A stretch of 64,000 nt of DNA from Patescibacteria group bacterium. Its GTDB lineage: Bacteria > Patescibacteriota > Patescibacteriia > UBA2196. Of this stretch, positions 1 through 64,000 are shown in pieces. A program made the translations under genes and the position numbers. The DNA lies in contig JAQTPI010000002.1 in the NCBI GenBank assembly GCA_028748975.1, forward strand, positions 51,213-115,212, given 5' to 3'. Under the pieces are notes generated by a model. It searched no databases, was not told the origin of the DNA, and was given only the letters and a program-made list of their open reading frames with translations. How positions within the stretch are numbered: the stretch's first letter is position 1; every line of letters starts with the position of its first letter.

Positions 1-1950
1 ATGCCAATATATAACCACGACCATGAAAATGAAGTAACATATTTTGCCGCGACTAACTTCAGAAACCAGATGAAGAAATTTGGCATTAAAACCGATGACC
101 GCCGGCGGCATATGTATGTTTTGGGTAAAACCGGTTCAGGTAAAACCACCCTCTTGGCCAACATGGCCCTGCAGGATATTGAACGCGGCCACGGAGTCGC
201 CATCACTGACCCACATGGCGATGTTTTGAATTCGCTTTTGGATTTTATTCCGAGCAATCGCGTCAACGATGTGGTCTATTTTAATCCTTCAGACACCGAA
301 CACCCCATTGCCTTTAATGTTTTGGAAAACGTCAATCCGGACCATAAACATCTGGTGGCTTCGGGACTGATGAGTGTTTTTAAAAAGATTTGGGCCAATC
401 TGTGGTCGGCCAGAATGGAATATATTTTGAATAATACTATTTTGGCTCTTTTGGATTCTCCGGGCAATACGCTCCTCGGAATTATGCGCATGCTTTCGGA
501 CAAGGATTTTCGCAGAAAAATTGTGGATAACATCAATGATCCGGTGGTGAAATCTTTTTGGATTAATGAATACGCCAATTACAGCGATAAATTCCGGCAG
601 GAAGCCATCGCGCCAATCCAAAATAAGGTTGGCCAGTTTTTGTCTTCTTCTATTATTCGAAATATTGTCGGCCAGCCCAAGTCCACCATTGACCCGCGAA
701 AAATTATTGATGAGGGCAAGATTTTGCTTTTGGATTTGTCTAAAGGAAAAATTGGCGAAGATAATTCGGCACTACTGGGCGCGATGATGGTAACCAAGTT
801 GTGGCTCGCGGCGATGTCGCGGGTGGATATTCCAGAAAAAGAGCGGTTGGATTTTTATCTCTATGTTGATGAATTCCAGAATTTTGCCACCGAATCTTTT
901 GCCGACATTTTGTCGGAGGCGAGAAAATATCATTTGAATTTGCTAATCGCGCATCAATACATCAACCAGTTGATTTCGCCGGATTCCAAAAAAGTGAAAG
1001 AAGCGGTGTTTGGCAACGTGGGCACCTTGGTTTGTTTTCGGGTCGGCGCGGCTGACGCGGAAGAGTTGGTGACTGAATTTGAGCCGACTTTTGAAGAAAA
1101 TGATCTGGTTAACATCGGCAAGCATGAGATTTTTTTGAAATTAATGATTAATGGCATGGCCACTTCGCCCTTTACGGCCAAGACCTTGCCGCCATTGTCG
1201 CAGGGTAAAGAAAATGATAATCGTGATAAAATTATCGCGGTTTCGCGCGAACGCTATTCCAATCCGCGCGCGGAAGTGGAAGAAAGAATCGTGCGCTGGA
1301 GCGGCATGGAAAAAATGTTTAAAGGCACGGCGGAAGAAGAATATATCGACGAAGAAGAACTTGTTTTTAAAGAAGGCAAAGTTAAGAAAGAAAAACCCAG
1401 CGGGCCGAGTTTTAAGGCCTATTGCGATAATTGCGGCGCCACCACGGCGATTAATTTTATTCCGGATTTAAGCAAGGCGATTTTTTGCAAGAATTGTCTG
1501 CCGGAATTTAAGCGCGGCGCCATTGATCCTCGGAAATTGAAATCAAAAAATCCGCATCTGAAGGCGGAGATTGAGAAATATCAGAAGAGCTTAGTGACAG
1601 CGAATAGTGAAGAGGGAAGAGAGAAGAGCGAACCCGCTTCATCAGTGAGTAAACCGGAAACTGGAAATCAGAAAACAGAAATTGGAAATCAGAAACCAGT
1701 CGTTGCAATTAGTGAAGAGAGAATAGAGAAGAGTGAAAAGAAAATAGAAATTAAAAAGAAAGAAATTACACCGGAGCCGGCGCCAAAAAAAACCGCCAAG
1801 GCGAATTTTATGGCGGATAAAAGGGAAGAAGCGGAAGGGGTGAGTTTAGCGAATTTAAAAGATGATAATCGCGTAGTTGGTTTTAATAATCGGCGCGGTG
1901 GAACAGGAAAAAGTGTGAAGCCGGGGGAAGTGGTAAGGATTAAGGAATAG
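1..1950 (+). CDS. P-loop ATPase, TraD/VirD4 (type IV secretion coupling protein)-like, with C-terminal zinc ribbon and low-complexity tail
   Basis: Walker A GKTGSGKTT near N-terminus. hhhhDE-like YVDEFQNF. CDNCG...CKNC Cys4 near aa 475-498. Tail contains NQK tandem insert. ORF starts at window base 1, so the N-terminus may be incomplete. Confidence 0.5.
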   Translation: MPIYNHDHENEVTYFAATNFRNQMKKFGIKTDDRRRHMYVLGKTGSGKTTLLANMALQDIERGHGVAITDPHGDVLNSLLDFIPSNRVNDVVYFNPSDTEHPIAFNVLENVNPDHKHLVASGLMSVFKKIWANLWSARMEYILNNTILALLDSPGNTLLGIMRMLSDKDFRRKIVDNINDPVVKSFWINEYANYSDKFRQEAIAPIQNKVGQFLSSSIIRNIVGQPKSTIDPRKIIDEGKILLLDLSKGKIGEDNSALLGAMMVTKLWLAAMSRVDIPEKERLDFYLYVDEFQNFATESFADILSEARKYHLNLLIAHQYINQLISPDSKKVKEAVFGNVGTLVCFRVGAADAEELVTEFEPTFEENDLVNIGKHEIFLKLMINGMATSPFTAKTLPPLSQGKENDNRDKIIAVSRERYSNPRAEVEERIVRWSGMEKMFKGTAEEEYIDEEELVFKEGKVKKEKPSGPSFKAYCDNCGATTAINFIPDLSKAIFCKNCLPEFKRGAIDPRKLKSKNPHLKAEIEKYQKSLVTANSEEGREKSEPASSVSKPETGNQKTEIGNQKPVVAISEERIEKSEKKIEIKKKEITPEPAPKKTAKANFMADKREEAEGVSLANLKDDNRVVGFNNRRGGTGKSVKPGEVVRIKE

Positions 1951-2055
1951 GGATTAAGGAATATAAAAATTATAGAGGCGGTTCAATGGTCATTGGACCG
2001 CTTTTTGTTTATAAAAAAACCGCTCAAATGAGAGCGGTTTATTATTGAAATATTG

Positions 2056-2475
2056 TTAACACAGATTTTTGGCCAGAGCGGTATATCTGATACGGGCAAA
2101 AAGCCATGATTTATCTGACAGGAACCAAAGCCACCAATTTTCATTCTCGCGTTCTTCTATATAATGTTTTACACGCCAGGGAATTTTGCTACATATTTTT
2201 TTGATTTCCAGCGGTGTCCCATTGAGATTTGTGCTGGTAGATACCAAAAAACTTTTGCCTGGTATAAAACACCCATCATTAACGGCAATCTTGCGTCTAT
2301 CATAAGTCGCGATTTTTCCATAAGCAGATTTTTCCAAAAGATTCGGATAATTGTGTTTGGATTCTGGCAAAGGATTTTGTGAGATTATTGTAGTATGATA
2401 TAAATACCTGGTAGTAAATAACCTGACGATTTTGTGGCGTGAGTCATAAACATAATATCTTTTTTTTCGTTCCAT
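2056..2475 (-). CDS. hypothetical protein
   Basis: 139-aa ORF convergent with the upstream gene. Two hairpins (1986-2045) lie between the convergent 3' ends. No recognisable motif. Confidence 0.3.
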   Translation of the reverse strand: MERKKRYYVYDSRHKIVRLFTTRYLYHTTIISQNPLPESKHNYPNLLEKSAYGKIATYDRRKIAVNDGCFIPGKSFLVSTSTNLNGTPLEIKKICSKIPWRVKHYIEERENENWWLWFLSDKSWLFARIRYTALAKNLC

Positions 2476-2692
2476 TTTTGATACCTCTTTTGGTTTTTTT
2501 GGAACGTTTATTTGTGTTGAAGAGGTTCAAGTATGTTCATTTTAGCATGGTTGAATTTTTTTGTCAAATGGCGGATTTTATGCTAAATTTAGAATGCGAA
2601 TTAGTACAAATTTCGTGCGAATTTTGCGAACATAATATTTCGTGTTTATTCGCATAATTCGCAGGTAATTTGCCAATAATTCGTATATAAAT

Positions 2693-4624
2693 ATGCCTTC
2701 TAATCCCTTTCAAATTGAAGCCAGCCCGAGAAAAATTAAGAATCACCATTTGAGCCGTTTTGGCAGAGGTTCTGGCGGCGAAATTTTTGATTACAGCGGC
2801 GCCAAAGAGGGGCTGAAAGCCTCTATCAGTAATCGGCGAGTGGCTTATTTTTTTCTATTGGCCGCGGTAGTTGGGGCGGTGTTTTTGGGGCGTGTTTTTT
2901 ATTTGCAAATCATCCGGGGCGATTATTGGTTTCAAATTGCCGAGGGCAACCGCATTCGAGTGGAGGAAACTTTGGCGCCGCGCGGCATAATTTTTGACAG
3001 AGAGATGGAACCGTTGGTAAAAAATAAACCGAATTTTGTGTTGTCTTTTATACCGGCTGAATTTATCAATCAAAATTCGGAAGTGGAACCCTTTTTGAAA
3101 TTTTTAACAACAGAGATACCGGAAGTTAATGTTAATGAAGTTAAAGACGAAATTAGCCAAGCCAAACAATATTCGGGCGAAGACGAAGAAATTTTGGATA
3201 ACATTCCTTATGAACGGGCGCTCAGTTTGATGATGAAAATAAAAATTTGGCCGGAGTTGAGATTGTCATATTTTTCCAGCCGAAATTATGTGGCGGCTGA
3301 TTATGGACTTTCCAATGTTTTGGGTTATTTGGGAAAAATTGGACCGGAAGAGTGGCCAGGCTTAAAAAATCAGGGCTATCTTTTGATTGAGCGCGTGGGA
3401 AAAACCGGTTTGGAGCGTATTTATGAAAAAGAATTGCGCGGTAACCCAGGTGAAAAAAAGATAGAAGTGGATGTTAAGGGCAATATTAAAAAAATAATCA
3501 GCGAGAGCGAGCCGAAAAAAGGCGCCAATTTGGTCTTGGCTTTGGATGGAAATTTAAATCAGTTTTTAACAAGGCGTCTGTGCGCGGCGGCCGTGCCTTA
3601 CGGTGGCAAAGCCGCGGCCGTGGCGCTTAATCCCCAAAACGGAGAAATTTTAGCTTTGGTTTCCTGCCCGGTGTTTGACAATAATTTATTCAGTAACACC
3701 AAAATTAACAGTGAAAAAATAGAAGTGCTTTTAAATGACGCCAAACAGCCATTTTTTAATCGACCGATTCAGGGTGAATATCCGGCTGGTTCGGTTTTCA
3801 AACTGGTGATAGCGGCGGCGGGACTGCAGGAAAAAATTATTACTTCTTTGACAACGGTTTTATCGATTGGCGGATTAAAAATTGATCAATGGTTTTTTCC
3901 TGATTGGAAAGCTGGCGGGCATGGAATAACTAATGTTACTAAAGCCATTGCCGAGTCTATTAATACTTTTTTCTATTACGTGGGCGGAGGGTTTGATAAG
4001 TTTAGCGGTTTGGGTGTGGATAAAATTATTGAATATGCCAAAAAATTTCATTTTAATCAAAAATTAGGCATTGATTTGCCTGGTGAAAAGGAAGGATTTT
4101 TACCCAGTCGTGATTGGAAATTTCAGACTAAGGGCGAAGAATGGTATATTGGTGACACTTATCATCTAGCAATCGGACAGGGCGATTTGACCGTGACACC
4201 GCTTCAGGTTGCCGCCATGACTTCTTTTTTTGCCAATGGCGGAAGGCTCTATCAACCACACCTGGTCAAAGAATTTTTATTGGAGCGCGGAGAAAAACAA
4301 GAAGTTAAACCGATGATTTTGGAAAATGATATTATTGATCAAGAAAATATTGAGATTGTGCGGCGGGGCATGCGCCAAGCCGTGACCAGTGGCTCCGCTA
4401 AAATTCTTTTGGATTTACCGGTTAAGGCAGCGGCTAAAACCGGCACGGCCCAAGTTGGTGGTAATAAAAATCCACACGCTTGGTTTACTTCGTTTGCGCC
4501 ATTTGATAATCCAGAAATTGTTTTGACGGTTTTGATTGAGAATGGAGTGGAGGGAAGCGTGACGGCGGCGCCAGTGGTGAAGGATACTTTACAATTTTAT
4601 TTTAATAATAAAATTGTAAAGTAG
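2693..4624 (+). CDS. mrdA: penicillin-binding protein 2 (peptidoglycan D,D-transpeptidase)
   Basis: N-terminal transmembrane helix. SxxK (SVFK) and KTGT motifs. Length and domain order typical of class B PBP. mrdA versus ftsI cannot be strictly resolved from sequence alone. Confidence 0.75.
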   Translation: MPSNPFQIEASPRKIKNHHLSRFGRGSGGEIFDYSGAKEGLKASISNRRVAYFFLLAAVVGAVFLGRVFYLQIIRGDYWFQIAEGNRIRVEETLAPRGIIFDREMEPLVKNKPNFVLSFIPAEFINQNSEVEPFLKFLTTEIPEVNVNEVKDEISQAKQYSGEDEEILDNIPYERALSLMMKIKIWPELRLSYFSSRNYVAADYGLSNVLGYLGKIGPEEWPGLKNQGYLLIERVGKTGLERIYEKELRGNPGEKKIEVDVKGNIKKIISESEPKKGANLVLALDGNLNQFLTRRLCAAAVPYGGKAAAVALNPQNGEILALVSCPVFDNNLFSNTKINSEKIEVLLNDAKQPFFNRPIQGEYPAGSVFKLVIAAAGLQEKIITSLTTVLSIGGLKIDQWFFPDWKAGGHGITNVTKAIAESINTFFYYVGGGFDKFSGLGVDKIIEYAKKFHFNQKLGIDLPGEKEGFLPSRDWKFQTKGEEWYIGDTYHLAIGQGDLTVTPLQVAAMTSFFANGGRLYQPHLVKEFLLERGEKQEVKPMILENDIIDQENIEIVRRGMRQAVTSGSAKILLDLPVKAAAKTGTAQVGGNKNPHAWFTSFAPFDNPEIVLTVLIENGVEGSVTAAPVVKDTLQFYFNNKIVK

Positions 4625-4653
4625 TTTTTGCCCAACTTTTTATAATTGCAGAC

Positions 4654-4987
4654 GCCACTTTCTTTGGACAAAGATTTTCTTTCGTTCTTTTTTTAGAAAA
4701 AAGAACCAAAAAAGCGCCGCTGGCAAAAAAGCTTCCACAAAATCGGCTGCGTCCTCGCTAAACCCGTTAACTCCTTGTTCCGCCTCTCCGCCGGCTGGCG
4801 GATCGGCGGAACTTCGTCAGACAGAAGCGGGTTTTTCAGCGCTGCGGCACTGAATCGCTCCGACTTAGCTCGATTTTGTCTGGAACCTTTTTTGAGGCGG
4901 CAGTCGCAACGACGGTTTATTTCTCGTGTTTTGTTAATTGTGTTTTGAGTTTTGTTTTAATGTTTTTATGTTTTAATGCTTTCATGG
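4654..4987. repeat. Element A copy 1 (about 330-nt structured intergenic repeat, candidate ncRNA)
   Basis: Collinear with 18890-19187. Begins gccactttctttggacaaagatttt. Helices gttccgcc/ggcggaac and ttcag/ctgaa are conserved with compensatory changes. Ends in gttttaatg(ttt)tatg motif. Confidence 0.6.
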
Positions 4988-5016
4988 TATAATAAAGTAA
5001 ATAATTGTGAATATCT

Positions 5017-6264
5017 ATGCTTAAAAATAAAACAAAAGACGCAACCTTAAGATTTCCCAAAGGTTTTCTTTGGGGTACGGCCACCGCCGCTCATCAGGTG
5101 GAGGGAAATAATATCAATTCCGATTGGTGGCAATATGAAGAACAGGGAAAAATACTTTATCGCTCTGGGCGTGCCTGTGACAGTTATAATCGTTTTAAAG
5201 ACGATCATGATTTGATTGAAAAAATGAATAATAATGTTTATCGCTTGTCAATTGAATGGGCGCGGATTGAACCGGAAAAGGGAAAATTTGATCATGAGGC
5301 GATGAAACATTACGTGGAAGTTCTTTCTGATTTGAAGAAACGCGAGATAAAAGTCATGCTGACGTTGCATCATTTTTCCAGTCCCACCTGGATCGCCGCT
5401 TTGGGCGGCTGGGCCAATCATTTTGTGGCTATTTATTATTTTCGGCGTTATGCCAAATTTGTTTTGGAAAATGTCGGCGGTTTGGTTGATTTTTGGGTAA
5501 CCATCAACGAACCGGGGGTTTATACCGACCAGGGTTATGATAAGGGCATCTGGCCACCCATGCAGGTTAATTACTGGAAGGCATTTTTGTGTTATGTTAA
5601 TATGGCGTTCGCTCATCGCTTGGTCTATCGCCTGATTCATAAGAAAATTCGAAACGCGCAAGTGGGTTTGGCCATGAATGTGATGTCTTTTGCTTCTTAC
5701 CGCAAACACAAGCTGATGGAACTTCTTTTTGTCCATTTTGCCGACCGCTTTGTTAACCATTCTTTTTATGATTTAACCAAACACAAGCATGATTTTTTAG
5801 GTATTAACTATTATTTTCGCGTGCGTCTCAAACAAAAAGGCCACAGTTTGGTGCCAGAAGTGGAAGACGTGACCGAAGGCGAACGCGAACTTTCCGATGT
5901 CGGCTGGCTGATTTATCCGCATGGGCTTTATGATGTTTTAATGGATTTGGCCGATTTTAAAGAGCCGATTTATATCACCGAAAACGGTATCGCGGCGGAA
6001 GATGATACTAAGCGTGAAAAATTTATAGTCAATCATCTGGCGGAAATTTATCACGCCATCAAAGGCGGGGTGGATGTGCGCGGTTATTTTCACTGGTCGC
6101 TACTTGATAATTTTGAATGGGAAAAAGGCTTTAGTCCAAAATTCGGTTTAGCCAGCGTTGACCATAAAACTTTTGAGCGCAAACTTAAACCCAGCGGAAT
6201 TTTATATGGCGAAATCGCTAAGAATAATTGCATTGCGGAGGAATTGGTGAAGAAATATCAGTAA
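5017..6264 (+). CDS. glycoside hydrolase family 1 (beta-glucosidase/beta-galactosidase type)
   Basis: Acid/base TINEP and nucleophile YITENG motifs of GH1. N-terminal FLWGTATAAHQVEG signature. Confidence 0.85.
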   Translation: MLKNKTKDATLRFPKGFLWGTATAAHQVEGNNINSDWWQYEEQGKILYRSGRACDSYNRFKDDHDLIEKMNNNVYRLSIEWARIEPEKGKFDHEAMKHYVEVLSDLKKREIKVMLTLHHFSSPTWIAALGGWANHFVAIYYFRRYAKFVLENVGGLVDFWVTINEPGVYTDQGYDKGIWPPMQVNYWKAFLCYVNMAFAHRLVYRLIHKKIRNAQVGLAMNVMSFASYRKHKLMELLFVHFADRFVNHSFYDLTKHKHDFLGINYYFRVRLKQKGHSLVPEVEDVTEGERELSDVGWLIYPHGLYDVLMDLADFKEPIYITENGIAAEDDTKREKFIVNHLAEIYHAIKGGVDVRGYFHWSLLDNFEWEKGFSPKFGLASVDHKTFERKLKPSGILYGEIAKNNCIAEELVKKYQ

Positions 6265-6397
6265 TTTTTATAAGCACCAAATCCCAAATTACAAAATACA
6301 AACAAATTTCAAATATCAAATTTCAAATTCTAAATAAATTGGCGCTCCGCGCCAACCGTTTGTAATTTGGTGCTTGTAATTTGTCATTTACTCTTTT

Positions 6398-7369
6398 ATG
6401 AGTTGGTTTCTCGTCGCCCTCATCGCTTACTTTCTAAACGCCGTTGCCATGACGGTGGATAAAACGCTTTTAAAAAAAGGCGGGATTAAAAATCCTGTCG
6501 TTTATACTTTTTATATCGCCGCTTTGGGTTCGGTTTTGATGCTTTTTGTAATTCCTTTTGGTTTTTTTGTGCCAGCAGTTATAACTGCCATCGCGGCGCT
6601 TATTTCCGGCGCGGTTTTTGCTTGGGCCTTGATTTTAATGTTTGACGCTTTAGGCAAAGATGACGCCACGCGCGTGACCGCGGCCATTGGCGGACTGGTG
6701 CCGGTTTTTGTTTTTATTTTGGCCTGGTTTGTTTTGGAAGAAGCGTTTTCCACGCGCCAAATAATTGCCGCCGTACTTTTAATTGCCGGCGCTTTTTTGA
6801 TGTCACTGGATTTTCAAACCCATGGCGCCCTGTCTTGGCTTAAAAAGAAATTGGGTTTAAGCCAAGGATTGATTTTGCCGCACATTCGCAAAGCGCTTTG
6901 GTTGGCGCTGCCTTCGGCCGCTCTTTTCGGCGTTTCTCATATTTTGACCAAATTTGTTTATAATAATACTACTTTTTTAAATGGTTTCATTTGGACGCGC
7001 CTGGGTTCTTTCGTGGTGGTGCTTTTGCTTTTATTTTCTGTTAAAAATCGCCGTGATCTGAAGAATAGTTTGAAAAGAAATAAAAAAGGAAAGTCCAGCG
7101 CGGAACAAAAAAAGTCCGGCTTGCGTTTTCTTTTTGGTCAGGCCTGCGGCGGGGCCTCCGCACTTTTACAACAGTATGCCATTTTTTTGGGTTCAGTGGC
7201 CTTGGTCAATGCTGTTTCCGGCGTGCAGTATGCCATAGTTTTCATTTTGGTTATCATTTTAACCAAAACCGCGCCGAAGCTCTTGAAAGAAAAATTGACA
7301 CGGGAGGTGGTGATTCAGAAAGTTTTGGCGATTATTATTATTGCCGCGGGACTTTATTTGATTAGATAG
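6398..7369 (+). CDS. polytopic membrane protein, EamA/DMT-like transporter
   Basis: About ten hydrophobic helices arranged as two halves. No catalytic motifs. Confidence 0.5.
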   Translation: MSWFLVALIAYFLNAVAMTVDKTLLKKGGIKNPVVYTFYIAALGSVLMLFVIPFGFFVPAVITAIAALISGAVFAWALILMFDALGKDDATRVTAAIGGLVPVFVFILAWFVLEEAFSTRQIIAAVLLIAGAFLMSLDFQTHGALSWLKKKLGLSQGLILPHIRKALWLALPSAALFGVSHILTKFVYNNTTFLNGFIWTRLGSFVVVLLLLFSVKNRRDLKNSLKRNKKGKSSAEQKKSGLRFLFGQACGGASALLQQYAIFLGSVALVNAVSGVQYAIVFILVIILTKTAPKLLKEKLTREVVIQKVLAIIIIAAGLYLIR

Positions 7370-7370
7370 T

Positions 7371-7498
7371 TTCCCAAACAACCCCTCCGTCCCGTTGCTA
7401 CGGGACACCTCCCCTTCGAAAGGGGAGGATAGTGACGGCGTTATCCCCTCCTTTCGAAGGAGGGGTGGCCGATAGCAATCGGCCGGGGTGGTTGTAAA
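7371..7498. repeat. P-family palindromic repeat cluster (cccctcctttcgaaggagggg hairpins)
   Basis: Inverted GC-rich stem-loops. The same units recur at 13081-13112, 33017-33150, 38161-38270, 41821-41960, 44007-44110 and 46145-46190. Confidence 0.7.
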
Positions 7499-7515
7499 AG
7501 ACAAATAATATTACT

Positions 7516-8235
7516 ATGACCATCTCCATCGTTATTCCTTGTTACAACGAAGAAGAAAATATTCCGCCGTGTTTGGTAGCGATTTTGGGGCAAACGGAGC
7601 CGCCGGAAGAGGTGATTTTTGTAAATAATAATTCCACCGATAATTCGCGCGCCGTGGCGGAAAGTTTTATGCCGAAGTTTCAAGAAAAAGGAATAAATTT
7701 TCAAATTTTTGATGTGGCGGAGCAGGGAATTGTGCCAGCAAGAATTGTCGGTTATGGAGCGGTAGAAAATGATTTAATTGGTTCAATAGACATAGATACA
7801 ATAATAGACAGAAATTGGGTAAAAACCGCGAAGAATTATTTTTTTAATAATTTAGAGATAGTCGGTTGTGGCGGACCATTATTTTTTTCCAATCGTGGTT
7901 TGGTGTCAAAAATTCGCCTCATGTTAAATTTTTTTCTTTATAAGATTATAAATAAGTCCCTAATCTTATGGGGATGCAACAGTATCTTTAGAAAAAATAT
8001 CTATAAAAATATTTCTGGTTTTAACGGTTATAATATATTTTTTTCCGCCCTACATCTTGATTATCCGTACAGTGATAATTTTTTGACGGAAAGATTCAGG
8101 AGATGCGGAAAAATATCTTTTATCTTTTCTTTGCGGGCTTCCGGCGTGGCGCGTGGTGGAATGGGGAGACCGTGGCGCCAATCAATAGATTTTTGGCGAA
8201 TAAAATATTATTTCTGGAAAAAATACAAAGTATGA
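7516..8235 (+). CDS. glycosyltransferase family 2
   Basis: SIVIPCYNEE N-terminal GT2 signature. Acidic DxD-like region. 239 aa. Confidence 0.7.
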   Translation: MTISIVIPCYNEEENIPPCLVAILGQTEPPEEVIFVNNNSTDNSRAVAESFMPKFQEKGINFQIFDVAEQGIVPARIVGYGAVENDLIGSIDIDTIIDRNWVKTAKNYFFNNLEIVGCGGPLFFSNRGLVSKIRLMLNFFLYKIINKSLILWGCNSIFRKNIYKNISGFNGYNIFFSALHLDYPYSDNFLTERFRRCGKISFIFSLRASGVARGGMGRPWRQSIDFWRIKYYFWKKYKV

Positions 8236-9242
8236 AATTCAAACCTACTAAAACTCATTACACTATTTTTTTTGTCGTGGTGGCAGTTTTTGTGGCGATC
8301 ATTATTATCTCCAGTTGGAATTTTGGCGATGACCAGGAAATTATTTGGGGCGTGAATTTCAGCAAAAAACAGGCAGACAATTTAGGCGTGAATTGGAAAC
8401 TGGTCTATTGGAAAATGCTGGATGAATATAAATTTATAAAAATAATCAGGATGCCGATTTATTGGGATGAGGTGGAACAAGCCGCGGGCAAATACGTTTT
8501 TATGGATTATACCTGGATGATTGAAGAAGCGGCCAAAAAAAATATCAGTGTTATTCCAGTTTTGGGGCGCCGCGTGCCGCGCTGGCCAGAGTGCCACGAA
8601 CCCTGGTTTTATGGTTTAAAAAGTGAAGCAGAAAAAGAGCAGTTAATTTTAAATTTTGTGAGGGCGGAAGTGGAAGCTTTAAAAAAATATCCAAATGTAA
8701 TTCGCTGGCAAGTTGATAATGAACCGTTTTTGGACGTTTTTGGCGAATGTCCGGTGGGTAAAGATTTATTGGTACAAAAAGAAGTGGAGCTGGTGCGTTC
8801 ACTGGACAGCCGCCCCATTGTTATCACGGAGTCGGGCGAACTTTCCAGCTGGATGAAAGGCGCCAAATTGGCGGATGTTTTGGGCGTTTCTCTTTATCGT
8901 AAGACTTGGAATCCCAATTGGGGCTGGTTTCAATATCCACTGCCGCCGGCTTTTTATTATTACAAAGCAAAAATCGTGAAATTATTATCTGGTGTCAAGA
9001 AAATCATTAATACCGAATTGCAGGTGGAACCTTGGGCGCAAGACGGCGATTTGACCAAAATGCCTTTGGTGGACCAGCGTTATGCCATGGACTTAATCGG
9101 CGTAAAAAACAGCGTTAAGTTCGCCAAACACACCGGTTTTGACGAAATCTACCTTTGGGGTGTAGAATGGTGGTGGTGGCTGGGGCAGAAACAGGGGGAT
9201 TGGAGTTATTGGGAATTCGGCAAAACAATGAATAATGAATAA
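8232..9242 (+). CDS. membrane-anchored glycoside hydrolase-like protein (TIM-barrel, GH5-like NEP motif)
   Basis: Start moved to the MKFKPTK ATG that overlaps the stop of the upstream gene. N-terminal transmembrane helix. VDNEPF acid/base-like motif. Family assignment is tentative. Confidence 0.4.
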   Translation: MKFKPTKTHYTIFFVVVAVFVAIIIISSWNFGDDQEIIWGVNFSKKQADNLGVNWKLVYWKMLDEYKFIKIIRMPIYWDEVEQAAGKYVFMDYTWMIEEAAKKNISVIPVLGRRVPRWPECHEPWFYGLKSEAEKEQLILNFVRAEVEALKKYPNVIRWQVDNEPFLDVFGECPVGKDLLVQKEVELVRSLDSRPIVITESGELSSWMKGAKLADVLGVSLYRKTWNPNWGWFQYPLPPAFYYYKAKIVKLLSGVKKIINTELQVEPWAQDGDLTKMPLVDQRYAMDLIGVKNSVKFAKHTGFDEIYLWGVEWWWWLGQKQGDWSYWEFGKTMNNE

Positions 9243-9320
9243 TGAAAAATGAATAATGTGTTGTACTTTTAAAACTAAAAACAAGCCCGTCCCTTTGGGT
9301 CGAGGCAGGGAGGAAAAAAA

Positions 9321-9743
9321 ATGAAGAAATATCATATAGTTTTTATATTTTTATTTTTCTCCAATCTTAACGCCGCGCAAAATTCTAAAGAAAGTTTTTA
9401 TCCCTGGCGAGATATTAGAAGGGCACTGACAAAGCAACGATCCAACTCTTTGTCTGGCCAGACCAAAGTCTTAAAAGTAAATTACTCTTTACTTAAGGGA
9501 GCCAGTGATATTACCGAAACAGAGCGCTTAGTGATATTAGCAAAAGAATTTGGCCTGCCACAGTCAGTCATTGATGCGATGCTTTGGTTTTACGAAATAA
9601 ATCAGAATGTTCAGAAAATCAGAGCAACTAAATTTATCATCTGTCAAAACGAACGCTGGTGCGCCTATTTTATGGAAGCCGATAAATCCTTCAAGTATGA
9701 TTATGGTAAAATATTTCTTTCTTTAACCGTAGAATTTAAATAA
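9321..9743 (+). CDS. secreted hypothetical protein
   Basis: Signal-peptide-like N-terminus. Strong SD gggagg 7 nt upstream. Confidence 0.45.
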   Translation: MKKYHIVFIFLFFSNLNAAQNSKESFYPWRDIRRALTKQRSNSLSGQTKVLKVNYSLLKGASDITETERLVILAKEFGLPQSVIDAMLWFYEINQNVQKIRATKFIICQNERWCAYFMEADKSFKYDYGKIFLSLTVEFK

Positions 9744-9757
9744 AAGAAGGAGGAACC

Positions 9758-9916
9758 ATGGAACGGCGAAAGTTTTTCAGACGGCTGGGCCATGGTAGTG
9801 CCCGGCCAACAAAGTGCCGTGTTTTTTCAAAAGCGGCAATAGGAGAAGAACTTATGATAAATTCATGGGTTGAAGATATGTTTTGTGGAGTTGAGGAAAA
9901 AGTTGACAAAAAATAG
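9758..9916 (+). CDS. small hypothetical protein (52 aa)
   Basis: Below the ORF-track cutoff. Perfect aaggagga SD 5 nt upstream. First of five consecutive small ORFs. Confidence 0.3.
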   Translation: MERRKFFRRLGHGSARPTKCRVFSKAAIGEELMINSWVEDMFCGVEEKVDKK

Positions 9917-9937
9917 TATTTTTTAGAAGGAGGAAAA

Positions 9938-18880: not shown

Positions 18881-18889
18881 TCTTTTTAT

Positions 18890-19187
18890 GCCACTTTCTT
18901 TGGACAAAGATTTTTTGCCACCTTTTTATAAAGGTGGCGCCAAAAGCGCCGCTGTAAAAAAGTTTTGACAAAAGCGGCCTCGTCGTCACTAATTTTGTTA
19001 ACTCCTTGTTCCGCCTCGTTGCGCTCAACTCGGCGGAACTGCGTCAGACAGAAGCAAAATTTTTTTGACTGCGGTCAAAAATCGTTCCGACTCAGCTCGC
19101 TTTTATACCAAAACTTTTTTAAGGCGGCAGTCACGACGATAACGTAATTGTTTTAATGTTTTCATGTTTTAATGTTTTAATGCTTTT
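18890..19187. repeat. Element A copy 2
   Basis: Collinear with 4654-4987. Occupies the whole mreB-mreC spacer. Confidence 0.6.
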
Positions 19188-19973
19188 ATGTCTCACCGTC
19201 GAACTTTTTACATTATTTTGGCAATAGTTATTATCCTGGGCGGGCACTATTTGGGTTTGTGGCGGCCAATTGAGCGGCTGGCGACCAGAGCTTTGAGTTA
19301 TCCTTTAACCGCCGGCTATTCCTGGGGCCGTGATTTTTTTTCTTTTTTTGGCCGTTTCCAAAATAACGCCGATCTAAAAAAAGAAAACCAAGATCTAAAA
19401 GAACGAACAGCGGTTTTGGATGGAGAAATAATTTCTCTGAAGGAAGCCCTGCGCCAGAAAGGCATAACCGATGAGCAATTGGAATTTTTAAAGCAAGAAA
19501 AATTAAAAGCGGTTTTGGCGCGGGTGATTACTCGAGGCGTGGAAAATAATCCTAACCAGCTGATTATCGATAAGGGCGCGCGTGATGGGATTAAAAATGG
19601 TTTGGTAATTTTGGGCCGGGGCGGAGTGGTGGTTGGCAGGGTGACAAGAGTTGAAGACACCAGCGCCCAGATTTTACTTTTAACCGATACAAGCGTGGAG
19701 ATGGGCGCGGCAGATGTTGATGGCGGGCTTTTGGGCGTTGTTAAAGGCAATAAAGATTTAAGCTTGCGCCTTAATTATGTTTTGAAAGAGAAAAAAATAA
19801 CTAAAGGCGATATCATCATAACTTCCGGCGAGAAAGATTTGATACCGGCCGGACTTTTAATCGGAGAAATTGACCAGGTTTTTGAAGATGAGCGGGAAAT
19901 TTTTAAATCCGCTCGTTTGACGCAGCCGGTTGATGTTGCCAATACGGATATTGTGAGTGTAATTTTATTTTGA
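19188..19973 (+). CDS. mreC: rod shape-determining protein MreC
   Basis: N-terminal transmembrane helix, coiled coil, MreC beta-domain pattern. Operon position. Confidence 0.8.
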   Translation: MSHRRTFYIILAIVIILGGHYLGLWRPIERLATRALSYPLTAGYSWGRDFFSFFGRFQNNADLKKENQDLKERTAVLDGEIISLKEALRQKGITDEQLEFLKQEKLKAVLARVITRGVENNPNQLIIDKGARDGIKNGLVILGRGGVVVGRVTRVEDTSAQILLLTDTSVEMGAADVDGGLLGVVKGNKDLSLRLNYVLKEKKITKGDIIITSGEKDLIPAGLLIGEIDQVFEDEREIFKSARLTQPVDVANTDIVSVILF

Positions 19974-20476
19974 TTATGCTGAAAAAAATTATCATAAATT
20001 TAATTCTTTTATTTTTTGTCTTTTGGCTCTCGTTTACTTTTTTTTCTTCCAGAGCCATCTATTTTAATCCGTTTTTGGTAATTTTGGTTTATCTTCTAAT
20101 GTTTTCGGAAAGTGAAATTCAATTATTATGGATTTTGGGGGCGGGGATTTTATTTGACCTGTTTTCAGCCTTGCCTTTTGGTTCGCATCTGATTATTTTT
20201 TGTTTGTTGTTTTTGGGCGGAACATATTTGTTGGAACATTTTTTCACCAAGCGTGCTTTTTCCACCATGGTAATTTTAATTTTAATTGTCAATTCGGTTT
20301 TTTTGATTTTTTTACAATTGGAAAAAATATTACTGGGGTTCTTTAATGTTTCTTCTCCTTTTGTTTGGAATTGGTCTGGGGTTTTGCTGCAAATTTTAAG
20401 CAATCTTATTATAGGAGCAATCATGTTCGCGGTTACTAAATTTTTTACTTCACGGTTGAGAATGAACACTATTTAA
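19970..20476 (+). CDS. mreD: rod shape-determining protein MreD
   Basis: Polytopic small membrane protein overlapping the mreC stop. Confidence 0.65.
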   Translation: MIMLKKIIINLILLFFVFWLSFTFFSSRAIYFNPFLVILVYLLMFSESEIQLLWILGAGILFDLFSALPFGSHLIIFCLLFLGGTYLLEHFFTKRAFSTMVILILIVNSVFLIFLQLEKILLGFFNVSSPFVWNWSGVLLQILSNLIIGAIMFAVTKFFTSRLRMNTI

Positions 20477-20616
20477 GAAATAAGGATATAGGGATATAAA
20501 GATGTGTGAAGCTAACCTGTTATATCCTTATTTCCTTATATCTTTATTATCCATCGCTTCGACCATGGGATCCTTCTCCGCCAACTGGCGGATCAGGATG
20601 ATATTTAATTAAAGGT

Positions 20617-21708
20617 ATGAAAAAACTAAAAATTCTAGTCGCCATGTCCGGCGGAGTGGATTCAGCAGTGACCGCGGCATTATTAAAAAAACAAGGCCAG
20701 GAAGTGACTGGCGTTTTTATGATTAATTGGCGCGAAGACGAAGAAAATTTACGAGGCACTTGCGGCTGGGAGAAAGACCAGGCTGATGCGCGCCTGGCGG
20801 CGCAAAAAATCGGCATTAATCTTTTTACTTGGGATTTCAGCGCGGAATACAAGAAATTTGTGTTTGAATATTTTTTAAGCGCTTACCAAGATGGATTAAC
20901 ACCCAATCCCGATACCCTTTGCAATAAACATATAAAATTTGGCGTTTTTTTGGCTAAGGCCCGGGCGCTGGGGTTTGATAAGATTGCCACTGGCCATTAT
21001 GCGCAAATAAAAGAAAAAGACGGGAAACTGGAACTTTTCGCCGGCCGCGACCAGGGCAAAGACCAATCATATTTTTTATATGAACTCGGCCAAAAGGAAT
21101 TGGCGCAAACCCTGTTTCCTTTGGGCAAGATGAAAAAAGAAAAAGTACGCCGGTTGGCCAAAAAATTTGGTTTAAGCGTGGCGGAAAAAAAAGACAGTTA
21201 CGGCATTTGCTATATTGGCGAGAAAAACATGAAAGAATTTTTGGGGCAGTTTATTAAAAAAAATCCGGGGAAAATTGTTGATCAGCAGGGCCAAGTTTTA
21301 GGCGAACACGAGGGCCTCTTTACTTATACTTTGGGGCAGCGGCAGGGAATCGGAGTTGGCGGCCGTGGGCCATTTTATGTGGTGAAAAAGCAGACTGATG
21401 ATAATACCCTGATCGTCACCGATGACCAGAATGATCCGGCGCTGTATAAAAAAGAAGTGATGGTTGATAAGTTAAACTGGACCGCTGGTTGGCCGCCACA
21501 AACACCTTTTAAATGTTGGGCGCGTTTTCGGCATTTACAGGATTTATTTAAGGTTCACACGGAGAACATTAATAATAACCAAATTAGAGTAATTTTTGAT
21601 AAACCAGCGCGCGCGGTGGCCGCTGGACAAGCGTTGGTATTTTATGAGAGAATGGGGTGGTGGCGGAAGGAGTGGAAGGTGATGGGGGGAGGAATTATTA
21701 GCATTTAG
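20617..21708 (+). CDS. mnmA: tRNA-specific 2-thiouridylase
   Basis: PP-loop SGGVDS. Catalytic cysteine pattern. Confidence 0.9.
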   Translation: MKKLKILVAMSGGVDSAVTAALLKKQGQEVTGVFMINWREDEENLRGTCGWEKDQADARLAAQKIGINLFTWDFSAEYKKFVFEYFLSAYQDGLTPNPDTLCNKHIKFGVFLAKARALGFDKIATGHYAQIKEKDGKLELFAGRDQGKDQSYFLYELGQKELAQTLFPLGKMKKEKVRRLAKKFGLSVAEKKDSYGICYIGEKNMKEFLGQFIKKNPGKIVDQQGQVLGEHEGLFTYTLGQRQGIGVGGRGPFYVVKKQTDDNTLIVTDDQNDPALYKKEVMVDKLNWTAGWPPQTPFKCWARFRHLQDLFKVHTENINNNQIRVIFDKPARAVAAGQALVFYERMGWWRKEWKVMGGGIISI

Positions 21709-21714
21709 TATAAT

Positions 21715-21870
21715 CCTGAGGAGGCTCGATAACAATCGGGCCGACGAAGGATCCCGTGGCAGAAAGATAAAATTTACAAAATACTGTCTGCCCATGTTCG
21801 CAGGGTGCCCTTCGTCGCTCGCCTCGCTTCGCTTGAGGCGAAGCGGGCTCCCGCTCCTCAGGGCAGGCTA
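21715..21870. mobile_element. MITE-like element (cctgaggagg...cctcagg variant)
   Basis: Long inverted termini. Internal gatccc / gggatcc motifs as in the gtcatcccgag family. Confidence 0.5.
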
Positions 21871-21876
21871 TAAAAT

Positions 21877-23376
21877 ATGTCCAACAAAACCAAATACCGC
21901 ATCCTGGAAATCATCCCTGGCACCACTTTGTGGCTGACTTTTATTTTGGCCATTGTTTTATCTTTCATCAAACCGCTCTGGGTGATCTATTTTATTATTC
22001 TTTATGATCTTTATTGGTTCATTCGCATTATCTATTTTGTCACTTATCTTTTTATTTCCTGGAAAAGATATCACGATGTCAATAAAATTAATTGGTTTAA
22101 TGAAATTAAAAAAATCGGCGGTTACGAAAAATATTACCATTTGATTGTTTTGCCGACATATAAAGAGGGAATGAAGGTTTTTCGCGATACTTTAAATGGT
22201 TTAGTGGCGGCGGATTACGACAGTAAAAAATTTATTATTATTTTGTCGCGCGAATTGCGCGCCGGCGAAGATTACACCAAAAAATTTTTAGCAGACGCGG
22301 AAATTTTACACCGCGAATTTGATGATAAATTTTATAAATTTTTTACCATAATTCATCCGGTGCCGCCAAAAGAGGAATTGCCGGGCAAGGGTTCCAACGC
22401 TACTTGGGCGGTTAAAAAAATTAAAGAAGAATTCATTGATCCCGAGCACATTCCTTACGAAGATATCATTGTTTCCAATTTTGACAGTGACACGGCGGTC
22501 TATCCGCAATATTTTTCGCGTTTGGTTTACCTTTGGATGACCGCTGACAATCCACACCGCCATTCCTATCAACCATTAACCCTATATAATAATAATATTT
22601 GGGACGCGCCATCTTTTGCGCGCGTGGTGGCTAATTCCACCACCTTTTGGCTGATGGCGGAAAAAGCACGGCCAGAGCGTCTGTTTACTTTTTCGTCGCA
22701 CTCCATGAGTTTCAAGACTTTGGTGGAAGTGAATTATTGGGAAACAGACATTGTGACTGAGGATTCGCGCATTTTTTTGCAATGTTTTGATCATTTTAAC
22801 GGCGAATATTCCACCATCCCGATGTATATTCCCATTTCCATGGATACGGTCATGGGCAAGAATCTTTGGGGCACGATTCAGGGCCAGTATAAGCAAATGC
22901 GGCGCTGGGCCTGGTCAGTGGAGCATTTTCCCTGGATGACGATGCATTTTTCGCGCAACAAAAAAATTCCTTGGGGTAAAAAACTTAAATATTTAATCAA
23001 TCAATCAGAGGGCCAATACAGCTGGGCCACTGGACCGATTTTTATCACGCTTTTGGGACGACTGCCATTATATATTGCTTCCCGCGAGCATTTGTCGTTT
23101 GCGATCATACAAAACGCGCCATTTATTCTGGAGGTACTGATGGCTTTGGCCATGCTCGGGGTGGTGGTAGCTGGATTTATTAACATTTTCTTTTTACCGG
23201 GGCGGCCAGCAAAATACAAAAAAATTAAATGGCTGGCGATGGCCCTGCAATGGCTGCTTTTGCCGATTACCATGATATTTTTTGGTTCAGTGCCGGCTTT
23301 GGACGCGCAGACGCGATTAATGCTCGGCGGTAAATATCGCCTCGGTTTTGACGTGACGGAGAAACATAGAAAATAA
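21877..23376 (+). CDS. polytopic membrane glycosyltransferase-like protein (GT2-like)
   Basis: N- and C-terminal transmembrane helices flank a cytoplasmic domain with an FDSDT DxD-like motif. Confidence 0.45.
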   Translation: MSNKTKYRILEIIPGTTLWLTFILAIVLSFIKPLWVIYFIILYDLYWFIRIIYFVTYLFISWKRYHDVNKINWFNEIKKIGGYEKYYHLIVLPTYKEGMKVFRDTLNGLVAADYDSKKFIIILSRELRAGEDYTKKFLADAEILHREFDDKFYKFFTIIHPVPPKEELPGKGSNATWAVKKIKEEFIDPEHIPYEDIIVSNFDSDTAVYPQYFSRLVYLWMTADNPHRHSYQPLTLYNNNIWDAPSFARVVANSTTFWLMAEKARPERLFTFSSHSMSFKTLVEVNYWETDIVTEDSRIFLQCFDHFNGEYSTIPMYIPISMDTVMGKNLWGTIQGQYKQMRRWAWSVEHFPWMTMHFSRNKKIPWGKKLKYLINQSEGQYSWATGPIFITLLGRLPLYIASREHLSFAIIQNAPFILEVLMALAMLGVVVAGFINIFFLPGRPAKYKKIKWLAMALQWLLLPITMIFFGSVPALDAQTRLMLGGKYRLGFDVTEKHRK

Positions 23377-23409
23377 TTTTTAATTTTAAATTTTTAATTT
23401 TTAAACGAT

Positions 23410-23445
23410 CGGTTTTCTGTTTTTAGACAGAAAACCGATTTTTTG
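23410..23445 (+). terminator. rho-independent terminator
   Basis: cggttttctg...cagaaaaccg hairpin followed by a T-run. Confidence 0.6.
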
Positions 23446-23498
23446 ACTTTTCCTCTAAAAACCAGTAAAATATAGATATCTTAATTATATATAAAAAC

Positions 23499-26225
23499 AT
23501 GTCTTTTTTGACCAAAATTTTCGGCGATGCCAATAAAAGAGTGACGGATAAACTGCGCGGGCGCGTGGAGGGGTTTTTAGTTTGGGAAGAAAAAGTAAAA
23601 AAATTAAAAGAAGAAGATTTTAAGAAAAAAACAGAAGAATTTAAGAAAAAACTGGCGGACAAAGAGTTTGAGGAACAGCAAAAAATTATGGACGAGATTT
23701 TGCCGGAGTGTTTTGCCCTGGTGCGCGAAGCGGCGCGGCGCACTTTGGGACAGCGCCACTATGACGTGCAGTTAGTTGCCGGTATGGTTTTGCATCAGGG
23801 TAATATCGCGGAAATGAAAACCGGTGAAGGCAAAACTTTGTCAGCCACGGCCGCGGTATATCTAAACGCGCTCTCCGGACGCGGGGTGCATGTCATCACT
23901 GTTAATGATTATTTGGCGCGGCGCGACATGGTCTGGATGGGACAGATTTATGATTATCTTGGTTTGACGGTTGGTTGCTTAAATCATGAAAGTGCTTTTT
24001 TATATGATTCGGAATTTAAAGGAAATCAGAAATCAGAAATCAGAAATCAGGGAGAAAAATTAGATATCAAACGCGACTCTGTCGGAGCTTTTAAAGTGGT
24101 GGAGGAATTTTTGCGGCCGGTGGAAAGAAGATTGGCGTACGCGGCGGACATTACCTATGGCACCAACAACGAATATGGTTTTGATTATCTGCGCGACAAC
24201 ATGGTGGCGGATTTGGAACAGAAAGTTCAGCGCGAACTGCATTACTCAATCGTGGATGAAGTTGACTCCATTTTGATTGATGAAGCGCGGACGCCACTGA
24301 TTATTTCGGCGCCAGACAGCGAGGCGACGGACAAATATCGCCAGTTTGCCGAATTGGTTTCGCGCTTGAGTGAAGGCGAGGATTACAATATTGATGAAAA
24401 AATGCGCGCGGCCACCTTGACGGAAGAGGGAATTAAAAAGATGGAAAAAATGCTCGGCGTGGAAAATATTTATACCGACCGCGGGGTGCGCGAAGTCCAT
24501 CACATTGAAAACGCGCTTAAGGCGCGCGTGCTTTTCAAATTAGACCGCGATTATGTGGTCAAAGACGGGGAAGTGATTATCGTGGATGAGTTTACCGGAC
24601 GACTGATGCTTGGCCGGCGTTATTCTGACGGGCTTCATCAGGCGATTGAGGCCAAGGAAGGCGTAAAAATTCAGCAGGAATCGGTGACCATGGCCACCAT
24701 CACTTTTCAAAATTATTTCCGCATGTATAAAAAATTGGCGGGCATGACGGGCACGGCGGCCACGGAAGCGGAAGAATTTGCCAAAATTTATAATCTTGAC
24801 GTGATTCAGATTCCAACCAATAAGCCGATGATTCGGGAAGATCTGGGGGATATAATTTTAAAAACAGAAAAAGAAAAATACGGCGCTATCGTGGAAGAAA
24901 TAAAAACGCGCCACCAATTGGGCCAGCCGGTTTTGGTCGGCACAATTTCCATTGAAAATAATGAACGTCTGGCCGAATTGCTTTCCCGCGAGGGTGTGGA
25001 ACACCGCGTCTTGAATGCCAAACAGCATGAAAAAGAAGCGGAAATTATCGCACAAGCCGGCCGTCTTAAGGCCGTAACCATTGCCACCAACATGGCTGGC
25101 CGCGGCGTGGACATAATTCTTGGTGGCAATCCTTCAACAGAAGAAGAACAGGAGGAAGTGAAGAAATTGGGCGGACTTTGTGTCATTGGCACCGAGCGGC
25201 ACGAAAGCCGGCGCATTGACAATCAACTGCGCGGCCGCACTGGGCGCCAGGGCGACCCGGGTTCTTCCCAATTTTTTGTTTCCATGGAAGATGATTTAAT
25301 GCGTATTTTCGGCGGGGAGAGAATGAAAAATTTGATGAACAGTTTGGGTTTGCCCGAGGGCATGCCGATTAAAAACAGGATGATTTCCAATTCCATTGAA
25401 AAAGCCCAACAAAAAGTAGAGGGGCATAATTTTGATATCAGAAAACACCTGGTGGAGTATGACGATGTGATTAATAAACACCGGGAAGTGATTTATAAGA
25501 AACGGAATCAAATACTAACAACTGACAATAAACAACTAACAACTGACAATAAACAACTAACAACTGACAATAAACAACAAATTTTATCATACGTGAAAGA
25601 AGAAATTGAGACAGTGGTTAAATTTCATACGCAAAGCGAAAATAATTGGAACTTGAAAGAAATCTATGAAGTGATGGATACGGTTTTTCCATTAACAGGC
25701 GAAGAAAAGATAGATTATGAAAGCATTAAAGCATTAAAACATGAAAACAAAACAGAGCAAGAAAAATTAATAGATTATCTTTTTGGCTTGGCGGAAAAAC
25801 AATATAATTTATTGGAAAATAAAATAAACAGCGATGAAAATTTGAAAAAGCAATTTAACGGCGCGGAACCGATGCGTTTGGTGGAACGGTCAATATTACT
25901 CCGCGCGATTGATATGCTGTGGGTGGAACACATTGACCAAATGGATCACATGCGCACGGGCATCGGACTCGTGGGTTATGGGCAAAAAGATCCGCTGGTG
26001 GAATATAAGCGCGAGGCCTACCGGATGTTTAATGATCTTCTAACTAATATCAGAAAACAGGTGGTATACAGTATTTTCAAAATATCTATTACTAACAACC
26101 AACAAACAACTAACAACTTACAACAACCATCAGCAGTTGATAAAAATCAAAAACACAAAGTCGGCAGAAACGATCCATGCCCATGCGGATCTGGCAAGAA
26201 ATACAAAAAGTGCTGTGGAAAATAA
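23499..26225 (+). CDS. secA: preprotein translocase subunit SecA (with lineage-specific low-complexity inserts)
   Basis: DEAD-like motor motifs. C-terminal zinc-binding [13 protein letters not shown]. Inserts at 24021-24053, 25512-25578, 25717-25750 and 26089-26128. Confidence 0.9.
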
Positions 26226-26561
26226 AAAGTCCTTAGACCGAAGTCTAAGGACGAATGAGTGGATCCCCTGGGAGCCAGTTATTCCCCGCCTGGGGCTCCT
26301 CCGCGCCTGGGATTTTTCACCCTCTTTCGAGAGACCTCAGGTTAAAAAGAGGTGGCGGGCCAGATGCTGCCTGCATAGGGATCCGTTGGCAGCCCACGCT
26401 CTAAACCAGTTAAAGCTTAACTGACTTAGAGCGTGGGCCATCCTGATCTGGCATGTTCCGGTAAGTATAGCATACTAGATATACACCTGTCAAGTACTTA
26501 GTGTGGATTCATCATTGAACATAAAAAATACCACAGGGCTTAAGAATTAAAAAATAAACAT

Positions 26562-27194
26562 ATGACTAAAAATAAAAAAAATGACATCTACAAACAACTG
26601 GCGGATTTTGTGTATGAAACCAGCATCCACAGTAAAACGCCGCGGTCCGGGTTTTGGTTTTTGGGCAGCGGCACGCAGTCAGTGGCGGAACATTTGTTTC
26701 ACACAGCCATGATTGCCTACACCCTGACCTATCTGGAACCCAAAGCCGATAAGCAAAAAGTAATTTTGATGGCCTTGCTCCATGACATTGGCGAAGGGCG
26801 GGTTTCTGACCATAATTACGTGCACCAGCGTTATGGAAAATTGGCGGAAACGGAGGCGGTGAGAGACATTTCACTCAGCGTGCCTTTTGGCGGGGAAATT
26901 TTAAAACTATTTGAGGAAGAAAAAGAACGGAAGACTCTGGAAGCAAAATTGGTCAGAGACGCCGATCAGTTGGAATGGATCGCGACTTTGCGCGGGGAAG
27001 AGGTGAAGGGAAATGGCAAAGCCAAAGAATGGATTTTTATTGCTTCCAAAAGATTAAAAACCGAGGCTGGCCAGAAATTAGGCGAGGTTTTAATGAAAAA
27101 TCATCCGGATTCTTGGTTTTTTGATGCGAAAGATGCTTGGTTTGTTGACCGGAAAGTTAAACATCAAAAATGGGGTGTTAAAGGAAAAAAATAA
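26562..27194 (+). CDS. HD-domain phosphohydrolase
   Basis: H...HD motif LLHDIGE. Confidence 0.65.
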   Translation: MTKNKKNDIYKQLADFVYETSIHSKTPRSGFWFLGSGTQSVAEHLFHTAMIAYTLTYLEPKADKQKVILMALLHDIGEGRVSDHNYVHQRYGKLAETEAVRDISLSVPFGGEILKLFEEEKERKTLEAKLVRDADQLEWIATLRGEEVKGNGKAKEWIFIASKRLKTEAGQKLGEVLMKNHPDSWFFDAKDAWFVDRKVKHQKWGVKGKK

Positions 27195-27195
27195 A

Positions 27196-27217
27196 ACTCA
27201 CCAACAAGGTGGTGAGT
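27196..27217. terminator. bidirectional hairpin terminator (T-run on the minus strand)
   Basis: actcacc aacaa ggtgagt. Confidence 0.45.
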
Positions 27218-27236
27218 GATAACTGATGAATATGGA

Positions 27237-27431
27237 TTAATCGCTCTGTTTCTTAAATACAACTGGAAACAATTTACCATGATTCAGATAATTAAGCGTT
27301 GAACAGGTTACTGCCAACAAAATAAAGAAAAAAACAATAGCCCATGTGTTTTTTATACCCCCCTCAATATGCAAGACAAGGGCAAAAATAGTGCATACCA
27401 CAGAAAGAGCCAAAAAATCACTGAGACGCAC
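27237..27431 (-). CDS. small membrane protein
   Basis: Hydrophobic 64-aa ORF with a minus-strand terminator downstream. Confidence 0.3.
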   Translation of the reverse strand: MRLSDFLALSVVCTIFALVLHIEGGIKNTWAIVFFFILLAVTCSTLNYLNHGKLFPVVFKKQSD

Positions 27432-27521
27432 TTTAGCCTCCTTTCAGGTTATATTATTAGTATATTTAGTATATTAAGTATATTATAGCGCATCTAGATT
27501 TTTTTGTCAATACCTTAAAAT

Positions 27522-28190
27522 ATGGCCAGAATTAAAGTGAAAAAAGAAAAATTAGTGGACTTCAGTTTTATGCCAAGCTTGAAATGCACGCTTGCTTGCG
27601 CGCACTGCATGTATGAGGCCGCGCCGGAGAATAAAATAGTTTTAGATATTGAGAAAACCAAAAAATTTATTACCACAATTGATTTTAGTAAAATTAATGC
27701 CATGGGGTTTTATGGCGGTGAAATTTCAACAGATTACAAAAGATACCAAAGTTTTATTGATTTGATACCCAAAAATGTTATCAAATTTACCATTACTAAT
27801 GGCGCGTGGTCGACTAATAAAAAAAAGATTAAAGAATTTATTACTTTCGTGCGCAAAAATAAATTACAGGTATTTATTAGTAAGACTAAATTTCATAAAC
27901 CATTTCAAAACAGCGCAGTTTTGAGGGAGCTGGCCAAAAAATATAATTTTACCCTGAAAGATGAGGATCAAATTATTCCTATGGGCCGGGCCAGGAAGAA
28001 AAAATGGACCTGTTCAAAAAAGTGCTTGACTTATGCTGGTCCAACGAGATTAACACTGAATCCAAGAGGAGAAATTATGTTTTGTAACTGCGACGGTGTT
28101 TATCCAATAATCGGCACAGCTAATGAAAATTTTAGTATGGTGGTGGAAAGGGGACTTAACATTAAAAATTTTTGTGAGAAGTTACGATAA
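27522..28190 (+). CDS. radical SAM protein (small, single 4Fe-4S cluster domain, NrdG/QueE-like)
   Basis: CxxxCxxC (CTLACAHC) near the N-terminus. Additional C-terminal cysteines. Confidence 0.55.
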   Translation: MARIKVKKEKLVDFSFMPSLKCTLACAHCMYEAAPENKIVLDIEKTKKFITTIDFSKINAMGFYGGEISTDYKRYQSFIDLIPKNVIKFTITNGAWSTNKKKIKEFITFVRKNKLQVFISKTKFHKPFQNSAVLRELAKKYNFTLKDEDQIIPMGRARKKKWTCSKKCLTYAGPTRLTLNPRGEIMFCNCDGVYPIIGTANENFSMVVERGLNIKNFCEKLR

Positions 28191-28219
28191 AATGATTTTA
28201 TAAATTAATTATTATTCAT

Positions 28220-29053
28220 ATGAAAATAGGATTTATTGGCCAGGGCTGGATTGGAAAAAATTACGCGGATAATTTTGAATATCGCGGTTTTAATATTGTG
28301 CGCTATGGCTTGGAGCCGGAATATGCCGGCAATAAAGAAAAAATTAAGGAGTGCGACATTGTTTTTCTGGCCGTGCCGACGCCAAGCACGCCCACCGGCT
28401 TTGATTTCAGTATTGTGGACCAAGCGCTAAATTTGATTGGCCAGGGCAAAACAGCGGTCATCAAATCCACAATTTTGCCGGGCACAACCGAAGAATTGCA
28501 AAGAAAGCACCCCGATATCATTGTTTTGCATTCGCCGGAATTTTTAACCGAAGCCACGGCCAAATTTGACGCCTGGTATCCGGACAGGAATATTGTTGGT
28601 TACGTTGATAAAAAGGGGGCGGAGGCGGCGGACAAAGTCATGGATGTTTTACCAGTCGCTTCTTTTAAAGCGATTATTCCGGCCAAAGCGGCGGAATTAA
28701 TCAAGTATGGCGGCAATTGCTGGTTTTATCTTAAAATCATCTATATCAATATGCTGTATGATTTGTGCCAAGAAATGGGAATTGATTATGAGTTGGTAAA
28801 AAGGGGGATGAGTTATGACACGCGTATTGGTTATACTCATTTAGATCCCATTCATAAAACTGGTCGGGGAGCGGGCGGACATTGTTTTATCAAGGATTTT
28901 GCCGCTTTCCGGCGTTTGTACGGGGAAATGAAAAAAGATGATGTTTGGGGCAATAAATTTTTGGAGGATTTGGAAAAGAAAAACATTGAGCTATTGAAAT
29001 CAACAAATAAAGATTTGGATTTGTTAAAAGGCGTCTGCGGAGAGAATATCTAA
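28220..29053 (+). CDS. UDP-glucose/GDP-mannose dehydrogenase family protein, short form
   Basis: Rossmann GFIGQGWIG. Catalytic-Cys motif GGHCFIKD (compare GGSCFPKD). At 277 aa it lacks the usual C-terminal domain. Confidence 0.5.
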   Translation: MKIGFIGQGWIGKNYADNFEYRGFNIVRYGLEPEYAGNKEKIKECDIVFLAVPTPSTPTGFDFSIVDQALNLIGQGKTAVIKSTILPGTTEELQRKHPDIIVLHSPEFLTEATAKFDAWYPDRNIVGYVDKKGAEAADKVMDVLPVASFKAIIPAKAAELIKYGGNCWFYLKIIYINMLYDLCQEMGIDYELVKRGMSYDTRIGYTHLDPIHKTGRGAGGHCFIKDFAAFRRLYGEMKKDDVWGNKFLEDLEKKNIELLKSTNKDLDLLKGVCGENI

Positions 29054-29079
29054 TAAATAATTATTATTAAGAAAAATTT

Positions 29080-29259
29080 ATGAAAAAAAATAACATGTTA
29101 GGTTTCTTAGGGTTTCTTGGTTTTTTGGGTTTTTTAGGATTTTTGGGAAAGTATAATGGCTGGAATTATTTAAATTTCCTCCATTTCCTGCATTTCCTCC
29201 ATTTTTTAAGATTTTTACCATCCAAAAAATCTGAAAATAAATTAAATGAAAACTCTTAA
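29080..29259 (+). CDS. possible repeat peptide (LGF)x5 (FLH)x3, 59 aa
   Basis: Open frame through the tandem-repeat DNA at 29101-29206. No SD. May be non-coding. Confidence 0.15.
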   Translation: MKKNNMLGFLGFLGFLGFLGFLGKYNGWNYLNFLHFLHFLHFLRFLPSKKSENKLNENS

Positions 29260-29578
29260 GTTTTATCATAATTTAGTAGAAAAAATTTTAGATGGTGAGA
29301 AAACTGTCACTTGGCGGATGTTTGATGATAAAAATTTAACTATTGGCGACCAATTGGAATTTATAGAAACAGAAACCGGTGAAAAATTCGCCGAAGCGGA
29401 AATTACCAAGATAGTGGAAAAGAAATTGGGAGCGGTGGAGGAAAAAGGTTTTGACGGTCATGAAACCTATAAAAATCCGGAAGAAATGCTGGCGCAATAC
29501 CAAAAATATTATGGCAATAAAGTAACCAAGGAAACTCTCGTAAAAGTTATTAGTTTTAAATTATTAAAACATGCCTAA
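29246..29578 (+). CDS. ASCH (PUA-like) domain protein
   Basis: TWR...GD pattern typical of ASCH. 110 aa. Confidence 0.5.
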   Translation: MKTLKFYHNLVEKILDGEKTVTWRMFDDKNLTIGDQLEFIETETGEKFAEAEITKIVEKKLGAVEEKGFDGHETYKNPEEMLAQYQKYYGNKVTKETLVKVISFKLLKHA

Positions 29579-30656
29579 ACTTAAAATTGCCATTCTTTTT
29601 GGCGGAAAATCGGTGGAGCATGAGGTTTCCATCCAGTCGGCTAAAAACGTTTTTTCGGCTTTGAATAAAAAGAAATATCTGCCGATTTTGATTTATCTTG
29701 ATAAAAATAATCACTGGTTTTTGGCAAACGAAAAATCTTTAATTAATTTTGCTTATCATTCAAAATTCAAAAATATTGGCGCGGAAGTTGCTCTAGTTCC
29801 CGGCGGTAATGGAAAAATTATTAATCTGGCCAAGCCCAGACAAACAATTAAAGTTGATGTAGTTTTTCCGGTGCTTCACGGAACTTTTGGCGAAGACGGC
29901 ACAATTCAAGGACTTTTAAAATTAGCAGGGATTCCTTTTGTCGGCGCTTCAGTTTTAGGTTCGGCCGTGGGCATGGATAAAGAAATTACTAAAAATCTTT
30001 TAAAAAATGCTGGCTTGCCAATCGGCAAATTTTTAACTTTTAGAAAAAAAGAAAAAATTAATCTGAAAGAAATAATAAAAAAATTAGGTTTGCCACTTTT
30101 TATCAAACCAGTTGCATTAGGTTCGTCTGTTGGTATAAGTAAAGCCAAGAAGGAAAAAGAATTGGCAGTGGCAATCAAAAATGCTTTTAAATATGATAGT
30201 AAAATTTTAGTGGAGGAGTTCGCGAATGGTCGTGAAATTGAGTGCGCGGTTTTGGGTAATGAAAACCCAAAAGCCTCGCCGCCGGGAGAAATTATTTCCA
30301 CTCACGAATTTTATTCTTATGAAGCAAAGTATCTGGATGAAAACGGGGCGCGATTAGCAATTCCAGCCAAACTGCCAAAAAATATAGCGGAAAAAATAAA
30401 AAAATTGGCCGTGGAGGCATTTGGGGTTTTATCTTGCGAAGGCATGGCGCGTGTTGATTTTTTTCTAAAAAAAGACGGTGAAATTTTAATTAATGAAATT
30501 AATACTATCCCTGGTTTTACTAAAATCAGCATGTATCCAAAACTCTGGCAATTAACTGGCTTGAGTTACCCACAATTAATTGATGAATTGATAGGATTAG
30601 CCAGAGAAAGATTTGAAAAAGAAAAGAAATTAGAAACAAATTTTAAACTTAAATAA
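29571..30656 (+). CDS. ddl: D-alanine--D-alanine ligase
   Basis: ATP-grasp motifs. N-terminal KIAILFGGKSVEHEVS. Confidence 0.9.
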   Translation: MPKLKIAILFGGKSVEHEVSIQSAKNVFSALNKKKYLPILIYLDKNNHWFLANEKSLINFAYHSKFKNIGAEVALVPGGNGKIINLAKPRQTIKVDVVFPVLHGTFGEDGTIQGLLKLAGIPFVGASVLGSAVGMDKEITKNLLKNAGLPIGKFLTFRKKEKINLKEIIKKLGLPLFIKPVALGSSVGISKAKKEKELAVAIKNAFKYDSKILVEEFANGREIECAVLGNENPKASPPGEIISTHEFYSYEAKYLDENGARLAIPAKLPKNIAEKIKKLAVEAFGVLSCEGMARVDFFLKKDGEILINEINTIPGFTKISMYPKLWQLTGLSYPQLIDELIGLARERFEKEKKLETNFKLK

Positions 30657-30662
30657 AAATTT

Positions 30663-30899
30663 ATGATAGATTTTGAAAAAGAAAACAAAAGACAAGAAAG
30701 GGCGGAGAAGGCGACTGGTTTTTGTGTTACGGAAAAAGTCAAAGTGCCAAATGAGCGGGGCAAGTTTGAGGATTGGGTGGTGGCTGTTCTTGATAAAGAA
30801 ATAGAATTAGCCAAAATCGGCGACGACAGTCAAATCAGGAAAGTTTCGCCTGAAGATTTACGCGCTTGGCAAGAGCAGGCGGAGAGAAATAGAAATTAA
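30663..30899 (+). CDS. hypothetical protein
   Basis: 78-aa ORF. Confidence 0.35.
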   Translation: MIDFEKENKRQERAEKATGFCVTEKVKVPNERGKFEDWVVAVLDKEIELAKIGDDSQIRKVSPEDLRAWQEQAERNRN

Positions 30900-30910
30900 A
30901 AAATAAAATT

Positions 30911-32248
30911 ATGAAAACACCATCAATGGAAAAACCAAAGTCCGTGGAAGCGGGAGTGGAAAAAGAGGCAAAAAAAGAAACCTGGGAAAGCGCCTTGGAT
31001 TCTTGGGTTGAGCAAAAAATTCAAAAAGAACTGGACCGGGTTGTGCGCGAAAAATATAAAGGCAAAAATGAAAGTGTTGTTGCCAGCATGAAAAAAGAAT
31101 GGCCCAATCGAGTGGAAGCAGAGGATAGATTAAAAGCAAAATTAAAAACTGTTTTGCCGCGGGCTTTCCATAACTTTGCAGTCCACGGCACGCCAATGGT
31201 TAATGGAGAGGGGAAAAGAATAATTTCTAAATATACGGATTTGGATGCGAAAACGTGTTTGGGGCTCATTCAGTTGGTAGAGAAAGATTTACCGATAAAA
31301 GCAAAAAATAAAATAAACTCGGAAAGAATATCACACGTGGATTTTTCCGATCGTCCGGCAGCCACCGTTCTTTTGGATGTGGGACAATATGATGGCGTGG
31401 CGCTTTTAAAAGAAGTTGATGAGGGATTGGAGACCATTGATTTGGCAGAAAAAGAAAAAATTTTACAAAAAAAGAGACATGATTTTTTCTTAAAATTAGG
31501 CTTGATTATTGATCATCACCCGGAAAGCGAAACACCATCAGCCACCGGCATGCTGTTTAAAATTCTGGATAAACTGGCGATGTTTGACGGGCAAAAAGAA
31601 ATCAGTCGGGAAGATAAAGCCAAATTAAAAAAGATGATTGAATTTGTCAATGTTGTTGACAGTAACGGTTTTCAGGCCGTTGGCGCGCCTGATCATTTCC
31701 AAAAATCAGACCGGACGCTTTTGGGCTTAAATCGTTTCCTTAATTTCAACGCTCTTTGGGACTACTTTAAAAATACCAGCGGAAATTTTACCAGAGAGCT
31801 CGGTGACGGTGAATTACAGAGATTGGGTTTAATTTATAAAGATAAAAACGGAAAAATAATTAATCGCCAGGAACAGCAAAGAAAAGTTATTGATAGTTCA
31901 CGGGAAAAAATTCAGGAATTGGAAAAAGGCGGTTTTGTGATTGAGACAAAATTTGGCAAAGTAATTATTGATATTGACAGTAAATTAGGCGGTGGAACTT
32001 TTGCTGCGCAGTCAATTGGCGCCGGTTATCTAAAATGGGATTCAAAGACAGATACTTTGTTTTTGTTTATTGATAAGGAATTGCCGGAAGATTTGTTTGA
32101 TTATGGCACGAGAGTGAGAAAATCATTGTGGGTTATGTCAGCTGGCAGTGGAAAAACAAAACTGGGTTTAAAAGGAGTGATTGAACGCTTGGGTGGCCAA
32201 GTCGCGCCTGGCAGCAAACTGGAAGAATATTTAAATCAAAATCAATAA
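30911..32248 (+). CDS. DHH/DHHA1-like phosphoesterase family protein with long Lys-rich N-terminal extension
   Basis: IDHHPE (DHH-like) and LGGGTFAAQS (GGGH-like DHHA1) motifs. Tentative. Confidence 0.4.
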   Translation: MKTPSMEKPKSVEAGVEKEAKKETWESALDSWVEQKIQKELDRVVREKYKGKNESVVASMKKEWPNRVEAEDRLKAKLKTVLPRAFHNFAVHGTPMVNGEGKRIISKYTDLDAKTCLGLIQLVEKDLPIKAKNKINSERISHVDFSDRPAATVLLDVGQYDGVALLKEVDEGLETIDLAEKEKILQKKRHDFFLKLGLIIDHHPESETPSATGMLFKILDKLAMFDGQKEISREDKAKLKKMIEFVNVVDSNGFQAVGAPDHFQKSDRTLLGLNRFLNFNALWDYFKNTSGNFTRELGDGELQRLGLIYKDKNGKIINRQEQQRKVIDSSREKIQELEKGGFVIETKFGKVIIDIDSKLGGGTFAAQSIGAGYLKWDSKTDTLFLFIDKELPEDLFDYGTRVRKSLWVMSAGSGKTKLGLKGVIERLGGQVAPGSKLEEYLNQNQ

Positions 32249-32253
32249 AAAGA

Positions 32254-32347
32254 ATGTCATTCCGAGCGAAGCCCGCTTCGACTGCGAAGCGAGGCGAGCG
32301 ATGGAATCTCTTATAGTTAAAAGACGAGATCCTTCCCCCGCATTTGC
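32254..32347. mobile_element. MITE-like element, gtcattccgag ... tcaggatgac
   Basis: Terminal inverted repeats. Overlaps the first in-frame ATG of the downstream PduL ORF. Confidence 0.55.
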
Positions 32348-32373
32348 GGGGTCAGGATGACACCACCATTAAT

Positions 32374-32964
32374 ATGAAAAACCAAAAAAGAACTATTATA
32401 TCGGTCGAAGTGTCGGCGCGGCACATCCACTTAAGCCAAAAAGATTTGGAAAAACTTTTTGGCCAGAAGTATAAATTGAATAAATTGCGCGACCTGTCGC
32501 AAAAAGGCGAATTTGCCAGTAAAGAAACGGTTTCCCTGGCTTCGCGTGTTAAGGGTTTTATTGATAAAGTTAGGGTTTTGGGCCCGGTGCGCAAGGAAAC
32601 GCAGGTGGAGCTGGCGCAAACAGACGTTATTAAATTGGGGATTGAGGCACCGCTCGCGGTTTCCGGCGATTTACAAAAAGTTAAACCGGTTTTGGAAGTG
32701 CGCGGGCCAAAAGGAAAAATTATGGCCAAGGCCATTGTGGCCAAACGGCATGTGCATTGTTCGCCAGCGGAAGCAAAAAAAATTGGTTTAAAAAACGGGC
32801 AAAAAGTTAAAATTGAAATAATGGGGGAGCGGGGATTGGTTTTTGACAACGTCGTGGTGCGCGTGGCGCCAAAAATGGTGATGTCTTGCCACATTGATAC
32901 GGATGAAGCCAATGCAGCCGGGCTTGGCAAAATTTGTGGAGTAGGAAAGTTAATTAGTTCTTAA
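32374..32964 (+). CDS. pduL: phosphate acyltransferase PduL-type (phosphotransacetylase)
   Basis: Two PduL repeats with ARHIHL / KRHVHC. Also RVLGPVRKETQVELAQTD and HIDTDEANAAGL, matching Salmonella PduL. Confidence 0.8.
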   Translation: MKNQKRTIISVEVSARHIHLSQKDLEKLFGQKYKLNKLRDLSQKGEFASKETVSLASRVKGFIDKVRVLGPVRKETQVELAQTDVIKLGIEAPLAVSGDLQKVKPVLEVRGPKGKIMAKAIVAKRHVHCSPAEAKKIGLKNGQKVKIEIMGERGLVFDNVVVRVAPKMVMSCHIDTDEANAAGLGKICGVGKLISS

Positions 32965-33189
32965 AGTTATTTAAAAGCTACGAATGTACTAATAAAACGA
33001 ATGTACGAATCCGTCGTTATCCCCTCCTTTCGAAGGAGGGGTGCGAGCGAGAGCGAGCGGGGTGGTTGTGGTGAAATACTTTTTACAACCCCTCCCTCCG
33101 ACTGCTGTCGGAGACCTCCCCTTCGAAAGGGGAGGATAACCAACGCACAATTAGTATATTCGTACGATTCGTAAATTCGTAGATATTTT

Positions 33190-34311
33190 ATGGAAACATT
33201 ACTTGTTCTCAACCTTGGTTCCACTTCCTTCAAATACGAATTATTCAATGCGGAAGATTTGGCGACCATAAATAAAGGCCAGTATGACCTACAATTAACA
33301 ATTAATAGACAACAGACAACAGACAACAGACAACCGAGCGACGAACTACAGGAAGAAGTGGACAGACTTTTTCGCGAGGTTTTACGCCAAGCTGGTGATA
33401 TTAGCGAACTAATGGCGGTTGGCCACCGCGTGGTCCACGGCGGCGACAAATTTTTTGCCACGCAGAAAATTAAGGAAAATGAAATTACGGAATTGGAACA
33501 GCTGAATTCTTTGGCGCCGTTGCACAATCCTTTCAATCTTGCCGGCATCAAGGCGGCCTTTGGCTATCTGCCAGAGACGCCAAATTTCGCTGTTTTTGAC
33601 ACGGGCTTTTTTAAAGATTTGCCGGAAGCGGCTAAAGTTTACCCGATTCCATACGAATATTATGAAAAAGGAATTCATAAATTTGGCTTTCATGGCATTT
33701 CGCATAAATTCGCAGCGGAAGAAGCAGCCAAAGAAATTAATAAGCCTTTGGAAAAAATAAATGTCATCAGCGTGCACCTCGGCGGCGGCGCTTCTGTTTC
33801 CGCCACGCACCATGGCAAACCAATTGACACCTCCATGGGTTTTACGCCAATGGAAGGACTGATGATGGCGACGCGGCCGGGCGATTTAGATCCGGGGGTA
33901 ATAATACAGATGCTCACAGATTTATTACAGATGGACACAGATACACAGATAAATGACGCAAAAACAATTATAGAAAAAATAAATTATATCTTAAATTATG
34001 AATCCGGCGTTAAAGGCATTTGCGGGCAAACCGATTATCTGGAACTTTTAAAAGCCGCGACCTTTGACCCCAGAGCCAAACTGGCTTTTGATATGTTTAT
34101 TAACCGGATTAAAAAATATATCGGCGCCTATGCCGCTTTGCTTGGCGAAGTTGATGCCCTGGTTTTCACCGGCAAAATCGGCGCGGGCAAACCGGAGACA
34201 AGAAAAAAGATTTGTGATAAAATGGGTATACTTAAAGACGTGCCAGTAATAGTGGTGGAGCCGCACGAGGAGTTGGAAATAGCGAGAGAAATTGCAAGTA
34301 AAAACAGATAG
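33190..34311 (+). CDS. ackA: acetate kinase
   Basis: LVLNLGSTSFKYELF N-terminus. ASKHS-family motifs. Carries low-complexity inserts at 33291-33337 and 33905-33952. Confidence 0.85.
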   Translation: METLLVLNLGSTSFKYELFNAEDLATINKGQYDLQLTINRQQTTDNRQPSDELQEEVDRLFREVLRQAGDISELMAVGHRVVHGGDKFFATQKIKENEITELEQLNSLAPLHNPFNLAGIKAAFGYLPETPNFAVFDTGFFKDLPEAAKVYPIPYEYYEKGIHKFGFHGISHKFAAEEAAKEINKPLEKINVISVHLGGGASVSATHHGKPIDTSMGFTPMEGLMMATRPGDLDPGVIIQMLTDLLQMDTDTQINDAKTIIEKINYILNYESGVKGICGQTDYLELLKAATFDPRAKLAFDMFINRIKKYIGAYAALLGEVDALVFTGKIGAGKPETRKKICDKMGILKDVPVIVVEPHEELEIAREIASKNR

Positions 34312-34389
34312 ACACAGATTGAATACGGATTTTCACAGATACACAAATAATAAAATAAATCTACATAAATAAAAACAAAAAATTATTTT

Positions 34390-34809
34390 ATGGATACCGA
34401 TAATTTTTTAGAAAAAGATTTAAGTTATGAAATAGTCGGTTGTTTTTTTGATGTTAGAAACAAATATGGTTCGGCTCACAATGAAAGAGTCTATCATCGC
34501 ACGCTCGCAGAACAGTTTGATATTAAAAAAATAAAATATATTTCTGAGCCAAAAATAGAAGTTTTTTCTCTTGATACTGGGAGAGTAATTGCCCAATACG
34601 TGCCGGACTTTTTAGTGGAAGATAAAATAGTGATAGAATTAAAAGCCAAGGATTTTAATAGTAGTAAATCTTATAGACAAACATTGGAATATTTGAAGGC
34701 CTCAAAATATGAAATTGCTTATTTAGTAAATTTTGGAGAGGAAAATTTTAAACCAGTTAGATTGATTTACACAAATAATAGAAAAAATTTTATATCATTA
34801 ATTAAATAA
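34390..34809 (+). CDS. GxxExxY family protein (PD-(D/E)XK-like)
   Basis: EIVGCFFDV...GSAHNERVY and DFLVEDKIVIELKA motifs typical of the GxxExxY family. Confidence 0.6.
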   Translation: MDTDNFLEKDLSYEIVGCFFDVRNKYGSAHNERVYHRTLAEQFDIKKIKYISEPKIEVFSLDTGRVIAQYVPDFLVEDKIVIELKAKDFNSSKSYRQTLEYLKASKYEIAYLVNFGEENFKPVRLIYTNNRKNFISLIK

Positions 34810-34856
34810 AAACAGATCTGTGTATCTGTGCAAATCTGTTTTTTATCTGTGAAAAT

Positions 34857-36698
34857 ATGTTAAGTATCAAAATCGCCGGACCCGCGGGGTTCGGAATAAA
34901 AGTCACTGGTTCAATTTTAGCCAAGGTATTTTTACGCCTTGGATATTCTGTTTTTGCCTACACCGAATATCCGTCATTAATTCGTGGCGGGCATAACACT
35001 TTTCAAGTGGACGTTAATGGAGAATGTCATCCCGAGGACTCCGACATCACGTCGGAAGACGAGGGATCTCGTAAGTTTTCTGGTGTCAACTCTCCCAGCT
35101 CCAAAGTGGACATTCTCATCGCTTTGACAGGTGAAGCTATAGAAAAAGAAAAAGATAATTTAAAGAAAGACAGCCTGGTCATTTGTGATGATACATTAAA
35201 ACATGAAAGCATTAAAACATTAAAACAAAAGGGAACAAATATTATTGATATTCCCTTAATTGAATTCGCCAAAAAAAATGGCGGAGAATTAATGAAAAAT
35301 ACAGTCGCGCTTGGAGCTTTGTTTGCCATCATCGATAATGTCATTCCGAGGAGCGGGGCGACGAGGAATCTCGTCGAAACATTAAATAAAGTACTCGAAG
35401 ATACTTTTGGTCATAAGGGCGTCGTGGCAGAACAAAACGTAAAAGCAGCGGCAGAGGGCTACGAGTGGCTAAAAAACAATAAAGACAAAATAAAATCTAC
35501 GAGATCCCTCGTCATTCCGACTGCGGCCGGAACTCCTCGGGATGACATTTTACTGCTCATCTCTGGCAACCAGGCCTGCGCTCTCGGCGCCGTGGCCGCC
35601 GGCTGCCAACTCTATTCTGCCTACCCCATGACTCCGGCCACGGAAATTTTGCATTATTTGGAAGCCAAACAAAAAGAAACAAAAATGATTGTGCACCAGC
35701 CCGAAGATGAAATTGCCGCCATTCACGCCGCGCTGGGCGCTTCTTTTGCCGGCGCGAGATCCGCAGTAGGCACTTCTGGCGGCGGTTTTGCCTTAATGAC
35801 CGAGGGACTGTCCTTGGCAGGGCAATTAGAGCTTCCTTTGGTCATTTTTGAGGTTATGCGCCCGGCTCCGGCCACGGGACTACCCACCTGGACCGAACAA
35901 GGCGATTTATCTTTTGTCCTTAATGCCGGCCATGGTGATTTTGCCAGAGCAATTCTGGCTCCCGGCAATCCGGCTGAATGTTTTGAATTAACTCAAAAAG
36001 CCTTCAACCTCGCTGACCAGTTTCAAATTCCGGTTTTTGTCATGACTGATAAATTGCTTGGTGAATCATATTACACCACTGATGAAAAAATATTTAATAA
36101 TATTGAAAAAGTGAATCGGGGAAAAATTATTGGTAATCAGAAATTAGAAATCGGAAATCAGGGACTAAACGAATTATTTGCTCGCTACAAACTGGAAAAA
36201 GATGGCGTGTCACCGCGCACCATACCAGGTACTGAAGGCGGCGAATATGTTGCCAATTCTGATGAACACGATGAGTTTGGAATCTCCAGCGAAAGCGCGG
36301 AAATAAGAAAAGAACAAATGGACAAACGCCTGAAAAAACTGGCGGAATTGCAAAAAGAAATTCCTCTGCCGACTTTGTATGGCCCGAAAGACGCGAAGAC
36401 GACTTTGGTTTGCTGGGGTTCAATGCTGGGAGCTTGTTTGGATACATTAAAACATGAAAGCATTAAAGCATTAAAGCAAAATAACATAAACATCCTGCAT
36501 TTTTCCTATATTTATCCGCTGCCAATGGGATTAACGGAATTTTTAAAGAAATTTAATAATTTAGTGCTGGTGGAAAACAACGCCAGCGGCCACTTTGGCA
36601 AACTCTTGCGCCAAGAAACCGGCATAGAGATTAAAGATAAATTATTAAAGTATGATGGGAGACCTTTCTGGTCAGACGAGATAGCCAAACTTTTATAA
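34857..36698 (+). CDS. 2-oxoacid:ferredoxin oxidoreductase, fused gamma-alpha subunit (carries six in-frame repeat insertions)
   Basis: Gamma domain N-terminus (AGPAGFGIKVTGSIL) followed by alpha domain (GNQACALGAVAAGC...YPMTPATEIL). Inserts at 35035-35081, 35193-35229, 35339-35374, 35500-35547, 36131-36162 and 36443-36476. Confidence 0.8.
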   Translation: MLSIKIAGPAGFGIKVTGSILAKVFLRLGYSVFAYTEYPSLIRGGHNTFQVDVNGECHPEDSDITSEDEGSRKFSGVNSPSSKVDILIALTGEAIEKEKDNLKKDSLVICDDTLKHESIKTLKQKGTNIIDIPLIEFAKKNGGELMKNTVALGALFAIIDNVIPRSGATRNLVETLNKVLEDTFGHKGVVAEQNVKAAAEGYEWLKNNKDKIKSTRSLVIPTAAGTPRDDILLLISGNQACALGAVAAGCQLYSAYPMTPATEILHYLEAKQKETKMIVHQPEDEIAAIHAALGASFAGARSAVGTSGGGFALMTEGLSLAGQLELPLVIFEVMRPAPATGLPTWTEQGDLSFVLNAGHGDFARAILAPGNPAECFELTQKAFNLADQFQIPVFVMTDKLLGESYYTTDEKIFNNIEKVNRGKIIGNQKLEIGNQGLNELFARYKLEKDGVSPRTIPGTEGGEYVANSDEHDEFGISSESAEIRKEQMDKRLKKLAELQKEIPLPTLYGPKDAKTTLVCWGSMLGACLDTLKHESIKALKQNNINILHFSYIYPLPMGLTEFLKKFNNLVLVENNASGHFGKLLRQETGIEIKDKLLKYDGRPFWSDEIAKLL

Positions 36699-36715
36699 AA
36701 ACAAAAAAAATAAGT

Positions 36716-36780
36716 TTATCCGCCGTAGTCCAATAGGGTTGAAAGTCCTCTATGGTTGATGGGGCGAAGGCGGATAAACA
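36716..36780 (+). repeat. Element C copy, followed by a duplicated gene 3' end (36795-36835)
   Basis: tttatccgccgtagt...gaaggcggataaac. Then atgatggccggccgttttggagcgatgagataa mimics the last codons of the upstream gene. Confidence 0.5.
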
Positions 36781-37063
36781 CAGAAAATATTAAAATATGA
36801 TGGCCGGCCGTTTTGGAGCGATGAGATAATAAAAGTAATAAGTAATAAGTAACTAGTAATAAGGGAGTTGTTAGAGACCCCTCTCCTTACCAAGGAGAGG
36901 GCAGGGTGAGGTTTATACACTTCGCCGATAGGCGCATATAATTTATTATTCGTACATTCGTCCCGAGTACTCGGGATTTGTAATTCGTAGTAGGCCGCTT
37001 TAGCGGCCAAAAAAAATCCGGCCACCAGAGATACTGGCAGCCGGTAAGGAGGAGGAAATTTGT

Positions 37064-37387
37064 TTAATTGTTTTCGGAATTTTCGAAACCGAGCATTTTG
37101 CTGACGGTCTCGGCGATTCCTTTTTCCGCCCAGATCCCCACGCAGCCGGGCATTTCAAGATCTGGCCGGTGCGGGGCGTAAACTCGTACGTATTCAAGAA
37201 AGATTCCTTGAATGCCCCCTTGGCGCAGTGCCATGATTTGTTTTATAGTGTCTCCACCAACCCTGGCATTGCGCAGAAAGACAAAAGAAGCGCCCTCCAG
37301 AACATCTGTTCTGGGTTCTGGCCAAGGGTGACGGTGGCACAAGGGACAACCACCAGGTTTGCCTTCTTCTCGGCACTTTGGACACAT
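37064..37387 (-). CDS. hypothetical protein with N-terminal Cys4 zinc ribbon
   Basis: CPKC...CPLC. Confidence 0.35.
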   Translation of the reverse strand: MCPKCREEGKPGGCPLCHRHPWPEPRTDVLEGASFVFLRNARVGGDTIKQIMALRQGGIQGIFLEYVRVYAPHRPDLEMPGCVGIWAEKGIAETVSKMLGFENSENN

Positions 37388-37555
37388 ATACCCTCCTTAA
37401 AAGCGTTATTTGAGCTTATTTTTACCCTCTTTTTGGGGATAATATTAATTATAGCATATCTAAAAATTATTGTCAAGCGAGTTATCCACAAAAAAATGGC
37501 CGGACAACTGAATATTGTCCGGCCAAAGAGTAGTGCTTAAATTAGGATGCTTATT

Positions 37556-37771
37556 TCATCTTTTATTAATGATGGCTGAAATGTATGAAACATCAATGAA
37601 AAGACCGATAATCGTGACTATAATTAGGAGAGGAAGCCAGCTGCCTCCAATTATCACGCATAGATATATTACCAGAACGGTTCTTGGGAGAAAGAAAGCA
37701 ACAATTAACCAAAAACAGATTCCCCAAAAAGTAAACATAGTTTCCTCCTTCTTGTTTGTGTGAATGTTCAA
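37556..37771 (-). CDS. small membrane protein
   Basis: Two hydrophobic helices. Hairpin terminator at 37497-37523. Confidence 0.3.
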   Translation of the reverse strand: MNIHTNKKEETMFTFWGICFWLIVAFFLPRTVLVIYLCVIIGGSWLPLLIIVTIIGLFIDVSYISAIINKR

Positions 37772-37807
37772 TTTAATCTAAAATAACCCTATCATATCTA
37801 AAATTTT

Positions 37808-38161
37808 ATGTCAAACCCTAAAATAGTAAAAGACAAAATTAAATTGTTGGAAATTGAAGAAATGGCAAAAAATCGTTTTGGCAACCTGGTTAAGGCCGTG
37901 GTTGATGTGGAACAAAATTTAATGGCGCTGGATGCCGAAATGCATGTGGACGAAGAACAGTTGCTTTTGAGTTCCGGTTCCAAACAAGAAAATCTTTGGG
38001 GTATAAATTTGTATCCAGAATTTTTTGGCAGGCCGGATTTTGTGGAATTTGATTCCATGATTAATCTGCGTCCCAATCAAAACAATCGCAGTCGGGGAGT
38101 GGAGAGTGTGGAAGTACAAAAAAAGATTATTGAAATTGTAAATAATTTAATAGAAAAATAG
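37808..38161 (+). CDS. hypothetical protein
   Basis: 117-aa ORF. Its promoter region is duplicated at 43020-43065. Confidence 0.45.
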   Translation: MSNPKIVKDKIKLLEIEEMAKNRFGNLVKAVVDVEQNLMALDAEMHVDEEQLLLSSGSKQENLWGINLYPEFFGRPDFVEFDSMINLRPNQNNRSRGVESVEVQKKIIEIVNNLIEK

Positions 38162-38278
38162 TATCCCCTCCTTTCGAAGGAGGGGTGGCCGATCGCAATC
38201 GGCCGGGGTGGTTGTGGTAAAATGTTTTTACAACCCCTCCGCGCCTCCCCTTCGAAAGGGGAGGATAATATAACGATT

Positions 38279-38608
38279 ATGTCGCAACAACACAAACAAA
38301 TGGCCGCCGGCCGCTGGCTGGAATTTTCTTTAATGGAACAACTCGCCAACATCGGCAGTGAAATTGAACGCGCCATTAAATGGAAAAACAAAAATAATTT
38401 GCCTTATAGCCAAAGCGCTTTTGAAAGAGGATTGGAACTTTTGGATTTGACCGTGGCTGATGAAAAAAACAAAACCCGCCTGAAAGAATTATTGCGCCTA
38501 AGAGAAATGCTCGCTGATTATTTTTTCTTTAATAATGAATATAAAACAGATGACCAAAGCTGGCAAAAATATTTTTACGCCTTCAACTACGCCGCGAGAA
38601 ATAAATAA
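38279..38608 (+). CDS. hypothetical protein
   Basis: Start moved past the P-family repeat to MSQQHKQ. Confidence 0.4.
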   Translation: MSQQHKQMAAGRWLEFSLMEQLANIGSEIERAIKWKNKNNLPYSQSAFERGLELLDLTVADEKNKTRLKELLRLREMLADYFFFNNEYKTDDQSWQKYFYAFNYAARNK

Positions 38609-38615
38609 AAAAAAT

Positions 38616-38641
38616 CGGCTGGCCAGATGGCTGGCCAGCCG
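38616..38641 (-). terminator. terminator hairpin cggctggccagatggctggccagccg
   Basis: T-run on the minus strand. The same hairpin recurs at 41984-42010 and 42694-42720. Confidence 0.6.
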
Positions 38642-38650
38642 AAAGATGAA

Positions 38651-38998
38651 TTAAAACCCAAGGAGTTGTAATGTTAACTTTGCAGCATCTTCCTTTTCGT
38701 CCACTTTATGGGTTGCCCCGTGGGCCAGTAATTCGTCATTAGAACGGGGCGTACCGGAAGAGGCGATAATGATTTTTAAACCAGATCGTGATAGTTTTTC
38801 TACAAAAGGGACGGTGCTCAGTGTTTCATTGTTGATACAGGCGTCTATAATCGCCGCGGCGATGTTAAGGTTTTCTTCAAAAAAGTGATTACACTCATAC
38901 ACCCTGGTAAATCTAACGACTTCAACCTTGCCAGAAAGTATTTTGTTAATCTTTTCGAAGTAAACATCTTCATCTTCTACAACTAGTACCTTTTTCAT
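38651..38998 (-). CDS. stand-alone receiver (REC)-like domain protein, paralogue 1
   Basis: KVLVVEDED acidic pocket. IIDAC (phospho-Asp position). IIASSG and HKVDK. 115 aa. Confidence 0.45.
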   Translation of the reverse strand: MKKVLVVEDEDVYFEKINKILSGKVEVVRFTRVYECNHFFEENLNIAAAIIDACINNETLSTVPFVEKLSRSGLKIIIASSGTPRSNDELLAHGATHKVDEKEDAAKLTLQLLGF

Positions 38999-39051
38999 CC
39001 TATTTTCCTCCTTGGTTTTTATAGGTTAATAAATTATTTGATTAATAAATA

Positions 39052-39080
39052 AGTATAGCACAATTAAAATTTTCTGTCAA
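39052..39080 (-). promoter_or_regulatory. minus-strand promoter ttgaca-17-tatact for REC paralogue 1
   Basis: Read on the reverse complement. About 90 percent identical to 42436-42464. Confidence 0.5.
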
Positions 39081-39157
39081 ACCGTGGTGAAAATAGAAAC
39101 TCGTTAACCCGTTAACTCGTTAATAAAATAATAATTAATTTTTTATATATTAAATCT

Positions 39158-41776
39158 ATGAGCGAACAAAAGCAATTCGTCTTCTCCTTTGAGGAAGGCA
39201 ACGCCAAAATGAAAGAAACTCTCGGCGGCAAGGGCGCCTATTTGGCCGAGATGACCCAATTTGGAATTCCGGTTCCGCCGGGCTTCACCATTTCAACCGA
39301 AGTGTGTGATTTGTATTACAAAAACAATCAAAAACATTCGGAAGAAATAATTAATCAAATTAACGCCAACCTTAAAAAGTTGGAAGAAAAAACCGGCAAA
39401 ACTTTAGGCGAGGCTATTGATCCTCTTTTGGTTTCCGTCCGCTCCGGCGCCGCGGTTTCCATGCCTGGCATGATGGACACGGTTTTAAACTTGGGCCTAA
39501 ACGACGAATCGGTGGCGGGTCTTGCAAAAAAAACTGGCAATGAACGCTTTGCCTGGGATTCCTATCGCCGTTTCATCCAGATGTTTGGCAGCGTGGTCAT
39601 GGGCTTGGAACATAATAAATTTGAAACCGAGCTTGATGCCATTAAACATAAAAATAATTTACTCGTGGACACTGATTTGGAAGCTCCGCATTTGAAAGAA
39701 TTGGTCGCCAATTACAAAACATTAATTCAAAAAGAAACCGGCAAGCTTTTTCCGAGTGATCCGCGCGAACAATTGCAAATGTCAATTGACGCTGTGTTTC
39801 GTTCCTGGAACAACGACCGCGCCATAACCTATCGCCGGCTAAATAACATCAAGGGACTCCTCGGCACTGCCGTCAATGTCCAGGCCATGGTTTTTGGCAA
39901 TTTGGGCGAAACCTCCGGCACCGGCGTTTGCTTTACCAGAAATCCGGCCACGGGCGAGAAAAAATTATATGGCGAATTCTTAATGAACGCGCAAGGCGAA
40001 GACGTGGTGGCGGGCATCCGCACCCCTCGGCCAATTGAAGAATTAAAGAGTATCATGCCCGACTGCTATAATCAGTTTGATAAAATTTATCATCAACTGG
40101 AAAATGATTATAAGGACATGCAGGATATGGAATTCACCATTCAAGAAGGAAAATTATACATTCTCCAAACCAGAAACGGCAAACGCACAGCCGCGGCTTC
40201 GGTTAAAATCGCGGTGGACATGGTTAAAGAAAATTTAATTGATGAAAAAACCGCCATCAAACGCGTTCTCGCCAATCAACTTGATCAATTGTTGCATAAA
40301 CAACTTGATCCGGTGGCCAAAAAAACAGCGGAAGTCTTAACCAAGGGTTTACCGGCGAGTCCCGGCGCCGCGGTGGGCCAGGCAGTATTTTCCGCCAAGA
40401 TGGCGCATGACTGGAACGCTGAAGGCAAAAAAGTTGTGCTAGTGCGCGCGGAAACTTCACCAGAAGACATTGAAGGCATGCACGCGGCCCAAGGAATTCT
40501 AACAGCGCGCGGCGGCATGACTTCTCACGCCGCAGTGGTGGCGCGCGGTATGGGCAAATGCTGCGTGGCCGGCGCCGGCGATGTCAAAATTAATGAACAT
40601 GAAAATTATTTTACTGTCGGCTCAATCAGAATCAATGAAGGCGATGTCATAACTTTGGACGGCTCCACTGGCGAAGTTTTTGCCAAGGCTTTGGGCGTGG
40701 TTGACCCCGAACTTTCCAACGACTTTAATGAACTCATGATTTGGGCCGATAAATACCGGAAACTGGGCGTGCGCACCAATGCCGACACTCCGCATGACGC
40801 TGAAGTGGCGCGCAAATTTGGCGCCGAAGGCATCGGCCTTTGCCGCACCGAACATATGTTTTTTAATGGCGACCGCATCAAAGCCGTGCGCGAAATGATT
40901 TTGGCGGACGATGTTGACGGCCGCAAACGCGCGCTTAAAAAACTCCTGCCATATCAAAAAGATGATTTTATTGGTTTATTTAAAGCCATGGACGGCTACA
41001 GCGTTACCATTAGATTATTAGATCCGCCGCTTCACGAATTTTTGCCGCAAACCGAAGAGGAAATTTTGGAATTGGCAGGCGAAATGAATGTCACGGTGGA
41101 ACACATCAAAAACAGAATTGAAGATTTAAGAGAATTCAATCCGATGCTAGGCCACCGCGGCTGCAGTGTGGTTGTGACTTATCCCGAAATTGCTGAAATG
41201 CAAACCGAGGCCATAATTTCCGCTGCCTGCGAACTCGCTAAAACCGGACAAAAAATCGTGCCGGAAATTATGATTCCATTGGTTGGTTTGAAACAGGAAT
41301 TGGATTTCAATGCCGAGATTGTCAGGCGCGTGGCGGAAGAAACCATGGAAAAATTCGGCGTGGAATTGGATTATAAAATTGGCACCATGATCGAAGTGCC
41401 TCGCGGCGCCTTGATTGCCGATAAACTGGCCGAAACCGCGGAATTTTTCTCTTTTGGCACCAATGATTTAACACAGATGGGTTTTGGATTTTCGCGCGAT
41501 GACGCTGGTAAATTTATTAAAGAATATCTGGCCAAAGGTTTATTTGAACATGATCCTTTTCAAACTTTGGACACTGAAGGTATTGGACAATTGATTAAAA
41601 TGGCAACAGAGTTGGGAAGAGCGACTCGCCCTGAAATCAAACTTGGCATTTGCGGCGAACACGGCGGCGACCCGGAATCCATCAAATTCTGCCACGCTGT
41701 TGGTTTGAATTATGTCAGTTGTTCTCCCTTCCGTGTGCCCATCGCCCGCCTCGTCGCCGCGCAGGCAGCTTTGTAA
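39158..41776 (+). CDS. ppdK: pyruvate, phosphate dikinase
   Basis: PEP-utilising enzyme motifs. Phospho-His region GGMTSHAAVVARG. Length 872 aa. Confidence 0.92.
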   Translation: MSEQKQFVFSFEEGNAKMKETLGGKGAYLAEMTQFGIPVPPGFTISTEVCDLYYKNNQKHSEEIINQINANLKKLEEKTGKTLGEAIDPLLVSVRSGAAVSMPGMMDTVLNLGLNDESVAGLAKKTGNERFAWDSYRRFIQMFGSVVMGLEHNKFETELDAIKHKNNLLVDTDLEAPHLKELVANYKTLIQKETGKLFPSDPREQLQMSIDAVFRSWNNDRAITYRRLNNIKGLLGTAVNVQAMVFGNLGETSGTGVCFTRNPATGEKKLYGEFLMNAQGEDVVAGIRTPRPIEELKSIMPDCYNQFDKIYHQLENDYKDMQDMEFTIQEGKLYILQTRNGKRTAAASVKIAVDMVKENLIDEKTAIKRVLANQLDQLLHKQLDPVAKKTAEVLTKGLPASPGAAVGQAVFSAKMAHDWNAEGKKVVLVRAETSPEDIEGMHAAQGILTARGGMTSHAAVVARGMGKCCVAGAGDVKINEHENYFTVGSIRINEGDVITLDGSTGEVFAKALGVVDPELSNDFNELMIWADKYRKLGVRTNADTPHDAEVARKFGAEGIGLCRTEHMFFNGDRIKAVREMILADDVDGRKRALKKLLPYQKDDFIGLFKAMDGYSVTIRLLDPPLHEFLPQTEEEILELAGEMNVTVEHIKNRIEDLREFNPMLGHRGCSVVVTYPEIAEMQTEAIISAACELAKTGQKIVPEIMIPLVGLKQELDFNAEIVRRVAEETMEKFGVELDYKIGTMIEVPRGALIADKLAETAEFFSFGTNDLTQMGFGFSRDDAGKFIKEYLAKGLFEHDPFQTLDTEGIGQLIKMATELGRATRPEIKLGICGEHGGDPESIKFCHAVGLNYVSCSPFRVPIARLVAAQAAL

Positions 41777-41983
41777 GCCAGAGTAATGTCATCCCGAGGA
41801 GTAGCAACGACGAGGGATCTCGCGGTTATCCTCCCCTTTCGAAGGGGAGGTGGTCCGATGTCGCATCGGACCAGAGGGGTTGTAATGTAGCGACGACAAC
41901 CACCCCGGCCGATTGCTATCGGCCACCCCTCCTTCGAAAGGAGGGGATAGCGACCGCCTAGTTAAAAAATAAATAAAAAAAAT

Positions 41984-42010
41984 CGGCCAACCAGATTTGC
42001 TGGCCAGCCG
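41984..42010 (-). terminator. terminator hairpin copy 2
   Basis: cggccaaccagatttgctggccagccg. Confidence 0.55.
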
Positions 42011-42019
42011 AAAGATGAA

Positions 42020-42382
42020 TTAAAACCCAAGAAATTGCAGTGCTAATTTCACCGCCTTGTATTTGTCCGCTTTGTGCGTCGCGCCGGCAGTGATTAATTC
42101 ATCGTTGTTTAAGGAAGAACCGGAAGCAGCGATGATTGGCTTTTTAAATCCGGATTTGACAATTTTTTCGATGAGCGGCATGGAATCTGGTTCGTCGCCT
42201 TCCACACAAGCGTCCATGATAATCACTTCAACGTCAGGATTGGCAAAAAAGAGATTTTCTCCTTCTTTCAACGTCTTGGCATGAAGAATTTCAATTTCAC
42301 TGTTCTTGTCGTGAAATTTGAATACTCGCTCCATTGGCGAAAAATCACTGTCCCTGTCTTCCACCACCAATACCTTTTTCAC
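42020..42382 (-). CDS. stand-alone receiver (REC)-like domain protein, paralogue 2 (GTG start)
   Basis: N-terminal MKKVLVVED and C-terminal LQFLGF conserved with paralogue 1. Middle region diverged. Confidence 0.45.
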   Translation of the reverse strand: MKKVLVVEDRDSDFSPMERVFKFHDKNSEIEILHAKTLKEGENLFFANPDVEVIIMDACVEGDEPDSMPLIEKIVKSGFKKPIIAASGSSLNNDELITAGATHKADKYKAVKLALQFLGF

Positions 42383-42435
42383 TTAATTTTCCTCCTTGGT
42401 TTTTATGGGTTAATAAATTATTTGATTAATAAATA

Positions 42436-42464
42436 AGTATAGCATAACTAAAATTTTCTGTCAA
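42436..42464 (-). promoter_or_regulatory. minus-strand promoter ttgaca-17-tatact for REC paralogue 2
   Basis: Near-identical to 39052-39080. Confidence 0.5.
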
Positions 42465-42470
42465 TTAGTT

Positions 42471-42683
42471 TGTCATCCCGGGCCGTGACCCGGCCTGCCT
42501 GCCCGCTTCGCAACGAGGCGAGCCGGCGAGGCAGGGATCCAATAGTTTGTCATTCCGACCGACCTCTATGGCCGCTTTGAGTGGAGGAATTCCTCCGTCG
42601 TCGTAAAACCACGAAGGGATCCTTCGACTTCGGCCTCTCCGCCAGCTGGCGGAGAGGCCTCCGCTCAGGATGACAAAAAATAA
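42471..42683. mobile_element. composite MITE-like elements (gtcatcccgg ... ctcaggatgac)
   Basis: Two nested units, each with terminal inverted repeats. Confidence 0.55.
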
Positions 42684-42730
42684 TAAAAAAAATCGGCTGG
42701 CCAGATTGGCTGGCCAGCCGAAAGGATTCT

Positions 42731-42961
42731 TTAAAGATTGATCGACACCTCTTGTTTTTCGGGGTTGTATGTGGTGTATCGCAGAACATCTCTTTTGAGT
42801 TCGGCTGACAATACTCCGTTTTCAAGTAAGCCCCGTTCTTCTAGTAGTCGTCTCATTTTTTCTGATATGACATAAGTGTCATCATTGCTTTTTCTTACCA
42901 AGACATGCAGAATTGCTGGTGTTTCATACACCATTCCAGCGAAATCTTTTTTCGTTAACAT
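42731..42961 (-). CDS. hypothetical protein (76 aa from an internal start)
   Basis: Same terminator hairpin (42694-42720). Promoter related to 37775-37815. Confidence 0.35.
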   Translation of the reverse strand: MLTKKDFAGMVYETPAILHVLVRKSNDDTYVISEKMRRLLEERGLLENGVLSAELKRDVLRYTTYNPEKQEVSINL

Positions 42962-43130
42962 GTTACCCCCCTCTTTTTGTCGTTTGCCCGTTCTTGGGCG
43001 GTTGTAAAAATGAACTATTTTATATAAAATAACCCTATCATATCTAAAATTTTTTGTCAAACCATTCGCTATCCAGTCTGTCATTTTTCACTTTTCATTA
43101 TTCATTTTTCATTATTTATAATACAAACCT

Positions 43131-44003
43131 ATGCCAACTCAAACAAAGCAAACAACCCCAGTCGAAGCCTATAACACCCAAGCCAAACCGACGTGGTGCC
43201 CCGGCTGCGGCGATTTTGGAATTTGGATGGGAATCAAAAGCGCCCTGAGCGAATTAAACCTGCCACCGCACATGGTCGCAATCGTCTATGGCATCGGCTG
43301 CGCCGGCAACATGGCCTCCACCCTGAAATGCTACGGCTTTCATTCTCTTCACGGCCGAACCCTGCCCGTCGCCACCGGCATCAAACTCGCCAATCCCAAG
43401 CTCGCGGTTTTGACCGTGGCCGGCGACGGCGATTTCTATGGCGAAGGCGGCAATCATTTTCTCCACGCCGCGCGCTATAATTCTGACATCAATGCCATTG
43501 TTTGTGACAACCGCCTGTTTTCTCTGACCACGGGCCAGGCCTCGCCAACTTCCGCGGTCGGCATGATTTCCAAAACCACTCCTTTTGGCGAAATCAAAGA
43601 ACCCCTAAATCCCGTGGCTTTAGCAATTATTGCCGGCGCGACTTTTGTGGCGCGCGTGCCGGCTTTTGATCCGGCGCTCCTTAAAGAGACGATCAAACAA
43701 GCCATCAATCACAAAGGTTTTGCTTTGATTAATGTTTTGCAGCAATGCGTCACTTTCAACAAAACCAACACTGTGGAATGGTATAAAGAAAGAATTTATA
43801 ATCTGAATGATGCCAAGCATGATATTAATAATAAAGAGCAAGCACTCGCCAAAGCTTTGGAAACCGAAAAAATTCCAGTCGGAGTTTTCTATAAAGTTGA
43901 AAGGCCAAGTTATGAAGAAAAGTTAGACCTGTCTCCCGCCGCCTCCGCCAAAGACGAAAAAATAGTTTTCCCTTGGGCAGAGTTAAAGAAAGAATTTATT
44001 TAG
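43131..44003 (+). CDS. 2-oxoacid:ferredoxin oxidoreductase beta subunit (TPP-binding)
   Basis: CPGCGDFG Fe-S / TPP region. GDGD TPP-binding motif. Confidence 0.85.
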   Translation: MPTQTKQTTPVEAYNTQAKPTWCPGCGDFGIWMGIKSALSELNLPPHMVAIVYGIGCAGNMASTLKCYGFHSLHGRTLPVATGIKLANPKLAVLTVAGDGDFYGEGGNHFLHAARYNSDINAIVCDNRLFSLTTGQASPTSAVGMISKTTPFGEIKEPLNPVALAIIAGATFVARVPAFDPALLKETIKQAINHKGFALINVLQQCVTFNKTNTVEWYKERIYNLNDAKHDINNKEQALAKALETEKIPVGVFYKVERPSYEEKLDLSPAASAKDEKIVFPWAELKKEFI

Positions 44004-44311
44004 TTAGTCATCCCCTCCTTTTCAAGGAGGGGCAAGGGGTGGTTATTTATTTCGCCGTTAGGCGCGTCGTTTCCCCCCTCTCCTTAACAAGGAGAGGTCG
44101 GGGTGAGGTAGATCGCCAATAGGCGCATCTAATTATGTCATCCCCGCCTTAGGCGGAAATTTGGAAAAACTCGCCCAACCAGCGGGTTTTGTTTTTAGAA
44201 GTATGATTTTTTATGGAACCATTCGCGCGAATGGGTAAATGGATTTTTTTCTAAAATAAAAAAAATCCCCGTCCCAAGTTTTTCCAGGGGCGGGGAAGAT
44301 CATTTTTGTGA

Positions 44312-44713
44312 CTATTTGTGGATGCAAACCATCCGAGTATTGGCAGAAAAATTATAATGAAGAAAGGAGAAGATTAAATTCCATCTCCAGTCATTAGTGC
44401 AAATCCATTTTAAAGTCGGGATGAGCAGATTTCCGTTCGGAGCGCGCCACACCGTGCCAGGAAAGATCAGTTCAAAATCTTGCCATTCTTGGGGAATTTC
44501 TTCCCTTCGTTTTTGTCCAATGCTAAAAAGTTGATTAATGAGTTGGTTAAGAAGCAGGCGTTCGGCATGAAGCTGGCCCGCGGAGTTCATTTTCTTGGCG
44601 TATTTCAGCAAGGTTGGTCCAAAAATATTGCCATTGCCAATCATTCCATCACAGCGGGAAAGATCATCCAACTCAAGAGAAATTTCGCCTTTTTCCAAAG
44701 CGACATTTTCCAA
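44312..44713 (-). CDS. hypothetical protein
   Basis: Minus-strand terminator at 44250-44290. May be the C-terminal part of a gene disrupted at 44714-44772. Confidence 0.35.
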   Translation of the reverse strand: MENVALEKGEISLELDDLSRCDGMIGNGNIFGPTLLKYAKKMNSAGQLHAERLLLNQLINQLFSIGQKRREEIPQEWQDFELIFPGTVWRAPNGNLLIPTLKWICTNDWRWNLIFSFLHYNFSANTRMVCIHK

Positions 44714-44772
44714 GAGTTCATAGCCTTCTTTGCCTTCTTGGCGCCGGTCATAGATGAAGTCGGTTTGGGGCT

Positions 44773-45183
44773 TTAGAACCAGGAGGGATAATTCTTGGGG
44801 GTGTTTGTGATTTTCTCTTCCTTTTTATTTTCCTCAACGTCAATCAGATGAAGTTCGGTGCCAGGAATGATAATGGTCGCCATCCGGCTTTCAAGCGCAT
44901 GGGTTTCACAACGGGAGACAGATAGGGCGATTGAACAAGAATCAGAATCGCTGGCGAAAGGTTTATCGAAACCTGTAATTTTTACTTTTTCTCCATGGAG
45001 TCCACTGTCTTTATTGATGATTAAAAACCGTTTATCCTTTACCCCTTCCACCGCGTTTTTTATCAGTATTTCTCTGTCACTGCGGAATTTGTTTTCAAGG
45101 TTATTCATTTCTTCCCGAAAAGCTCTTTTTAGCGCATAAAGTTGTTGGTTCAGCTCTTCTGACCAACAAAGTGTTTTTGCCAT
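44773..45183 (-). CDS. hypothetical protein
   Basis: ggagg SD on the minus strand at 45190. Tandem 25-nt repeats immediately upstream. Confidence 0.4.
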   Translation of the reverse strand: MAKTLCWSEELNQQLYALKRAFREEMNNLENKFRSDREILIKNAVEGVKDKRFLIINKDSGLHGEKVKITGFDKPFASDSDSCSIALSVSRCETHALESRMATIIIPGTELHLIDVEENKKEEKITNTPKNYPSWF

Positions 45184-45196
45184 GTTTGCCTCCTTG

Positions 45197-45268
45197 CCCC
45201 GAGCTTGTTTGGGGTGGTTTACCCCGAGCTTGTTCGAGGTGGTTTACCCCGAGCTTGTCGAGGGGTTT
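45197..45268. repeat. 3 x 25-nt tandem repeat (ccccgagcttgt..ggtggttta)
   Basis: Direct tandem copies immediately upstream of the minus-strand ORF start. Confidence 0.65.
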
Positions 45269-45442
45269 AATTGTGAGCGAACTGGGTATTGTTTTATCTT
45301 ATACCCAATCCCGAGGGTTTGTCAAATGGTTTTTCTTTTTGGCTTTCATGGACTTATTCGCGCGAATGGGTAAATGGATTTTTTTCTAAAATAAAAAAAT
45401 CCCCGCGAATTTTTGTTCGCGGGGTGTTTGTTTCAGATGTGT

Positions 45443-45874
45443 TTAGTTGGCAGGCACTTTGACCGGCACCGCTTTCCAGGGACTGATGCGATAGTATGCC
45501 TTCATGGTGAAATATTTTACCAGGCGTTCATGTTTGTGCAAAAACCAGTGGGCGCCTTTTTCTTCCAGGTGGTAGCCTTCGGTTTCGGGGCATATCGGCG
45601 TTTTCAGAAGCGCCAGCCCGGCTGTTTTTTCTGGATTCGGGTCATTTTGGCCCTGTATTTTTGTACCGACCCATTTGGAAAGGTTTTCCCACTGTTCCAA
45701 AACAGTGTACGTTTCATAGCCAGGCAGGGCGATGTGTTTGGCCACACAAAGCGTTTTTTGACCGTTTATCACTTGGTAGCCGTGCCGTTGGTAGGTGTTG
45801 AGGGCGATATAGACACCGATTGAGAGCAGGAACAGATAACCCAGAATAAACAACACTGTTGGTTTTGTCAGCAT
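45443..45874 (-). CDS. membrane-anchored hypothetical protein
   Basis: N-terminal transmembrane helix. Terminator at 45395-45425 shares a 50-nt module with 44190-44260. Confidence 0.4.
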   Translation of the reverse strand: MLTKPTVLFILGYLFLLSIGVYIALNTYQRHGYQVINGQKTLCVAKHIALPGYETYTVLEQWENLSKWVGTKIQGQNDPNPEKTAGLALLKTPICPETEGYHLEEKGAHWFLHKHERLVKYFTMKAYYRISPWKAVPVKVPAN

Positions 45875-46017
45875 TTTTGCCTCCTTTGGCTTTTTGTTGT
45901 TGGTTTGGGTTGATGGAATGTACTAAAGGCATTGTAGCATGTTTAAAAAATCCTGTCAAGTGGTTTTTGTGTCATCTCGGTTTTAGGTCGACTTGCCGAT
46001 AGGCAAGAACCATAAGT

Positions 46018-46074
46018 TTATCCGCCGGAGTATCAAAAGACTTTTAGAGAACGCAGGCGGAGAAACTTAATTTT
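46018..46074 (+). repeat. Element C copy
   Basis: tttatccgccggagt...gcaggcggagaaacttaatttt. Confidence 0.55.
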
Positions 46075-46268
46075 GACTTTCAGGGCTAAAAGTGGGAGAA
46101 TTAAAGTATAAAAACAAGAGGGCGCTCGCTCCGCTCGTCGCGTTTCGTCCCCTCTCCTTAACAAGGAGAGGAAGGGTGAGGTAGATCGCCGATAGGCGAC
46201 ATCTAATTTCGTTCGCGCCCACCTAATTCTTACTTCCGTACGTAAAGTATTACGTACTCAAAAAATAT

Positions 46269-46445
46269 ATGTCAACGCAAAAATTAATTAATAAAAACAT
46301 CCGCAAACTGACCAAAGTCGGCCAGCACAGTTTTGCTGTTACCCTGCCGATGGAAATGGTTAAAAAATTGAATTGGCGCGAAAAACAAAAAGTAGTGGTT
46401 ACTTTAAAAAGCAAAACTATAACTATTAAAGATTGGAAGAAATAA
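46269..46445 (+). CDS. AbrB/MazE/SpoVT-family small DNA-binding protein (58 aa)
   Basis: KVGQHSFAVTLPMEMVKKL swapped-hairpin motif. Below the ORF-track cutoff. Confidence 0.45.
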   Translation: MSTQKLINKNIRKLTKVGQHSFAVTLPMEMVKKLNWREKQKVVVTLKSKTITIKDWKK

Positions 46446-46523
46446 ATTAAAAAAATTTGTGTAAAAAATAGCCGTCATTCCGAGCGCAATAATGGAATCA
46501 TTTATAGTGTTTTAATTTTAAAT

Positions 46524-47978
46524 ATGGATAAACAAAAACAAAAAAACTTAGGTGCTTTTTATACTCCCGTCAGCGCCGTAGAGTATATGGTTAGTAAACT
46601 GACTGGTTTTTGTGATAAAAGTAAATTATTAGAACCAAGCGGTGGTGATGGAGCTTTTGTTTCTGTAATTTTAAAGAGGGGATTACTAAAATCGGAACAA
46701 ATTACGGTTTGGGATATCAATCCGGAGGTTAAAAATTATATTGAAAATTTGGGCATAAAAAATATAGTAATAAAAGACACGCTTTTATCAACCAATTTTG
46801 CCAGTAATTCTCTCTTTAGAGGAGAATTATTTTCTCATATTATTGGCAACCCTCCGTATTTAAACAAACAAAGTGCTTATATAAAAAAGAATAAACACAG
46901 ATTAGGAGATCTTTTTAAAGAAATCGGTGCTAATGATACCTATGCCATGTTTTTATATTTAGGTTGTAAATTACTAGAAGAAAATGGCGAACTCTGTTTT
47001 ATTATCAGCGACACCTATTTGACTTTAGGAATTCATAAAAAGTTAAGAAAATTTTTATTAAAAAATTATACCATTAATGAAATCACGCTTTGTTCCAAAA
47101 AATTATTTAGAGATAGTGGTGCTTTGGTTAATACAAGTATAATTTATTTAACCAACAAAAAATCATCCGATAGCCACAAAATAATTTTTAATGATTGTCG
47201 AGAAAACGAAGCCGATAACTATATTGGTAAAAAATTTAAAACTATACAAAAAAATATTTTATCATACCCCGATTATGTTTTTGATTTTAATGGTGGGGCA
47301 AAATTACTTGGTAAAATAAACGAACTTAAAAAAATGGTAAGTCTTTTAGATGGTGGTCTAGGAATGCACACGACAGATAATAATGAATTTTTAGCCATTG
47401 TTGATTATGGTGGAAAAAAATATGCTAGCAATAATGGTATAAACAAGATTGTTTCTGCAACAGATATTGATGGGAAAAAATGGAAATTTTATCATAAAAA
47501 GGGTGGTAATAATAAATATTATCTACCGACCGAATATGCCATTCGTTGGGACAAAGAAGCGGTTTCTCACTACAAAATGCCTAAAAATTACGACATTGAT
47601 ATTAAAAGAATAGGATTTGTTGTTTCCGGCATTTGTTCAAACCTAACAGCCAGACTATCAACGCCCGGTGCTCTTTGGGAAAGCAATAAGGCTATGTGTT
47701 TTTTCCCAAAAGACCCTCAAAAATATCCGCCAGAACTTTTTGTCGGCGTTTTAAATAGTGATATTTATAACAAAATGATAAAGTTATTAAATCATACCAA
47801 TTCTTTACAAATTAGAGATATTAAAAAGTTACCCTGGCCTGATTTTACCAATGAAGATGTAAACAAAATAATAACAATCTCTAAAAATATAATTGCCAAA
47901 ATTAAAGAAAACATGGATTATAGTTTCAACGGAGAACAGGAAAAAATTAATCAAATTGTTAATAATTATTTTTTATAG
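46524..47978 (+). CDS. gamma-class N6-adenine DNA methyltransferase (TaqI/Eco57I-like)
   Basis: GAFYTP (motif X). EPSGGDGAF (motif I). NPPY (motif IV). C-terminal TRD-sized extension. Confidence 0.75.
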   Translation: MDKQKQKNLGAFYTPVSAVEYMVSKLTGFCDKSKLLEPSGGDGAFVSVILKRGLLKSEQITVWDINPEVKNYIENLGIKNIVIKDTLLSTNFASNSLFRGELFSHIIGNPPYLNKQSAYIKKNKHRLGDLFKEIGANDTYAMFLYLGCKLLEENGELCFIISDTYLTLGIHKKLRKFLLKNYTINEITLCSKKLFRDSGALVNTSIIYLTNKKSSDSHKIIFNDCRENEADNYIGKKFKTIQKNILSYPDYVFDFNGGAKLLGKINELKKMVSLLDGGLGMHTTDNNEFLAIVDYGGKKYASNNGINKIVSATDIDGKKWKFYHKKGGNNKYYLPTEYAIRWDKEAVSHYKMPKNYDIDIKRIGFVVSGICSNLTARLSTPGALWESNKAMCFFPKDPQKYPPELFVGVLNSDIYNKMIKLLNHTNSLQIRDIKKLPWPDFTNEDVNKIITISKNIIAKIKENMDYSFNGEQEKINQIVNNYFL

Positions 47979-47982
47979 AATT

Positions 47983-48864
47983 ATGAAAAACAGAAAAGTA
48001 AAATCAAATAGAGCCCAAGCCGATTATTTTGAGTTATTAGTTTGTCAATATATTTGCCACTTGTATAATGTCACATTTTCTTACAGTCAAGATTTGGCCA
48101 AGCTATCAAACAAGATCCTTGTTTTACCGGATGGCAAAGCGAGATTAAAACTACAAAATGATAATTTTATAAAAATACAGCCCAAAATCAAAGAGATTTT
48201 AGATTTTGAAATAGGTCAAAAAGGAAAAGTAATAAGCGTGGTTTGGGTTGGTAGAAATCTTTTAATTGAAACGACCTCCGATGTTGACGCCGAACACATT
48301 AATAAGCAAAAAACAAGGTTTTCCATTAAATCAATAGCCAGCACCGGCACTGGTACATTGAAAAATTTGGGTGCAAGACAAATCAAAAAATTTTTAGGAA
48401 TTGATTTTTCACGACAATATAACGAAATGTGGCGAAAACTAAGAGATCATTTAAAGGATTTTGATTTATCACAATCAAGACTGAAAAAGAAAGTGCAAAA
48501 AAATAAAAAATTATTGAAGTGGGCGACAGAAAACGGAAAAAAATATCAAACGAAATTAAATGAATTATGTCTTAATTCTTTTAATAAACTTTCTTTAAAG
48601 GAAAAGATTAATTTTCTTAATTATATTACTGACTGCAATGACGAGGATTTATATGTTATTATTGTAAATTCTGTCGACGTTATAATTTATAAACCGGTAG
48701 ATAAAAAATTAAAAATTATAAAGAATATAAAGGCCAAAAAAAATAATATGGCAGGTGCTGGTTACACAATTTATATTGACGATAAACCAACTTATCGCGT
48801 CCAAACCAACAACACAAATGGAATCGGCATCAGCGCTTATTGTCAAAGAATTTTCTGGATTTAA
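47983..48864 (+). CDS. hypothetical protein, candidate cognate restriction endonuclease
   Basis: Starts 5 nt after the MTase stop. No recognised motif. Assignment by position only. Confidence 0.3.
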   Translation: MKNRKVKSNRAQADYFELLVCQYICHLYNVTFSYSQDLAKLSNKILVLPDGKARLKLQNDNFIKIQPKIKEILDFEIGQKGKVISVVWVGRNLLIETTSDVDAEHINKQKTRFSIKSIASTGTGTLKNLGARQIKKFLGIDFSRQYNEMWRKLRDHLKDFDLSQSRLKKKVQKNKKLLKWATENGKKYQTKLNELCLNSFNKLSLKEKINFLNYITDCNDEDLYVIIVNSVDVIIYKPVDKKLKIIKNIKAKKNNMAGAGYTIYIDDKPTYRVQTNNTNGIGISAYCQRIFWI

Positions 48865-48961
48865 TTGAAAAGACGAATAAAGAAATTGACGAAAAAGTCT
48901 ATGGCTTTTACGGCCTGACGGAGGAGGAAATAAAAATTATAGAAATTAATAAATAGATAAT

Positions 48962-49828
48962 ATGAACAGTGAAGAATTTAAAAATCTCTATTCAATGCAA
49001 AGTTTGGATGAATCAATTACGCCGTTTACAAACAATGTTGGCTTTTCATTAATTCGCAAATATCCTGAAAATACAACCTATTTTAAAGACGGAAGAATGA
49101 TGTTTATTAAAGTTGCCATACTTGATGGAGGATTTTTTTACGGAGTGGATATGACTAAACCCGAAAAAAGAGGAGGAACAACCGATTATGTTATTGTTGA
49201 CGGAGAAGAATATAAGAAAAAAATTACAAATTTTTTTTCAAATGATAACGAATTTATATTTGATAATACGACTCAAAAAATAATTTATCAGCCGACAAAC
49301 AAAAGTTTTACGATGAACAAGTTTGTAGAAATTTTAGTAGCAAACCATCTTTCAGACAGACTATTCTTGAAGCGTATCTGGAACGAACTTGCTGATAGAA
49401 TTTTAAAATTTTTATTTTGGCTGTCAGATGCCCATTATGAACGAGCTCAGGTGATGATTGATAAATACGATTATGATAGGGGTGAAATTTTACCCCCAAA
49501 AGATGAAAAGAAAAATATTGAACCATTTTTTAAATATTTTTATATTTCAAAAAATATTTTGTTTTCAATTTTATTAATAACCTTTCCATCCGCCTTTTTT
49601 CTCGGTATTTATTGGGTACGCGGAGATTTTTCATTATCAAACCCAACTTTAGTTTTACTATTTTTTTTAATTTTATTTACATGCGAGAAATTGTCTATCT
49701 GGTTAGATAAAAAAATAAAAAAATTCCTTATACCACCAAAAGATCTCTTTACCGAGAAAAAAATAAACTTTATAGAAAAACTACACAATTATCAGTATCG
49801 AAACAATTTTCAGCTTAAAATAAACTAA
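48962..49828 (+). CDS. hypothetical protein with two C-terminal transmembrane helices
   Basis: Soluble N-terminal domain and hydrophobic C-terminus. Confidence 0.4.
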   Translation: MNSEEFKNLYSMQSLDESITPFTNNVGFSLIRKYPENTTYFKDGRMMFIKVAILDGGFFYGVDMTKPEKRGGTTDYVIVDGEEYKKKITNFFSNDNEFIFDNTTQKIIYQPTNKSFTMNKFVEILVANHLSDRLFLKRIWNELADRILKFLFWLSDAHYERAQVMIDKYDYDRGEILPPKDEKKNIEPFFKYFYISKNILFSILLITFPSAFFLGIYWVRGDFSLSNPTLVLLFFLILFTCEKLSIWLDKKIKKFLIPPKDLFTEKKINFIEKLHNYQYRNNFQLKIN

Positions 49829-49890
49829 TTTATTTTAAAATTTTATTGGATGCTAAAGTTTTCAAAAAATAAAAATTTAAACAAGAAATT

Positions 49891-50559
49891 ATGAACGAAA
49901 AAATATATTATCATTTTTTATCTTCAAAAAATGCAATTGATGATCTTGAGCAAAAAAGAATAAAAATTAGTTTAATAGATGAATTGAACGATCCATTTGA
50001 ATTATTGCCATATCTAAGATATAAAGAAGCTAAAAAAAGAAAAACCTATCACAACATTCGTAAAATAGTTTCAAAAAAATATGGTCTCCTGTGTTTTTCA
50101 AAAAAATGGGAGGAACCGCTTTTATGGGGGCACTATGCTGATAAACATCGGGGAATAGCAATAGGTTTTGAAATTTTAAAAGATAAAATATTGAGAGTAA
50201 AATATAATACTGTACCAAAAAGAATAGAATTTGAACTGACAAAAAATCAAGAAAAAAATATAAAATTATTTCTTGATTTGGCTAAAACAAAATATAAAGT
50301 ATGGTCATATGAAGAGGAATACAGAATATTAGTAGAACTTAATAATCGTAATGATGGTCATTATTTCATTCAGTTTGGAGATAGACTAAAAGTAAAAGAA
50401 ATAGTTTTGGGCTGTAATTTTGATAAAAAAAAGTACAAGAAGATAAAAAAATTAGCAAATCGATTACACGCCAAAGTTATACCAACTAGACAAGGCTGGG
50501 AAGATTACAAAATACGCCAATGTGGAACGAAAACTAAAGAATTTCAAAATATAAAATAA
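49891..50559 (+). CDS. DUF2971-like protein
   Basis: YHFLS...LNDPFE motif recalled as characteristic of DUF2971. Confidence 0.45.
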   Translation: MNEKIYYHFLSSKNAIDDLEQKRIKISLIDELNDPFELLPYLRYKEAKKRKTYHNIRKIVSKKYGLLCFSKKWEEPLLWGHYADKHRGIAIGFEILKDKILRVKYNTVPKRIEFELTKNQEKNIKLFLDLAKTKYKVWSYEEEYRILVELNNRNDGHYFIQFGDRLKVKEIVLGCNFDKKKYKKIKKLANRLHAKVIPTRQGWEDYKIRQCGTKTKEFQNIK

Positions 50560-50757
50560 TTTCCTCCGCCGCGCCGCGGAAAAAAACGGAGCAGAAAAAC
50601 GGAGCAGGGGATTGTCAAATTTAAAAATCAAAACCCCAAACCCTAATCCTTGGTTAATTTAGCTATAGCTAATTTAACCAAGGATTGAAAAACAGTAAAA
50701 TTAATAATGTTTGATTAATTCTGCTATAGCAAATTTAATCAAAGATTGAAAAAATAA
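50560..50757. repeat. Intergenic module R1 with 36-bp near-perfect palindrome (50648-50683) and second palindrome (50710-50744)
   Basis: tttcctccgccgcgccgcgg leader. ccttggttaatttagctatagctaatttaaccaagg. tttgattaattctgctatagcaaatttaatcaaag. Confidence 0.7.
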
Positions 50758-50923
50758 GCGGGGAGCAGACCTTTGTCAAAACTGGTTGCCCCGCTTTTTG
50801 TTTTGGGAGCTTATTTTTAAGTATAATCTAATTATAGACAAGTACAATACCCTTGTCAATTTTTTGTCAAGTCCAAATTTGACAAATTACCTTCACTGGA
50901 TGTATAATTAAGTTATCCACAAT

Positions 50924-51676
50924 ATGGCTATCCATAAAACCCAAACAAAGCTCCTGGAATTGGCCGAAAAACAAAATTTGGCTGGTTTAACTTTGCGCAA
51001 AATAGGGGAATTAATCGGCGAACCAAACAGCCCGCAAAAAATTAAACACCACCTCAACAAACTCTTTGAAAAGGGCTTATTAGTTAACAGTCTTGATAAC
51101 AAAAAAATAAGCAAAACTTCCACCGGCTTTAATTCCGAGATGAAATTAATTTCCTTGCCAATTTACGGCTCGGCCAACTGCGGCCAGGCTTTGGAATTGG
51201 CTGATGACAAAATTCAGGGCTATTTAAAAATTTCTCCCTCGATTCTAAAAGAAAAATTTAGAAAAAAAATAAAAGATTTGTATATTCTCAAAGCCATTGG
51301 CTATTCCATGAACCGCGCCAATATCAACAACAACAATATTGAACATGGTGATTATTTGATTATTGATAAAAGCCAAAATGTTCCCGAAGACAACGATTAT
51401 GTCGTTTCCGTCATCGATGGCGCGGCCAATATTAAAAAGTTTTATTCAGATAAAAAAAATCAAAGAATAATTTTAAAATCGGAATCAACTAATGATTTCG
51501 CGCCGATTTATATTCATGCCAACGATCTGGAACAATATGCGATTTGCGGCAAAGTCATTGATGTTTTAAAAGAACCCGAGGATTTTAATGACTGGCAAGA
51601 CGCCGGTTTGTCTGACACTTTGAAAGCGCTTGGTCCAATGAGCGATGAAGAACACAACTACTACATGAATTTATGA
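50924..51676 (+). CDS. LexA-like repressor (winged HTH + S24 peptidase domain)
   Basis: N-terminal LexA-type wHTH. AIGYSM (Ser nucleophile) and downstream Lys (NIKKF). Length 250 aa. Confidence 0.7.
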   Translation: MAIHKTQTKLLELAEKQNLAGLTLRKIGELIGEPNSPQKIKHHLNKLFEKGLLVNSLDNKKISKTSTGFNSEMKLISLPIYGSANCGQALELADDKIQGYLKISPSILKEKFRKKIKDLYILKAIGYSMNRANINNNNIEHGDYLIIDKSQNVPEDNDYVVSVIDGAANIKKFYSDKKNQRIILKSESTNDFAPIYIHANDLEQYAICGKVIDVLKEPEDFNDWQDAGLSDTLKALGPMSDEEHNYYMNL

Positions 51677-52011
51677 AACAAAAAGAAATTTGGATCGTTA
51701 AATATCCGGACGACGCGGCCGGCCATGAATATAAAAAAGAAAGGCCTGGTTTGATAATTGAATCTGACCAACAAATACAAAAAACCAACATCTTTACGGT
51801 GGTGCCTTTAACTTCCAATTTAAGCAACGTAACGGCCGACGATATTTTAATAAAAAAAGACCAGGAAAATAATCTTTTTGCCAATTCAGTTTTAAAAACA
51901 CACCACATCCAATCTTTTGATCGTTCTCGCTTTATCAAAGGAATTGGTAAAATTAACGAAAACACGTTGGAAAAAGTAAAAACATACCTCAAAAAACATT
52001 TCGATTTATAA
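51673..52011 (+). CDS. MazF/PemK-family endoribonuclease toxin
   Basis: KERPGLIIESD ... NIFTVVPLTSN ... IQSFDRSRF PemK signature. ATGA stop/start overlap with the upstream gene. Confidence 0.75.
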   Translation: MKQKEIWIVKYPDDAAGHEYKKERPGLIIESDQQIQKTNIFTVVPLTSNLSNVTADDILIKKDQENNLFANSVLKTHHIQSFDRSRFIKGIGKINENTLEKVKTYLKKHFDL

Positions 52012-52098
52012 CCCTATTGCTTTTCTAAGTTGACTAACCATCATTTTTTTTATTCCCGGTTTAGTGCTAAAATTAAACCATCATAACCACCACAAAAA

Positions 52099-52285
52099 TT
52101 TCCTCCGCCGCGCCGCGGAAAAAAACGGAGCAGAAAAAACAGAGCAGGGGATTAAAAAAATTAAAATAATTAAATCCCCAAATCCTTGGTTAATTTAGCT
52201 ATAGCTAATTTAACCAAGGATTGAAAAACAGTAAAATTAATAATGTTTGATTAAATTTGCTATAGCAGAATTAATCAAACATTAA
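52099..52285. repeat. Intergenic module R2 (palindromes at 52184-52219 and 52244-52280)
   Basis: Same leader and palindromes as R1. Confidence 0.7.
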
Positions 52286-52345
52286 AAATAACATAAAAAA
52301 ATCATATTCTCTAATTCGCGCGAATAGGCGAATAGTTAAAAAAAC

Positions 52346-52684
52346 ATGCAAAAATATCAAAAAATATTTTGGGCGATTATTATTCTTATAGCCGTGACCG
52401 CACCAATAATTGTTTTGGCACTCCAGCCACCAGGCGAAAGAGTGGCCGGAGTAACCATTTTACCCCAAGCCAAACACTCCTTTGCCTATATTTTTTCTAC
52501 CTATAAGATACATTTCTTCTTTTTAGTGATATTAGCTATTTTATTAATAACTCCCCTTGATTTTGTCAAAAGAGAAAAAGTTATTAAAATAATTTTTTTA
52601 AGCATCTTTCTAATTCTTCTTGTGCTGACCGGTAAGACTTTGTATACCGATATGACCATGCCCACTATTATAATTTATCAATAA
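52346..52684 (+). CDS. small polytopic membrane protein
   Basis: Three hydrophobic helices. Confidence 0.4.
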   Translation: MQKYQKIFWAIIILIAVTAPIIVLALQPPGERVAGVTILPQAKHSFAYIFSTYKIHFFFLVILAILLITPLDFVKREKVIKIIFLSIFLILLVLTGKTLYTDMTMPTIIIYQ

Positions 52685-52687
52685 GTA

Positions 52688-52812
52688 TTTCCTCCGCTGC
52701 GGCGCGGCGCAAAAAAACGAAAAAAAAACGGAGCAGGGGACTAAAAAAATTAAAATAATCCAAAACCCTAATCCTTGGTTAATTTAGCTATAGCTAAATT
52801 AACCAAGGATTT
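52688..52812. repeat. Intergenic module R3 (perfect 36-bp palindrome 52773-52808)
   Basis: ccttggttaatttagctatagctaaattaaccaagg. Confidence 0.7.
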
Positions 52813-52821
52813 AAAAAATAT

Positions 52822-53694
52822 ATGAAAAAAACCATTCTCTATTCTGTTTTGGCTCTGGTCATAATCGTTTTAATTATCGGGGCTATTCGCTTTTTAACGC
52901 CGGAAGACACCTGGCTTTGCCAAAAAGGCGAGTGGGTGAAACATGGCAATCCCTCCGCGGCGGCGCCCACCACCGGTTGCGGCGAAGCAAAAGCTTGCAC
53001 CACGGAAGCAAAAGTTTGTCCGGATGGTTCGGCTGTGGGACGAACCGGCCCCAATTGCGAATTTTCGCCTTGTCCCGGGGAAAAATCAGTGACTTTTTTC
53101 TGCGATAACAATAGAAAAATTCAGGCCAAATTCTATTTGCCGCAGGACACCTATGTTGATTTGGTTTTAAGCGACGGCCGCAGTTTACAATTGCCGCACG
53201 CCATTTCGGCAAGCGGCGCCCGCTATGCCAATGCTGACGAAAGTCTGGTTTTTTGGAACAAAGGCGACACTGCTTTTCTGACCGAAAATGCCACTACCAC
53301 CTTTGCCAATTGCGTGCTTTACACCGACAATAACACCGGTCTGGCCAACCCCGCCTCGGTCAATTGCACGGCCAAGGGCGGCACACTCAAAATTCAAAAG
53401 AACAGCAAGGGCGGCGAATACGGAGTTTGTTTTTTTGAAGATAATCGCCAATGCGAAGAGTGGGCGCTCTTGCGCGGACAATGTCCGGTGGGCGGATTAA
53501 AAGTCACTGGCTATCAAACCGACGCGCAGATCTATTGCGCTATTACCGGTGGCACTGTTGAAGGCATGGACTCGCCGGTTCCGATGTGCAAAAGAATTGA
53601 CGGAACATATTGCAACGCCGAATCTAATTTTAATGGCGACTGCCCAGACCCCAATGACCCCAACCCCAGCGCCGGCAATGTGGAAGCGCCATAA
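52822..53694 (+). CDS. secreted MliC-like + DUF333-like cysteine-rich protein
   Basis: Signal anchor. FFCDNN...YANADESLVF (MliC-like). NPASVNC..GG..C.FEDN.QCEEWA (DUF333-like), present twice. Confidence 0.5.
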   Translation: MKKTILYSVLALVIIVLIIGAIRFLTPEDTWLCQKGEWVKHGNPSAAAPTTGCGEAKACTTEAKVCPDGSAVGRTGPNCEFSPCPGEKSVTFFCDNNRKIQAKFYLPQDTYVDLVLSDGRSLQLPHAISASGARYANADESLVFWNKGDTAFLTENATTTFANCVLYTDNNTGLANPASVNCTAKGGTLKIQKNSKGGEYGVCFFEDNRQCEEWALLRGQCPVGGLKVTGYQTDAQIYCAITGGTVEGMDSPVPMCKRIDGTYCNAESNFNGDCPDPNDPNPSAGNVEAP

Positions 53695-53845
53695 ATAAAA
53701 TTTTAAAAAACTTTTAAAACGGGAAATTAAAAATAAAATCTGCGTTTTTTAGAATCCGCCCTGGTTTTAAGCCGGAGCGGATTTTTTGTTTTGACTTTGT
53801 CGCCTAAAAGCGGGATAATAAAAGTATAAATTAAAAAATAAACCT

Positions 53846-55081
53846 ATGAAAAAACTCCTAATTATTATTGGCATTGTGGTTGTGGTGATTGGCGCGGCCG
53901 GATTTTTTGTCCTGCCTAAAATAGCCGGTCAAAGACAGGGCGGTCCAGGGCAGGGCGGATCTCCTTGTGCTGTCGCGGCAGGCGAATGGGTGCCCCAAAG
54001 AGGCGAATGCCCGGGTACGGGCGTGGAAATGAGGACGAAATGCAACGAATTCTGCGAAAAACATCCGGATTGCTGCGGTGAAAGAAATGAAAACGCCGGT
54101 GGAAGTTTTGGCGGACGGGAAGAAATTTTGCCCCTGCCAGCTGATAAAGTTATTTCAAGATTGAAAAGAAATTATCCGGCAACAATTAAAGCGCTGAATG
54201 AGGGCCCAAATATTTATACCCGCGAAGGTCCCGCGGAAATTTTCAGTGAGGAAAAGCTGGAAAAAATAAAAGCGATCGGCTTTAATACCATTCAGGTTTT
54301 ATTAATTGGCAAAAAAGAAAATGGCCAACTCGTTTTCAACGAAGTCAATAACGCCGTCCTACTGAATGACATCGTGGCCATAAAGAAACAGGGTTTGGCG
54401 GTCTGGGTGGCGCTGGACATTGCCGGCGTGCCGGCGAACATGGGCGTGGGCAATAGTTTGGGAGATTATGAAATTTTTAAGGCGTCTTTTTTGGAATTTA
54501 CAAAAAAATCCGCTGAATTGATGGAGCAATACAAGGTGGAATATTTTACTCCCAACAATGAACCGGACAAGCCCTTTAAAGAGCAAAAAAATTGGAGCGC
54601 AACCGAGGTTAATAATAATTTGGCTGATTTTCTTCCGGCTACCAATGCCGCGGCGCGTGAAAAATTCAGCGGCAAACTGATTAATAAAATTACCCAGGCG
54701 GAGCATCACGCCCAAAAAGTGATTGATGCTTCTTTTCAAAACGTGGACATTGCCGGAGTTGATGTCGGCCCAGCCATGGATGAACATACAAACCTGACCA
54801 GGTACAAAGAAGAATTTGAATCTTACCAATATTATGCCACTCTGGCGGAAAAAGCCGGCGTGCCCTGGATGAACGCGGAATACTGGCAGGGAGATTTTGA
54901 TTCGGGTTACAGTAATTTTGCCAAAAACAATGAATTGGAATATTCAAAAATTTCTTTTGATGCCTATTTGAAAGTCGTGCCCAAGGGAAAGGGTTATGTT
55001 TGGAATGACATCAGGACATTTTCTCTGCCGCAAGGCGAAGAGACCAAAAATGCTTTAACTGAATTTTTTAACAAAATATAA
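53846..55081 (+). CDS. secreted glycoside hydrolase-like protein (GH5-like TIM barrel)
   Basis: Signal anchor. YFTPNNEPD acid/base-like motif. Confidence 0.4.
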   Translation: MKKLLIIIGIVVVVIGAAGFFVLPKIAGQRQGGPGQGGSPCAVAAGEWVPQRGECPGTGVEMRTKCNEFCEKHPDCCGERNENAGGSFGGREEILPLPADKVISRLKRNYPATIKALNEGPNIYTREGPAEIFSEEKLEKIKAIGFNTIQVLLIGKKENGQLVFNEVNNAVLLNDIVAIKKQGLAVWVALDIAGVPANMGVGNSLGDYEIFKASFLEFTKKSAELMEQYKVEYFTPNNEPDKPFKEQKNWSATEVNNNLADFLPATNAAAREKFSGKLINKITQAEHHAQKVIDASFQNVDIAGVDVGPAMDEHTNLTRYKEEFESYQYYATLAEKAGVPWMNAEYWQGDFDSGYSNFAKNNELEYSKISFDAYLKVVPKGKGYVWNDIRTFSLPQGEETKNALTEFFNKI

Positions 55082-55084
55082 ATT

Positions 55085-55561
55085 ATGTACGCGTTATTAA
55101 TAATTGGGGCAGTACTTATGATTTTGGGAATTATCGGCAGTGTCATGCCCGCCATGCCCGGGCCGATTTTGGGTTTCTTAGGAATTATTTTTTTGCATTA
55201 TGGTAAACCAGACTCCGTTTCCATTTCTTCCTTAATAGTTTTCGGTTCCATCGTGGTGTTTTTACTTTTAATTGATTATTTTGTTCCTATCTTCGGCGCG
55301 AAATTTTCCGGCGCATCCAAAAGGGGGCTGTTCGGAGCATTTTTGGGAAGTTTAATCGGTCTCGTCTACTTTCCGCCACTGGGAATTTTTGTCGGCGCAT
55401 TCCTGGGCGCGGTGGCGGGAGAATTAATCGGCGGTAAAAAGGGGCCGCAGGCACTCAAAGCCGGAGTTGGAACTTTGGTTGGCAGCGCGTCCATGATAAT
55501 TTTGCAGACGATTTTTTCCCTGTTTTTGGCAGTTTATTTTTTTATTAAATTATTCAGTTAA
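55085..55561 (+). CDS. DUF456-like small membrane protein
   Basis: [11 protein letters not shown] motif. Four helices. Confidence 0.4.
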
Positions 55562-55572
55562 AAATTAGCTAT

Positions 55573-56502
55573 ATGGCAAAAATATTAATTACCGGCGGGG
55601 CGGGATTTATCGGCGCGCACCTCTGCCAAAAATTATTAACTCAAGGCAACGAAATTATCTGCCTTGATAATTTTTTTACCGGCAATAAAAATAATGTCGC
55701 CGAACTATTAAGTAATCCAAATTTCAAATTAGTGGAGCATGATGTGGAAGAATCATATAATTTTGAAGTTGACCAAATTTATAATTTGGCTTGTCCGGCC
55801 GCGCCCATCTGGTACCAAAAGGATCCGGTCAAGACAGTCCGGACAAATATTATGGGCGCCATTAACGCTTTGGAGCTGGCGAAAAAAATCGGCTGCCGGG
55901 TTTTACAGGCTTCCACTTCCGAGGTTTATGGCGACCCTTTGGTTCATCCCCAAAATGAAAAATATTGGGGCAATGTCAATCCGATTGGTCGGCGCGCCTG
56001 CTATGATGAAGGCAAAAGATGCGCCGAAACATTATTTTTTGATTATTATCGCGAATATGGAATTGATATAAAAGTAGTCAGAATTTTTAATACTTATGGC
56101 CCGAAAATGGCGGTGGAAGACGGCCGGGTCATTTCCAGTTTTATTGTGCAGGCGCTGCAAAATAAAGATTTATTGGTTTTTGGCGAAGGCAAGCAAACCA
56201 GAAGTCCTTGCTTTGTGGCAGATACGGTTGACGGCCTTGTGGCCATGATGGCGAGCGAAAATTTTGTCGGCCCGGTAAATATTGGCAAGGATGATGAATA
56301 TACGATTAAAGAACTGGCGGAAAAAATAATTCAATTAACTGACAGTAAATCAAAAATTGTTTTTAAACCCCTACCGGAAGATGATCCAATCAGGCGTCGG
56401 CCGGATTTGAATTTAGCTAAAGAAAAATTAAATTGGTCGCCACAAATCAGTTTGGAGGAAGGATTGTTAAAAACAACCGAGTATTTTAAAAAGGTTTTAT
56501 AA
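55573..56502 (+). CDS. UDP-glucuronate decarboxylase (UDP-xylose synthase)
   Basis: TGGAGFIG. Yxxx[11 protein letters not shown] typical of UXS. Confidence 0.85.
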
Positions 56503-56505
56503 ATT

Positions 56506-58326
56506 ATGCCAAAATGGATTTTGAAAGAAAAATACACTTCCGAATTTGCGGAAAAACTGCCGGGATACTCCCCGGTGGTTTGGCAATTGTTATATGACCG
56601 CGGATTAGATAATCAGGAAAAAATCGACGAATTTTTCAATCCTGACTATTTGAGTGATATTCACGACCCATTCCTGTTTAAAGACGCTAAAAAGGCCTCT
56701 AAATGCGTTTTAGAGGCCATTGAAAAGCAGGAAAGTATCCTTGTTTTCGGCGATTATGACGCTGACGGCGTTACCGCCAGTGTTGTTATGGAAAAAACTT
56801 TGCGCAAGCTGGGCGCCCAAAATGTTGATGTTTTTATCCCGCACCGCGAATTGGACGGCTATGGCCTAAATTTGGAAAAAGCAGAAGAGTTGGCCAAAGA
56901 AAAAAAATATAATTTAATCATTACAGTTGACTGTGGTATTACCAATTTTGAGGCGATAGAAAAATTAAATTCCGCGGGGATTGATACGATTGTCACCGAC
57001 CATCATTTGGCCACCGAAAAACTGCCACCGGCTTTTGCCATTCTTAACCCGTCAGTGGAAAGTGAAATTTATCCTTTTAAAAAATTGGCTGGCGTGGGCG
57101 TGGCATTCAAATTGGCGCAAGCGCTGTTTCGGGAGAAACAAGAAAAACAAGAAAAAAGTGAAAAACAAGAAAAGGGGAAAAAAGAAAAAAAGGAATTACA
57201 TAGTTACGAAGCTTTTGAAAAATGGCTTTTGGATTTGGTCACGCTCGGCACTATCGGTGATGTGTCACCGATTCTGGGCGAGAACCGCACCCTGGTAACC
57301 TATGGCCTGAAAGTTTTAAACAAAACTCCGCGCAAAGGTTTGCAGGAATTAATCCGCGTTTCCAGTTTGTCCGATGGCGAAGAATTAAAAAATCTTCCGC
57401 TCGGCGCGGATTTGTATGATTTAAATATCAGAAATATTTCTTTTCAACTTGTTCCGCGCATCAATGCTGCCGGCCGAATTGACCATGCTTCCTTGGCGTT
57501 GGAATTATTATCTACCGAAGATGAAATTGAAGCTATTGCCTTGGCGCGCGACATTCAGGAAAAAAATTTACAGCGCCAAAAAATTGTGGAAGTTGCCATG
57601 AAAGAAGCCAAAGAAATTTTGGGCGAAGTTACGGACGATAAAAAAATTCTCATTGCGGCGAGCGCCAATTGGCCAGTGGGCATTGTCGGTTTGATTTCCG
57701 GCAAATTAATGGATGAATTTGCCCGGCCGGTAATTTTGATGAATCAGGACGGTGAAAATTATGCCGGTTCCGCGCGCAGTATTGCTGAATTTAATATTAC
57801 CGAGGCTTTAGGCGAATGCGGCGAATTTTTAGAAAGATTTGGCGGCCATGCCAAAGCTGCCGGATTTGGCATCAAAGGCAAAAAGAATTATAATAAATTC
57901 ATTGCCAAAATGGAGGCGTTGGCAGAGGAAAAATTAAAAGACGTGGAACTTACGCCGACGATTGAAATTGACACGGAAATTAAATTTTCAGATTTGAATT
58001 GGGAACTTTGGGATGAAATTAAAAAATTTGAACCCTTTGCCGAAGCCAACCCCTTGCCATTATTTTTGGTAAAAAATTTGAAAGTGGAAAGCGTAGAAGA
58101 AATGGGCAAAAACGGCGGGCACCTGCGTTTTTATTTTTCTGACGGTGCTCTGGCGCATAAAGCCATTTCTTTTGGCACGGCCGTTGAGTGGAAAGATAAA
58201 ATTAAAAGCGGCGACATAATTGACGCTGTGATGGAATTCGGAATAAATGAGTGGAATGGCAACAGGGAATTGCAGTTTAAACTGGTGGACTTTAAGCCGG
58301 AGGGTTGTCATCCCGAGAAGGCCTGA
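56506..58326 (+). CDS. recJ: single-stranded-DNA-specific exonuclease RecJ
   Basis: DHH motifs (DYDADG, DHH). DHHA1 GGGH-like. EKQ repeat insert at 57134-57193. Last 6 codons and stop lie inside a MITE. Confidence 0.85.
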   Translation: MPKWILKEKYTSEFAEKLPGYSPVVWQLLYDRGLDNQEKIDEFFNPDYLSDIHDPFLFKDAKKASKCVLEAIEKQESILVFGDYDADGVTASVVMEKTLRKLGAQNVDVFIPHRELDGYGLNLEKAEELAKEKKYNLIITVDCGITNFEAIEKLNSAGIDTIVTDHHLATEKLPPAFAILNPSVESEIYPFKKLAGVGVAFKLAQALFREKQEKQEKSEKQEKGKKEKKELHSYEAFEKWLLDLVTLGTIGDVSPILGENRTLVTYGLKVLNKTPRKGLQELIRVSSLSDGEELKNLPLGADLYDLNIRNISFQLVPRINAAGRIDHASLALELLSTEDEIEAIALARDIQEKNLQRQKIVEVAMKEAKEILGEVTDDKKILIAASANWPVGIVGLISGKLMDEFARPVILMNQDGENYAGSARSIAEFNITEALGECGEFLERFGGHAKAAGFGIKGKKNYNKFIAKMEALAEEKLKDVELTPTIEIDTEIKFSDLNWELWDEIKKFEPFAEANPLPLFLVKNLKVESVEEMGKNGGHLRFYFSDGALAHKAISFGTAVEWKDKIKSGDIIDAVMEFGINEWNGNRELQFKLVDFKPEGCHPEKA

Positions 58327-58365
58327 TAACAATCAGGCCGACGAGGGATCTCGCGGATGACAATT
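58305..58365. mobile_element. MITE (ttgtcatcccgag ... gggatctcgcggatgacaa) supplying the recJ stop
   Basis: Perfect terminal inverted repeats. A second related unit lies at 58400-58440. Confidence 0.6.
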
Positions 58366-58440
58366 AAATTATAATAAAATTAATTTGTGGCATAAGCTAC
58401 GAGATTCCTCGTCGCTCTCGCTCCTCGGAATGACAATCAC

Positions 58441-58863
58441 ATGAGTAATATAAAAAAACTAATCATCTTTACCGATGGCGGCGCGCGCAATAACCCAGGG
58501 CCAGCCGGCATCGGCGTGGTCATCTGTGATGGCGCTGATGAACATAAAGTCCTCGCCACCCACAAGAAATACATTGGTGAAACCACCAATAACCAGGCCG
58601 AATACAAAGCCGTGGTTTTGGGCTTGGAGGAAGCCAAACAAATGAAAGCGGAAGAGGTGGAAGTGCGCTTGGATTCAGAACTTGTTTGCCAGCAAATCAA
58701 TGGCGAATATAAACTCAAAAATAAGGATTTTCAAGAGAGTTTCATTAAAATTTGGAATCTGCGCCAGAGCTTTAAAAAAGCGACTTTCAAACATATTTTA
58801 CGCGAGAAAAACAGATTGGCGGATAAATTGGTGAATCAGGCGATTGATGGAAGAAGTGAATAG
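58441..58863 (+). CDS. rnhA: ribonuclease HI
   Basis: TDGG...GPAG. TNNQAEYKA. Asp/Glu catalytic pattern. Confidence 0.8.
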   Translation: MSNIKKLIIFTDGGARNNPGPAGIGVVICDGADEHKVLATHKKYIGETTNNQAEYKAVVLGLEEAKQMKAEEVEVRLDSELVCQQINGEYKLKNKDFQESFIKIWNLRQSFKKATFKHILREKNRLADKLVNQAIDGRSE

Positions 58864-58985
58864 AGAAGAGAGAATAGTGGAGAGTGAATAATAACTAAAT
58901 TACTCCTCACTATTCACTAATTATTAATGCCACTTGACACGATTTTTAATAGGGTGTATGATTTATGTATTGTTTTTTAAAAATG

Positions 58986-64000: not shown

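Follow-up and report, generated by a model that had tools for sequence, protein, structure and literature searches.

Does the block of genes that begins near 46.5 kb in this stretch of DNA (the window, 64,000 nucleotides of a Patescibacteria group bacterium) form a defence island, and is the 293-aa open reading frame (ORF) behind its methyltransferase (MTase) gene a restriction endonuclease? The results presented here indicated that a mosaic defence island, with a Type II restriction-modification (R-M) cassette as its core, probably occupies positions 46.5 to 52.8 kb of the window, which is from a Patescibacteria (CPR) genome. An ORF check of the window confirmed the coordinates of the five genes in the initial annotation, all on the + strand, and the MTase motifs, transmembrane helices and DUF2971 match were all found where that annotation had placed them. 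PADLOC analysis yielded matches to MTase_II, PDC-S31 and REase_MTase_IIG models within the block. The features are listed in Table 1. The island is solid, yet fairly ordinary as defence islands go, and its R-M pair looks functional.

Table 1. Features of the island and its left flank, in window positions
Feature	Position	Strand	Description
Element C, left intergenic	46018..46215	+	hairpin, promoter-like 42-mer, dispersed hairpin-repeat copy
Promoter-like 42-mer	46071-46112		TTGACT-17-GAGAAT
Dispersed hairpin repeat copy in Element C	46149-46198
AbrB/MazE/SpoVT-fold DNA-binding protein	46269..46445	+	58 aa; Pfam MazE_antitoxin/AbrB PF04014, E 2e-7
Gamma-class N6-adenine DNA MTase	46524..47978	+	484 aa; M gene of cassette
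Predicted Type II restriction endonuclease	47983..48864	+	293 aa; PD-(D/E)xK core E17, D100, S114-x-K116; MspI/HinP1I-like fold
3' relic of older Type IIG R-M gene	48861..48956	+	in "intergenic" space after nuclease gene
TM288, membrane-anchored protein	48962..49828	+	288 aa; cytoplasmic alpha/beta domain (1-170), two C-terminal transmembrane helices
DUF2971 protein	49891..50559	+	222 aa; Pfam DUF2971 1.2e-5 (26.9 bits, cut-off 22)
Repeat R1a	50560-50752	+	two ~42-nt palindromes, 50645-50686 and 50706-50747
Intrinsic-terminator-like hairpin after R1a	50761-50805	+
Promoter/operator of LexA-like gene	50834..50908	+	perfect TTGACA-18-TATAAT at 50879-50908
LexA-like repressor	50924..51676	+	250 aa; N-terminal winged helix, Peptidase_S24 domain, 35-aa C-terminal tail
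PemK/MazF-family endoribonuclease toxin	51673..52011	+	112 aa; Pfam PemK_toxin 3.5e-20, full length
Repeat R1b	52098..52288	+	matches R1a at 94% identity across 112 nt
Small membrane protein	52346..52684	+	112 aa; three predicted transmembrane helices
Repeat R1c	52687..52817	+	first palindrome only; right end of low-GC stretch

The codon style of the block had been described as unlike that of the surrounding housekeeping genes, and the GC3 values bore this out: they were 0.235, 0.276, 0.249 and 0.175 for four block genes (range, 0.18 to 0.28) versus 0.41 to 0.57 for the flanking genes. The block was also absent from the corresponding position in relatives. In the two closest relatives available (63 to 65% amino acid identity), recJ came directly after a porB-like gene; in the window, these two genes were set 12.5 kb apart. 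The GC3 contrast and the porB/recJ adjacency in relatives indicate that the block is foreign and was acquired horizontally.

The block had been proposed to be a single unit bounded by repeats, with its right edge at 50559. The low-GC stretch extended past this position at intermediate GC to ~52,820; the gene after it (52822-53694) had a higher GC, 0.51. Because all three copies of R1 were inside the low-GC stretch, R1 was a module-junction marker and not the island edge. The R1a region (50560 to 50805) had an RNA fold z of -4.8 and no Rfam family match. On the left, the 42-mer of Element C had one other copy, which precedes the following host-like gene (53789-53830), and hairpin CCCCTCTCCTTAACAAGGAGAGG was repeated at 36878 and 44075. 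The Element C repeats, with these copies outside the block, are genome-wide repeats of intergenic DNA and do not mark the ends of the island. The low-GC block also holds a LexA-like/MazF gene pair and a small membrane protein gene beyond the earlier limits. The defence reading of the core was supported, and the block proved to be a mosaic of independent modules.

The coordinates and family of the AbrB-like protein ahead of the MTase were as first described; its membership in the cassette was not supported. Its closest homologues are alone among housekeeping genes. Specifically, two homologues (63 to 66% identical) were each single genes beside an enolase or tRNA synthetase gene, neither had a toxin or R-M gene in its vicinity, and the AbrB-like gene was not found at any other cassette locus. 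Its GC3 (0.39) was intermediate between host and island values, and a perfect inverted repeat, GTACGTAA-4-TTACGTAC, was located 5' of the gene at 46238-46257. This gene is probably part of the host backbone and is possibly the source of a promoter for the downstream cassette.

The MTase matched Pfam families Eco57I (PF07669, 6e-19) and N6_Mtase (PF02384, 1.5e-14), both above the gathering thresholds, and PADLOC MTase_II PDLC03347 over its full length (8.4e-45). Its FYTP, EPSGGDGAF and NPPY motifs were at residues 12, 37 and 109, respectively, in agreement with the TaqI/Eco57I class (FxTP, FxGxG-like, NPPY) to which it had been assigned. The best PDB sequence matches were M.BseCI (5.9e-10), BrxX/PglX and M.TaqI (1.8e-4).

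The 293-aa ORF begins 4 nt past the MTase stop, not 5 nt as initially given. The AF2 model of the protein was confident, and the best structural matches were two Type II restriction endonucleases. The Foldseek result was not significant. An alignment of 38 relatives (20 to 57% identity) contained only nine invariant columns, and E17, D100 and K116 were among them. In the AF2 model, E17 is on helix 10-27, D100 is at the head of strand 101-105 and K116 is on strand 110-117, which places the three residues where a PD-(D/E)xK site is expected and suggests that they are a candidate catalytic triad. In the motif (S99-D100-X13-S114-I-K116), serine takes the place of the acidic residue found in the middle of the classical motif, and the model has a long helical insertion (~131-216) between two beta-sheets. 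The related monomeric PD-(D/E)xK enzymes HhaI, HinP1I and MspI have an SD-X11-EAK type motif (PMC7026639). Profile and sequence searches revealed no known nuclease with sequence-level similarity to the 293-aa family, and the protein had no Pfam family match; the nuclease of this R-M pair belongs to a previously unlabelled family.

The MTase gene was located immediately upstream of the nuclease gene in all five contexts examined in detail. We also inspected 80 metagenomic loci, and an MTase gene or remnant was directly upstream of the nuclease gene in each of the 64 that had at least 600 nt of upstream DNA. The upstream MTases were of the window type at 45 loci, LexA-fused gamma enzymes at 17 and beta-class N6_N4 enzymes at 2. 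An MTase gene or remnant thus always accompanied the 293-aa family, which means that the MTase is not an orphan. The flanks of the cassette were different in every context, and one cassette lineage adjoined tRNA-Gln. Because DNA homology between cassettes reached from the MTase ATG to the nuclease stop and no further, the M and R genes (46524-48864) are a self-contained, horizontally mobile two-gene Type II R-M cassette.

Might the 293-aa protein instead be an MTase-associated DNA-binding specificity or regulatory partner, or a repair or modification-dependent nuclease, leaving the MTase functionally solitary? The serine in the motif, the non-significant Foldseek result and the failure of sequence searches to detect a nuclease family would fit such a role, as would the finding that the protein was more conserved than its MTase in 24 of 37 pairs, which is unusual among restriction enzymes. 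We consider this quite improbable because the top structural matches are two restriction enzymes, because the E, D and K residues never vary and occupy the secondary-structure positions expected of them, and because obligate adjacency to MTases of three unrelated lineages is characteristic of a classic R gene and not of a one-MTase cofactor. Furthermore, two loci (L109 and L113) with a truncated MTase had nuclease matches that were N-terminally short. The 293-aa ORF, originally nominated by position, is very probably a restriction endonuclease.

The target of the cassette was approached through site avoidance. The median observed/expected (O/E) ratio of TCGA was 0.52 in cassette flanks, compared with 0.94 across the 69 control loci (p 4e-9, Mann-Whitney), a statistic that is confounded by phylogeny, as cassette hosts were mostly Parcubacteria. 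TCGA was the most strongly depleted of the 16 4-mer palindromes, with an O/E below 0.7 at 22 of 26 cassette loci and 10 of 69 controls; ACGT and TGCA were likewise lower in cassette flanks, and TM288 loci that lacked the cassette had TCGA O/E values of 0.41 to 0.95. The depletion of TCGA around cassettes therefore suggests, tentatively and with moderate confidence only, a TaqI-like specificity for TCGA. A different target, possibly asymmetric or longer, is only a little less than an even prospect. PglX and Type IIG models aligned to MTase residues 101-466, including the target-recognition region, and enzymes of these two types have asymmetric 6- to 7-bp recognition sites. In addition, the depletion may be a lineage trait, and the nuclease is paired with three different MTase lineages. 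On the side of TCGA are the specificity of its depletion, the adenine that it supplies for an m6A enzyme, and the nearest structural relatives, which cut 4-bp central-CG palindromes (PMC7026639).

Downstream of the cassette, frame 1 of 48840-48956 ended in LIEKTNKEIDEKVYGFYGLTEEEIKIIEINK and a stop codon. The relic matched the last residues of PADLOC REase_MTase_IIG model PDLC03609 (2.9e-6, profile 1035-1062 of 1066) and PDLC03612 (1.4e-4, profile 1220-1244 of 1247). The hydrophobic helices of TM288 were at ~198-218 and ~228-249, as expected from the two C-terminal transmembrane helices noted before; TM288 recurs beside other defence genes and is associated with defence islands, and its homologues adjoin serine recombinases in two contexts. 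The DUF2971 assignment of the next protein was upheld by a Pfam score above the gathering cut-off and by nearly full-length similarity to PADLOC PDC-S31 (2.6e-29); it also matched phrog_1762 (3.4e-37). DUF2971 has been described as a DarT/AbiGi-like ADP-ribosyltransferase (PMC12522546), and an antiphage role has been validated for Aristaios, which is a DUF2971 protein (PMC11381338). The window protein is a single-gene defence candidate (PDC-S31) and a predicted ADP-ribosyltransferase-like abortive-infection effector.

The LexA-like protein matched Pfam Peptidase_S24 (9.6e-15), the phrog_4 repressor (4.8e-20) and, under its cut-off, NCBIfam lexA (6.7e-17). Its gene (GC3 0.41) overlaps the mazF start by 4 nt at its stop, and TTGTCAA/TTGACAA inverted repeats, a pattern unique in the window, overlap its promoter. 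The 112-aa membrane protein had no family match in Pfam, PADLOC or NCBIfam.

These modules also allow for the block to be the cargo of a degraded prophage or integrative element, with R-M and MazF serving post-segregational killing and not host defence. The foreign GC, the addiction capability of both R-M and toxin-antitoxin modules, the serine recombinases beside TM288 homologues, the PHROG matches of the DUF2971 protein and S24 repressor, and a LexA/CI-like repressor whose strong promoter is autoregulated, a typical prophage feature, are in line with this idea. It is nevertheless unlikely: the 44-57 kb stretch contained no integrase, recombinase, structural or replication gene; 2.9 million viral contigs yielded 0 matches to the nuclease or TM288 families; no block-specific flanking direct repeats were found; and the modules occur apart elsewhere, with the M+R cassette travelling as two ORFs only. 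The mobile-element and defence readings are not mutually exclusive.

Taking the defence reading, we infer an anti-phage role for the genes of the block. The 484-aa gamma-class enzyme would N6-methylate adenine within a short target sequence of the host's DNA, and the 293-aa PD-(D/E)xK endonuclease, with its MspI/HinP1I-like architecture, would cleave the same target when unmethylated, as in incoming phage DNA. It would act probably as a monomer, by analogy, using E17 from the first helix, D100 from the point where the second core strand begins and K116 from the third strand. The cassette probably inserted at the site of an older Type IIG enzyme, leaving the last ~30 codons of that gene just downstream. 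Its neighbours are independent modules: membrane-anchored TM288, recurring beside other defence systems; the DUF2971 (PDC-S31) ADP-ribosyltransferase-like abortive-infection candidate; a LexA-like repressor translationally coupled to MazF; and the small membrane protein. Palindrome-rich R1 repeats separate the last two of these modules.

Compared with known systems, the window MTase shares its class, the FxTP and NPPY motifs and the two-gene Type IIP layout with the TaqI system (T^CGA; M.TaqI is an N6-adenine gamma-class enzyme), whose target matches the one predicted here from site avoidance. However, its resemblance to M.TaqI is confined to the catalytic core (residues 99-181), M.BseCI and PglX being closer to it, and its nuclease partner has no Pfam match and therefore falls outside the TaqI endonuclease family. 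The MTase passes the family thresholds of Eco57I/PglX-type gamma MTases; it differs in being a stand-alone protein with no fused nuclease and no BREX partners, and it scored 119 bits against NCBIfam PglX (cut-off, 500 bits). The nuclease has no detectable sequence similarity to the monomeric Type IIP enzymes R.MspI, R.HinP1I and R.HhaI, and it differs from them in its helical insertion and in the serine at the second acidic position. It is paired with an N6-adenine MTase, whereas no adenine occurs in the targets of these enzymes (CCGG, GCGC); monomeric action, known for all three, is predicted by analogy. As in MazEF type II toxin-antitoxin modules, a full-length PemK/MazF toxin is coupled translationally to an upstream DNA-binding protein, behind a strong promoter laden with operators. 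In contrast to MazEF, the place of AbrB-fold MazE is taken by a LexA-like protein with winged-helix and S24-peptidase domains, and the only AbrB-fold gene is 5 kb away and lacks the C-terminal toxin-binding tail. Finally, the DUF2971 protein has in common with Aristaios/PDC-S31 the domain and the single-gene occurrence in a defence context, and candidates for the H, Y and ExE residues of the family (PMC12522546) are present, by eye only, as H8, Y82 and E141-E-E143; at 222 aa, it is shorter than the 316-aa lactococcal Aristaios, and its antiphage role is a predicted one.

The analysis supported the initial annotation on its main points, and the block is a horizontally acquired defense island with a Type II restriction-modification (R-M) pair at its core. 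All five open reading frames (ORFs) proposed for the block were recovered, each on the plus strand, and their composition did differ from that of the surroundings: GC3 was 0.235, 0.276, 0.249, and 0.175 in the four core genes versus 0.41 to 0.57 in the flanks, and GC content dropped from about 0.45 to 0.22 to 0.34 across the block. In both of the nearest relatives found (L024 and L025), which are distant (63 to 65% identity in the porB-like protein), recJ directly followed porB. In the window, 12.5 kb separated the two genes, most of it occupied by accessory genes or genes that could not be annotated, and the block was non-syntenic in these relatives.

The limits of the island had to be revised. 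The low-GC stretch did not end at 50559, as first proposed, but continued into a second sub-block with intermediate GC3 (0.33 to 0.41). Repeat R1 had been taken for a boundary; because all three copies were located within the low-GC stretch and between modules, it is a junction element and not an island edge. The R1 copies were 130 to 190 nt long, each began 0 to 87 nt from a stop codon, and every copy contained one or two AT-rich palindromes of 42 nt that were nearly perfect. Folding of R1 was strong (z = -4.8), and the window contained no R1 sequence outside the three copies. An Rfam search with R1 yielded no credible match, so a known RNA was rejected. Integron attC sites were also rejected, since the palindrome half-sites, read by eye, were in the order GTT...AAC and not AAC...GTT. 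The S24-MazF and TM112 modules were delimited by R1 copies, an arrangement that resembled cassette junctions. Element C, the intergenic repeat region proposed as the other boundary, was made of repeats that were also present elsewhere in the window, namely, a hairpin and a 42-nt promoter-like direct repeat. The copies of the direct repeat stood before the AbrB-like gene and a gene for a 411-aa protein, and the pair enclosed the whole low-GC stretch plus a DUF333/MliC gene.

Features of the island and of related loci (window positions unless a locus number is given)
Feature	Position or member	Remarks
porB-like gene	43131-44003	
Interval between porB-like gene and recJ	44004-56505	
Element C hairpin	36878, 44075, 46149	copies
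Element C 42-nt direct repeat	46071-46112, 53789-53830	83% identity; no third copy in the window
Inverted repeat	46238-46257	perfect, 8 nt, GTACGTAA-4-TTACGTAC
AbrB-like gene	46269-46445	plus strand
Methyltransferase (MTase) gene	46524-47978	plus strand
Predicted nuclease gene	47983-48864	plus strand; 293 aa
MTase-nuclease cassette	46524-48864	
Type IIG relic	48861-48956	between nuclease stop and TM288 start
TM288 gene	48962-49828	plus strand; 288 aa
DUF2971 gene	49891-50559	plus strand
Repeat R1	50560-50752, 52098-52288, 52687-52817	three copies, all inside the low-GC stretch
LexA-like S24 repressor gene	50924-51676	second sub-block
PemK/MazF toxin gene	51673-52011	second sub-block; start overlaps repressor stop by 4 nt
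TM112 gene	52346-52684	second sub-block; 112 aa, three predicted transmembrane helices
411-aa gene	53846	
recJ	56506-58326	
LexA-MTase fusion loci	L147:2159-3976; also L116, L121, L122, L150, L159, L162, L166 and others	
tRNA-Gln beside cassette	L006:6406-6477, L099:2406-2477	Harrisonbacteria-type lineage
Cassette with truncated MTase	L109:2504-4843; also L113	
Family members labeled SdhE/CptB-like	P0032, P0048, P0078, P0085, P0090, P0120	

The MTase was confirmed as an Eco57I/N6_Mtase-type enzyme, with matches over the cutoffs to PF07669 (6e-19) and PF02384 (1.5e-14), a full-length match to PADLOC MTase_II (8e-45), and the expected motifs FYTP at 12, EPSGGDGAF at 37, and NPPY at 109. Its gene is separated from that of the 293-aa protein by 4 nt. 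Outside the window, four independent genomic contexts each had an Eco57I/N6_Mtase gene (480 to 490 aa) immediately upstream of the nuclease gene, with unrelated housekeeping genes in the flanks. A metagenome scan identified 80 further loci, of which 64 had 600 nt or more of upstream sequence and were counted. A DNA MTase gene or remnant was directly upstream and on the same strand in 64 of 64: 45 were of the window-type gamma class, 17 were gamma enzymes fused to a complete LexA, and 2 were beta-class N6_N4 enzymes. An obligatory MTase partner that is swapped between unrelated MTase lineages is what is expected of a restriction gene.

Restriction enzymes are hard to recognize by sequence, and the 293-aa protein (identical to PHT40_01270 from a Patescibacteria group bacterium MAG) was no exception. 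A single-sequence search of Pfam, NCBIfam, PADLOC, and PHROGs returned nothing useful, and 55 family members matched no restriction endonuclease (REase) family in Pfam at E values up to 10. Nothing relevant was found among PDB sequences with phmmer or with profiles of 55 close and 38 distant relatives, and relatives with N-terminal extensions had no Pfam match. PD-(D/E)xK enzymes have an alpha-beta-beta-beta-alpha-beta core in which strand 2 opens with a conserved acidic residue, strand 3 carries (D/E/x)xK, and helix 1 often contributes a Glu. The AF2 secondary structure (H10-27, E83-88, E101-105, E110-117, and E125-129) placed the protein in this superfamily at the level of prediction, with Ser114 at the middle position. 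Only nine columns were invariant among 38 relatives with 20 to 57% identity (E17, W88, D100, K116, T125, N128, N279, R289, and F291). The predicted triad E17, D100, and K116 lies within these nine and therefore ranks with the best-conserved positions in the family; judging from secondary structure, the three residues would cluster as one site. The nuclease call, which had been positional, was now supported by fold, conserved residues, and linkage. The 293-aa protein is a predicted nuclease; its sequence family is new, but the kind of system is well known, and the novelty is modest. The family is small: it comprised 213 clusters at 90% identity and, among 1.84 billion representatives, 86 at 50% identity, and the named members were nearly all Patescibacteria. 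Some JGI-sourced annotations read [quoted passage not shown], which looked like a mis-annotation.

The mobile unit is the pair of ORFs. No AbrB, TM288, DUF2971, S24, or MazF gene was found beside the cassette in other loci, DNA similarity between cassettes did not extend upstream of the MTase start codon or downstream of the nuclease stop codon, and in one lineage the cassette began about 80 nt downstream of tRNA-Gln, tRNA genes being typical insertion hotspots; the extent of the unit follows from these three observations. When loci L099-L178 were compared with the window cassette, 24 of 37 pairs showed higher conservation in the nuclease than in the MTase (for example, 83% versus 62%), the reverse of the usual R-M pattern. 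In L109 and L113, the MTase was truncated and the nuclease homologue lacked N-terminal residues including E17; the L109 MTase was cut to 118 aa, with extra ORFs inserted. No member of the nuclease family was found in 2.9 million viral contigs, and the nuclease, the S24-MazF DNA, and the MazF protein had no match in plasmid and phage collections. A distant MTase homologue was present on a Miltoncostaea plasmid, where the downstream gene was unrelated.

A coding remnant was present in the 97-nt spacer downstream of the nuclease stop. Frame 1 of 48840-48956 ended in LIEKTNKEIDEKVYGFYGLTEEEIKIIEINK and a stop, and the relic between the nuclease and TM288 genes corresponded to the last 30 or so residues (ending in IDEKVYGFYGLTEEEIKIIEINK and a stop) of a Type IIG R-M enzyme. 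It matched the extreme C termini of two PADLOC Type IIG REase-MTase models (2.9e-6, profile positions 1035 to 1062 of 1066; 1.4e-4, positions 1220 to 1244 of 1247), and the peptide had no match in PDB. Because of the Type IIG matches, we infer that the cassette replaced most of an older Type IIG gene at this site.

Site avoidance was used to predict the target of the cassette. TCGA was the most underrepresented 4-mer palindrome in the window, with an observed/expected ratio (O/E) of 0.46. A first small test was uninformative, as the few loci in it were depleted to the same degree whether or not they carried the cassette. A larger test used flanks only, with the cassette removed, from 26 non-redundant cassette loci and 69 control loci. 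The median TCGA O/E was 0.52 in cassette flanks versus 0.94 in controls, a difference open to phylogenetic confounding, as Parcubacterial loci with no cassette in view had values of 0.41 to 0.95. The depletion (Mann-Whitney p 4e-9) was the strongest among the 16 palindromic 4-mers, and O/E was below 0.7 in 22/26 cassette loci versus 10/69 controls; ACGT and TGCA were also lower in the cassette set. NTCGAN 6-mers showed no depletion beyond that of TCGA, and an ATCGAT (BseCI/ClaI-like) target was rejected on this ground. An m6A enzyme must have an adenine in its target, and TCGA provides one; the nearest structural relatives of the nuclease cut C^CGG and G^CGC. Tentatively, and at odds close to even, TCGA is the predicted target. 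Among CPR control loci, TCGA O/E was bimodal, with most values near 1.0 and a few of 0.10, 0.13, 0.40, and 0.53 (L024, L027, L039, and L068), which hints at other TCGA-specific systems in the strongly depleted control genomes.

The small gene upstream of the cassette did encode an AbrB/MazE-fold protein (PF04014, 2e-7), with 22 detectable homologues. Its GC3 of 0.39 and the host-type repeat upstream suggest that it belongs to the host backbone. Two homologues that we examined (P0245 and P0250, 63 to 66% identity) stood alone beside housekeeping genes for enolase or a tRNA synthetase. A role as the R-M controller (C) protein was rejected, since the gene was absent from all other cassette loci and its homologues were among housekeeping genes; upstream of the other cassettes were an HTH_17 ORF, a 45-aa ORF, a LexA fusion, or nothing. 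A role as the missing MazE was rejected from its context and because the AbrB domain is not followed by a C-terminal tail. The 78-nt spacer before the MTase gene contained no consensus promoter, and the AbrB-like gene may therefore provide the cassette promoter. The inverted repeat 12 nt upstream of its start codon is possibly an operator or a hairpin.

The two genes downstream of the cassette were also as first described. The 288-aa protein (TM288) had two hydrophobic helices near its C terminus, and its homologues were found immediately beside unrelated defense genes (L011, L015, L019, L022, and L023). The neighbors included MvaI/BcnI R-M, HinfI R-M, an N6_N4 MTase with PADLOC REase_II, an OLD/AriA/PtuA-like ATPase, and serine recombinases; the gene downstream was often tightly spaced and varied by locus. 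TM288 is a defense-island-associated gene and could be a conserved component that pairs with differing effectors. A fixed pairing of TM288 with DUF2971 was rejected, as the neighbors in other loci were unrelated, and no TM288 family member was found in 2.9 million viral contigs. The DUF2971 assignment held (1.2e-5, 26.9 bits against a cutoff of 22), and the protein belonged to the DUF2971/PDC-S31 group, matching PADLOC PDC-S31 (PDLC04991) at 2.6e-29 over residues 7 to 209.

LexA was linked to the family outside the window. In the 17 fusion loci, the partner MTase was a single ORF of about 605 aa with LexA_DNA_bind, Peptidase_S24, and N6_Mtase/Eco57I domains. The ORF was continuous in eight loci, with LexA parts that were 55 to 100% identical, a conserved LLG(T/V)I(A/T)AG at the LexA self-cleavage-like position, and GDSM in 4/8. 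The fusion could be an SOS-cleavable regulator-MTase, and such fusions suggest that coupling to the SOS response is possible for this R-M family. We found no literature on LexA-MTase fusions, although this does not establish that they are new. Within the window (50834-52011), the LexA-like repressor gene had a perfect TTGACA-18-TATAAT sigma-70 promoter; the TTGTCAA/TTGACAA inverted repeats overlapping it were unique in the window, and the repressor had a 35-aa tail past its S24 domain. No operator common to the S24 and R-M promoters was found. The repressor and toxin (PemK/MazF domain, 3.5e-20) genes were translationally coupled through their overlap, and no similar pair was found in phage or plasmid collections.

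Because the nuclease family has no match in Pfam, NCBIfam, PADLOC, or PDB and some members are apparently mislabeled, defense-system finders will call the MTase an orphan in hundreds of Patescibacteria genomes, an error that the family assignment corrects. The nuclease is also a possible new enzyme, likely a 4-cutter, for the molecular biology toolbox. The locus illustrates the exchange of R-M cassettes at a single hotspot of ultra-small CPR genomes, in this case beside a Type IIG relic. The accessory genes and LexA-linked relatives add some further interest, the LexA-MTase fusions and recurrent TM288 being concrete leads for new regulatory and defense mechanisms in a phylum for which, to our knowledge, there is almost no experimental genetics. 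A joint reading, which we consider rather unlikely as a whole, would make the 293-aa protein the founder of a small, largely CPR-restricted REase family with an MspI/HinP1I-like fold and m6A protection, probably at TCGA; the LexA-fused MTases would be R-M systems with an SOS-cleavable regulator, and TM288 and the LexA-like/MazF pair would both be new defense modules, the first a membrane-anchored sensor or effector and the second a toxin released by DNA damage.

Compared with known systems, the cassette agreed with Type II R-M in having an MTase with AdoMet-binding and catalytic motifs and a separate, adjacent endonuclease gene with conserved linkage. For cleavage at a defined sequence that the cognate methylation would block, the avoidance of TCGA was the only indirect evidence. 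MazF normally pairs with an AbrB-fold MazE, whereas the overlapping gene upstream of the window toxin encoded a LexA-like S24 protein, which is an unusual partner for MazF. The DUF2971 family has been described as DarT/AbiGi-like ADP-ribosyltransferases (PMC12522546), and against that description we selected H8, Y82, and E141-E-E143 by eye as candidate ADP-ribosyltransferase residues. Lactococcal Aristaios, a DUF2971 member, is a validated single-gene abortive-infection system, and phage resistance within the DUF2971/PDC-S31/Aristaios comparison refers to this system only (PMC11381338). The 293-aa protein resembled the MspI and HinP1I families in fold (1sa3 and 1ynm, with a Foldseek score that was not significant) but not in sequence, as judged from Pfam and PDB at E values up to 10. 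HinP1I, MspI, and HhaI are related monomeric PD-(D/E)xK enzymes, and the HhaI active site is SD-X11-EAK (PMC7026639). The corresponding elements of the 293-aa protein are E17 (helix 10-27), S99-D100 (where strand 101-105 begins), and S114-I-K116 (strand 110-117).

Follow-up and report, generated by a model that had tools for sequence, protein, structure and literature searches.

Do the palindromes around a toxin-antitoxin operon at this locus act as operators of its LexA-like repressor, or do they mark the points at which small gene units were joined? The original prediction preferred the first answer. Patescibacteria (CPR) have tiny genomes with few recognisable mobile elements, and their gain of defence and accessory genes is poorly understood. 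A sequence-specific palindrome marking the joints of accessory units would make the flux of genes in these bacteria accessible to tests; the example units here are a toxin-antitoxin operon, found in many Patescibacteria in varied contexts, and a gene for a small membrane protein. The window mentioned below is the whole stretch of 64 kb that was analysed, and its relevant features are the following.

47124-47155, no strand: degenerate P-like site, TTGGTTAA-N16-TTAACCAA, inside a methyltransferase gene; membership uncertain
50560-50757, plus: module R1 (X-P1-Y-P2), beginning straight after the DUF2971/PDC-S31 stop codon
50560-50585, minus: GC-rich hairpin in the leftmost part of X; its stem of 10 bp includes G-U pairs and is followed by a U-rich tail
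50645-50686, no strand: P1, R1 copy, 42 bp, one T-T mismatch
50706-50747, no strand: P2, R1 copy, imperfect (core 50711-50742)
50758-50804, no strand: hairpin GCGGGG...CCCCGC resembling a bidirectional terminator (T-runs on each strand); the conserved S24-PemK unit begins with it
50831-50908, both strands: divergent promoters matching 12/12 consensus positions (minus, 50859-50831; plus, 50879-50908, sigma-70 type), with TTGTCAA/TTGACAA repeats
50924-51676, plus: S24 (LexA-like) gene; with PemK, cargo of putative cassette 1 (span 50924-52011)
51673-52011, plus: PemK/MazF toxin gene; with S24, cargo of putative cassette 1
52099-52291, plus: module R2 (X-P1-Y-P2; P1 52181-52222, P2 52242-52283), P2 core flipped relative to R1
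52346-52684, plus: gene of a 112-aa predicted membrane protein without family match; cargo of putative cassette 2
52688-52812, plus: module R3 (X-P1 only), with P1 at the right edge of the low-GC island
52770-52811, no strand: P1, R3 copy, perfect, 10 nt ahead of the MliC/DUF333 start codon

The repeated module and its palindromes

Alignment and direct reading agree with the original prediction on three direct copies of a non-coding module, R1, R2 and R3. The copies are intergenic, lie between same-strand genes, and two of them begin 0-3 nt past a stop codon. A shared start had also been claimed, which is exact for R1 and R2 (TTTCCTCCGCCGCGCCGCGGAAAAAAACGGAGCAG at 50560 and 52099) and is found in R3 as the diverged version TTTCCTCCGCTGCGGCGCGGCGCAAAAAAACG. 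R1 and R2 resemble each other in a mosaic way, with 35 identical nt at the start, divergence in the middle of X, and 94% identity over the 112 nt of P1-Y-P2. The homology between R2 and R3 stops about 10 nt to the right of P1. Searches with nhmmer, using profiles of X-P1 and of X alone, gave no additional module copy within the 64-kb window or among 35 loci. In R1 and in R2 (52099-52124), the hairpin of X resembles a terminator solely on the minus strand; a structure-preserving variant is present in R3, at about 52688-52732. X and P1 fold as separate hairpins.

The P1 pattern, CCTTGGTTAATTTAGCTATAGCTAA[A/T]TTAACCAAGG, occurs at 50648-50683, 52184-52219 and 52773-52808, with 1, 1 and 0 mismatches to the perfect form, respectively. 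None of 100 shuffles gave any match to this pattern; no copy is expected by chance. As predicted, the R3 copy is a perfect 36-bp palindrome, and with its flanks it extends to 42 bp (arms 52770-52790 and 52791-52811, 100% complementary); over the same 42 bp the R1 and R2 copies are 95% complementary. The second palindrome that had been described for R1 and R2 is present as P2 (cores 50711-50742 and 52247-52278), but imperfect, with two mismatched pairs. The P2 core of R2 is the exact reverse complement of that of R1, while the flanks keep their direct orientation.

Palindromes of this family, P, number 5 in the window and 3 in two related metagenome contigs (one site in L001; two, L002a and L002b, in L002), or 8 sites in all from three genomes. 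Their consensus is TTGRTTAA-N4-GCTATAGC-N4-TTAAYCAA, with inverted arms of 12-13 bp, a centre of 6-8 bp and a total length of 32-42 bp. The arms of P2, TTCT and ATTT, are of the types seen in two perfect sites, L002a and that of L001. Across the three genomes the invariant core covers 24 positions, and P is conserved far better than its flanks, both within the window and between genomes. According to our own symmetry script, both partners have changed in 6 of the 21 mirrored pairs and are still complementary.

Another reading sets the function at the RNA level, where the modules would be processing or stabilising hairpins (RNase III sites, for example) or antisense terminators insulating cassettes. 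Folding of P1 and P2 is much stronger than that of shuffled sequences (z = -7.8 and -9.1), the X hairpins of R1 and R2 are terminator-like towards the minus strand with the R3 hairpin kept despite sequence change, and the perfect minus-strand promoter at 50859-50831 fires towards R1. On the other hand, no copy of P was flagged as terminator-like and none is followed by a U-tract on the plus strand. The best match in Rfam 15, mir-9, reached 29 bits, less than half of the gathering threshold of 58.6, and all matches were generic hairpin matches to microRNA models; in L001, L002 and the xer loci, no Rfam family passed its gathering threshold. Moreover, 24 invariant positions are more than RNA structure alone would require, and orthologous S24-PemK operons do without P. 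We consider a role at the RNA level unlikely.

In P the two arms abut directly, without an internal segment, and none of the 8 sites presents an evident target-site duplication, which does not correspond to a MITE. TIGR arrays were also considered and dropped, as these palindromes are not tandem arrays.

The S24-PemK unit and its control region

The gene assignments of the original prediction (S24 peptidase, PemK/MazF, and MliC with DUF333) are right. The regulatory role that it gave to the palindromes, as operators of the adjacent S24 repressor defining a mini-regulon, is attractive: R1 and R2 are near the S24-PemK operon, and dyad symmetry suits a dimeric repressor. Nevertheless, the GC-rich hairpin at 50758-50794, followed by T-run sequence up to 50804, stands between R1 and the S24 promoter, and this promoter region has an inverted repeat of its own, TGTCAA-N17-TTGACA, unlike P. 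The region 50831-50908 is likely the true operator of the putative S24 repressor.

Comparison with orthologous S24-PemK operons, whose proteins present 89%, 79% and 71% identity, showed that the hairpin, the TGTCAA/TTGACA repeat, the -10 box and the leader AAGTTATCCACA-ATG are kept upstream. No P-like palindrome and no GCTATAGC were found in these loci (L026, L028 and L032). The unit, from the hairpin to the PemK stop codon, is common to many Patescibacteria, where it occurs without P and in diverse surroundings, among them restriction-modification or methyltransferase genes. Since this unit is discrete and P-free elsewhere, it appears in the present genome as an insert between two module copies.

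In addition, P occurs in L001 and L002, whose contig sequences show no S24 gene, and the LexA motif reported for Patescibacteria is described, in a statement of PMC7739468 that cites Sanchez-Osuna et al. 2017, as a direct repeat and not a palindrome. The palindromes are thus independent of the S24 regulon, and their identification as operators of this repressor is now highly improbable. The regulatory reading is corrected by the conserved promoter and likely operator that S24-PemK has of its own, and this TGTCAA/TTGACA region would be the proper target for S24 binding studies.

Distribution of P and its relation to xer

The 5 sites of the window are all located within 2.3 kb, with none in the other 62 kb. 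A scan of 185,579 reference genomes with the exact P consensus gave no match, and among 241 million metagenome records the pattern was found in 2 contigs only. Viral contigs gave no match to the exact consensus or to a relaxed arm-only pattern, and phage and plasmid records searched with the module by blastn gave none either. A centre-only pattern matched 54 viral contigs, which proved unrelated; the sole extended palindromes among them were intergenic AT-rich hairpins in one viral contig of high GC. The P family is low-copy and limited to a narrow clade. Other short palindrome families, namely the Q family and GTCATTCC...GGAATC hairpins, are also present in these genomes.

The neighbours of P outside the window are unrelated to those inside it. 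In L002, two perfect copies surround a single gene for a 190-aa PaaX_M/winged-helix protein, with 641 bp from site to site, and the stop codon of this gene abuts the second copy. In L001, a lone P is located 122 bp upstream of a housekeeping xer gene.

The L002 arrangement brings up a dimeric transcription factor other than S24, such as a PaaX-like winged-helix protein, for which P would be the operator in a small regulon of envelope or secreted proteins. P lies upstream of same-strand genes in all cases, and three of the downstream genes encode membrane or secreted proteins. In L002 it precedes the transcription-factor-like gene, in a possible autoregulation, and also the neighbour of this gene. 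The right arm of P provides a -35-like TTAACC placed 16-18 nt before TAAAAT in R1, R2 and L002a, L002b and the P of L001 are each followed by a good promoter, and a low copy number with an invariant core is typical of operators. However, R1 faces a terminator, so it cannot regulate anything downstream. No PaaX-like gene is present in the window or in L001, start codons lie anywhere from 31 to 144 nt from the P centre, and at R3 and L002a the space is too short to hold a promoter. It is also atypical of an operator to be 42 bp long and fully symmetric, with compensated changes at its variable positions, and direct repeats of 125-198 bp are left unexplained. We consider this regulon rather unlikely.

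Contig L001 is syntenic with the window at 56.6-63.7 kb. Extrapolating this synteny, the xer gene of the source genome should lie about 1.5-2 kb past the right end of the window, which places the array at an estimated 12-13 kb from xer. In relatives, xer is located at a switch of gene orientation and GC skew; no switch of GC skew was observed at the array of the window. P is absent upstream of xer in relatives with Xer proteins 86-88% identical, as well as in those with 57-73% identity, and represents a presence/absence polymorphism. Neither P nor a shared dif-like motif was found at 18 Xer loci of reference genomes and in two close relatives, where the only conserved non-coding motif is the promoter-like AATGTCGTATAATA. 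Using the dif consensus of 11-6-11 layout (28-bp site), no dif-like match was detected at P or near xer in 15 loci. P as the dif partner of xer in this clade is therefore unlikely, L001 apart, and the participation of Xer as the enzyme acting on P is only a guess, given that P is not kept beside xer in relatives. A different hairpin upstream of xer is flipped in L001 relative to L034 and L035.

The flips also bear on a reading in which P and the modules are selfish or structural palindromic repeats of REP/BIME type, duplicated by ordinary homologous recombination and with no dedicated role in recombination. The copies are intergenic between same-strand genes, two of them starting 0-3 nt after a stop codon; symmetry is kept via double changes; the inversions of the P2 core and of the hairpin upstream of xer are typical of hairpin-mediated template switching; and the Q and GGAATC families add to the palindromes present. 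Against this, the copy number is very low and clustered (5 sites in 2.3 kb), with 2 contigs in all the metagenome records and none in reference genomes, and no RAYT or IS200-like gene was seen in the 64 kb examined. Moreover, 24 invariant positions point to sequence-specific recognition beyond structure. A REP-like origin is possible, if doubtful.

Proposed cassette junctions and comparison with known systems

The distance from P1 to P1 is 1536 bp across the S24-PemK unit and 589 bp across the membrane-protein gene. Direct repeats of 193-198 bp surround the former and of about 125 bp the latter, forming compact units of one gene or one operon, in a single orientation, each ending in a repeat. 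GC content ranges from 0.27 to 0.36 across 47-53 kb and is 0.48 from 53 kb, and the last P1 sits exactly at this boundary between the low-GC island and the higher-GC region. The island contains defence genes, including the methyltransferase, PDC-S31 and S24-PemK.

With a probability of about 0.4, we propose that the modules are the cassette-junction recombination sites of a small array of gene cassettes, located where the low-GC defence island ends on its right side. The essential part would be the palindrome P of 40-42 bp with its invariant boxes TTGRTTAA, GCTATAGC and TTAAYCAA, which may be bound by a symmetric (dimeric) DNA-binding protein, possibly a site-specific recombinase. Circular units carrying one module copy each, namely the terminator-promoter-S24-PemK unit and the gene of the 112-aa membrane protein, would have been inserted in Campbell style by crossover in P1 or in P1-Y-P2. 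Such insertions would leave direct module repeats flanking each unit and a single P1 at the boundary of the resident DNA. Repeats as long as these, 125-198 bp, are the mark left by Campbell-type integration of a repeat-bearing circle, and not by transposition. The placement of the junctions at P1 or P1-Y-P2 follows from the mosaic identity of R1 and R2 and from the end of the R2/R3 homology. Variants of the half-sites may also recombine, as suggested by the P2 arm types, which match those of the L002a and L001 sites, and by the flip of P2 between R1 and R2.

The candidate enzyme would be the single Xer-type tyrosine recombinase of the host, the sole candidate in view. No recombinase was detected in the 64-kb window, as tblastn with the Xer of L001 gave no real match, and Pfam identified no tyrosine recombinase among the island genes. 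Neither an empty site nor a circular junction was recovered from the short unitigs, which break at the repeats, and homologues of the neighbouring 411-aa gene, followed as an empty-site test, showed no conserved synteny in the relatives retrieved. Homologous recombination between module copies would give the same architecture with no need for a dedicated enzyme. The perfectly symmetric centre, which confers no directionality, is unusual for an integration site, and the sample of P is very small, with three genomes.

The alternative offered by the original prediction, of mobile modules delimiting cassettes, fits the data and comes near the cassette-junction reading, except for its transposon character: terminal inverted repeats like those of transposons are absent, and no target-site duplication was seen. 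In a broader and more doubtful form, these junctions might belong to an undescribed gene-cassette system of this patescibacterial lineage, similar to integrons or pdif modules, in which the host Xer or an unlinked enzyme would capture circles of one gene each and shuffle them at the 42-bp P, building defence islands near the replication terminus.

The array resembles integron arrays and CALINs in its compact units of one gene or operon in the same orientation, in the structured repeat of about 125 bp right after the stop codon, and in the beginning of the next gene a few nt past the repeat. The repeats within the array resemble each other, the toxin-antitoxin cassette has its own promoter and, as in a CALIN, no integrase is adjacent. 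However, attC is an imperfect hairpin with extrahelical bases, whereas P is a perfect or near-perfect palindrome without them. By inspection, the boxes of P (GTTAA.T...A.TTAAC) are reversed in relation to those of attC (R'' RYYYAAC ... R' GTTRRRY), and instead of one attC stem there are separate hairpins for X and P1. In addition, the array has just 2-3 cassettes and showed no IntI-type integrase. The attC reading was rejected on account of the reversed box order and the perfect stem.

REP and BIME elements of enterobacteria and pseudomonads share with P the intergenic position at the 3' ends of genes, the composite clusters and the tendency to flips and duplications. REPs are nevertheless dispersed in hundreds per genome, whereas P is found as a handful of copies in a variable region (64 kb seen), with no RAYT gene in sight. 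In its layout, P is similar to loxP and FRT, which also present two inverted arms of 12-13 bp, a centre of 6-8 bp and a total of 32-42 bp. The spacers of lox and FRT are asymmetric and give direction, while the centre of P (GCTATAGC) is palindromic and its recombinase only a candidate.

The pdif modules of Acinetobacter plasmids and the IMEX are alike in being small units, often toxin-antitoxin, with short recombinase sites and no recombinase of their own, and the lone P of L001 stands next to the housekeeping xer at the probable replication terminus. P differs from dif by the lack of similarity to the 11-6-11 consensus and by its full symmetry, centre included. It is also absent beside xer in close relatives, and the array would be off the terminus site, at the distance from xer estimated above. 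If it is true that the host Xer is responsible, the principle of a 'borrowed Xer', as in IMEX and pdif, would be extended to a new phylum and to a new kind of site.

Module copies and palindromes in the defence island

Sequence reading of 49.8-53.6 kb and a repeat finder confirmed that, as the original prediction had proposed, a non-coding module is present three times (R1, R2 and R3); the copies are direct repeats, and an nhmmer profile revealed no further one in the window. R1 and R2 have the order X-P1-Y-P2 and R3 is X-P1, where X is the left part, with a GC-rich start, and P1 and P2 belong to one palindrome family, P. The copies lie in a region of about 46-53 kb with a GC content of 0.27-0.36, against about 0.42 elsewhere and 0.48 from 53 kb on.

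Gene and module order in the island
46524-47978: type II / Eco57I-like methyltransferase, first in island order
Between methyltransferase and DUF2971 gene: two ORFs without family match
49891-50559: DUF2971 protein with a match to PDC-S31, a candidate defence family of PADLOC (E = 2.6e-29)
50560-50757: module R1
Between R1 and R2: S24 peptidase (LexA-like) gene and, overlapping it, a PemK/MazF toxin gene
52099-52291: module R2
Between R2 and R3: 112-aa membrane-protein gene
52688-52812: module R3
Starting 10 nt after R3 end: MliC/DUF333 gene

The PDC-S31 match, the methyltransferase and the S24-PemK pair together support the label of defence island for 46-53 kb.

In R1, X starts directly (0 nt) after the stop of the DUF2971 gene; in R3, the gap to the stop codon of the membrane-protein gene is 3 nt. 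The GC-rich start of X is identical in the copies at 50560 and 52099 and diverged in R3; the X hairpin is terminator-like on the minus strand only, and a hairpin is still present in R3 despite the changed sequence. The predicted 36-bp core of P1 is present at 50648-50683, 52184-52219 and 52773-52808, deviating from the perfect form by 1, 1 and 0 mismatches, and had matches in 0/100 dinucleotide shuffles. When the flanks are included, P1 of R3 extends to 42 bp and is perfectly palindromic (arms 52770-52790 and 52791-52811), and the 42-bp P1 of R1 and that of R2 have one T-T mismatch each. The second palindrome, P2, was likewise found in R1 (50711-50742) and R2 (52247-52278); its imperfect core is flipped, since the R1 core is the exact reverse complement of the R2 core inside directly repeated flanks. 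The consensus TTGRTTAA-N4-GCTATAGC-N4-TTAAYCAA fits all five window sites.

The methyltransferase coding region also contains TTGGTTAATACAAGTATAATTTATTTAACCAA (47124-47155), in which the two outer P boxes stand exactly as far apart as in P, with TATA at the centre and differing inner arms. Exact P arms at this spacing are, by a rough estimate of ours, improbable by chance.

The S24-PemK operon and its upstream region

The palindromes had been proposed as candidate operators for the adjacent LexA-family (S24) repressor. Its gene is separated from R1 by a promoter and a dyad of its own.

Features between R1 and the S24 gene
50758-50794: GCGGGG...CCCCGC hairpin with T-runs on both strands
50859-50831, minus strand: 12/12 consensus promoter
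50879-50908, plus strand: 12/12 consensus promoter, divergent from the former
50758-50923: conserved upstream block, corresponding to 6368-6620, 7747-8012 and 4700-4880 in the orthologous loci L026, L028 and L032

In the upstream alignment, all three orthologous loci keep TATAAT, the leader AAGTTATCCACA-ATG and, over the -35 box, a TGTCAA-N17-TTGACA dyad; the upstream hairpin is kept in L026 and L028. Five of the 24 TTGTCAA/TTGACAA repeats of the window cluster within 275 bp in this interval. Homologues of S24 number hundreds in Patescibacteria (about 250 aa), and the gene is again fused to PemK in loci with 89%, 79% and 71% identical protein, whose varying neighbourhoods include restriction-modification or methyltransferase genes. 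No P-like palindrome, nor even the octamer GCTATAGC, occurs in the three orthologous loci. Since a terminator, a promoter and a probable operator come with the operon itself, and its orthologous loci are without P, P falls outside the S24 regulon, and the LexA-operator reading has become very improbable; the putative S24 operator is probably the operon's own upstream dyad region. The LexA motif for Patescibacteria is cited in PMC7739468 as a direct repeat and not a palindrome.

The conserved block opens with a bidirectional terminator-like hairpin, at which a transcript of only ~70 nt from the perfect minus-strand promoter of the window would end. A TTGTCAA-N4-TTGTCAA direct repeat lies upstream of S24 in the window and L026.

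Occurrence of P in other genomes and near xer

The P consensus had no occurrence among genomes of 185,579 species (one genome per species) or in 2.9 million viral contigs, and the module had no blastn match to phage and plasmid records. Two contigs among 241 million metagenome records, L001 and L002, carry it; P is known so far from three related genomes. L001 represents a close relative, as shown by its synteny with 56.6-63.7 kb of the window, where nucleotide identity is 77-81%. Its single perfect 40-bp P (9117-9156) lies 122 bp upstream of a Xer-type tyrosine recombinase gene (xer), within the 808 bp that separate xer from an FtsQ-like gene. As the window ends within the FtsQ-like gene and L001 is syntenic, xer of the source genome should lie ~1.5-2 kb beyond the window end.

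L002 has a perfect P on either side (2058-2089 and 2699-2730) of a single gene, which encodes a 190-aa winged-helix and PaaX_M (Cas2-like) protein; the second site abuts the stop codon of this gene. P could be the operator of another dimeric factor, for example a PaaX-like protein, which we regard as improbable. Left of the first site, a GC-rich hairpin directly past the upstream gene's stop is followed by another palindrome and by AAAATCCTAAAG-P, which resembles AAACCCTAATCC-P1 of the window.

Four related loci have the order SerRS, FtsQ-like, xer, and a further three have FtsQ-xer only. In most relatives examined the gene orientation flips directly past xer, and GC skew tends to pass from positive to negative, so that xer is probably at the replication terminus, the expected place of a dif site. 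Upstream of xer, P is missing both from loci whose Xer is 57-73% identical and from two contigs where that identity is 86-88%, and neither a canonical dif nor a common dif-like motif was found in these xer loci. P was therefore rejected as the conserved dif of the lineage; the L001 site is a presence/absence polymorphism, and the connection with Xer, the only recombinase in view, is circumstantial.

Other elements were observed in these regions. In many Patescibacteria (L006, L008, L009, L012 and L014-L016, around 3000-4000), xer comes after the FtsQ-like gene, which SerRS precedes in several of them, and no further plus-strand gene stands between xer and a block of minus-strand genes. The motif AATGTCGTATAATAT(AGGTTAAACGAC), upstream of xer in L001 (8672-8700, 9254-9272), L006, L009, L012 and in L034 and L035, two close relatives, also opens a conserved ~250-nt block between FtsQ and xer. 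Its appearance is that of a promoter typical of the lineage, driving an unannotated conserved non-coding RNA; Rfam at gathering thresholds gave no match in L001, L006, L008 and L009. A short hairpin with its flanks (GTCATYCTRAA...TTCAGGATC) upstream of xer lies in L001 (9072-9106) opposite to L034 (1-37) and L035 (1058-1094), a second flipped hairpin element in the lineage besides P2.

Small repeat families
TATTCTCTTATTCG-NN-CGAATAAGAGAATA and degenerate ATTCGCGCGAAT forms, second palindrome family: L002 117-148, 483-510, 2011-2042; window 52306-52336, 45352-45378
GTCATTCC(G/C)...GGAATC / GTCATCCTGAGG...GGATC, short GC-rich intergenic hairpin repeats: window 46473-46500, 63750-63900; L001 7560-7650; L002 6070-6095

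The second palindrome family stands on both sides of an ArsR-family gene in L002 and also adjoins P; in R2, P2 is followed by a degenerate copy. Seven viral contigs share a perfect palindrome of 36 bp, TTAATTTTAAGGAAGCTATAGCTTCCTTAAAATTAA (L073, 1950-2065; L046, L048, L061, L064, L074, L084); in L073, the only one examined, it lies in an AT-rich intergenic spacer of a high-GC contig. It was judged unrelated to P, with only the GCTATAGC centre common to both.

Constraint on P and a proposed cassette-like insertion

Eight P sites were aligned and mirrored positions counted. A single type was found at 15 of the 21 mirrored pairs, and the other six each show two different Watson-Crick types (e.g. 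C-G/G-C, G-C/A-T, T-A/C-G), so that the sequence changes while symmetry is kept. The three P boxes comprise 24 positions without variation; X flank identity among the window copies is only 64-85%. The inner 4-nt arms (TTTA, ATTA, TTCT, ATTT, TTTT) occur in differing combinations, and those of P2 match in type the arms of two perfect sites, that of L001 and the first of L002. The predicted P1 and P2 hairpins are very stable (z = -7.8 and -9.1), but no U-tract follows P at any copy and Rfam gave sub-threshold generic hairpin matches only. We consider an RNA-level hairpin role of P unlikely.

The most economical account, to which we assign a probability of roughly 0.4, is that circular units with one module copy would have inserted Campbell-style, with P as the recombination site. 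It is suggested by the long direct repeats flanking two discrete units, by one of these, S24-PemK, being an independent entity elsewhere, by the mosaic identity, which puts joints at P1 or P1-Y-P2, and by the end of the array, a perfect P1 that coincides exactly with the island border. The minimal P-gene-P unit of L002, the strongly constrained sequence and symmetry of P and its low-copy, patchy presence also point to it. Since no recombinase gene was found in the window and no empty-site or circular-joint sequence was recovered, the cassette reading is kept tentative; proof of recombination at P, above all through the host Xer, would add considerably to its interest.

An origin as structural palindromes of the REP/BIME type, with homologous recombination producing the duplications, would also leave direct repeats, and is doubtful here; membership tests placed the module in none of attC, dif, REP and MITE. 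Under Campbell-type insertion, the module arrangement may work by analogy with known cassette systems: it is like integron arrays and pdif modules in the logic of cassette junctions, whereas the site anatomy of P differs from both.

Follow-up and report, generated by a model that had tools for sequence, protein, structure and literature searches.

A Tailed LexA-Type Protein as the Predicted Antitoxin of a MazF Operon in Patescibacteria

Introduction

Analysis of a 64-kb stretch of Patescibacteria DNA (the window, meaning the whole stretch that was analysed) has revealed two coupled genes which probably make up a toxin-antitoxin operon of type II. The LexA of the lineage itself would take the place of the antitoxin in this operon, and the toxin MazF would be released upon DNA damage. 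A probability of roughly 0.6 is given to this reading. The first gene, ORF A or lexA-long (50924-51676, forward strand), encodes a protein of 250 residues comprising a winged-helix DNA-binding domain, a cleavage loop, an S24 domain and a C-terminal tail. The second gene, ORF B or mazF (51673-52011, forward strand), encodes a 112-residue toxin of the PemK/MazF family. The genes are coupled through an ATGA at positions 51673-51676, which is common to the end of ORF A and the start of ORF B, and the overlap described in the first-pass annotation of this DNA is therefore exact. That annotation set out two alternatives, namely a toxin paired with a self-cleaving antitoxin, or an SOS repressor co-transcribed with a toxin. 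Both are retained here as parts of a single proposal rather than as competing ones, with the addition that the repressor is a lineage LexA carrying a tail which tracks MazF; the freeing of MazF by RecA- or pH-stimulated autoproteolysis is the predicted part of this proposal.

The same annotation raised the prospect of a separate, canonical MazE-like ORF between or within the two genes. None was found between, within or beside the pair using ORF calls and Pfam. There is no room for such an ORF between the genes because lexA and mazF overlap, and the small ORFs detected at 50786-50911 and 52064-52198, as well as those at 51245-51376 and 51514-51657 on the reverse strand, gave no match to any Pfam family at E ≤ 1.

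The LexA-Type Protein

Pfam, PDB alignment, AF2 modeling and Foldseek all agree with the initial description of ORF A as a 250-residue protein with a winged helix and an S24 domain, in which a GYSM serine is followed by a downstream lysine. Peptidase_S24 (PF00717) is the sole Pfam match above cut-off, with E = 9.6e-15 over residues 79-212, and the NCBIfam lexA model TIGR00498 scores 61.7 bits over residues 23-216, which is below its equivalog cut-off of 110.95. With a family profile composed of ORF A and 32 homologues, E. coli LexA was matched in the PDB at 2.4e-10. The AF2 model of the protein has a mean pLDDT of 80 and consists of a winged helix (residues 1-64) and an S24 beta fold (residues 75-215), with the full-length LexA proteins of T. 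maritima and E. coli as its top Foldseek matches (E = 5e-11). In the winged-helix DNA-binding domain (50924-51115, forward strand; residues 1-64), helices are modelled at residues 5-16, 24-30 and 37-49 and wing strands at 53-55 and 62-64, and the recognition helix SPQKIKHH (S36-H43) shows no variation among the 33 tailed homologues that were aligned.

The predicted self-cleavage site is the Cys86-Gly87 bond (tgc ggc; 51179-51184, forward strand), which aligns with Ala84-Gly85 of E. coli LexA. Among the 33 aligned tailed sequences, N85 and C86 never vary, and G87 is kept in at least 90%; a Cys-Gly bond is also the one at which UmuD cleaves. The predicted catalytic residues are Ser128 of the GYSM motif (51305-51307, forward strand) and Lys171 of the ANIKK/NIKK motif (51434-51436, forward strand), aligning with S119 and K156 of LexA, respectively, and each of them is invariant in the 33 homologues. 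LexA-long can thus be described as having a complete predicted self-cleavage apparatus, consisting of the Cys86-Gly87 site and the Ser128/Lys171 dyad. The family of ORF A is a divergent, lineage-specific LexA with an added tail. When it was compared with the MazE antitoxin family, neither an AbrB-like nor an RHH fold was detected, nor any MazE sequence similarity.

The MazF-Family Toxin

ORF B matches the Pfam PemK_toxin profile (PF02452) from end to end, covering positions 1-109 of 109 with E = 3.5e-20, and the RPGLII and VVPLTSN motifs from which a PemK/MazF toxin had at first been recognised are present. Profile searches, to which the first-pass annotation had left the confirmation of the two domains, have in this way identified both S24/LexA and PemK, the latter with its fold in place. 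Among solved structures in the PDB, the closest to ORF B is MazF9 from M. tuberculosis (1e-7). Residues Arg24 (in ERPG) and Thr47 (in PLTSN) align with R25 and T48 of B. subtilis MazF, which we take to be the catalytic positions of that enzyme, and an Arg and a Thr are kept at the corresponding places in about 30 of the 34 MazF partners of tailed LexA proteins. By its profile match ORF B is a full-length PemK/MazF toxin, for which RNase activity and toxicity are predicted.

Recurrence of the Pair and Its Association with the Tail

A search with ORF A returned 231 homologues at E ≤ 0.001, the best 120 of which are almost all 245-254 residues long and originate from Patescibacteria, while a search with ORF B returned 36 homologues, many apparently located on the same contigs as LexA homologues. 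The lexA-mazF pair has been found in 33 other species-level genomes and in many metagenome contigs, and the pairing is not due to chance. A 4-nt ATGA overlap occurs at 25 of 34 lexA-mazF junctions, and no conserved synteny was detected around the pair in relatives beyond lexA-mazF itself.

The distribution of the two genes was assessed by a scan of GTDB using one genome per species, in which ORFs were called at the best 80 Patescibacteria loci and searched with HMMs of both families. These 80 loci were retrieved by two peptide patterns, one being the recognition helix SPQKIKHH, and they include loci without a tail. Two forms of the LexA family are found: a tailed form of about 245-250 residues and a form without this tail, mostly of about 206-239 residues. 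Tailed lexA genes have MazF directly downstream in 33 of 35 assessable loci (34 of 36 when the window is counted), and lexA genes without this tail have MazF within 4 kb in none of 43, a set made up of 39 short forms (about 206-239 residues) and four with a different tail. The association between tail and MazF is reflected in a Fisher exact p of 5e-20, a value which ignores the shared ancestry of the loci. In a crude NJ tree the tailed LexA forms fall in two to three clades, and a single origin of the tailed form has for this reason not been adopted.

A small number of loci show the toxin decayed or gone. At one tailed lexA locus (L008) a Bro-N gene, presumably resembling E. coli DinD, occupies the position where MazF would stand, and at another (L023) there is nothing downstream. 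MazF is truncated at its N-terminus in L001 and L033 and at its C-terminus in L037, with an Arg-to-Cys change being found in L038. The lexA gene is intact in all six of these loci. Decay of the toxin while lexA persists is what one would expect of a LexA that is required in its own right and serves as an antitoxin too.

The C-Terminal Tail as a Candidate Neutralising Module

The tail of LexA-long (residues 216-250, KEPEDFNDWQDAGLSDTLKALGPMSDEEHNYYMNL; 51569-51673, forward strand) is a putative MazF-neutralising module. In the PDB alignment it corresponds to the approximately 33-35 residues lying past the end of E. coli LexA (profile position 217), and its consensus in tailed LexA proteins is KKPDE......A.A.D.LK.LGP.SKEE..YY.NL, with LGP[IM]SKEE near the end. 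Two low-confidence helices are modelled by AF2 in this region, at residues 222-236 and 241-249 (pLDDT 52-66). Such low confidence, along with a position outside the LexA fold, would be typical of a region that becomes ordered only when bound. The tail has no credible match in Pfam, and comparison with the PDB gave nothing better than E = 0.13 and no resemblance to a MazE of solved structure.

When 1.84 billion representative proteins were searched with a 36-column profile made from just the tail, 151 matches were obtained. Besides LexA fragments, the tail was encountered as the C-terminus of unrelated proteins, which include a RelB-family protein (P0169; Pfam RelB, 8e-11), an 86-residue protein with an RHH-like N-terminus (P0208, a label assigned by eye because there is no Pfam match), an Xre-type HTH protein (P0228) and proteins of about 280 residues combining an HTH with Panacea (P0231 and five others). 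Many further matches are ORFs of 40-60 residues, comprising hardly more than the tail. Five contigs covering four of these partner types (RelB, RHH-like, Xre and HTH-Panacea) were looked up (L087, L089, L091, L092, and L093), and in all five an ATGA couples the gene that carries the tail to a PemK gene, the MazF product of which matches the HMM of the window's MazF subfamily over its full length, at 1e-48 to 1e-56. The end of the tail and the junction are near-identical on all scaffolds, with LGP[IM]SKEE..YY.NL closing the protein and ATGA following. As these matches show, the tail is a portable module and accompanies MazF. A constant tail and MazF combined with a variable DNA-binding scaffold are the signature of a toxin-neutralising region, and the tail is most plausibly the element which neutralises MazF.

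These observations also bear on an explanation at the level of transcription only, according to which LexA represses mazF as an SOS gene, the tail serves another purpose, for example in oligomerisation or as a degradation tag, and MazF is either held in check by other means or weakly toxic. E. coli offers a parallel in LexA-repressed toxins that have no protein antitoxin, such as tisB and symE. However, the tail tracks MazF and is found on five unrelated scaffolds, where it always closes the protein just ahead of the ATGA junction, and at least 30 lineages could hardly have kept a stoichiometrically coupled, catalytically intact RNase that has no inhibitor. Control by transcription alone is therefore regarded as highly improbable.

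Identity of the LexA Family and Genomic Setting

The window has the content of an ordinary chromosome, with genes for PBP2, MreB, SecA, Ddl, MnmA, acetate kinase, PFOR, PPDK, RecJ, LysRS, and SerRS; no recA was found within its 64 kb. The lexA-mazF pair occupies the right-hand margin of a stretch of low GC (about 46.0-52.8 kb), where GC content is 27-35%, compared with about 42% elsewhere. This stretch also carries a type II DNA methylase (46524-47978), a DUF2971/PDC-S31 candidate defence gene (49891-50559) and two unknown genes. Repeats of about 190 nt lie on both sides of the pair, for which a search for an RNA family gave only sub-threshold miRNA hairpin matches, and PADLOC has no model for either the LexA-long or the MazF protein.

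Such surroundings would suit a mobile toxin-antitoxin or defence module, where the defence island would carry a LexA-like paralogue and the genome would encode a separate housekeeping LexA at another place. The position of the pair at the edge of an island with a methylase and a PDC-S31 gene, between repeats, is consistent with this, as are the restriction-modification genes that recur upstream in relatives and the variation of neighbouring genes between them. Nonetheless, the upstream island genes change in relatives while lexA-mazF stays constant, and lexA survives the loss of MazF. Among the best 80 loci, moreover, tailed and tail-less lexA never share a genome; in the single case of two copies in one genome (L037 and L040), the genes are near-identical and both of the tailed type. 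The recognition helix and the upstream motifs of the tailed form are the same as those of tail-less lexA beside recA, an arrangement seen in six loci where recA stands divergently upstream of the tail-less gene. Tailed loci have xseA, xseB, ruvA or holA nearby. The LexA family is also almost absent from viral contigs, given that a search of IMG/VR (2.9 million viral contigs) yielded four weak matches, none of them with the tail, and a phage origin of LexA-long has been rejected on this ground. A paralogue on a mobile defence module is accordingly held to be improbable, and the sequence comparisons place LexA-long in the single LexA family of Patescibacteria rather than among phage repressors.

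A single sigma-70 promoter of the lexA-mazF operon is predicted at 50879-50908 (forward strand), comprising TTGACA, an 18-nt spacer and TATAAT, with 12 of 12 matches. Three TGTCAA/TTGACA hexamers, starting at 50854, 50865, and 50879, make up a candidate operator (50854-50884) that overlaps the -35 box and constitutes the sole intergenic cluster of three hexamers within the 64-kb window. Across 81 loci, hexamers occur within 130 nt upstream of lexA at 10 per kb, a 13-fold increase over the background of 0.76 per kb, and arrays are found upstream of both the tailed and the tail-less forms. None of the repair-gene promoters within the window carries the hexamer motif. These hexamers are not claimed as a LexA box, since most forward copies are -35 boxes with a good -10 element: 42 of 50 forward hexamers are paired with a -10 box at 4 or more of 6 matches.

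Proposed Mechanism

In the favoured reading of a toxin-antitoxin operon with LexA as its antitoxin, the tail would bind and neutralise the MazF dimer in the way the C-terminal region of MazE does, and LexA would repress its own promoter, so that the operon would be autoregulated like a normal toxin-antitoxin operon. Following DNA damage, RecA filaments would stimulate the self-cleavage of LexA at C86-G87 and the operon would be derepressed. As the Cys86-Gly87 bond lies between the winged helix and the S24 domain, the tail would stay on the C-terminal fragment, and the release of MazF would therefore need the degradation of that fragment. In E. coli, both fragments of LexA are quickly degraded after cleavage (ClpXP/Lon), and by analogy the S24-tail fragment may be destabilised and degraded as well; this degradation, through which MazF would be freed, is the weakest step of the proposal. 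The freed MazF would cut RNA and growth would be halted until LexA is replenished, a process that may serve as a DNA-damage checkpoint, or as an abortive response to phage or DNA injury.

The main rival to this proposal concerns precisely the fate of the cleaved fragment. The tail may neutralise MazF with LexA acting as a mere dimeric DNA-binding scaffold and source of a promoter, interchangeable with RelB, Xre, and Panacea; the S24-tail fragment would then keep MazF after cleavage, and the toxin would be released by Lon/Clp turnover or by loss of the operon (addiction). The distance between the cleavage site (residues 86-87) and the tail (residues 216-250), with S24 and tail on one fragment, is in agreement with this view, and the tail-MazF unit is also present on scaffolds that have no protease domain. 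The decay of MazF copies where lexA persists would likewise be seen in selfish toxin-antitoxin turnover. However, the cleavage site and the Ser/Lys dyad are conserved in the 33 aligned tailed forms, which argues that self-cleavage is maintained, and a loss of both LexA fragments as quick as that known from E. coli would take the tail along. A scaffold role alone is considered rather unlikely, and the readings based on a defence-island paralogue or on transcription only fit the data less well than it does.

The favoured reading may be extended, more tentatively and at somewhat less than even odds. The master SOS repressor would itself be the antitoxin, its RecA-stimulated self-cleavage releasing MazF and providing a checkpoint for DNA damage, or a suicide switch, that is built in. 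In the other direction, tail-bound MazF might act as a co-repressor by which the whole SOS regulon is tuned, and the tail together with MazF might constitute a mobile cassette able to capture any DNA-binding protein by 3' fusion.

Comparison with Known Systems

The operon shares several features with MazEF, PemIK, and Kis-Kid systems, such as those of E. coli, B. subtilis (EndoA-EndoAI) and M. tuberculosis (MazEF9). In both cases the genes form a coupled bicistron with the antitoxin first, the toxin has a PemK fold with Arg and Thr at what we take to be its catalytic positions, and an N-terminal DNA-binding domain is followed by a poorly ordered C-terminal region that is the candidate toxin binder. 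The DNA-binding part is, however, a full LexA with winged helix and S24 peptidase instead of an AbrB or RHH domain, the tail has no similarity to a solved MazE and no Pfam family, and the removal of the antitoxin could be self-inflicted and RecA-gated rather than dependent on Lon/Clp alone. LexA-long would thus work like MazE, yet its sequence does not make it a member of the MazE family.

Toxins repressed by LexA have been described in E. coli (dinJ-yafQ, yafNO, tisB/istR, symER, and hokE) and in Caulobacter (higBA). There, LexA acts in trans as a repressor encoded separately, and the toxin is neutralised by a distinct protein or RNA antitoxin. A link from DNA damage to the toxin via LexA, predicted in the present case, is common to both; the difference is that the operon described here encodes LexA, and that this LexA bears the putative neutralising element. 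LexA-like repressors are also known to control lethal genes, as in the case of AlpR-alpBCDE and the PrtR-PrtN pyocins of P. aeruginosa, phage CI and SetR of SXT. Control by AlpR, PrtR, and CI-type repressors is purely transcriptional, and these proteins are accessory paralogues. The present system resembles this group in that a self-cleaving S24 repressor is predicted to gate a growth-arresting or lethal function; it differs in that an apparent antitoxin module at the protein level is added, and in that the repressor belongs to the LexA family of the lineage.

A further parallel is provided by Panacea (PanA/SocA) and other modular antitoxins, where one toxin family is likewise served by interchangeable antitoxin architectures. 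HTH-Panacea proteins indeed precede the same MazF subfamily here, with the difference that the shared element is a short C-terminal tail and not the Panacea domain. To our knowledge, LexA is not listed among modular antitoxin scaffolds. In the full-text literature that was searched, no description of a LexA-MazF operon or of a LexA-type antitoxin was found, with a prior mention being possible in work on the SOS network of Patescibacteria; a study of that network by Sanchez-Osuna, Barbe and Erill (Environ Microbiol, 2017) may define a LexA box or mention the toxin. What comes nearest is a Campylobacter survey, which notes in passing that an S24-LexA-like domain had been called the antitoxin of an Xre/HipA pair by a database tool, and which itself regards this as an unverified prediction (PMC7826846).

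Significance for Toxin Activation and for Patescibacteria

The activation of type II toxins in cells has long been disputed, with the stress-induced degradation of antitoxins by Lon/Clp having proved hard to demonstrate. With LexA as its basis, the antitoxin would bring along a protease of its own that is gated by a signal, and the trigger, RecA on single-stranded DNA, is well understood. As both the inactivation signal and the chemistry of such an antitoxin are known, the step of toxin activation would be directly testable with simple mutants. On the more tentative, extended reading, no earlier case would be known of an antitoxin destroying itself in response to a defined signal.

The tail represents a new short, portable motif and a candidate MazF inhibitor, and the LexA-MazF case suggests that a selfish unit of toxin and tail can attach to a core regulator. 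For the Patescibacteria, which are mostly uncultured, the pair would open a first functional route to their stress responses, in which a tailed LexA could tie DNA damage directly to the release of a toxin.

Genomic setting of the lexA–mazF pair

The low-GC region directly upstream of lexA–mazF (46000-50600) constitutes a defence island, comprising an Eco57I-type methylase (46524-47978), two unknown ORFs (47893-48864 and 48962-49828) and a PDC-S31/DUF2971 gene (49891-50559). In relatives, as well as in five GTDB loci, the same slot is filled by other restriction-modification genes of the MmeI type, located in the related contigs at 1875-5234 (L081) and 1-1571 (L085/L086). This slot may be a hotspot at which integration recurs; alternatively, the association may be functional.

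A repeat of approximately 190 nt has been detected in three copies around the pair (50562-50752, 52098-52288 and 52687-52817), and neither the rest of the window nor any of 88 other loci contains a further copy. The repeat begins immediately 3' of a stop codon and contains one GC-rich hairpin and two near-perfect AT-rich palindromes of 42 nt, CCTTGGTTAATTTAGCTATAGCTAATTTAACCAAGG and one related to it. RNA folding of the element gave z=-9, and no family match was obtained against Rfam. Both lexA–mazF and a small membrane ORF (52346-52684) are flanked by copies, an arrangement which resembles cassette boundaries. At the start of the window, an ORF (1-1950) carrying a zinc finger has matches to HerA-like ATPases and TrwB/TraG-type coupling proteins; it is an ATPase of the conjugation or DNA-transfer type, located on a Patescibacteria chromosome.

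Promoters and DnaA boxes upstream of lexA

A second, perfect sigma-70 promoter (TTGACA, 17-nt spacer, TATAAT) lies on the minus strand at 50831-50859, adjacent to and divergent from the lexA promoter and directed leftwards into the repeat, where no convincing ORF was found. This second promoter could serve transcription of a small RNA or belong to the operator architecture. A perfect DnaA-box nonamer, TTATCCACA, is also present at 50913-50921, 2 nt ahead of the start codon of lexA. Of 81 lexA upstream regions, 14 contain exact DnaA boxes, whose density is 1.15 per kb against a background of 0.04 per kb, and 40 of the 81 contain a box when up to one mismatch is allowed. These frequencies hint that lexA expression in Patescibacteria receives DnaA input, or that a LexA half-site looks like a DnaA box.

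The C-terminal tail and its partners

The C-terminal tail of LexA is shared by HTH+Panacea (PanA-type) antitoxins encoded upstream of this MazF subfamily, as observed on contig L087 (2162-3004) and in six proteins retrieved with a tail-only profile (P0231, P0248, P0254, P0284, P0296 and P0299). In these proteins, MazF may be neutralised by the short tail and not by the Panacea domain. Dozens of predicted proteins of 38-60 aa consist of barely more than the tail motif (P0161, P0162, P0168, P0171 and others; contigs L090 and L094, the two looked at for context, both shorter than the display of a partner requires). Such proteins could be minimal antitoxins lacking a DNA-binding domain, or remnants.

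Genes other than mazF also accompany lexA. In locus L008, a Bro-N domain gene (4757-5563), which we take to be similar in sequence to E. coli DinD, stands immediately 3' of lexA in the place of MazF, and in contig L083 a Bro-N gene (6067-6909) likewise follows lexA–mazF and precedes xseA, xseB and ruvA; these placements fit an SOS-type operon context. One sub-clade of the same LexA family bears a different C-terminal tail (..PEEF.DSSA..ILKYGKPI.KVDY..KKKK), found in the GTDB loci L028 (3660-5312), L029 (3878-5793), L032 (3977-5841) and L036 (3896-4735). In three of these four loci, lexA is followed by KilA-N, Bro-N or RhuM-family genes and not by MazF, an observation suggesting that partner specificity may be a more general property of LexA tails.

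Follow-up and report, generated by a model that had tools for sequence, protein, structure and literature searches.

The window analysed here, i.e. the whole 64-kb stretch of Patescibacteria DNA, carries recJ (56506-58326, + strand; 606 aa; identified from the list of open reading frames and from Pfam matches to DHH, DHHA1 and RecJ_OB) followed by rnhA (58441-58863, + strand; 140 aa; Pfam RNase_H/RVT_3), and the junction of the two genes holds two SRM-type hairpin units in inverted orientation with an AT-rich spacer between them. Hairpins of this type, the Ssn-related motifs (SRM), lie on either side of genes for small GIY-YIG nucleases (Ssn), which target them as ssDNA (Chenal et al. 2025, Nat Commun 16:2388, PMC11893778); the NTS of Neisseria are a subset of dRS3 (PMC11893778).

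Unit A, a long-loop hairpin found in a structural scan (58305-58363, + strand), begins with TTGTCATCC at 58305, is closed by the 9-nt terminal inverted repeat TTGTCATCC/GGATGACAA and has the core GTC-ATCCC...GGGAT-C (58307-58350), in the loop of which a perfect 8-bp hairpin, GGCCTGAT-AACA-ATCAGGCC (58320-58339, + strand), is nested. As ssDNA the unit folds at -20 kcal/mol (z = -5.95; none of 200 shuffles was equally stable), and the whole block 58305-58436 folds at -32 kcal/mol. The AT-rich spacer (36 nt; 58364-58399, + strand) leads to unit B, TTGTCATTCCGAGGAGCGAGAGCGACGAGGAATCTCGTAGC (58396-58436, - strand; core 58403-58434), which was recognised by sequence and in the structural scan and the outer head of which, ...GGAATGACAA, ends at 58436. 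Both units have the features of SRMs: (i) they start with T-GTC-AT, (ii) they contain a palindrome, ATCCC/GGGAT in the stem of unit A and ATTCC/GGAAT in that of unit B, and (iii) a C directly follows the palindrome (GGGAT-C and GGAAT-C), a cytosine at this position being critical for SsnA binding in Neisseria (PMC11893778).

The end of recJ

The RecJ_OB profile match (Pfam) ends at residue 595, before the repeat, so that the OB domain is complete upstream of unit A. The conserved part of RecJ stops at K597 (58294-58296), and residues 598-606 form an unconserved tail of 9 aa. With the exception of its first two bases, the stretch encoding G600-A606 and the stop (58303-58326, + strand; sequence and translation) lies inside unit A: codons 600-606 read GGT TGT CAT CCC GAG AAG GCC (58303-58323), the TGA (58324-58326) lies in the unit A loop within the nested hairpin, and the coding part of unit A amounts to 20 nt. 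The sequence and the list of open reading frames thereby bear out the sequence-only reading, according to which the repeat supplies the last codons and the stop of recJ. The peptide stretch covering the C-terminal end of RecJ is ...VDFKPEGCHPEKA.

RecJ homologues part ways immediately past ...VDFK. In the 112 homologues whose end motif could be recognised, the tail after ...ELQxKxxD has a median length of 5 aa, and CHPE occurs in the tails of P0001 and P0018 only. Tails differ by lineage, with GCHPEKA preceding the stop in the window and LSSRS, LSSR or GCHPERLAKDPVLS in relatives. A relative with the same C-terminus and no repeat would point to coincidence; among the relatives compared, no RecJ had a GCHPEKA-type tail without the repeat, and P0018 (from L004), the sole other RecJ with GCHPE, has a tail that is likewise encoded by the repeat at the DNA level. 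The idea that GCHPEKA is a native RecJ C-terminus with a chance likeness to the repeat draws on the shortness of the 20-nt coding overlap and on nothing else; it has to contend with the restriction of CHPE to two of 112 homologues, with the presence at the end of recJ of the full 44-nt unit including its 3' arm, and with a repeat family that is eight-fold above shuffles, and we consider its probability close to nil. Judging from these alignments, GCHPEKA, LSSRS and GCHPERLAKDPVLS are repeat-derived and not features of RecJ, and we infer that the RecJ tail is probably functionally neutral.

Gene starts next to the repeats

The ATG of rnhA (58441) is separated from unit B by a gap of 4 nt (TCAC); the inverted unit that had been described as abutting this start does adjoin it, at a distance of 4 nt and not 3. 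L095 shares the N-terminus of the rnhA product and the 'GGAATGACAA-N4-ATG' context, and the coding start of rnhA is unaltered by the repeat. An SRM pair in tail-to-tail arrangement lies between rnhA and greA (58985-59057, with units at 58985-59024 on the + strand and 59033-59057 on the - strand; structural scan), leaving 14 nt up to the start codon of greA (ATG at 59072). Upstream of pduL the structural scan delimited a pair at 32254-32363 (units at 32256-32308 on the + strand and 32328-32361 on the - strand). The earlier proposal that a MITE at 32254-32347 overlaps the first ATG of pduL has to be dropped: the ATG within the head of the repeat (32357) is not in the pduL frame, and the true ATG (32374), which aligns with the start of the orthologue in L004, lies outside the repeat, 12 nt past the unit core. 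L004 also has an SRM pair at its pduL junction.

The repeat family in the window

The head sequence GTCATYCCGRG, with at most one mismatch, has 17 matches in the window against 2.1 expected, and none of 100 shuffles reached 17. A perfect complementary arm of 5 nt followed by C is found within 70 nt of 13 of these 17 heads (chance expectation ~0.3 by a rough estimate), stem position 3 covaries in 13/13 with C/T paired with G/A, and T precedes 14 of the 17. In total, the window contains ~18 units, patterned as TGTCAT (head), ATYCC/GGRAT (stem of 5 bp) and C, with the C directly after the palindrome in 18. The module that recurs is one hairpin unit of ~25-60 nt, also found on its own; seven head-out pairs are present, and they have only unit heads and stems in common, their loops and spacers being different.

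The published SRM search string, HGTCWYN(0-2)YYVSBRHN(0-5)WNVSBRGN(0-2)RNCYNB, was tuned on 29 genomes of four phyla (PMC11893778) and matches in the window only at 12969-12996 and 13043-13072 (0.07 matches expected). Three short-loop units lie at 12928-13072 (structural scan and search string), and one of them, TGTCATTCCCGCGAAAGCGGGAATCTTG (12969-12996, - strand), is identical at 26 of 28 positions to the Neisseria NTS consensus of PMC11893778. Most window units have longer loops, of 18-50 nt and in many cases enclosing a nested hairpin, and do not match the string. Nor do units A and B (loops of 18 and 34 nt versus at most 5 nt in the string) or, by our reading, the ssnA-flanking unit of L004. 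As the string is a heuristic for searching and does not define the family, units A and B are treated here as long-loop variants of SRMs.

Coding sequence is overlapped by 4 of the 18 window units. In the POR alpha gene (34857-36698; Pfam), translation and orthologue alignment revealed three in-frame units between 35026 and 35546 (35026-35068 and 35340-35370 on the + strand, 35503-35546 on the - strand). They appear as insertions relative to orthologues, among which the DNA is present or absent, lineages with filled sites being interleaved with lineages in which the sites are empty. The unit at 35026-35068 yields CHPE inside this oxidoreductase from the same terminus that ends recJ, as had been noticed before.

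The block at recJ/rnhA had been taken for a MITE, i.e. a non-autonomous element mobilised by a transposase that inserted recently and rewrote the ends of both genes. The outer 13 nt of the pair are indeed inverted (TTGTCATCCCGAG/CTCGGAATGACAA, 12 of 13 positions matching), the elements are small, non-coding and multi-copy, and the window has seven head-out pairs. Against a MITE stand the differing interiors of the pairs, the single hairpin, also found solitary, as the repeated module, and target sites: no target-site duplication was found at recJ/rnhA (GAGGG/TTGTCAT on the left and ATGACAA/TCAC on the right, by sequence) or at other pairs. Likewise, a comparison of filled with empty POR sites gave no target-site duplication, only a vague GTCA-like motif beside one site.

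Cassettes at the recJ/rnhA junction of relatives

Synteny of recJ and rnhA is present in 54 of 87 sequences, window included. A profile search of contigs with the RecJ alignment, in which the relatives among the matches listed were at most 48% identical and did not include the closest genomes, served for synteny and background. In L004, L095 and L096, the RecJ proteins of which are 61-64% identical to that of the window, the same junction has the arrangement recJ-[SRM]-GIY-YIG (ssnA)-[SRM]-rnhA, and unit B matches in position the 3' flanking unit of ssnA in all three. The window spacer is identical at 29 of 36 nt to the last codons of ssnA and the 3' flank in L095 (...CTG TTG AAT TTA TAA plus flank), a score above those of all 1000 shuffles, and the identity extends over spacer, unit B and ATG (65/80). 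Within the 64-kb window no ssnA homologue was found (tblastn best E = 0.7).

Flanking units are present at all nine Patescibacteria GIY-YIG loci inspected (L002, L004, L068, L082, L090, L092, L093, L095 and L096), and at the L004, L095 and L096 junction and six other Patescibacteria loci they lie on both sides of the gene in inverted orientation. The relatives' GIY-YIG proteins have 94-139 aa, with PF01541 as the main match and an occasional weak, overlapping match to T5orf172. A 94-aa ORF of N. gonorrhoeae flanked by NTS, which we took as the SsnA orthologue, is 46% identical to the L002 protein (E = 3e-28) and 40% identical to the L004 protein (E = 3e-21), both within the E < 1e-10 used for homology to the Ssn family (cd10448) in PMC11893778. 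Head-out pairs without a gene also adjoin the gonococcal ssnA-like ORF. Searches of solved structures and NCBIfam with the GIY-YIG protein gave weak or generic matches only. L001 and L002, with RecJ identities of 87% and 70%, carry a different cassette at recJ/rnhA, a PDDEXK_3 gene with other repeats, and in distant relatives the junction inserts are ordinary genes, e.g. for a deaminase or a peptidase-like protein.

Whether SRMs favour the recJ/rnhA junction was also considered. It was occupied in six cases versus 2.2 expected (Poisson-binomial P ~0.008). Counted among the six are the index case and a 2-kb locus without another junction, and once both are removed the excess is only marginal; a hot spot is not claimed.

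These comparisons weigh further against the MITE. The gene linked to the units encodes a GIY-YIG nuclease and not a DDE or serine transposase, and the coding starts of rnhA and pduL are unchanged. Moreover, the layout is common to relatives with 61-64% RecJ identity and the spacer resembles a remnant of ssnA, which argues for a deletion as the recent event in the lineage of the window. We regard a MITE as very improbable. As for the proposal that insertion remodelled the gene ends, it is sound for the tail and stop of recJ, which are encoded by the repeat, but not for a recent insertion, the layout being that of L004, L095 and L096, nor for the starts of rnhA and pduL, which are intact.

Alternatively, the units could be host regulatory hairpins on the recJ-rnhA transcript that act as terminator, attenuator, stabiliser or translation modulator, resemble REP and function independently of a nuclease. 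The high stability of unit A and of the block would suit such a role, as would the conserved position of the unit beside the rnhA ATG in L095 and L004; in addition, Shine-Dalgarno sequences precede 7 of 38 genes and leaders are AT-rich, so that a hairpin rich in GC and only 4 nt ahead of a start codon might have an effect. However, neither hairpin is followed by a T-run (unit A is followed by TTAAATTATAAT and unit B by the rnhA ATG), a consensus scan of 58290-58445 found no terminator-like site or good promoter consensus, and the only Rfam family at or above the gathering threshold across the whole window was a tRNA. Furthermore, the same units lie in frame inside POR alpha, downstream of unrelated genes and around ssnA genes in many lineages, which argues that the family spreads for reasons of its own. 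A regulatory role is improbable as the primary explanation and compatible with the cassette-remnant explanation set out below as a secondary effect.

Discussion

Combining the unit anatomy, the enrichment of the family, its overlap with coding sequence, the orthologous cassettes, the homology to the gonococcal ORF and the spacer homology observed here, we suggest that the block 58305-58436 is most probably a head-out SRM pair that ends recJ and represents the gene-less remnant of an SRM-ssnA-SRM cassette. The homology of the spacer to the end and flank of ssnA in L095 argues for such a remnant and against a fresh insertion. In this model, the recJ/rnhA junction of the clade would once have held an SRM(+)-ssnA-SRM(-) cassette, the SRMs being NTS/dRS3-like ssDNA hairpins that act as recognition sites for the small GIY-YIG nucleases (Ssn) encoded by the genes between them. 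As the recJ frame lacks a stop codon upstream of the left SRM, it would run into this unit and terminate in the loop, giving rise to a short, unconserved and lineage-specific RecJ tail. In the window lineage, the body of ssnA would then have been deleted, leaving the two SRMs and ~36 nt of the ssnA 3' end, and the remaining SRM pair would therefore resemble a MITE. We infer that the units may still serve an Ssn nuclease, with its gene located elsewhere, as ssDNA sites for binding or cleavage.

Three observations were counted against the cassette remnant: the window has no ssnA homologue, units A and B fail the published SRM string, and the closer relatives L001 and L002 carry the PDDEXK_3 cassette instead.

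A more far-reaching scenario is that SRM hairpins are actively mobile in Patescibacteria by means of Ssn-type GIY-YIG nucleases, moving as single strands without target-site duplication and inserting in frame at permissive loops within essential genes, and that the ssnA cassette lies between recJ and rnhA because it cooperates with them on ssDNA. RecJ is a 5'-3' ssDNA exonuclease. We consider this scenario doubtful; if true, with mobile SRMs and ssnA working together with recJ/rnhA, Ssn/SRM would be a new hairpin-transposition or ssDNA-restriction module and not a passive repeat.

For annotation, caution is called for in Patescibacteria, in which the C-termini and some internal loops of proteins can be repeat-derived and short 'novel' motifs such as CHPE and VIPRS are translated hairpin repeats. 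These findings add the Candidate Phyla Radiation to the range of Ssn/SRM, a system for which the 2025 description drew mainly on Proteobacteria, and they document the gene-bearing and gene-less states of what we take to be one cassette at one orthologous site. Whether SRM-ssnA-SRM is a mobile element was left open in PMC11893778, and the recJ/rnhA and POR loci provide concrete material for this question.

Comparison with known systems

The window pair shares with MITEs its small size, the lack of a gene, the inverted termini, the multi-copy nature and its probable origin as an internal-deletion derivative of a gene-bearing parent; it differs in having neither target-site duplication nor transposase, in its mosaic interior and in that what is repeated is the unit rather than the pair. 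Entry of palindromic repeats into coding regions, in frame inside conserved protein genes or at gene ends, with the addition of short peptides and with copies present or absent among orthologues, is also known from Rickettsia palindromic elements (RPE) and Correia/NEMIS, which measure ~100-150 bp. As far as tested, these sequence families are unrelated to the window units. Rickettsia is SRM-rich (PMC11893778), by which a link of RPE to Ssn is only hinted at.

SRMs were likened to REP/RAYT systems in PMC11893778. As in REP/BIME-RAYT (REPtrons) and at IS200/IS605 ends, hairpins recognised as ssDNA flank, in inverted orientation, the gene for the enzyme by which they are presumed to spread, and as for REP/BIME, doublets without a gene are scattered in intergenic regions; in contrast, the enzyme here is a GIY-YIG nuclease with a putative role in spreading and not a Y1/HUH transposase.

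The likeness is with SRM/NTS: the window units have the (H)GTCAT head, the palindrome ATTCC.../...GGAAT and the C right after it, one window copy nearly equals the NTS consensus, units flank small single-domain GIY-YIG genes in relatives on both sides and inverted, head-out pairs lacking a gene are found both in the window and next to the ssnA-like ORF of N. gonorrhoeae, and this NTS-flanked ORF has 40-46% identity with the nucleases of relatives. The differences are that (i) the hosts are Patescibacteria (CPR), which are not mentioned in PMC11893778, (ii) most window units are long-looped (18-50 nt) and fail the published string, (iii) hairpins enter coding regions far more often, with 4 of 18 window units doing so versus 2% of the repeats in N. 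meningitidis (PMC11893778), and (iv) the window recJ/rnhA cassette is without ssnA. In total, the units are a further case of the known Ssn/SRM kind, and the repeat-encoded end of recJ is real but not very unusual for a repeat system already described.

The recJ-rnhA junction

In the window, which derives from a metagenome-assembled genome of the Patescibacteria (CPR), recJ has no stop codon of its own ahead of a putative Ssn-related motif (SRM) and terminates inside this hairpin repeat. The gene (56506-58326, plus strand, 606 residues) is followed by rnhA (58441-58863, plus strand), and the Pfam RecJ_OB profile is complete, its last position being matched at residue 595 of 606. Repeat sequence extends from 58305 onward (TTGTCATCCCGAGAAGGCCTGATAACAATCAGGCCGACGAGGGATCTCGCGGATGACAA; unit A, plus strand), and the recJ frame runs through its first part as GGT TGT CAT CCC GAG AAG GCC TGA; the repeat therefore encodes G600-A606 as well as the stop (58324-58326), and the sequence-only reading was right that the repeat supplies the C-terminal codons and stop of recJ. 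The folding energy of unit A as single-stranded DNA is -20 kcal/mol (z = -5.95); the stop lies in a perfect 8-bp hairpin nested within the unit. The partner, unit B (TTGTCATTCCGAGGAGCGAGAGCGACGAGGAATCTCGTAGC), runs on the minus strand from 58436 back to 58396, with 4 nt (TCAC) between its outer end and the rnhA ATG. RecJ homologues are conserved to ...NEWNGNRELQFKxxDxK and divergent thereafter, and the tail, which lies beyond the last domain and differs by lineage, comprises 11 aa in the window versus a median of 5 aa in homologues. The donation of a C-terminus by the repeat is a modest and expected by-product.

The same junction in relatives

recJ is followed by rnhA in 54 of 87 sequences, window included, and the two genes are often adjacent or overlapping. 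In three relatives (loci L004, L095 and L096; RecJ identity 61-64%) the order is recJ, plus-strand SRM, GIY-YIG gene, minus-strand SRM, rnhA, and in each of them RecJ enters the left-hand SRM in its own reading frame, ending in ...IDFKGCHPERLAKDPVLS (L004), ...IKMLSSRS with the TGA in the SRM loop (L095) and ...WRGLSSR (L096). In L082, recJ, SRM and GIY-YIG gene follow in order up to the contig end. L015, as the window does, carries a pair without a gene: the TGA falls in the head GTCATCCTGA, and the partner unit sits right against rnhA. In L024 and L025 the RecJ tail is one whole translated unit.

Both the right-hand unit and the interval separating it from the rnhA ATG are conserved (window, GGAATGACAAtcacATG; L095, GGAATGACAActacATG). 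The 36-nt spacer between the window units (58364-58399) matches the L095 GIY-YIG gene over its last codons (CTG TTG AAT TTA TAA) and 3' flank at 29 of 36 positions, an alignment better than all 1000 shuffles, and spacer, unit B and ATG together are 65/80 identical between window and L095. A merely coincidental likeness between the recJ tail and the repeat is scarcely credible. Given the relatives' cassettes and the spacer homology, the window thus probably carries a deletion derivative of SRM-ssnA-SRM, ssnA being the GIY-YIG nuclease gene, and sequence comparison shows the window pair to be a remnant of an ssnA cassette.

Relatives L001 (3830-4320) and L002 (6800-7270) have a PDDEXK_3 gene at the recJ-rnhA junction, with inverted ACGAATA-type arrays on either side; L001 shows an in-frame fusion of recJ to this gene (735 aa). 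The window has a small PDDEXK_3 gene (34390-34809; region 34303-34861) between inverted arrays of ACAGAT-type short repeats. This is a second cassette type, in which a small nuclease gene has its own inverted flanking repeats.

GIY-YIG genes as probable Ssn

SRMs are hairpins that small GIY-YIG nucleases (SsnA, cd10448) recognise solely when the DNA is single-stranded, cleaving a few nt upstream; the GTC ahead of the palindrome is important for cleavage, and the C behind it for binding (PMC11893778). SRMs lie near 71% of ssnA homologues and on both sides in 42% (PMC11893778). A tblastn search of the L002 GIY-YIG protein against PLSDB retrieved two gonococcal chromosomes filed as plasmids, in which a 94-aa ORF lies amid canonical copies of the Neisseria hairpin repeat NTS in both orientations. 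SsnA is reported to have this length, and we take the ORF to be its likely orthologue; the L002 and L004 proteins are 46% (E = 3e-28) and 40% (E = 3e-21) identical to it. More than 5,000 GIY-YIG homologues were found at E <= 1e-10, many named as Patescibacteria proteins, and flanking units are present at all nine Patescibacteria GIY-YIG loci inspected, several with compensatory stem changes (CCCGAA/TTCGGG versus GCTGAA/TTCAGC). The right-hand SRM provides the GIY-YIG gene's own stop in L092 (1270-1300), L004 (7127-7157) and L096, the TGA lying within GGAATGAC, and in L093 (960-1000) the left SRM gives the end and stop of an upstream NUDIX gene. There is no ssnA in the 64-kb window; its hairpins, we infer, serve as single-stranded targets for an Ssn nuclease whose gene lies at another place in the genome.

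The repeat family in the window

The head GTCATYCCGRG, allowing at most one mismatch, has 17 matches in the window versus 2.1 expected, and 13 of these 17 heads have an exact 3' arm followed by C. A structural scan (GTC, 5-nt stem, loop of up to 70 nt, exact complementary stem, C), from which AT-rich false hits were removed before counting, gave 18 genuine units in 64 kb. In the 13 heads with a 3' arm, stem C/T is always paired with G/A (ATCCC/GGGAT, ATTCC/GGAAT, ATCCT/AGGAT). Seven head-out pairs (plus then minus) are spaced by 8-78 nt. The plus strand, which is coding, G-rich and presumably leading, carries all five solo units. In this small sample, a minus-strand unit is always the right-hand partner in a head-out pair; a strand bias would be the expectation for an element recognised as single-stranded DNA. 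Three units, that at 12969-12996 among them, lie just downstream of a gene ending at 12918.

Fourteen of the 18 units lie in non-coding DNA, which makes up 18% of the window. No terminator or good promoter consensus was found in the recJ-rnhA repeat block, nor any Rfam family for the repeats, and a host regulatory hairpin is an unlikely account; it could coexist with the SRM-ssnA explanation as a side effect. At 38 gene starts in the window, a Shine-Dalgarno match, loose ones included, was found for only 7, leaders being AT-rich instead; GC-rich SRM sequence lies directly upstream of rnhA, greA and pduL. The proposals that insertion had remodelled rnhA and overlapped the first ATG of pduL did not hold: rnhA is unaltered at the protein level, and the conserved start of pduL is ATG 32374, not the ATG of the repeat head (32357), which lies in another frame. 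The window pair here spans 32254-32363, and L004 likewise carries one at this junction.

The coding overlaps are the unit across the recJ stop and three units inside the oxidoreductase gene POR alpha (34857-36698), at 35026-35068 (encoding CHPEDSDITSEDEGS, which confirms the CHPE reported there), 35340-35370 (VIPRSGATRNL) and 35503-35546 (minus strand). These three are clean insertions relative to orthologues, and interleaved lineages either have or lack them; homologues P0121, P0122, P0126, P0127, P0129 and P0130 have the insertion at site 1, which P0123-P0125 and others lack. The repeats had been called MITEs; a classical MITE is a very improbable reading. POR alpha also has in-frame 8-mer arrays (CATTAAAA/CATGAAAG), encoding LKHESIKTLKQ twice, and AATCAGAA-type repeats, encoding GNQKLEIGNQ; in the alignment, orthologues carry differing repeat insertions at the same loops.

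A separate GC-rich palindromic family (CCTCCCCTTCGAAAGGGGAGG...; arms up to 57 nt, 96-98% complementarity) is scattered intergenically (7378-7495, 33018-33153, 38162-38268, 41830-41964, 44010-44109, 46149-46183) and sometimes adjoins SRM units, e.g. 41788-41819 and then 41830 onward. An island of low GC (46000-52900; 0.28-0.33, compared with about 0.42 outside it) contains an Eco57I-type methylase/restriction gene (46524-47978) as well as 131-nt repeats with a 42-nt palindrome (50645-50686, 52181-52222, 52770-52811), and was probably acquired horizontally as a restriction-modification region.

Comparison with known systems

The Ssn paper does not mention Patescibacteria (PMC11893778), and our literature search found no follow-up to it. 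New here are the host lineage, SRM variants with long loops, frequent overlap of units with coding sequence, and an orthologous site at which the gene-less state is documented. REP/BIME-RAYT elements and Rickettsia RPEs offer functional analogies only, and an IS- or REP/RAYT-like scenario for SRM spread is a proposal of PMC11893778. Among known systems, SRM/NTS with Ssn comes closest. In Neisseria, the NTS (CGTCATTCCCGCGMAVGCGGGAATCYRG) forms one subset within the dRS3 repeats (Chenal et al. 2025, PMC11893778). The window units share its head, hairpin and trailing C, the gene association being seen in relatives, and one (TGTCATTCCCGCGAAAGCGGGAATCTTG, 12969-12996, minus strand) matches the NTS consensus at 26/28 positions. 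The published degenerate SRM search string matches two sites in the window versus 0.07 expected. Units A and B fail it, the sole reason being their loops of 18 and 34 nt in place of at most 5 nt; we treat both as long-loop variants of SRM.
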